25,865 nt of DNA, from positions 1-25,865 of IMG/VR virus record IMGVR_UViG_3300033516_000097; one strand, written 5' to 3'. The translations under genes and the position numbers were made by a program. Under the pieces are notes generated by a model. It saw nothing but the letters and a program-made list of their open reading frames with translations, ran no database searches and was not told where the DNA came from. Shown here piece after piece: positions 1-25,865 of the stretch (positions are counted from its first letter, which is position 1; every line of letters starts with the position of its first letter). This DNA comes from a virus. Taxonomy: Duplodnaviria; Caudoviricetes.

Positions 1-37
1 ACAACCCACTAGCCTTATACAGCTAGTGGGTTGTTTT
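1..37. terminator. Intrinsic terminator-like hairpin, possibly bidirectional
   Basis: 13-bp perfect inverted repeat ACAACCCACTAGC (1-13) / GCTAGTGGGTTGT (22-34), loop CTTATACA, T-run after it on +; lies just past the stop of the minus-strand 959-aa gene. Confidence 0.75.
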
Positions 38-42
38 AAATG

Positions 43-2922
43 CTAAGATACAAGTATGTAATTGACTGTGATGTCCTCAACCATATTGTATCCGTCAGCT
101 TCAACGGTTAATATTTTATTTAAACTGATACGAGAGTTAGGATCAACAACCTCTAAATACTCTTCGTCTAGTGATGTAAACTTATCTAAACTAATACTCT
201 TAACAAACTCTTTCAATTTGTTATAAAGAATATCAAGTAGTTGTGTTTTAGTTATTACATTGTTGTTATATAAGTATTTATCTGTTTCATTAATAACAGT
301 GTATGAGATATTTTCTCTAGCGTTAATGTCATTATAGATTCTCTCGGTAACATGCACACTAAAAATGAATGATTGCATTGATGTAAGATTAACAACCCTA
401 CTAGGTGTTTTAACATTAATGTTATTAATTTTCTTAGGTACTGTAACATATGCTACTGTATTTTCTAATAACTCTTTCTGAATTACAGTTGAATTAGTTA
501 CAACGTTTTCAGTAATGTAACTCCTAATGTAATTTCTATAGTCTTTAAGGGTTGTCTTAGAAGCTAAAACTGCCTTGTAGTCTATAAATAACAAATTAAT
601 ATATCTTTGTAATTCTAATTCATTAATAGGAATTGGTTTATTATCAGTTCCTATTTTAATGTCTCCTATTTTATATTCAATAATAGGAGATCCTTCATCA
701 TCTAAAACTATTTCATTTACTATGTGGGCTATGGTATTATCAGCATTATAAACTGTAGAAGTATATCTTAGTGGAACGTCTTCATCATAAGTTTGATAGT
801 CGTAAGAGCCAGTGCTTGTATGAACTTGAGAGTATAAGTATTCAAGGTAATAACCAAAAATAATGTTAATTTCCTCTAGTGTGACTGCTGACTTACTAAC
901 AGCCAAATAACTATTATAGATGTAATTATCTATAGTAGAAGGTACATAGTTGGGTGGTATAATGTTGCTAATATAGATAATTTCTAGCTTACTGGTTAAG
1001 TCAAGAAATACACTAGAGACTATATTGTTATTATCTCTAAAATTAGTAATATTGATTTTATTATCTTTATCAATATACAGGTTACTTTCTAAGTAAAACC
1101 TATATACAGGTTGGTTATTAATATCAGTAAATAACACACCATCTAAATAAAATTTAGAACTATCGTTATCTGTAAATATCAAATAAGGTGTGATATTTGT
1201 CTGACTAACGTTATCTACATATTTTTTTAAGTTAGCTAAAAGGTCTATTGTAAAACCAGTACTAGTTCTAAATATGTTTGTATTTGTTGTGTTTATACCA
1301 ACCCTAGCTGTCGCATTAAACTCTTTAAAGTTAATGGAAGTAATGCTAGGAGATGATAAATCATAAGCTCTTAGCTTTGTTTCGTCTTCTGATGTATCAA
1401 GTATGTAGTGATACAGTGTAGATATATATGTATTGTTATTTATCTCATTAGTAAGAGCTGCATCTGTTAGAACACTTAAAGCGTCTGTTTCTAACTTTGA
1501 TAGTATATCTATACCACCACCAGAGAGTTTAAATAAAGTTGTCTCAGGTATAATAGTAATATAGTTACCAACGTAAGTAACACCACTACCATTCTCTCTT
1601 AAATAAGCCACACTAGATCTATACTCAATTAGATCTAAGTTAATCTTAGTGATAGGGTATCTTGTAGTAGCGTTTGGAATAGTTAACTCTAGTAGGAAAA
1701 CCCTATTAGTTATTATGTCAACATTTTTAATAAGCTTAAAGTTATTTTGTTCACTTAAAAACTCTAATTGCTTATTAGTAATAGGAAGTTGTCTATCACC
1801 AATACTGTTATTAATAACACTTGTTTTTAAATCATTAAACTCTATACCATTTTTACCAGCTATAATCTGATCTTGTAAATAAATCACCTTAGTGATAAGT
1901 TGCAAAGCTTCAGTGTAATTGTCTAATTCAGTCTCAGGGAAAATAGGGTTATACTCACTAATAAAGTCAGCTATTTTATAGTCACTAAAATTAATATTAA
2001 TGTTACCAATAGTTGTATAAATCAAAAATTTAACTTTACTTCCTAGCATATTATTATTAATATATACTGGAGGTATGTAGTACTCTATTGAGCTTGTGTT
2101 TGGTAATACTTTAATGATTGTAGTAGGTGTGTTAATATCATAGACTTCATCCGTATGAGTGACTAGCATTTCTTTCCACACACTATCTAAATAGTAAAAA
2201 GCTCTAAAGTAATAAAATTGTCTTTTAGGATTAAAGGTAACTGTATTTTTAAAAAGTTTAGATTTCTCAATAGGTAGCTCTAGTGGCTCAATATCAACCT
2301 CTGGCATTTTAATATCAAAATTAATATAAGTCTCTTCTTGGTTAACCTTAAGTATATTAAAGTTAATATAGTTAGTTTCAACTGGAAAAATATTATTAAA
2401 AGTCTGATTTTCAAACTTTATATCTATGATACCGTTTTCAGTTTTTCTAATAATAATAGCACTCATCAAAGTGAATATGTATTTATCCACTGTTATTTTT
2501 AAGTGTCTTGGTAACTTTAGAACATACTCTTTTTGTATGGGATCGTAAACTGCTTTATTAGTAAAATCGTTAAAAAGAATATTAAACTTAACATAACCAA
2601 ATGCTGGTTCAGTGAATCTTCCAAGATAGTCTCTGTCAGACATATGTAAATATAAGTCATTTTCAGTGTTAGCTAACCTTGGATATAGTTTTCTAGTTAA
2701 TAGCGTATATTCTTGAATAGCAAAAGCTGTATTTAAACAACTAGTTTCTAATAAATACGTAAAAGGATTAGACGGCTCAACTATTTCTACTTTACCATCT
2801 AACATATCAGTTAACCTATTAAGTGTTAAATTGATAATGCCGTTTGGGTGATACTTGTATAAATCTAAATTAGCAAGTTCTTTTTCTATATTAATACTAA
2901 CGGTAGGGGTGATATTAGGCAT
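43..2922 (-). CDS. Large virion structural protein, putative baseplate wedge (phiKZ gp87-like)
   Basis: 959-aa ORF with AAGGAAAA RBS. Segment GKNGIEFNDLKTSVINNS...PIT resembles the baseplate J / T4 gp6 motif. Size and position recall phiKZ gp87. Product is an inference. Confidence 0.65.
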   Translation of the reverse strand: MPNITPTVSINIEKELANLDLYKYHPNGIINLTLNRLTDMLDGKVEIVEPSNPFTYLLETSCLNTAFAIQEYTLLTRKLYPRLANTENDLYLHMSDRDYLGRFTEPAFGYVKFNILFNDFTNKAVYDPIQKEYVLKLPRHLKITVDKYIFTLMSAIIIRKTENGIIDIKFENQTFNNIFPVETNYINFNILKVNQEETYINFDIKMPEVDIEPLELPIEKSKLFKNTVTFNPKRQFYYFRAFYYLDSVWKEMLVTHTDEVYDINTPTTIIKVLPNTSSIEYYIPPVYINNNMLGSKVKFLIYTTIGNININFSDYKIADFISEYNPIFPETELDNYTEALQLITKVIYLQDQIIAGKNGIEFNDLKTSVINNSIGDRQLPITNKQLEFLSEQNNFKLIKNVDIITNRVFLLELTIPNATTRYPITKINLDLIEYRSSVAYLRENGSGVTYVGNYITIIPETTLFKLSGGGIDILSKLETDALSVLTDAALTNEINNNTYISTLYHYILDTSEDETKLRAYDLSSPSITSINFKEFNATARVGINTTNTNIFRTSTGFTIDLLANLKKYVDNVSQTNITPYLIFTDNDSSKFYLDGVLFTDINNQPVYRFYLESNLYIDKDNKINITNFRDNNNIVSSVFLDLTSKLEIIYISNIIPPNYVPSTIDNYIYNSYLAVSKSAVTLEEINIIFGYYLEYLYSQVHTSTGSYDYQTYDEDVPLRYTSTVYNADNTIAHIVNEIVLDDEGSPIIEYKIGDIKIGTDNKPIPINELELQRYINLLFIDYKAVLASKTTLKDYRNYIRSYITENVVTNSTVIQKELLENTVAYVTVPKKINNINVKTPSRVVNLTSMQSFIFSVHVTERIYNDINARENISYTVINETDKYLYNNNVITKTQLLDILYNKLKEFVKSISLDKFTSLDEEYLEVVDPNSRISLNKILTVEADGYNMVEDITVNYILVS

Positions 2923-2931
2923 AACTTTTCC

Positions 2932-4257
2932 TTAAATTTTAGTGAAGGCGTCTTGAACTTTATCGACGGCACCAGTGACAGTACTAACCGCATTGTTTAT
3001 TTTTGTAGCTGCAGCTCCAGCAGCATTAGCTAAACCACTAGCAGCAGATTTAGCTTGATTAAACAAATCACTACCGCTGTTAATCCCATTACTTTCAGCG
3101 TTATTTTTAACATTGTCTTGATTGTTTTTTCCAAATCTCTTTTCATCCACCCACCATTCTAATTCGTTAGTTATCATATTAATATAAGGGTGCATGTGAT
3201 AGTTAGGGTTAAAAAAACTATTGTTACCAATATCAGAGTCCATTGCTGAAGATAATAAGTATGGAACTTTAACGTAACTACAGCCAGGCACTTTGTAAAC
3301 AATAGTCCCGTCTTCTCTTGCTTTATCTGAGTCACTGCCACCATCACTCATATCATGTTTTAACAAATTCTTTAAATCAGCATTAAAGATAGCAGATGTT
3401 TGATTAAATTCTAATTTAAGTATGTCTTCAAAAGCAGTAAATCCTAGACTTCTAAATCTAATGTTAATCTCACTATTTCTAGTATTAAAAGGTGTGTCTA
3501 AGTTATAATCAAAGAGATTGCCTGTTGGTACATTAACGGGAAATGAAGCACCTGTGGCTGCTATAAATGTAACATATCTCTTTTGTTGATCAAGAACAAG
3601 TCTATAGATACGAGTATTGTAATCAATCTCGTTTTCTGTTATCATGTCTAAGTATGGGTTAAGAATTCCTTCAAATACCAGAGTTTGATATTTAATCCAG
3701 ATATAGAAAAAGTAAATAAGGGGATTTCCTTTGGTATTTTTAAAAGTTACATCAATATCAAAAGCTTCAAAATGGTTAGTTACACCATCAACTATACTAT
3801 GTTCTTGTCCGTATAATCCAGAAGGGCTAGTATACACAGGAACAGATAAATCAGGCCAACCTGAAACAGATACAATGTTATTTGTTAAAATAGGTATAAA
3901 CGCAGACTCATTATTAACCAAAGGAGACTTTAGTCCACCTACGGCACCAAGTCTTGGGTCTAACATCATACGAGTATATCTTTGATAGCTTAAATCATTA
4001 TCAGTTAATAGGTTATAAAAACCTCTGTAGTTTGTTAGATTGAACTGCGTCATGTTCAATTGTGGTCGTGTGAAAAATGTAAACCCAAAACTATCCTTAG
4101 CTCTTGGTACAGCGCCCCCAGTTTGTCTAGCATTAATCCCATAAAGGTTGTTGAAAATTGCCTTCTGAACAGAACCTATCGGTAACCCTTCAAGTAGTTG
4201 ATCAACTGAGGCGTTAATAACAACTCCTGATCCATCTTGTGTAACTTGCTCTGCCAT
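2932..4257 (-). CDS. Virion structural protein with tail-tube-like fold (phiKZ gp88-like, baseplate/tube initiator candidate)
   Basis: 441-aa ORF with AAGGA RBS. The pattern FDIDVTF...FFYIW...DYNTRIYRLVLD...FPVNVP...INIRF resembles T4 gp19/gp54-type tube folds. Ala-rich C-terminal tail. Confidence 0.6.
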   Translation of the reverse strand: MAEQVTQDGSGVVINASVDQLLEGLPIGSVQKAIFNNLYGINARQTGGAVPRAKDSFGFTFFTRPQLNMTQFNLTNYRGFYNLLTDNDLSYQRYTRMMLDPRLGAVGGLKSPLVNNESAFIPILTNNIVSVSGWPDLSVPVYTSPSGLYGQEHSIVDGVTNHFEAFDIDVTFKNTKGNPLIYFFYIWIKYQTLVFEGILNPYLDMITENEIDYNTRIYRLVLDQQKRYVTFIAATGASFPVNVPTGNLFDYNLDTPFNTRNSEINIRFRSLGFTAFEDILKLEFNQTSAIFNADLKNLLKHDMSDGGSDSDKAREDGTIVYKVPGCSYVKVPYLLSSAMDSDIGNNSFFNPNYHMHPYINMITNELEWWVDEKRFGKNNQDNVKNNAESNGINSGSDLFNQAKSAASGLANAAGAAATKINNAVSTVTGAVDKVQDAFTKI

Positions 4258-4274
4258 AAAAAATCCTTTACAAA

Positions 4275-4292
4275 ATAGTGTGATGTATCACA
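4275..4292. promoter_or_regulatory. Divergent promoter region with TGTGAT-GT-ATCACA palindrome
   Basis: 62-nt gap between divergent genes. Palindrome at 4279-4292 overlaps an ATnnTnTGA motif (4275-4283) that recurs before other structural genes. Confidence 0.45.
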
Positions 4293-4319
4293 TTCAACTT
4301 ATTACTAAAGGAATTTAAA

Positions 4320-5480
4320 ATGGCTATCAGGACTGAACCAGGTGCTTTAGAAATCATTAGAAACACAGTAGTTTCATATAAGGGTACTGTTGGCGAACCT
4401 ATGGATATTGCTTCAGTTGCTAAGATAGCTAGGGTAGAACCTATTTGTGTTTTAGCAAGTTCTCTTACAGGAACTAAAGAACTTTATAACATTTTACATG
4501 GTCTGCTTAATATTTATGCAGCATACTATCTTCAAGCTATCAGTATTTTATCAGCTCAATTAACTGATGTTCGTATCCTGAAGATTCTAGATAAGACTAA
4601 TCCTGACAGAGATATTAAGACACTTCTTGCTTCAGGTTACTTAGGTTACGAGAGTTATAGTGAGCCAGTTAAAGGCAATATTAAAACACTGTCTCTTCAA
4701 GGTTGTGATTATAAGCTGCCACTCCTTAATACTGATAAACAAACAGCTTATGCTTCAGAATCTATCTTTGATGAAGATGAGGGTTCTGTTCTATCTAACT
4801 CTATTAATAAACTCGATACCTTTGAGAAACTAGGTGTTGCTGTTGGTAAAGTCATTGATGTGAAATTTAAAGTTAAGCAAGATGATGCTAAGATGGCTGA
4901 TGAGTTTTCTATTCCAGTTGTGGTTAAATTAGACACAGTGATCGTTCCATCAGACGTTGTTAACAGCATTACGACTTCTAATACAGATGAGATTACATTA
5001 GGTTCTAGATTTAGAGATGCTATTGATGGAAGAATCTCTTTCATTAAAGATTTTCTTCTTGCTAGTGACTTGATTAAAGCTCAAAAGAAAACAATGATCA
5101 AAGACCCAACTGGGTACTACAATCAACTACTTAAGCGTGTTAACAACTCTAGAATGTATAGTGCTATCAGTGGTAACATCTCTCTAGCTGGTATCTCTGC
5201 TATCATTGTGATGACAGAAGAAGAAGAAAACGAGATTCAAAAGAAACTAGGTGGTAAACTCACTAACAGTAAAATCAGTGATATTGTGTTTGACAATACT
5301 TCTGCAATGATGCTTGTAGTTGTCGACCGTGAATGGCAAAGAGTCACTCTTATTGTTAAAGGTGGTATGGTCTCTCAACACAGTTTTGATGACTTTAAAA
5401 CAATGTCAGACAAAGGCAATTCTGACAATATTGCGGATATGCTAAAGCTATTAAACTTAGGTCAAGCTCCGGCATTTTAA
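4320..5480 (+). CDS. Major inner head protein (phiKZ gp89-like)
   Basis: 386-aa ORF with AAGGAA RBS. Internal GYE and ASE candidate protease sites next to an acidic patch. Size and context match my recollection of phiKZ gp89. Confidence 0.65.
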   Translation: MAIRTEPGALEIIRNTVVSYKGTVGEPMDIASVAKIARVEPICVLASSLTGTKELYNILHGLLNIYAAYYLQAISILSAQLTDVRILKILDKTNPDRDIKTLLASGYLGYESYSEPVKGNIKTLSLQGCDYKLPLLNTDKQTAYASESIFDEDEGSVLSNSINKLDTFEKLGVAVGKVIDVKFKVKQDDAKMADEFSIPVVVKLDTVIVPSDVVNSITTSNTDEITLGSRFRDAIDGRISFIKDFLLASDLIKAQKKTMIKDPTGYYNQLLKRVNNSRMYSAISGNISLAGISAIIVMTEEEENEIQKKLGGKLTNSKISDIVFDNTSAMMLVVVDREWQRVTLIVKGGMVSQHSFDDFKTMSDKGNSDNIADMLKLLNLGQAPAF

Positions 5481-5486
5481 ATTGAT

Positions 5487-5522
5487 ATCACTACAACAGC
5501 CTTTAACAGCTGTTGTAGTGAT
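5487..5522. terminator. Bidirectional terminator-like hairpin between convergent genes
   Basis: 14-bp inverted repeat ATCACTACAACAGC (5487-5500) / GCTGTTGTAGTGAT (5509-5522), loop CTTTAACA. Confidence 0.75.
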
Positions 5523-5531
5523 GTTGTACTG

Positions 5532-6380
5532 TTACCAAAGAAATAGTTTTATGGGTTTAGAAATAGATTCAAATAGTGATTCGCTTGTTATTGTTTCATC
5601 CTTAATCATGATCCAATATATATCACTTTCAATCTTCATCTTTTCTGTCTTTTTAAAACCAATACTTTCAAAAAGAGCTATACTTGCTTCGTTATTTGGT
5701 TCAATATAAGCAAAACCTCTTTCTTTATCTTTAAAATATTCTTTAATAGCTTTACTTGCCAAACCTTTTTTTCTGTATTTTGGTAGAACATAAATTGCTC
5801 CTGTTCTGTAATAAAGTTTGTTATCCCAGGTTTTAGTTCTTGGGGTATAAAAACCAACAATCTTTCCATGATATGTGATAGGTGTTCTGTGCCATCCAAT
5901 GTCTCTATATATTGTGTCTTTTAAAAACTTATCATTGTTAGCTGCATCTAATATTTCTTTAGGTATTTCTTCGTATATCTTTATTAACTTCTTTAGTTCT
6001 TTAATGTCTTCTTGATCTTTAGGTCTATTGAGTTCTTCTTTTTGTTTCAATAACTCATTTAAAGAATAACAACAGACACCGTTAATTATAGTAGTTTCAA
6101 ATTTTCTAACAAGTCTGTGTAGGTCTATCTTATTATTATATTTTATTACCTCAGTATCTCCAAAATAGCTTAGGTTATATTTCTTTGTTTTTAAAAGTTT
6201 ATCGAAGAGTTCATTAGATATTGCCGCATCAATGTCGCTTGTTGTATCTCTTAAGCCATACATCAATAAAGCACCACCTGCACCTATAATAAATTCTTCT
6301 GGCTGTAGTTTAAAAGTTTTTAGAAATGAGTTATACTCAGCTATTATATCTGACTTTGTTAGTTTAGGTTTATCTTCCAT
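5532..6380 (-). CDS. Fusion of Pol-beta-superfamily nucleotidyltransferase and GNAT acetyltransferase
   Basis: N-half has GAGGALLMYGLRDTTSDID (GG-x-A...R-x-T-x-DID NTase motif) and RPKDQEDI. C-half has IYVLPKYRKKGLAS (GNAT motif A, acetyl-CoA loop) and NNEASIALFESIGF (motif B). Confidence 0.8.
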   Translation of the reverse strand: MEDKPKLTKSDIIAEYNSFLKTFKLQPEEFIIGAGGALLMYGLRDTTSDIDAAISNELFDKLLKTKKYNLSYFGDTEVIKYNNKIDLHRLVRKFETTIINGVCCYSLNELLKQKEELNRPKDQEDIKELKKLIKIYEEIPKEILDAANNDKFLKDTIYRDIGWHRTPITYHGKIVGFYTPRTKTWDNKLYYRTGAIYVLPKYRKKGLASKAIKEYFKDKERGFAYIEPNNEASIALFESIGFKKTEKMKIESDIYWIMIKDETITSESLFESISKPIKLFLW

Positions 6381-6471
6381 ATAGGTATCCTTTGTGGTTC
6401 AATCTATTAACAGTCTCTGAATTTTCTTTGATTAAGATTCACTACGTTCATCTTGTTCTCAAGAATCGGAG

Positions 6472-6561
6472 ATTCTTTTGGTTACATATATACTTCATGT
6501 AATCAACTACTGTTTGTTTTGCATCTAGTGTAGATGTAAGCAGTTGTTGTTAATAGGAGAT
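6472..6561 (+). promoter_or_regulatory. Conserved promoter plus structured 5' leader, copy 1 (likely early)
   Basis: 79/90 nt identical to 22674-22763. Contains TTCTTTT..TTACATATATA..TGTAA, a nested hairpin and an AGGAGA RBS. Confidence 0.8.
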
Positions 6562-6565
6562 CATC

Positions 6566-7195
6566 ATGAACATCAAAGAAATCATCAAACAAATTATAGC
6601 TATTCCTGTGTCTATATCTGCTCTTATCACCAGAAAACACAATGGCATATCTTACAAATTTGCATATGCCACTGTAGAACAATTTACTATGTCATATGCT
6701 TATAACCCGGACTTGGTAAAACAAGTTAGGTTAAATCTCGTTAAACTAGGTGGTGCTTTTGCTTCTAAAGTTACACAAGAAAACATAGACCATCTAGTTA
6801 AAACCATGGAAGAAGCTGGTAAACATAACATGGCCAAAGGAACTAGAATTATTAGTAAGCCAGGGTATCAGATTATCCTAGTGAAAGATTTTCTGAAAGG
6901 GTTTTCAAGGCAAGAGCTAAGAGCGACAAAGTACCACGAGCTAGGTCACTTAGTCAATAGAGACTTAGAGAACGCAACTGGTTTAGTCATAGAGCTAGAA
7001 AAGGAATTAGCTGCAGATGCATATGCAGCTAAGCACACTAGTAAAGAAGCTATGCGTAGCGTGTTACTCAAGATGCGTGAAAACGTCATCGAAAGAATAA
7101 CACCAATCGCCACAGATGAAGAGCTAACTGCTATTCGTGAAGAGTTTTACGGTGAAGATAGCATAATGACCAAACGTCTAAAAGCTTTAAGCTAA
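6566..7195 (+). CDS. HExxH zinc metallopeptidase-like protein
   Basis: 209 aa; YHELGH followed by ELAADAYAA, the E-x-x-A-D signature shared by M48, M56 and M78(ImmA/IrrE)-type peptidases. AGGAGA RBS. Confidence 0.7.
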   Translation: MNIKEIIKQIIAIPVSISALITRKHNGISYKFAYATVEQFTMSYAYNPDLVKQVRLNLVKLGGAFASKVTQENIDHLVKTMEEAGKHNMAKGTRIISKPGYQIILVKDFLKGFSRQELRATKYHELGHLVNRDLENATGLVIELEKELAADAYAAKHTSKEAMRSVLLKMRENVIERITPIATDEELTAIREEFYGEDSIMTKRLKALS

Positions 7196-7205
7196 AGGTT
7201 GTCTT

Positions 7206-7237
7206 AAAGAAACTGGCTACATGCCTTTTTCTTTTTT
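7206..7237 (+). terminator. Weak intrinsic terminator
   Basis: AAAGAAA-CT-GGC-TACAT-GCC-TTTTTCTTTTTT; resembles the terminator at 23084-23120. Confidence 0.5.
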
Positions 7238-7299
7238 GTGTCTAATATATTGCACTCTACCATTTTTTGAATTGTCACCATTATTAAGGAGTTTATTAC

Positions 7300-8217
7300 A
7301 TGTCATTTAACATTGCTGGTTTCATTAAGAAACTATTACCATCTATGGATAAGTCAGATATTGAAGATGATATGCAAATCTCCATGGAGTCTATTCCTAC
7401 GGTCATGGAAGTCTATGCTGATCTAGAACAAGTTCTTAAAGCTTCTTCTTTTAACTCCAAAGAAAACAAAGCTATTCTTAAAGAGTTTTACAAAGAACTC
7501 AAACTCTCTAAAGTGCGTCTCTCACCTAGAGAAAATATTGCCACTGATACACTGACTATCTTTAAGAACATTAAGGCTAATGGTGAGTTTATCTCTAAGG
7601 AAGTCTCAGATGCACTTAACGACGTTATCGTAAGTCAGGCTTTAACAGCAGTTAAGACTAACCTTATCCGTGCTGTTGCGCACTACTATTTCATCACTAA
7701 GTTTGCTCTAGACTTATCTAACTTGTTTTATGTCAATGAAGCAGAAAATGGTAAGATTGAGTTAACAAATGACTTTAAGCTCAATAAGAAAGAGAAAGAA
7801 CTCATTGTCAGTAATGTGTGGATCTATTCTCGCTTACTTAGTGTGTATGGTTCAGATCCATCAGTCTTTATGGATAAACTCAAGAGCATCTCTGAGATCA
7901 CCCTTCCTAAAGACCGTGTAGATGAAGCAGTAGACACCTACAGTTCAGATAACGTTGATCTCTTTAATAACCTACCAGAAGGTTTTATTGGCTCTCCTAT
8001 TTATTCTATTCGTTTAATGTTTGCAACTTGGCAGGCAGATCGTTACAGGGATTTAAAAGATAAAAAACGTTTGTTAGAGCTGCGTTACTTACATCTTAAG
8101 ATGCTTCAAGAAAGCGGCAACTCTGATGCTAACATGGAAAAAGACATCATGTATCTCCAAAAGAGATGTACAGATATCCAATATAAACTAACCAAAATCG
8201 AGGAGTCTGTAGAATGA
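7300..8217 (+). CDS. Head protein (phiKZ gp90-like)
   Basis: 305-aa ORF with AAGGAG RBS, GFIGSPIY motif and C-terminal coiled coil. Size and context recall phiKZ gp90. Confidence 0.6.
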   Translation: MSFNIAGFIKKLLPSMDKSDIEDDMQISMESIPTVMEVYADLEQVLKASSFNSKENKAILKEFYKELKLSKVRLSPRENIATDTLTIFKNIKANGEFISKEVSDALNDVIVSQALTAVKTNLIRAVAHYYFITKFALDLSNLFYVNEAENGKIELTNDFKLNKKEKELIVSNVWIYSRLLSVYGSDPSVFMDKLKSISEITLPKDRVDEAVDTYSSDNVDLFNNLPEGFIGSPIYSIRLMFATWQADRYRDLKDKKRLLELRYLHLKMLQESGNSDANMEKDIMYLQKRCTDIQYKLTKIEESVE

Positions 8218-8798
8218 CTAACGACCTAATCATCGCAACATCAGGTTTTCTGTTGAAGAAGAATCAGTACTTCACTGACTTCACAGAAGATGATGTTACT
8301 TCAGACTTAATCTTTAACAGAGATATTGTAACTTCTACGAATAAAGAGACTATTGACTATTATGTTCGCAACGATGTCTATAGATCTAGAACTATTGATG
8401 AAGCTTACAAAAACTATAATGCTGAACCTAACTTTAATAACTATATTGCTTTAGTTGATATTTTAACAGATATCTTTAAAGAGATGGATTATCTGACTTT
8501 CTTTAAGTTACAAGCGGCTAACACACATCTGTCTAATATAGCTTTTCAGTTTTGTCTAGACGTGACAAGTCGTAAGTTCTTAACGAACTACAGAGACTAT
8601 GGTATTTTACCATTTAGTTTGCGCTTCACTATTGACAATGGATTAACTACCACAAAGGCTTTAGATAACATGAAGGCACTGGAGAAAAACTTCTCTAACA
8701 CTATGTTCAGTAGCTGGGATAGTTTGTTTGTAGACCTTATGGATAATAGAGCAGCTATGACGACTTTCTATAAGTTTATTCTTGCAGACTTCTATTAA
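8214..8798 (+). CDS. Hypothetical protein of the head cluster (phiKZ gp91 position)
   Basis: 194 aa; ATGA overlap with the upstream stop (translational coupling) and GAGGAG RBS. Confidence 0.7.
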   Translation: MTNDLIIATSGFLLKKNQYFTDFTEDDVTSDLIFNRDIVTSTNKETIDYYVRNDVYRSRTIDEAYKNYNAEPNFNNYIALVDILTDIFKEMDYLTFFKLQAANTHLSNIAFQFCLDVTSRKFLTNYRDYGILPFSLRFTIDNGLTTTKALDNMKALEKNFSNTMFSSWDSLFVDLMDNRAAMTTFYKFILADFY

Positions 8799-8810
8799 GG
8801 AGTATTTGAC

Positions 8811-8846
8811 ATGGCAAAACTATTTGCACTTGAAGAAGAAGAATAA
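8811..8846 (+). pseudogene. Stranded duplicate 5' end (MAKLFALEEEE*) of the head gene that now starts at 10302
   Basis: 8811-8840 matches 10302-10331 at 29/30 nt, retains an AAGGAG RBS at 8797-8802 and stops after 11 codons. Confidence 0.8.
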
Positions 8847-8856
8847 TAAAAACCAT

Positions 8857-8909
8857 CTATAGAGAAATCTATAGTCAGAAGACTGTTATCTATAGATAAC
8901 AGTCTTCTG
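8857..8909. terminator. Tandem hairpins: 7-bp GAAA-tetraloop stem and 34-bp perfect palindrome
   Basis: CTATAGA-GAAA-TCTATAG (8857-8874), then CAGAAGACTGTTATCTA/TAGATAACAGTCTTCTG (8876-8909), abutting the stop of the minus-strand endonuclease at a convergent junction. Confidence 0.6.
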
Positions 8910-10277
8910 TTAATTATAACATTTTTTATATTTATCAATACTATTTTTAATTAATTCTTCAAATTGTTCTTTAGATAGTTCTTTAAGTTGTTTATAGTTG
9001 AACTCTAAATATCTATACTTAAACTGTATAGCGTTACTTCTAACCATATCATCTCTGTTCTTTTGAGATAAAAACCCATCTTCAGTTCTGTGAAAATATG
9101 GTATATATTCAAAGTGTTGTTTACCATGAAACTCTATCAGTATGTTGTAGTCTGGTAAGTAAAAGTCATAAGACAATCTATTAGCAACTTCTGGTATATT
9201 ATATTGCTGTATATGTTTTATATTATGATTTTCAAGTATAGCTTTTATAGCTAGCTCACCTTTGGAAGAACTACATATAGGACAACCATTCCCTCTTAAA
9301 TGGCTGTTAGGTTTTTGTTCAAATTCACCATGTACAGGGCATATAATAATGATTTTAGTATGATTATTAATATACTCAACTTTATTATAGTCATATTTGT
9401 TACCATGAATAGCTCTAGACTTAGCTATAAATTCCTCAGTTGTTAAAGCATAACTTTTCCCTCTTTTTTCTGAGGCACATTTAAAACAACCTTTTTCTTG
9501 TAAATGATGAACAGGAGATTGCAAAAATTCACCATGTACAGGACATATGATGATAACCTTAATCCAACTATTTATATATTTAACTTTATTATAATCATAC
9601 CTATCACCATGTATTGCTTTAGCTCTTATTAAAAATTCTTCTAAAGTTAATCTAGATTTATTATAAAAACATTCTCGACATCCAGATCCATCTAAATGTA
9701 CAAATGGTAATTGTTCAAACTCGCCGTGTATAGGACAGATAATAGTGACTTTGTCATGAGCACTTATATAAACAACTTTACTATAATCATATATATCACC
9801 ATGTATTTCCCTAGCTTTCTTTATCCATTCTTCTAATGTAAAGGTATATAATAAACTTTTTTCTTTATAACTACATTTAGGGCATATTTGGGGACGTAAG
9901 TGATGACTAGGTCTTTGTTCAAATTCACCGTGTATAGGGCATATGATAGTAACCTTAACTCTGTTATTAATATACACTACTTTACTATAATCGTATTTGT
10001 CACCATGAATAAGTCTAGCTTTAGCTATAAATTCTTCAGTGTTAGACTTACGATCAATACTTTGTTTATCATGATTACATTTAGGACAGCAACAACCTTT
10101 TAAGTGGTTATACGCTGCTTGTTCAAATTCACCGTGGATAGGGCATATAATAATAAGTTTAGAGTGCGAATGTACATATTCAGCTTTACTATAATCGTAC
10201 TTATTACCATGTATAAGTATTGCTCTTTTTATAAACTCTTCTTGAGAAATATTTTTTCTACCACATTTTTTGAACAA
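8910..10277 (-). CDS. Free-standing homing-endonuclease-like protein: 5 zinc-binding repeats plus Vsr/DUF559-like nuclease
   Basis: Five repeats of F-x-x-KA-x-x-HGxKYDYSK...CPIHGEFEQ-x4-HL-x-x-x-x-CxxC, then SKGE...YDFYLP...IEFHGKQH...RDD. TTG start after an AAAGGG RBS-like sequence. Confidence 0.8.
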   Translation of the reverse strand: MFKKCGRKNISQEEFIKRAILIHGNKYDYSKAEYVHSHSKLIIICPIHGEFEQAAYNHLKGCCCPKCNHDKQSIDRKSNTEEFIAKARLIHGDKYDYSKVVYINNRVKVTIICPIHGEFEQRPSHHLRPQICPKCSYKEKSLLYTFTLEEWIKKAREIHGDIYDYSKVVYISAHDKVTIICPIHGEFEQLPFVHLDGSGCRECFYNKSRLTLEEFLIRAKAIHGDRYDYNKVKYINSWIKVIIICPVHGEFLQSPVHHLQEKGCFKCASEKRGKSYALTTEEFIAKSRAIHGNKYDYNKVEYINNHTKIIIICPVHGEFEQKPNSHLRGNGCPICSSSKGELAIKAILENHNIKHIQQYNIPEVANRLSYDFYLPDYNILIEFHGKQHFEYIPYFHRTEDGFLSQKNRDDMVRSNAIQFKYRYLEFNYKQLKELSKEQFEELIKNSIDKYKKCYN

Positions 10278-10301
10278 TTTAACCCTTTCGAGATAATGAC
10301 T

Positions 10302-11738
10302 ATGACAAAACTATTTGCACTTGAAGAAGAAACAGATAATCTAGATAATTCCACAGTATTACTCATCGATAAGGTGTTAAACGATAGTAAGAAAGCCAAG
10401 ACTCCTTTGTCTTTAACAGCTGATTTAATTAAACAACGTAGCGAACTTAAATCAGAGATTACTACACAGCTTAAAGACTCTGGTGAAGAAGATGATTCTA
10501 ATAAACCTGATGACGAGGAAAAACCTAAAGAAGAAGAGAAAGAACCCTCTGACGATAAAGAGTCTGAAACTAAAGATGACAAACCTTCTGATAAAGAAGA
10601 AGATGAGTCTGATGATAAATCAGAAAAAGATTCTAAAGACGACAAAGATGAACTCTCTGAAGCTTCTGCTGACAAAGACTCTCTTAACGGTTTAATTGGT
10701 TCAGGACTAAAAGACTCTCCTAAAAAAGAAGAATCATCTCCTAAAGAAACTAAAGACGAGCCTGCTACTGAGTCACTCTCATACACCAAGTCTTTGAGTA
10801 ATATCTTTAGACCTATTCATGACCAATATAGTAAATACTTAGTTAGTCTTGAAGCTTACAATGTAGGCGATAAACTAGAGATTCAACAACAGCCTATTGT
10901 CTATGTCAAAGAAGCTGTTTTAGAATCTCTTAATAATTTAATTCAAACAGCTGATAAGTATATTGCTCACAACGAATCTTATATCAGTAGTGTATCCTCT
11001 TCTGTTAAAAAACTCAACGAAACCATCACAGTTTATAAACATTTTGTAGAAGCTAAAAAATTCCATTTCACTAATAAGTTAGTAGATAGTAAAGACATTC
11101 TCTCTAATCTATCTATTCCTGGTAACTCTGATCTTAGAACAACTGTCAAGTTACTCCTTGACTATATTGAGTCTTCTAGTAAAGTCATTAACTTAACACT
11201 AAGTAATGATTTTGAAAAGTTACAAGATGCTTACACTGCCTCTAAGTTTATCTTAGAGGGTGATGATTACACTTATACAAAAGTACTACCTGGCTTTAAC
11301 TTGATTAAAGTACATCTAGAGAACTATACTAATTACTTAAAAACCAATGCACAGAACTATCAGTATTATAAACTAAAGGTTTTAAAGACTGAAGACTTGT
11401 ATAACTTAAGCTCTATAGAGATCTCTAAAGACAATGATTTAGAGTTTGTTCTAGAGAATGCTGATAAGCTCTTTATCAATGTTGGACTGTATATTGATAA
11501 CTTGACGACTGTTACTGAGAACTTTAGAAAGTTTATTGATGAGATTAAAGTCATTATCTATAACGTAGAGAAAAACACTAACCAAGATTTGACTAAGATT
11601 GGTATAGATGATAAGCTAAAAGACTTTATTAAGTTCAAGCTTGTGATTGAGACATGCTATATTAACACAGATATAGTAATAGATTATGTGAGTAGCATTT
11701 TAAGTGTGCTCAATTTGTGCGTGGAATTAAAGCAGTAG
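10302..11738 (+). CDS. Inner head protein with long acidic propeptide (phiKZ gp92-like); start corrected from 10104
   Basis: MTKLFALEE start matches paralogous starts (alternative ATG at 10296). D/E/K-rich low-complexity region followed by ATE and SLE candidate cleavage sites. The upstream extension in the ORF track is antisense to the endonuclease. Confidence 0.7.
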   Translation: MTKLFALEEETDNLDNSTVLLIDKVLNDSKKAKTPLSLTADLIKQRSELKSEITTQLKDSGEEDDSNKPDDEEKPKEEEKEPSDDKESETKDDKPSDKEEDESDDKSEKDSKDDKDELSEASADKDSLNGLIGSGLKDSPKKEESSPKETKDEPATESLSYTKSLSNIFRPIHDQYSKYLVSLEAYNVGDKLEIQQQPIVYVKEAVLESLNNLIQTADKYIAHNESYISSVSSSVKKLNETITVYKHFVEAKKFHFTNKLVDSKDILSNLSIPGNSDLRTTVKLLLDYIESSSKVINLTLSNDFEKLQDAYTASKFILEGDDYTYTKVLPGFNLIKVHLENYTNYLKTNAQNYQYYKLKVLKTEDLYNLSSIEISKDNDLEFVLENADKLFINVGLYIDNLTTVTENFRKFIDEIKVIIYNVEKNTNQDLTKIGIDDKLKDFIKFKLVIETCYINTDIVIDYVSSILSVLNLCVELKQ

Positions 11739-11820
11739 AAATATTGCTAAGTGGTAAATAGTGTGATTTCGAGAGAGATCATACGTATGGTGTTTAACTT
11801 TTTTTTCTTGGAGTATTAAG

Positions 11821-13077
11821 ATGGCAAAACTATTTGCATTGGAAGAGATGGACGAATCTGGCGTTGAAATTGAACTAGAAACAACTCCTGAAGTTGGTGA
11901 AGTTGCTGACGTTCAAGTTGATATGGCTGAAGACATGGGTGGTGTTGAAGACCAATCAGAAGCTATCACTGAAGGTGTTGAGGCTGCTGACCAACTCGGT
12001 GAAGTCGAAGATGTAGTGGCTGCTGCTGCTGAAGGCGAAGGTCTTGATCCAGTAGCTGCTGAAGCTATCCGTATCGCTGTGGAAGCTATCTGCTCACGCA
12101 TCGGTGCTAATCCTAAGGCTATCTATAGCCTATACGCTACTGAGAATTTCCAATCAGCTTCTTCACGCAAGGCTAATTCCAAGATTGCTCTAGAAGGTGT
12201 TGGCGAATTCCTGAAAGATCTGTGGAAGAAGATTAAAGCTGCTCTGACTAATCTTTGGACTAAAGTCAAAGCTTTCTGGGACAAGCATTTTTCTTCACTA
12301 GGTCGTGCTAAGAATGCTCTTGAATCTGCAAAAGCTAAAATCGCTAAGTCTTCTGGTAAAATGACTAAACAGGGTTACATGGAAAAGGCTCCTAGCAGCC
12401 TAGCCTCTGCTTTCCCAGTTAAGGGTGATTTACTTCCTGGTACAGTTACTAAGTACATTGATGCTCACAATACTGCTGCTGGTACAGCTTCAGAAGTTAT
12501 TGATTCAGCTACTAAAGCTGCTGAAGCTGTTGCAACTTCAGCTAATAAAAAATCAGCTAAAGCAGATACTGCTACTGAAAATGCTGATCTCTCCGCTCAA
12601 CTTAGTAAATTTGCAGTTGATAAAGCACTAGGTTCAGAAGCTGCTCCTTTAGTTGGTGGTGTTTACATTAATTATTCACTCAAAGTTGAAGAAGGTGAAA
12701 TCAAGTTTGAAGCTGAACGTAATGTAGTTGAAAATCTTGAAGTTAGTGGTATGAAAGTTGCCACCAAACCTGAAGTTTCTGCTATGGTTAATTCAGTTCT
12801 TGGTCTCATTAACGGTGATATCAAAGCTAAATCTGATGCAGAGAAAACTGAAGCTTCATTCAAAAAGACCATGTCTGAGATTGAGAAAGCTGTTAACGCT
12901 AGCGTAACTGATTCAGCTACATCTGAAACTGCTAAAGGTCTTCGTAAAGATATCAAAAACGTGTACAAGTTATCTACTAAGACTGCAACTATTTCAGCTA
13001 CTCGGGTCTCTATGGATCTTAAACTAGTTGGTGGTGTTCTTGGTGTTGTTGGTGTATCACTTAAACATTTTGAATAA
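11821..13077 (+). CDS. phiKZ-like internal head protein (phiKZ_IP / gp93-family paralog)
   Basis: 418 aa; very acidic N-terminus ending ATE...ALE/GVGEFLKDLWKKIK, the family-type cleavage site plus amphipathic helix. Strong GCT/GAA/GGT codon bias suggests high expression. Confidence 0.8.
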   Translation: MAKLFALEEMDESGVEIELETTPEVGEVADVQVDMAEDMGGVEDQSEAITEGVEAADQLGEVEDVVAAAAEGEGLDPVAAEAIRIAVEAICSRIGANPKAIYSLYATENFQSASSRKANSKIALEGVGEFLKDLWKKIKAALTNLWTKVKAFWDKHFSSLGRAKNALESAKAKIAKSSGKMTKQGYMEKAPSSLASAFPVKGDLLPGTVTKYIDAHNTAAGTASEVIDSATKAAEAVATSANKKSAKADTATENADLSAQLSKFAVDKALGSEAAPLVGGVYINYSLKVEEGEIKFEAERNVVENLEVSGMKVATKPEVSAMVNSVLGLINGDIKAKSDAEKTEASFKKTMSEIEKAVNASVTDSATSETAKGLRKDIKNVYKLSTKTATISATRVSMDLKLVGGVLGVVGVSLKHFE

Positions 13078-13105
13078 TCTTACCTCACGGTAATTTACCT
13101 TAAGT

Positions 13106-13143
13106 AACAACCAAGAAGAGAATTAACTCTTCTTGGTTGTTTT
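13106..13143 (+). terminator. Intrinsic terminator
   Basis: 15-bp inverted repeat AACAACCAAGAAGAG (13106-13120) / CTCTTCTTGGTTGTT (13127-13141), T-rich tail. Confidence 0.75.
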
Positions 13144-13190
13144 ACTATTTTGTTGCAATTTTTTGAATATTTAAACCAAAGGTTACTGAA

Positions 13191-14633
13191 ATGAAATTAT
13201 ACTCTGAAAATAGACCTATACCTATTAGTTCACCTAAACCAGTCATAGCAATAGAAGACTTATCCATTGATAAAGAATGCTTAGCTTTAAATGAACATGT
13301 TAAAGCCTATAGAAGTCTAAACACTGTTCAAGAACAAGTATCCCTTGAATCATATAGCTTTATTGATAAACATAATTATGTTCTCTATAATGAATATATT
13401 AAAAGTATCACTAGTAACTTAGGTATTGCTCAGTTACCTATTATATCACAGGAAAATATACAAGAACTATCCACTGTTGTATTAAATCACCATATCTCTT
13501 TAGAAGGGTTTATTGCCACTATCTGGGAGAAGATCAAGAAGATCTTTAAAGGTATCTATGAGAAGATCAAAGGTTTCTTTGTTCGTTTTTTTACTAGACT
13601 TGGTAGACTCAAAGGAAAGCTAAAAAATCTAGATGAAGCACTATCTGGCACTAATAAAGATATTCAGAAAGTCAATTTAGATAAAGTGCCATCTGGTCTT
13701 GCTACTAAATATCCTTTAGCTGATAATCTGACTGGCTCAGATATCATCGAGGTCTTTAACAATGTAAATTCTCTTCAAGAACAAACAAAAGTAATAACAT
13801 CTAAAGCTAAAGAGTTTGCTGCTAAAGATGTATTAGATAAAAACTTTATCGAAGAAATTAAGAAACTTAAAGACTCAGCTAAAGCAGCTGGTGCTCAGAT
13901 AGATGGTAACAACCAGAATAAGAAATCTGGTATTGTGTTTAAAGAAGCTAAGTTTGGTGAAGATGGTAAAGCTAACAAAGAACTTGATAAGGAAAACAAA
14001 TCTTTAGCTCAAGTAGCTAAAGATTCTGAAGAAGAAGCTGACACCAAGACAGGAGAAGTAGATGCTGTTGTTGGTAAAAATACTGATGCTTTATCTAGTA
14101 ATGAAGATGTTCAGTTTCAAGCTGTACAAAAAGAACTAATTGATTTTAGTAAAACTGTCTCTGATGTATTAAATAAAGTCAAAGGTAAAAACCTTGTTGG
14201 TGGTATTGTATACACTAGCATCACAGTTGAGCAAGATGGTAATCTTAAAATTGAAGATGAAAAAAAGGATGTAAAACCATCTAGTATCTCTTTAACTGAA
14301 AGAGCTGTTTTAAGCAAACTTGTCAAAGATACTATCAAAGTTGTAGAGAATGCTGAAAAAGATCTTAATGTATATGGTACTGTCAATGACTCTATCATGA
14401 AGAATACAGAGATTGTAGATAAGCTTATTGCTGATCTAGATAAGATGGGTGATGATCCTTCTTTTAGTAAATACAAAACAGTGTTGTCTAATAAAGTTAA
14501 AGTGCGCTTAGGTTTACTTAAGACTTTCTTTAGTGAATATAACAAGGTTGGTAATACTATGTTTGGTATGGTGTTGGATACTGCTGATGGAAATGTCGCA
14601 TATGCCACGCTGTGCTTAAAATTCTTCAATTGA
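13191..14633 (+). CDS. phiKZ-like internal head protein paralog
   Basis: 480 aa; AIE, SLE and SQE sites, then SLE/GFIATIWEKIKKIF. Shares LVGG motif and C-terminal LKxF with the 418-aa paralog. Confidence 0.75.
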   Translation: MKLYSENRPIPISSPKPVIAIEDLSIDKECLALNEHVKAYRSLNTVQEQVSLESYSFIDKHNYVLYNEYIKSITSNLGIAQLPIISQENIQELSTVVLNHHISLEGFIATIWEKIKKIFKGIYEKIKGFFVRFFTRLGRLKGKLKNLDEALSGTNKDIQKVNLDKVPSGLATKYPLADNLTGSDIIEVFNNVNSLQEQTKVITSKAKEFAAKDVLDKNFIEEIKKLKDSAKAAGAQIDGNNQNKKSGIVFKEAKFGEDGKANKELDKENKSLAQVAKDSEEEADTKTGEVDAVVGKNTDALSSNEDVQFQAVQKELIDFSKTVSDVLNKVKGKNLVGGIVYTSITVEQDGNLKIEDEKKDVKPSSISLTERAVLSKLVKDTIKVVENAEKDLNVYGTVNDSIMKNTEIVDKLIADLDKMGDDPSFSKYKTVLSNKVKVRLGLLKTFFSEYNKVGNTMFGMVLDTADGNVAYATLCLKFFN

Positions 14634-15577
14634 CATAATTTAGTTGCTATGTTAACCAATGAAAAATTCATAGAAAGAGCTATAAAAGTCCATGGTAATA
14701 AATATGATTATTCTAAGGTAGATTATACTGGTAACGCTAATAAAGTTATTATTATATGTAAAGTCCACGGTGAATTCTATCAAAAACCAAATCATCATTG
14801 GGATGGTAATGGGTGTCCTGAATGTATGGGTCTTAAACGTTATAGTAACCAAGAATTTATAATTAAAGCTAAAGCTATTCACAATAATTTTTATGATTAT
14901 TCAAAAACAAGATATATAAATAGTTACACACCAGTGACAGTTATTTGTCCTAATCATGGTGAATTTTACCCCCAGCCAGCTACACATCTTTTAAAACGTG
15001 GGTGTATGAAATGTTTTTATGATAGAATAGCTAACACCACTGATAAGTTCATAAAAAAGGCTAGAGAAGTTCATGGTGATAAATACAACTATAGTAAAGT
15101 AGTGTATATTAATAGGACCACTAAAGTAGTTATCATATGTCCCATTCATGGTGAGTTTAAACAATCACCACGTGACCATATACAAGGCACTGGTTGTCCA
15201 ATATGTAGTTCATCTAAAGGTGAGTTAGCCATCAAAGCTATATTGGATAAACGCAGTATAAAGTATATACAACAGTACAAAATACCTGAAGTTGCTAATA
15301 GATTTTCTTATGATTTTTATTTACCTGAGTACAACTTACTTATAGAGTTTCATGGCGGTCAACACTACAAATATATACCATTTTTTCACAGAAACGGTGA
15401 AGATGACTTTTTAAAGCAAAAGAACAGAGATGATATGGTAAGAAGTAACGCTAGGCAATTTAAGTATAGATATTTAGAGTTCAACTACAAACAGTTAAAG
15501 GTTGGTATTTTGGAGAAAATAATAACAGATAAACTTAAAATTGTATGAATTTGTTGTGCTTAAAGTACTTTGGTTAA
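14611..15577 (+). mobile_element. Endonuclease element E2 flanked by a duplicated host-gene 3' end
   Basis: TGTGCTTAAA at 14611-14620 and 15555-15564. Left copy reads LCLKFFN*; right copy (15554-15577) reads LCLKYFG*. Confidence 0.65.
14649..15548 (+). CDS. Homing-endonuclease-like protein: 3 zinc-binding repeats plus Vsr/DUF559-like nuclease
   Basis: Three HGxKYDYSK...CxxHGEF...CxxC repeats; C-domain SKGELAIKAIL...YDFYLP...IEFHGGQH is nearly identical to the other three copies. Confidence 0.8.
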   Translation: MLTNEKFIERAIKVHGNKYDYSKVDYTGNANKVIIICKVHGEFYQKPNHHWDGNGCPECMGLKRYSNQEFIIKAKAIHNNFYDYSKTRYINSYTPVTVICPNHGEFYPQPATHLLKRGCMKCFYDRIANTTDKFIKKAREVHGDKYNYSKVVYINRTTKVVIICPIHGEFKQSPRDHIQGTGCPICSSSKGELAIKAILDKRSIKYIQQYKIPEVANRFSYDFYLPEYNLLIEFHGGQHYKYIPFFHRNGEDDFLKQKNRDDMVRSNARQFKYRYLEFNYKQLKVGILEKIITDKLKIV

Positions 15578-15589
15578 TAGGAGATTAAT

Positions 15590-17170
15590 ATGTCTAAGCT
15601 TTTTTCTTTTGAAGACGATACGGCTGATTATGGTTATGCGAGAGTAGAAGCTACTCCTGAGAGTCAACTCGAAGAAGACTCTAACGATATAGCTGAACTT
15701 GTTAACGAGTATAGTAATGACTTGTCAATGGTCACAGAAGGCTTTAAAACAGCTTCTGGTGAGTTAAAATTAGTGACTGATATGAAGTGTAGTCTTGAGA
15801 GTAAAAAGCTCTCTAGCGTCGATTATTTCACATCTGTAGAAAACTATAGTTTAACGATGAGACACATAGCTGATAACCTTGGTGTGAAGCTTAGAGTACC
15901 TTCGTTGGAAGACTTTAAGAACCCTCATGGAAGTAAAGCTTCACACGCTATTGCTATTGAAGGTTTCTATGAATTTATTAAGAAGATCTGGGAAAAGATC
16001 AAAGACTTCTTTGGTAGTTTCTTTAAGAAGATAGCTTTGTTCTTTAAACGACTCGTTAATGCTGATCTTGACTTAAAGACCTATGAAGAGTATGTCGATG
16101 ACATGGTACATTCACTAAGAAAGAAAGACGCCACTCTTAAAGACAACACTAAACTTGAGTCTAAATTACCAGCGCTTCTTGCCGATGAAGGTATGAATAG
16201 TATTGATAACAACTATGTAATGAGTTTAGGTCTTAAGAAGATTAACACTCTTAGTGATGTTAGTGATAACTTGTTTAAAAATTTACCTATACTCACTAAG
16301 AAAGTAAGAGACGCAATCTCTGAAATAAAAAAGGCAGATGGTGTGATAGTCAGGAAAACTTTAAATGAAGTTAAAACTTCTTTAGAGAGTTCATTTACAG
16401 ATTTGTTTAAATACAGGTTTGAACTAAACGAGTTACCAGACCTTACATACGACCGTGTAGTTAGTTCATTTTCAGAAGAGCTTAGTGATAAATCTAAAGA
16501 AATGCTTTTACAGTCTTATACAAACCCAAGAGATAAATATGAAGTTTTACCTAAAAACTTTAACATGTACTTAGTGTTGTCTCGTTCTAGTAAACTGATA
16601 CTGTTTGCTTCTAGTCAAAGAAACACTTATACACAAAATACGTTAGAGCCAGTTTCTAATCTTAATAACATGCTAATGTTGTTTGATGAATATAAGAAGT
16701 TTTCTAAAAAAACTGATATAAGTAAATTTGGTTCTATTATATCTAAATCACAAAAAGATATCGATGAATGTATCGATATTGCTTCAAAAAGCTTTAAAGA
16801 TGTTTTAGAAAGTGTAAGTAAAGGCGTAGCAACTGAAGCGGATAATTCCTTACCAGGCGAAGAAGATCCTGGATACAATATAAGAAATTCATTTCAAACT
16901 GGAAGTACTCCTTTTAATCGTTTTACTGAGATACCAGATCTTCCATTGTACGAAGAGCCTTCTAACGGATCACAGTCAAATGAACCAGATAAACCTGTAG
17001 TTAACGAAAAGTTGAAAAAAGAAGTAGAGGACACACAACGTTATATCCTTAACGTTATGTACAGTCTACAAGTCTTGCTTAGAGAACTCTCCACTAACCT
17101 TGCTGGTACTATCGTAGAAACTCGTTTTGAGCTTATTAAGTACCTTTATAACTCATGTCGCAGATTTTAG
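15590..17170 (+). CDS. phiKZ-like internal head protein paralog
   Basis: 526 aa; MSKLFSFED start, acidic propeptide with SLE/SVE sites, then AIE/GFYEFIKKIWEKIK. AGGAGA RBS. Confidence 0.75.
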   Translation: MSKLFSFEDDTADYGYARVEATPESQLEEDSNDIAELVNEYSNDLSMVTEGFKTASGELKLVTDMKCSLESKKLSSVDYFTSVENYSLTMRHIADNLGVKLRVPSLEDFKNPHGSKASHAIAIEGFYEFIKKIWEKIKDFFGSFFKKIALFFKRLVNADLDLKTYEEYVDDMVHSLRKKDATLKDNTKLESKLPALLADEGMNSIDNNYVMSLGLKKINTLSDVSDNLFKNLPILTKKVRDAISEIKKADGVIVRKTLNEVKTSLESSFTDLFKYRFELNELPDLTYDRVVSSFSEELSDKSKEMLLQSYTNPRDKYEVLPKNFNMYLVLSRSSKLILFASSQRNTYTQNTLEPVSNLNNMLMLFDEYKKFSKKTDISKFGSIISKSQKDIDECIDIASKSFKDVLESVSKGVATEADNSLPGEEDPGYNIRNSFQTGSTPFNRFTEIPDLPLYEEPSNGSQSNEPDKPVVNEKLKKEVEDTQRYILNVMYSLQVLLRELSTNLAGTIVETRFELIKYLYNSCRRF

Positions 17171-18584
17171 TCCAGTAATTGTTTGATTTATCAAACTTTT
17201 ATCATTATATGCCTAAAAAATCAAGTAAAGAAGAATTCATAGCTAGAGCTAAAAAAATACACAATGATAGATACGACTACAGTAAAGTGGTATATGTAGG
17301 TACTCATATTAAAATAATCATTATATGTCCTATACATGGTGAGTTTGAACAAAGACCATCAGCTCACTTACAAGGATGTGGTTGTTGTAAATGTGGTTTT
17401 ATAAACATGGCAAGTTTTAATAGACTTACATTAGAAGAGTTTATTAAAAGATCAATAATAGTACACGGTTATAAATATGACTATTCTCAATCTGTTTATA
17501 TAAAAGCTAATAAAAAAATAAAAATTATATGCCCTGTACATGGTAGTTTTTATCAAGTTGCTATAGATCACATTGGTGGACATGGATGTTCTAAGTGTGG
17601 TTCTATATCAACTGGTAATTTAATTAAAAGTAATATTAAAGAATTCATAGAAAAAGCTAAAGAGGTTCATGGTGATAAATATGACTATAGTGAAGTAGTG
17701 TATGTAAATAGCTATGATAAAGTTATAATTACTTGTAAAGAACATGGTGATTTTAATCAAAGTCCTAATAACCATTTAGGTGGTGCAGGTTGTCCAATAT
17801 GTAAAGGAATAGCGTGTAGTAAATTATTACTATCAAATAAAGAAGAATTTATCAATAAAGCTAGACTTATACATGGCAATAAGTACGACTACCGTAAAGT
17901 AGTTTATATAAACAGTTGGACTAAAGTCGTCATAATCTGCCCTATACACGGTGAGTTTGAACAAAAACCTTTGTCTCATTTAAATAGACATTGTTGTATT
18001 AAGTGTGGAATAGATAATAATATAATTAAACGATCTTCAACCACAGAAGAATTCATAACTAAAGCTCGACTTATTCATGGTGATAAATACGACTATAATA
18101 AAGTCGGGTATAAAAATAATAAATCTAGAATTATTATAATATGCCCTATACATGGAGAGTTTGAACAAGCAGCTAATGCTCATTTAAGTAATCAAGGTTG
18201 TCCTTTATGTAAATCATCTAAAGGTGAACTAGCTATAAAAGCTATACTAGATAAACATAACATACAACATGTTCAAGAGTATCGTTTACCAGAAGTTGTT
18301 AATAGGTTGTTATATGATTTTTACTTACCAGACTATAAGTTGCTTATAGAGTTTCATGGTAGACAACACTATGAATATATTCCATTCTTTCATCGTAATG
18401 GTAAAGATGACCTACTTAAGCAAAAGAATCGTGATGATTTGGTCCGACACAATGCTAGGTATTTTAAATACAGGTACATAGAGTTTAACTATAAACAACT
18501 TAAACATATGACTAAAGAAGAGTTTGAGAATTTATTTTTACGAAAAATAAATACCTTTATAACTCATGTCGCAGATATAGCTAA
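17141..18584 (+). mobile_element. Endonuclease element E3 flanked by a 25-bp exact direct repeat
   Basis: TACCTTTATAACTCATGTCGCAGAT at 17141-17165 and 18552-18576. Left copy reads YLYNSCRRF*; right copy reads YLYNSCRRYS* and is followed by a terminator. Confidence 0.8.
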
Positions 18585-18591
18585 GCGTTAA
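17179..18591 (+). CDS. Homing-endonuclease-like protein: 5 zinc-binding repeats plus Vsr/DUF559-like nuclease
   Basis: Five repeats plus IEFHGRQH nuclease domain. The true start may be the ATG at 17209 (MPKKSSKEEF). Confidence 0.8.
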   Translation: MFDLSNFYHYMPKKSSKEEFIARAKKIHNDRYDYSKVVYVGTHIKIIIICPIHGEFEQRPSAHLQGCGCCKCGFINMASFNRLTLEEFIKRSIIVHGYKYDYSQSVYIKANKKIKIICPVHGSFYQVAIDHIGGHGCSKCGSISTGNLIKSNIKEFIEKAKEVHGDKYDYSEVVYVNSYDKVIITCKEHGDFNQSPNNHLGGAGCPICKGIACSKLLLSNKEEFINKARLIHGNKYDYRKVVYINSWTKVVIICPIHGEFEQKPLSHLNRHCCIKCGIDNNIIKRSSTTEEFITKARLIHGDKYDYNKVGYKNNKSRIIIICPIHGEFEQAANAHLSNQGCPLCKSSKGELAIKAILDKHNIQHVQEYRLPEVVNRLLYDFYLPDYKLLIEFHGRQHYEYIPFFHRNGKDDLLKQKNRDDLVRHNARYFKYRYIEFNYKQLKHMTKEEFENLFLRKINTFITHVADIAKR

Positions 18592-18595
18592 CACA

Positions 18596-18637
18596 ATACC
18601 ACCCTAAGTAGTTTTTCTACTTAGGGTGGTATGTTTT
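18596..18637 (+). terminator. Intrinsic terminator
   Basis: 16-bp inverted repeat ATACCACCCTAAGTAG (18596-18611) / CTACTTAGGGTGGTAT (18617-18632), followed by GTTTT. Confidence 0.75.
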
Positions 18638-18662
18638 GATGCATTTTTCAAAAGGAGTTGTC

Positions 18663-20450
18663 ATGCCAGTTATCAGTTTAACACTAGATGAAACTAACAG
18701 AAGTATATTCTCTAGTGTTTATTTTAAGATCATCGAAGATATTGTCACTGCTATTAAAGTGCCTCACAGCTCTCTTGTCGTTGTTCATAAAGACACAGAG
18801 ACAACACTGACTGATAATAAAAGTAATGCTACAGGACTACAACAGGACAACTTACCTTCTACTATTTCTAAGCGTAAAGTCATAGCCACTATCACCGAGA
18901 ACTATAATGAGGATACATTAACAACTACCGCTGTTCATCAACTAGATAATTACCCTATTTTCATTGACCACGATATAGACGTAGTTGTTTATCCTATTTA
19001 TGTTAAAAGTGATATCGATATAGAATTTAATTATACAACGTCTTCTAAAGCAGAAGCCAATAGGGTTAGAGATGATTTAAGGATACGTCTATCTCAAACC
19101 AGAAATATCACGATGCATGATATCGAGTATGATATCATTATTCCTGAAGTGGTAGAAGACTTCATTACTGAAGTGCATACACTTAAAAATAGACTAGTTC
19201 CACAAAGTTTAGAAGATTACTTTAGGGATAATAGCACTAAAAGAATTCACCTCTTAACTGATATGGCTAATACAAGTAATGCTCGTTTAGCTATCAATGA
19301 GAAACAGGTAAGAATAGTTGGTTTATTTGATTTTTCTTCTATGCCTGAAAAACTTGACATTGATAATGATAACAATAACTATAAGGTTAGTTTTACTTAT
19401 AAGATGTCTTTTGATGTTCCAAGAGCTATGGCTATTAGATATCCTGTTATGATATGTAATAGAACTCTTCCTTCTAAATACATTCAATTTATAGCGGATA
19501 ACAAAACTAATTCTCAACAAGAGTATAAAAGAGAATTAGGGTACACTAACTCTCTTGGAGCACTATCGCACTTTGAAGCACATAGACAATTAGAAAACAG
19601 AGTGGATGTCAATCTTCCTATTAACATTCCTTTGTTTGATGATTTTAACACTAGAGTAGGACATAAAGGTTATGGTATCATTACTTCATTTTTAACTGAT
19701 GTTAACGAGACTGATAAGAAAACTTTATTTAATTTAAGAGAATTAGATCCCTACTATATACAAGAAGATGTATTGAATTTTATTTTAAATGGCGAGAAAC
19801 GATATATTGTTAATCCTTTCATGTCATTTTTTTATTTTGGTTTATACCAAGATGGAAGACATTACGATAATAACATACTTGAAATAGATGATAATTTAAA
19901 CATTAAATCTAAAGTAGAACTTTCTTTATTTAAACCTGTAAGAGTTACTCTTAGTATTATTTTAGATATCACTGCTTTAGATTCAGGTGCTATAGATAGA
20001 TTACTTCTTAACCTAAATGTTTTATATATTTTTCTTAGTGAGTATATAAGAGCTTATAATAACTTTAAAACTGAAAACTCAACCAGTGTTATACCTGATG
20101 CTACATTTAATATGATATTTGTTAAGTTGTTAAATTCACTTATGTTAGTAGATAACCTTATTGGCATCAAAGGTGTTTTAGATGTTTTAAGAGATGACAA
20201 GTATATATTTAATGGTTTATTAGGAACATTGGAAGTTAGCTATCCAAATATGTTAAGATATTTAATGACTAATAATGTACCTACTACCGTAGTCAGTAAA
20301 ATAGACGGAACAAACTATAATGTATTAAGACCTCTAGTGAGTGATTTAGATATGTCATTAAGCACTAAGAAAGTAAATTACGGTGAAGAAATAAACATCA
20401 TGAAAACTGTTATGACTCATTATATAGTTGCTTTAAGAATGCAGCATTAA
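18663..20450 (+). CDS. Virion structural protein, possible tail terminator/neck protein (phiKZ gp98-like); start corrected to 18663
   Basis: AAGGAG RBS 5 nt before ATG 18663 gives 595 aa. PIYVKSDIDIEFNYTTSSKAEANRVRDDL resembles the T4 gp15-like beta-strand/helix motif. Function is an inference. Confidence 0.55.
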   Translation: MPVISLTLDETNRSIFSSVYFKIIEDIVTAIKVPHSSLVVVHKDTETTLTDNKSNATGLQQDNLPSTISKRKVIATITENYNEDTLTTTAVHQLDNYPIFIDHDIDVVVYPIYVKSDIDIEFNYTTSSKAEANRVRDDLRIRLSQTRNITMHDIEYDIIIPEVVEDFITEVHTLKNRLVPQSLEDYFRDNSTKRIHLLTDMANTSNARLAINEKQVRIVGLFDFSSMPEKLDIDNDNNNYKVSFTYKMSFDVPRAMAIRYPVMICNRTLPSKYIQFIADNKTNSQQEYKRELGYTNSLGALSHFEAHRQLENRVDVNLPINIPLFDDFNTRVGHKGYGIITSFLTDVNETDKKTLFNLRELDPYYIQEDVLNFILNGEKRYIVNPFMSFFYFGLYQDGRHYDNNILEIDDNLNIKSKVELSLFKPVRVTLSIILDITALDSGAIDRLLLNLNVLYIFLSEYIRAYNNFKTENSTSVIPDATFNMIFVKLLNSLMLVDNLIGIKGVLDVLRDDKYIFNGLLGTLEVSYPNMLRYLMTNNVPTTVVSKIDGTNYNVLRPLVSDLDMSLSTKKVNYGEEINIMKTVMTHYIVALRMQH

Positions 20451-20456
20451 CAGTTG

Positions 20457-20496
20457 TTCCAGATACAGCATTACAGCTGTATCTGGAATTTCTTTT
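20457..20496 (+). terminator. Intrinsic terminator
   Basis: 13-bp inverted repeat TTCCAGATACAGC (20457-20469) / GCTGTATCTGGAA (20476-20488), then TTTCTTTT. Confidence 0.75.
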
Positions 20497-20520
20497 CAAT
20501 TACATATATAATACATGTAA
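20490..20520 (+). promoter_or_regulatory. Third copy of the promoter core (no hairpin leader) upstream of the ligase
   Basis: TTCTTTTCAATTACATATATAATACATGTAA matches the TTCTTTT..TTACATATATA-n5-TGTAA core at 6473 and 22675. Confidence 0.65.
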
Positions 20521-22668
<2,148 letters not shown>

Positions 22669-22673
22669 CTGAA

Positions 22674-22763
22674 ATTCTTTTGGTTACATATATATTAGTT
22701 GTAAGTAGCTACTGTTTGTTTTACATCTACTGTAGATGTAAGCAGTGGCTGTTAATAGGAGAT
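22674..22763 (+). promoter_or_regulatory. Conserved promoter plus structured 5' leader, copy 2
   Basis: 79/90 nt identical to 6472-6561; inner stem TTACATCTA/TAGATGTAA, outer stem AGCTACTG/CAGTGGCT. Confidence 0.8.
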
Positions 22764-22770
22764 AGTTATT

Positions 22771-23073
22771 ATGGCTAAGACTAATGGTATTGTTGTGAAT
22801 GTTACCGCAAAAAAAGAAAAAGTTGCTAAGAACTTAGTGAGTGTACAAACATCACTAAGTTTTGCTTTTGATGTCCTTGACGCTTTAAACAAGGATGGTA
22901 TTTTCGATCAAGAGGATAACGCTGGACTTTACGGGATTTATGCTCAGGGCAACACTGGGTATGTAAAAGTACCTGCCTGGGTTTCACTGGTACATCTCCA
23001 AACTCTCGAAACAGAAGTTGAGTTATCTGTCGAGATTGGGGATGAAGAAACAAAGATCAGTTTTGTACTTTAA
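22771..23073 (+). CDS. Hypothetical protein (likely early gene)
   Basis: 100-aa ORF with AGGAGA RBS, its own promoter/leader and terminator; no motif recognised. Confidence 0.75.
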   Translation: MAKTNGIVVNVTAKKEKVAKNLVSVQTSLSFAFDVLDALNKDGIFDQEDNAGLYGIYAQGNTGYVKVPAWVSLVHLQTLETEVELSVEIGDEETKISFVL

Positions 23074-23083
23074 AAACTAACTC

Positions 23084-23121
23084 AAAGAAAAGGCCTAACC
23101 GCCTTTTCTTTTTTCTTTTTT
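23084..23121 (+). terminator. Intrinsic terminator
   Basis: AAAGAAAAGGC-CTAACC-GCCTTTTCTTT followed by a long T-tract. Confidence 0.85.
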
Positions 23122-23155
23122 AAAATTCTGTGAAGCTTTACAAAAGGAACGTTCT

Positions 23156-24529
23156 ATGGCTATCGTTAAATTACAACCAGATCAATCACCACCTATAGTA
23201 GTTAACACTCCAGAAACAATACAGGAGCCAAGTAAGTCTATTTTCACTTCACTGGTTCCTGAATCAACTATTATTTCACTTCTTAAGTACACAGAAGGTT
23301 ACCCATGGAGTATTAATTATTACGGTCAACTTCTCAACGTTAATAACACACTAGAGAACTTTGATCCAACAACACCTAATCTAACACAACCATATTACTG
23401 TGTATCTGATATGGTTATACAAGTCTCTTCTCCTCTTAATAGTAACTATGACGCTAATACAGGAGTTACTTCAGTTAACGGTGTAGCGGTAATGCCATAT
23501 AAGATAACGCCTAACGTAGGTGATGTCTTTATAGCTAAAGTAGATAACGGTGAAGATGCTATCTTTATTATAACAACTGTTTCAAGAAAAACTTACAGAA
23601 AAGACACTCTGTATGAAGTCTCTTACAATTTATACGCTTACACTTCAGCCAACCCAACTTTTATTCCAATCTTAGAGCAAAGAGTTCAAGACACTTATTT
23701 CTTTAACAAAGACACTGATTTCTTTAACAGAGATGTTCTTATTAAACCAAGTGTTAAAGAAGCTACTGATAGACTTAATGTATTTTTAAGAGAGTCGCAA
23801 GAGCACTATTTTGCCATCTTTGCTCAAAAAGAAATAGGTGGTATCACTATACCTGGTATGGGTAATACTGTTTACGACCCACTTCTTATTAGTTTTATTA
23901 GTAAGACTGTTGACTACAACACTCTTGTAGATATTCCGTTTTATAAGTTCAGTCATAGCAACAATAGATATATAGAGCAAAAGAGTATGTTTGATGTGTT
24001 ACTAACTAGAAGCACGTCTCTTCTTTCGACGATCAATAAAACTTATAACTTTGTTCCTACTAGTAGTATACCTAATAAAGCAAGACTAGGTACTTTATGG
24101 CACACTGGTGTAGAGTATGTATTATTTCCTATGAATCCTAATAAGGATATGGAAATTACTGACATGACTTTAACGGCAACAGATATGCCAGTTATACCTC
24201 AATTAAAGAATTCTAAAAATTACAGTATGCCTGTTCCTCCTATCACCATTCAAACAAAGAACAACAATGAACTCTTTACTAAGCCTCTTTTACATGAACT
24301 ATTCGTTAATGACTCCTACGTTGTGTCTAATAACTTCTATAACTATTTAACAGATAATACTACATATGAAAGTATAAGTTACATTGAGTTTTTGATCTAT
24401 AAGTTTATCAACAGAGAAGCTATTGCTAAAGAGGATTTGTGTGTAGCTCTTGAAAGCTATACTAGTTGGTCACTTATGCATAAGCTTTATATTTTGCCTT
24501 TGCTTTGGCAGCTTGTGGTTAATTGCTAA
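23156..24529 (+). CDS. Virion structural protein, possible neck/head-tail adaptor (phiKZ gp99-like)
   Basis: 457 aa with AAGGAA RBS. PNVGDVFIA...AIFIITTV resembles the P-x-x-GD...F-x-I-x-x-V motif of T4 gp14-like head-closure proteins. Function is an inference. Confidence 0.55.
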   Translation: MAIVKLQPDQSPPIVVNTPETIQEPSKSIFTSLVPESTIISLLKYTEGYPWSINYYGQLLNVNNTLENFDPTTPNLTQPYYCVSDMVIQVSSPLNSNYDANTGVTSVNGVAVMPYKITPNVGDVFIAKVDNGEDAIFIITTVSRKTYRKDTLYEVSYNLYAYTSANPTFIPILEQRVQDTYFFNKDTDFFNRDVLIKPSVKEATDRLNVFLRESQEHYFAIFAQKEIGGITIPGMGNTVYDPLLISFISKTVDYNTLVDIPFYKFSHSNNRYIEQKSMFDVLLTRSTSLLSTINKTYNFVPTSSIPNKARLGTLWHTGVEYVLFPMNPNKDMEITDMTLTATDMPVIPQLKNSKNYSMPVPPITIQTKNNNELFTKPLLHELFVNDSYVVSNNFYNYLTDNTTYESISYIEFLIYKFINREAIAKEDLCVALESYTSWSLMHKLYILPLLWQLVVNC

Positions 24530-24559
24530 ATTATATGAGAACTTTATATAGGTGATAAA

Positions 24560-25672
24560 TTGGTAACACAAGAAGAATTTATAAATAGAGCGATTGAAAT
24601 TCATGGTAATAAATATGATTATAGTAAAACGAAATTTAATGGATTCTTAAGAAAAATAAAAATAAACTGTAAAGTTCACGGAGAATTTGAACAATATCCA
24701 CAACACCATTTGAGAGGAAGTGGTTGTAGTTACTGTGTTAATATGGTTAGATTGACTAATCAACAATTCATAGATAAAGCTAAATCTGTTCATGGTGATA
24801 AATATAGTTATTTTAAAACTGAATTTAAAGCACTTAAAATGAATATAACTATAACATGTCCTATTCATGGTGACTTTGAACAAAGATCAGATGTACATAT
24901 AAATGGATCTGGTTGTCACGATTGTTTTAGTGACAGTAGAAAAAGTAATATGATTGAATTTATAGAAAAAGCTAGAGAAGTACATGGTGACAAATATGAT
25001 TATAGTAAAATCAACTATATAAATAAAGAAACCAAGATAATTATAATCTGCCCTGTTCATGGTAGTTTTCAACAACGACCTGGTTCTCATTTATCTGGAT
25101 CTGGTTGCAATAAATGCGGAGAAGATAGAACAAGATTACTACAAGACGAATTTATCACTAAAGCTAAATTAGTACATAATAATAGGTACAATTATGACAA
25201 AGTTAATTATATAAATACTAAGACTAGTGTCACTATTATATGTCCAATTCATGGTGAGTTTGAACAAATACCTAATAGACACTTAGCTGGAGCTGGGTGT
25301 TTTATTTGTAAAGCGTCTAAAGGTGAACTAGCTATAAAAGCTATACTAGATAAACACAACATAGAACATGTACAAGAATATCGTATACCTGAAGTTATAG
25401 CTAGACTTTCTTATGATTTTTACATTCCGAAATATAGTCTACTTATAGAATTTCATGGCAAACAACACTATGAATATATACCACATTTTCACTATAATGA
25501 TGAAGATAATTTTTTAAAGCAAAAGAACAGAGATGACATGATTAGAAGTAATGCTAGTCAGTTTAAATATAGATACTTAGAGTTTAACTACAAACAACTT
25601 AAACACATGAGTAAAGATGAGTTTGAAGAGTTAGTAATAAATAAAATTAATTTATTTAAAAAGAAAGGTTAA
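24560..25672 (+). CDS. Homing-endonuclease-like protein (element E4): 4 zinc-binding repeats plus Vsr/DUF559-like nuclease
   Basis: TTG start after AGGTGA RBS; four repeats plus IEFHGKQH domain. A 41-nt exact match to E3 (25316-25356 vs 18217-18257). Confidence 0.8.
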   Translation: MVTQEEFINRAIEIHGNKYDYSKTKFNGFLRKIKINCKVHGEFEQYPQHHLRGSGCSYCVNMVRLTNQQFIDKAKSVHGDKYSYFKTEFKALKMNITITCPIHGDFEQRSDVHINGSGCHDCFSDSRKSNMIEFIEKAREVHGDKYDYSKINYINKETKIIIICPVHGSFQQRPGSHLSGSGCNKCGEDRTRLLQDEFITKAKLVHNNRYNYDKVNYINTKTSVTIICPIHGEFEQIPNRHLAGAGCFICKASKGELAIKAILDKHNIEHVQEYRIPEVIARLSYDFYIPKYSLLIEFHGKQHYEYIPHFHYNDEDNFLKQKNRDDMIRSNASQFKYRYLEFNYKQLKHMSKDEFEELVINKINLFKKKG

Positions 25673-25675
25673 ATA

Positions 25676-25865
25676 ATGACACTATTTTATAGCGAACACG
25701 CTTCTCTTATATGGGATCGGCTTTACACTGTACTTGTCCCAGATCACTTAACAATGAATCCTGATTATGTTCGTAAGTTTGGTGTGCCATTGTCTGGTAA
25801 TAAACAAGTAGACGCCATGATGTCTGTCAACTTTACAACTGTCAAAATTAATGTTGCCCGTATCT
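25676..25865 (+). CDS. 5' part of a hypothetical protein (phiKZ gp100 position), truncated by the window edge
   Basis: ATG at 25676 after AAGG; open to the end: MTLFYSEHASLIWDRLYTVLVPDHLTMNPDYVRKFGVPLSGNKQVD... Not in the supplied ORF track. Confidence 0.7.
   Translation, partial: MTLFYSEHASLIWDRLYTVLVPDHLTMNPDYVRKFGVPLSGNKQVDAMMSVNFTTVKINVARI

Follow-up and report, generated by a model that had tools for sequence, protein, structure and literature searches.

Four nuclease genes at virion gene boundaries

The window, the whole stretch of 25,865 nucleotides analysed here, contains four nuclease open reading frames, E1 to E4. They are paralogues with pairwise amino-acid identities of 56–62%, and each is located at a boundary of phiKZ-like virion genes, which confirms an earlier note that had placed four paralogous nuclease genes at structural-gene boundaries. 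The source virus is a jumbo, phiKZ-like phage and a candidate member of the Chimalliviridae, represented in the window by phiKZ-like virion genes only. The features are as follows.

8799-8846, + strand: stranded start copy of gene 10302 (ATG at 8811, 11 codons, then a stop)
8876-8909, no strand: perfect 15-bp hairpin abutting the E1 stop, a likely terminator (hairpin scan)
8910-10277, - strand: E1 nuclease, 455 aa, five DUF723/CapR-type zinc repeats and a Vsr/EDxHD-like domain; antisense to the operon
10290-10331, + strand: working start of gene 10302, which lies 24 bp from where E1 starts and has a weak ribosome-binding site; holds the repeat copy 10306-10331
10302-11738, + strand: E1 host gene, 478 aa, orthologue of AgentSmith gene 31 (44%)
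13191-14633, + strand: E2 host gene, phiKZ-like internal head protein; working end 14610-14633
14649-15548, + strand: E2 nuclease, 299 aa, three zinc repeats; predicted fold nearest I-Bth0305I and Vsr
15554-15577, + strand: stranded copy of the gene 13191 end (7 codons plus stop), with the next gene's ribosome-binding site behind it
15590-17170, + strand: E3 host gene, phiKZ-like internal head protein; working end 17138-17170
17179-18591, + strand: E3 nuclease, 470 aa, five zinc repeats; the stranded gene end overlaps its final codons in a different frame
18549-18584, + strand: stranded copy of the gene 15590 end (11 codons plus stop), of which 18552-18576 is exact
18596-18632, + strand: terminator-like hairpin behind the stranded end; empty relatives carry a hairpin immediately after the gene stop
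24490-24529, + strand: last 13 codons of head-tail joining gene 23156, unalignable to the E4-empty allele, where 47 different letters stand
24560-25672, + strand: E4 nuclease, 370 aa, four zinc repeats; second gene end undetected

The absence of a transposase, recombinase, reverse transcriptase, terminal inverted repeat or intron core, stated in the same note, holds up. Domain searches found no transposase, recombinase or reverse transcriptase domain in E1–E4, terminal inverted repeats longer than 7 nt and shared element ends are absent across the four, and a ribozyme core search of Rfam gave no match at the gathering threshold. A sigma-70 promoter scan remained at chance level (81 versus 82).

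The AF2 model of E2 has a pLDDT of 93.5 and was used for the fold search; a model from a shallow alignment reached 55.6. Foldseek ranks 1–4 are occupied by 3r3p (E 8e-4, TM 0.73–0.77 by target length), 1vsr and 1cw0, while sequence searches of the PDB found no nuclease. The putative active-site residues E192, D222, E233, G236, H239 and D261 are invariant across 59 homologues. Phage records annotated 'Hef-like' match at 38–39%. A LAGLIDADG/intein-derived HO-related domain is absent from E1–E4 in domain searches, and the fold is Vsr-like. Going by the model, E1–E4 are zinc-repeat proteins with a Vsr/EDxHD homing-endonuclease fold, for which cleavage is predicted. The paralogues differ in their zinc modules, which number 3–7. 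Ten of them are 64–83% identical in their best segments, and near-identical copies at several sites are absent; by these identities the paralogues are old, with no recent intragenomic copies. All 18 clade elements examined stand singly, with no tandem clusters.

Gene ends on both sides of the nucleases

Flanking direct repeats of 26 bp (E1), 10 bp (E2) and 25 bp (E3) had been reported for three of the elements. Against a null of 400 random flank-sized window pairs, none of which contains an exact direct repeat of 25 bp or more, the E1 and E3 repeats are real, but the E2 repeat is of a length found in 60/400 pairs.

At E1, the exact repeat covers 8815-8840 and 10306-10331, and the ribosome-binding site of the stranded start overlaps the stop of the upstream gene. 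The two copies show 1 difference in 27 nt and a silent-site signal that is not significant. When the 10 first residues are compared with the element-free relative G005, the stranded start scores nearer than the working start. Since 18 bases of the repeat are equally exact in the start of the paralogous gene 11821, its exactness requires no duplication. The E1-empty allele is present in contigs of runs X2–X4, with a joint from 8802 to 10301. The spacer of this close empty allele is not identical to the E1 spacer and matches neither copy, which rules out its origin by precise E1 loss through recombination between the repeats. Among the matches listed, no contig piece bridges 8840-8880, so the left joint of E1 rests on the window assembly; the other joints of E1 to E4 recur in other contigs.

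The 10-bp repeat at E2 (14611-14620 and 15555-15564), though at chance length, marks a recoded 7-codon copy of the host gene end with its own stop. Three of the five differing codons are synonymous (silent-site signal P 0.07), and the stranded end finishes Phe-Gly-stop, as do 4/4 empty alleles. Gene 13191 is 13–15% diverged from the E2-empty strain, compared with a background of 1–2%. The E2-empty allele, with a joint from 14627 to 15585, is again found in contigs of runs X2–X4. Because the E2 stranded end and spacer differ from this close empty allele, as does the E1 spacer, the X2–X4 empty strains were not the direct recipients.

The E3 repeat (17141-17165 and 18552-18576) is exact over 25 bp. 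The copies have 2 differences in 30 nt, and their silent-site signal is not significant. This site is empty in the distant relatives AgentSmith, G001 and G005; no close-strain empty allele is among the joints listed. Single-protein scans of viral contigs for close relatives of genes 15590 and 23156 yielded no locus.

E4 has a different appearance. Neither nucleotide repeat scoring nor the peptide test detects a second gene end in its flanks; a decayed start remnant to its left (13/21 bases, by eye) failed the peptide test and is not counted. The E4-empty allele is represented by one X1 contig with a joint from 24489 to 25675; in the 6,140 bases before the joint this contig differs at only 27 positions. 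The foreign tract is limited to the 40 bases adjoining E4, and to the left the differences occur in patches, with no long co-conversion gradient. The final 13 codons of gene 23156 are, by sequence, likely a foreign end brought in with E4. A second phage carries an element, L096, at its E4 site, but the two do not group together.

Empty alleles with a single gene end are thus available from close strains for 3/4 sites, and all four sites are empty in AgentSmith, G001 and G005. The expectation that empty sites hold one gene end is borne out by the X2–X4 contigs for E1 and E2, by X1 for E4 and by the distant relatives for all sites. Occupied and empty alleles coexist in one population for E1, E2 and E4. 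Independently of the elements, the head genes are mosaic between strains, with an unalignable 3' half of gene 11821 and patchy differences.

Stranded gene ends across the nuclease clade

When the flanking-repeat check was carried to further paralogues, as the earlier note had proposed, it came out positive: a second copy of the neighbour's terminus accompanies 12/18 clade elements (nine starts, three ends), ten found with the working terminus as query and two only with a relative's native start. With two tries for each element and a p floor of 0.029, the blind peptide test is expected to give about 2/18 matches by chance. Six of the 18 have no second copy. Nucleotide repeat scoring misses recoded copies (5/16 elements at least 18, null maximum 18). 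The second copies range in length between about 6 and more than 20 codons, and what surrounds them is native: a promoter motif, a ribosome-binding site, a gene overlap or a terminator is retained. One nuclease family is found at many unrelated gene termini with the host gene left whole, as had been claimed.

Within E1, and likewise within E3, the two copies are near-identical; the pairs of E2, L083, L088 and L091 clearly are not. In eight pooled pairs, excluding L086, L165 and L166, differences at codon positions 1/2/3 number 16/13/32 (p 0.0016), and 24/42 differing codons are synonymous, against an expected fraction of 0.21. The codon blocks were chosen by eye for peptide likeness, a choice that only the simulation controls for: neutral decay retains as many residues with P 0.0001 (L083), in 0/20,000 runs (L088) and with P 0.0015 (L091). 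The pooled signal comes from the paralogues and is not significant for any single window element. Because the differences lie mostly at silent sites, both copies in the paralogues were coding alleles.

Compared with distant relatives, the stranded copy is nearer the element-free allele in 8/10 cases; for E3 and L087 it is the working copy that is closer to the G005 allele. The comparison with close strains covers joint letters only, which match neither copy fully. L091 and L244, from two distant phages, share one insertion site and form a group with 96/97 support. Over 7 codons, their stranded starts have 6 silent third-position differences and a single residue change; this divergence is what repeated refreshing of the stranded copy would predict. 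In L003, 41/42 identical bases lie within a longer, diverged pair of ends. The stranded-end layout is also present in 6/97 distant family members, including ones in unrelated phages. That test gave 14 matches, of which 7 were set aside for resembling neighbouring nuclease tails, along with L203.

Proposed mechanism and alternatives

We consider it probable that these free-standing zinc-repeat/Vsr-like (EDxHD) nucleases home in the manner of the yeast WHO elements and bring replacement gene ends with them. The nuclease would likely cut the empty allele of the neighbour gene within its first or last 6–25 codons, presumably close to the inner edge of the repeat. Its gene would be copied in together with its own, predicted cut-resistant gene end, and the invaded genome's own end would be left stranded beyond it. 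The two copies are then likely different alleles, one nuclease-borne and one a leftover of the invaded genome. Homology for repair would come from the gene body on one side and, on the other, from the stranded fragment of the donor with its flank; with these two arms, the stranded copy would be refreshed with the recipient's own end in each round. Where the conversion tract covers the whole gene end, no second copy would remain (E4, L094). The weakest step is the founding of new sites, which would be rare and would involve a change in zinc-repeat specificity and then an insertion that possibly duplicates the target exactly.

The earlier note had instead read every insertion as a target duplication, through a staggered cut with fill-in or through long-repeat repair, in a transposon-like spread within the genome. 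As a general account this is unlikely. The repeats of E1 and E3 are exact over 26 and 25 bp, and the working copies of E2 and E3 lose likeness one or two codons before the stop, as if clipped. There are also precedents: restriction genes including a lone HNH mcrA carry long target duplications of variable size, many of which extend across a start or stop site (PMC2853133), and 2/5 WHO10 insertions duplicated the host 3' end (PMC7282813). However, divergence in the pooled pairs is biased to silent sites, the stranded copy is usually the one nearer element-free relatives, the copies vary in length, and a third of the elements (6/18) lack one. The exact stretches of E1 and L003 lose weight through gene 11821 and through the longer diverged ends, respectively, and the related I-Bth0305I leaves 2-base overhangs (PMC3239194). 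The elements also lack the transposase, terminal inverted repeats and fixed-length target duplication of DNA transposons and IS elements, and transposon-like spread has against it paralogues that are only 64–83% identical, with no recent copies within the genome. Target duplication is nevertheless the likeliest account of the first founding of a site. Such a founding may be recorded in the exact repeat at E3, and possibly in that at E1, with WHO10 and the long target duplication of restriction genes as precedents. An extended scheme, in which shuffling of the 3–7 zinc modules retargets the nuclease, an exact long duplication (E3, E1) founds a site and WHO-type homing spreads it, is possible though doubtful.

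In one-sided homing, homology would repair the break on the gene-body side, and microhomology would join the opposite end beyond the nuclease; no prior stranded fragment is needed, and the same two-allele layout would result. This route would account for the variable lengths and for how a stranded copy first arose next to an intergenic nuclease gene, and T4 intron homing is described as including one-sided events joined at microhomologies (PMC2988022). Yet L091 and L244, which share a site although their phages are distant, have stranded starts of similar extent, as a reusable second arm would give, and we regard this route as distinctly improbable. Recombination that is independent of the nuclease, with illegitimate exchange between related phages importing the nuclease as a passenger of the adjacent gene, fits the mosaic head genes (gene 11821 3' half, patches). 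It is very improbable in view of the 12 sites, and the further ones in unrelated phages, where a stranded end lies right next to a family member, the invariant active-site residues and the 40-base confinement of the E4 tract. That the elements are introns, with E1 spliced out and the strong upstream start rejoined to gene 10302, draws on the strong ribosome-binding site of the stranded E1 copy and on a joining inside the repeat that would restore the frame. A group I intron needs a U before it and a G at its end; within the exact repeat both boundary positions are the same base, there is no Rfam match, and E2, E3 and E4 require no splicing because they lie behind complete genes. This last explanation is almost certainly wrong.

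Implications

A 2026 preprint, in the part available, treats end-replacing homing as a third category beside introns and inteins that is 'considerably more rare'. Here, the end-replacing layout occurs at 12 sites of one phage nuclease family, most of them gene starts; strains that occur together with the window phage carry empty alleles, and unrelated phages show the layout as well. If our reading of WHO-like homing is true, end-replacing homing is common in phages, selfish genes swap virion protein termini between lineages, and annotators will choose wrong starts. Should the retargeting scheme also hold, this would be a splicing-free, retargetable homing element, common in phages, that replaces virion gene starts and ends. 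Because the predicted cut sites are narrow (25–75 bases) and the paralogues differ in their 3–7 zinc modules, how homing nucleases gain sites becomes testable on one family.

Comparison with known systems

The published systems are compared here through the accessible parts of the sources cited. The earlier note had not recognised the layout as described; outside phages, WHO elements (PMC7282813), fungal mORF hybrids (PMC3630166) and restriction-gene duplications (PMC2853133) cover it. We found no phage description of the stranded gene-end layout in a literature search that covered main texts and few subscription journals.

The catalytic fold and residues resemble those of the EDxHD/Vsr-like homing endonucleases, I-Bth0305I and the phage Hef type (PMC3239194), and the repeated zinc modules those of CapR/DUF723 phage homing nucleases (PMC10448857). 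I-Bth0305I differs in being intron-encoded with NUMOD2 domains, and the CapR-repeat nucleases in their T5orf172 domains; the accessible text of neither report mentions duplicated gene ends. T4 seg/mob genes likewise place many nucleases at unrelated gene boundaries (12 free-standing in T4), and the MobA cassette, in which a diverged homologous stretch replaces 55–75 deleted bases, is much like E4. They belong to other nuclease families and are reported to cut hundreds to thousands of bases away, and no stranded gene end is described in these sources (PMC2988022; bioRxiv 10.1101/2022.08.31.505936).

Restriction-modification insertions (Furuta et al. 2010, PMC2853133) share the lack of mobility genes, the long variable direct repeats and the intact target gene, and their long target duplication comes closest to the target-duplication model and to E1 and E3. 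These repeats lie in bacterial chromosomes and are near-identical to the empty target (43–47 of 46–47 bases in the table rows available), whereas most of the phage nuclease pairs are recoded alleles. Fungal mitochondrial mORFs with a foreign C-terminus (Allomyces atp6; Glomus atp6, atp9, cox2 and nad3; PMC3630166) also fuse a foreign end to the gene and displace the native end behind the nuclease, where it is nearer an uninvaded relative; for the phage elements such a likeness holds against distant relatives, in 8/10 cases. Several genes are invaded per genome, with some full replacements. They differ by LAGLIDADG/GIY-YIG nucleases, restriction to C-termini, longer fragments and their mitochondrial location.

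The WHO elements of the yeasts Torulaspora and Lachancea (Coughlan et al. 2020, PMC7282813; bioRxiv 10.64898/2026.08.13.744650) have a demonstrated mechanism, and WHO10 has reached five new loci, at two of which the host 3' end is duplicated (PMC7282813). As in the phage elements, the nuclease gene is flanked on one side by a working allelic gene end and on the other by a fragment of the recipient's end that has been left stranded. Further shared features are the lack of splicing, a zinc-binding part, and coexisting occupied and empty alleles. WHO nucleases are LAGLIDADG/intein-derived, reside mostly at FBA1, replace ~400 bases of 3' end and form tandem clusters. In contrast, the phage elements are of Vsr/EDxHD type and stand singly in either orientation at a dozen different genes, where they affect 6–25 codons and, in 9/12 cases, the gene start. 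The E1–E4 family is not a member of the WHO elements, but it probably works alike.

Nuclease genes in the virion module

The window is from a phiKZ-like jumbo phage and holds a module of virion genes for the tail tube, the internal head and head-tail joining. The analysis covers this one contig of the genome. Its nearest isolate, vB_BspM_AgentSmith, is syntenic at 26-63% amino-acid identity, and its corresponding stretch is free of nucleases. The nuclease genes are:

8910-10277, minus strand: E1, at host gene 10302
14649-15548, plus strand: E2, at host gene 13191
17179-18591, plus strand: E3, at host gene 15590
24560-25672, plus strand: E4, at host gene 23156

The four are paralogous, as the earlier note had it, with a common C-terminal domain and 56-62% identity overall. 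Each protein contains three to five zinc-type repeats (DUF723, DUF4379, CapR). A structure model of E2 from 59 homologues (pLDDT 93.5) has the I-Bth0305I catalytic domain and Vsr as top matches, and six putative active-site residues are invariant in these homologues (n = 59). Phage Hef nucleases have been placed in the I-Bth0305I family (PMC3239194), and CapR/DUF723 repeats are known from other phage homing nucleases (PMC10448857). We assign E1-E4 to the EDxHD/Hef-type nucleases with CapR/DUF723 repeats and predict that they cleave DNA. The four elements showed neither an intron core nor inverted ends nor mobility genes, which agrees with the earlier note, where no transposase, recombinase, reverse transcriptase, terminal inverted repeat or intron core had been recognised.

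Several further features accompany the module. A 93-base promoter-plus-ribosome-site module occurs at 6469-6561 and 22671-22763 (copies 87% identical), ahead of the small accessory genes 6566 and 22771. In relatives, several nucleases and host genes also have its AT-rich 9-base core, a likely phage promoter, in front of them. Two virion genes that are direct neighbours in AgentSmith are separated here by a 100-aa gene and an NAD-dependent DNA ligase (20542-23073). At 5532-6380 (minus strand) a nucleotidyltransferase-like N-terminal part (DUF6036, weak) is fused to a GNAT acetyltransferase. Genes 10302, 11821 and 15590, three head-region paralogues, begin alike: a conserved N-terminal motif recurs in all of them and may be a signal for packaging or processing.

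Second gene ends across the family

The earlier note had described direct repeats of 26, 10 and 25 bp at E1, E2 and E3. The E1 and E3 repeats exceed all 400 random pairs and are upheld; 60 of those 400 pairs match over 10 bp or more, and the E2 repeat falls inside a 7-codon copy of the host-gene end. E4 has no repeat. E1 introduces a hairpin into the operon (8846-8910) and leaves gene 10302 a weak ribosome site; E1 starts divergently 24 bases away (10277-10302).

Clade members on other contigs were collected by scans for the C-terminal domain. We kept 18 elements with both flanks present, after removal of the duplicates L082, L089, L095 and L161-L164, with L085 representing E4; five loci with a missing flank (L090, L092, L096, L097, L100) are outside this set. 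With the neighbour's working terminus, that in the intact host gene, as query, 10 of the 18 carry a second, stranded copy on the far side of the nuclease (empirical p up to 0.06; about 2 expected by chance). L166 and L244 yield one only in a post hoc test that queried with the native start of a relative. By type, nine second copies are starts and three are ends. The same layout occurs in at least 6 of 97 distant family members from unrelated phages, a lower bound as the test recovered only 3 of 17 clade elements.

In eight ungapped pairs pooled, differences at codon positions 1, 2 and 3 number 16, 13 and 32, and 24 of 42 differing codons are synonymous compared to an expected fraction of 0.21; this test was run without L099 (gapped) and L086, L165 and L166 (found later). 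This silent bias argues for a history of both copies as coding alleles in different genomes. Residue retention at L083, L088 and L091 would be rare under neutral decay of a duplicate; none of E1, E2, E3, L087 and L244 reaches significance when tested singly. In 8 of 10 cases, all but E3 and L087, the stranded copy has the better score against the element-free allele. It also still has the promoter motif, ribosome site, overlap or terminator of the native gene, while the working copy lies directly against the nuclease. L091 and L244 are found at a single site in two phages and form a group in the tree with support of 96/97. Six silent third positions separate their stranded starts, an indication that the start stranded in each phage was its own.

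In another phage the E4 site is taken by a family nuclease (L096, near 450) that the tree places apart from E4; the site may have been occupied independently, or domains may have been exchanged. L087 contains a 405-aa ORF (6109-7326), and a matching reverse-strand start in L089, upstream of 347, sits where L088 carries its stranded gene start. We take this ORF and its counterpart to resemble an IS200/605 TnpB-type element.

Empty alleles

In contigs from sequencing runs X2-X4, 8802 is joined to 10301 with 6 other letters (E1 empty) and 14627 to 15585 with 14 other letters (E2 empty). E4 is missing from a single X1 contig, in which 24489 and 25675 are linked by 47 other letters. Every such joint has one gene end only; the earlier note had expected one copy of the repeat at unoccupied sites. 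All four sites are empty in AgentSmith and the related phages G001 and G005. X2-X4 come from three studies and are probably one strain, since their difference counts agree. X1 may be the run that the window stems from; its E4-empty contig represents another allele, and the 27 differences counted over 6,140 bases are patchy and show no gradient towards E4. Outright difference is therefore limited to the final 40 bases of gene 23156. At least part of E3 is seen in X2, X3 and L082, an assembly of the same region, and no close E3-empty allele is among the joints listed. At 94% completeness G005 lacks the nuclease family altogether; sister-phage fragments carry 7 and about 10 members.

Small drop-outs and frameshifts of L082 relative to the window are likely sequencing error. 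Within 12306-14627, co-occurring strains that are elsewhere 1-2% apart have an unalignable 3' half of gene 11821 and 13-15% divergence in gene 13191.

Probable homing and the possible founding of sites

In yeast WHO elements, homing nuclease genes that bring a replacement gene end, the nuclease cuts the sensitive allele. Repair uses the gene body and the fragment stranded in the donor as its two homology arms and leaves the recipient's former end as the new fragment (PMC7282813). The phage elements have this layout. With the same mechanism, the phage nucleases would cut close to the repeat's inner edge; the recognition site would be long enough to be broken in both copies, and the carried end is predicted to be resistant. 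E4 and L094 look like full replacements of the gene end, resembling the MobA homologous region (bioRxiv 2022.08.31.505936) and Glomus atp9 (PMC3630166).

The earlier note had instead read the repeats as target duplications made by transposon-like spread. For most sites this reading gives way, with the pairs mostly silent-diverged and the stranded copy usually nearer the empty allele; it survives best at E3. A foreign end could not come with the first event at a site, and therefore that event would have to be an exact duplication or a one-sided repair, which has a precedent (PMC2988022). The best founder candidate is E3. E1 is a weaker one because the first 18 bases of its repeat are also exact in a paralogous gene (the starts at 8811 and 11821 share 18 exact bases). 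Spread to new genes is old, as the best segments of ten paralogues show 64-83% identity. The tree resolves few relations within the window's clade, so that duplication within one lineage is indistinguishable from separate arrivals. That the family founds new sites itself, by retargeting and exact duplication, we consider rather unlikely. For homing between occupied and empty alleles, we favor the WHO-like mechanism.

Comparison with known systems

The feature is real and of a kind known outside phages. The earlier note did not recognise its model as described, but precedents exist: WHO10 occupies five new loci, with a duplicated host end at two by an unclear mechanism (PMC7282813), and restriction genes enter with long duplications that span start or stop sites (PMC2853133). 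Partial gene duplications have been noted beside free fungal nucleases (PMC7487136). For nucleus-forming phages, the available part of PMC12908238 covers intron-encoded nucleases only, and within the incomplete coverage of full-text literature we found no phage description of the stranded-gene-end layout. The window adds the family view, with a dozen target genes, starts as well as ends and both orientations, and the empty alleles in co-occurring strains. The phage nucleases would work like WHO elements and the fungal mORFs, their mitochondrial counterparts, but are not members of the WHO family.
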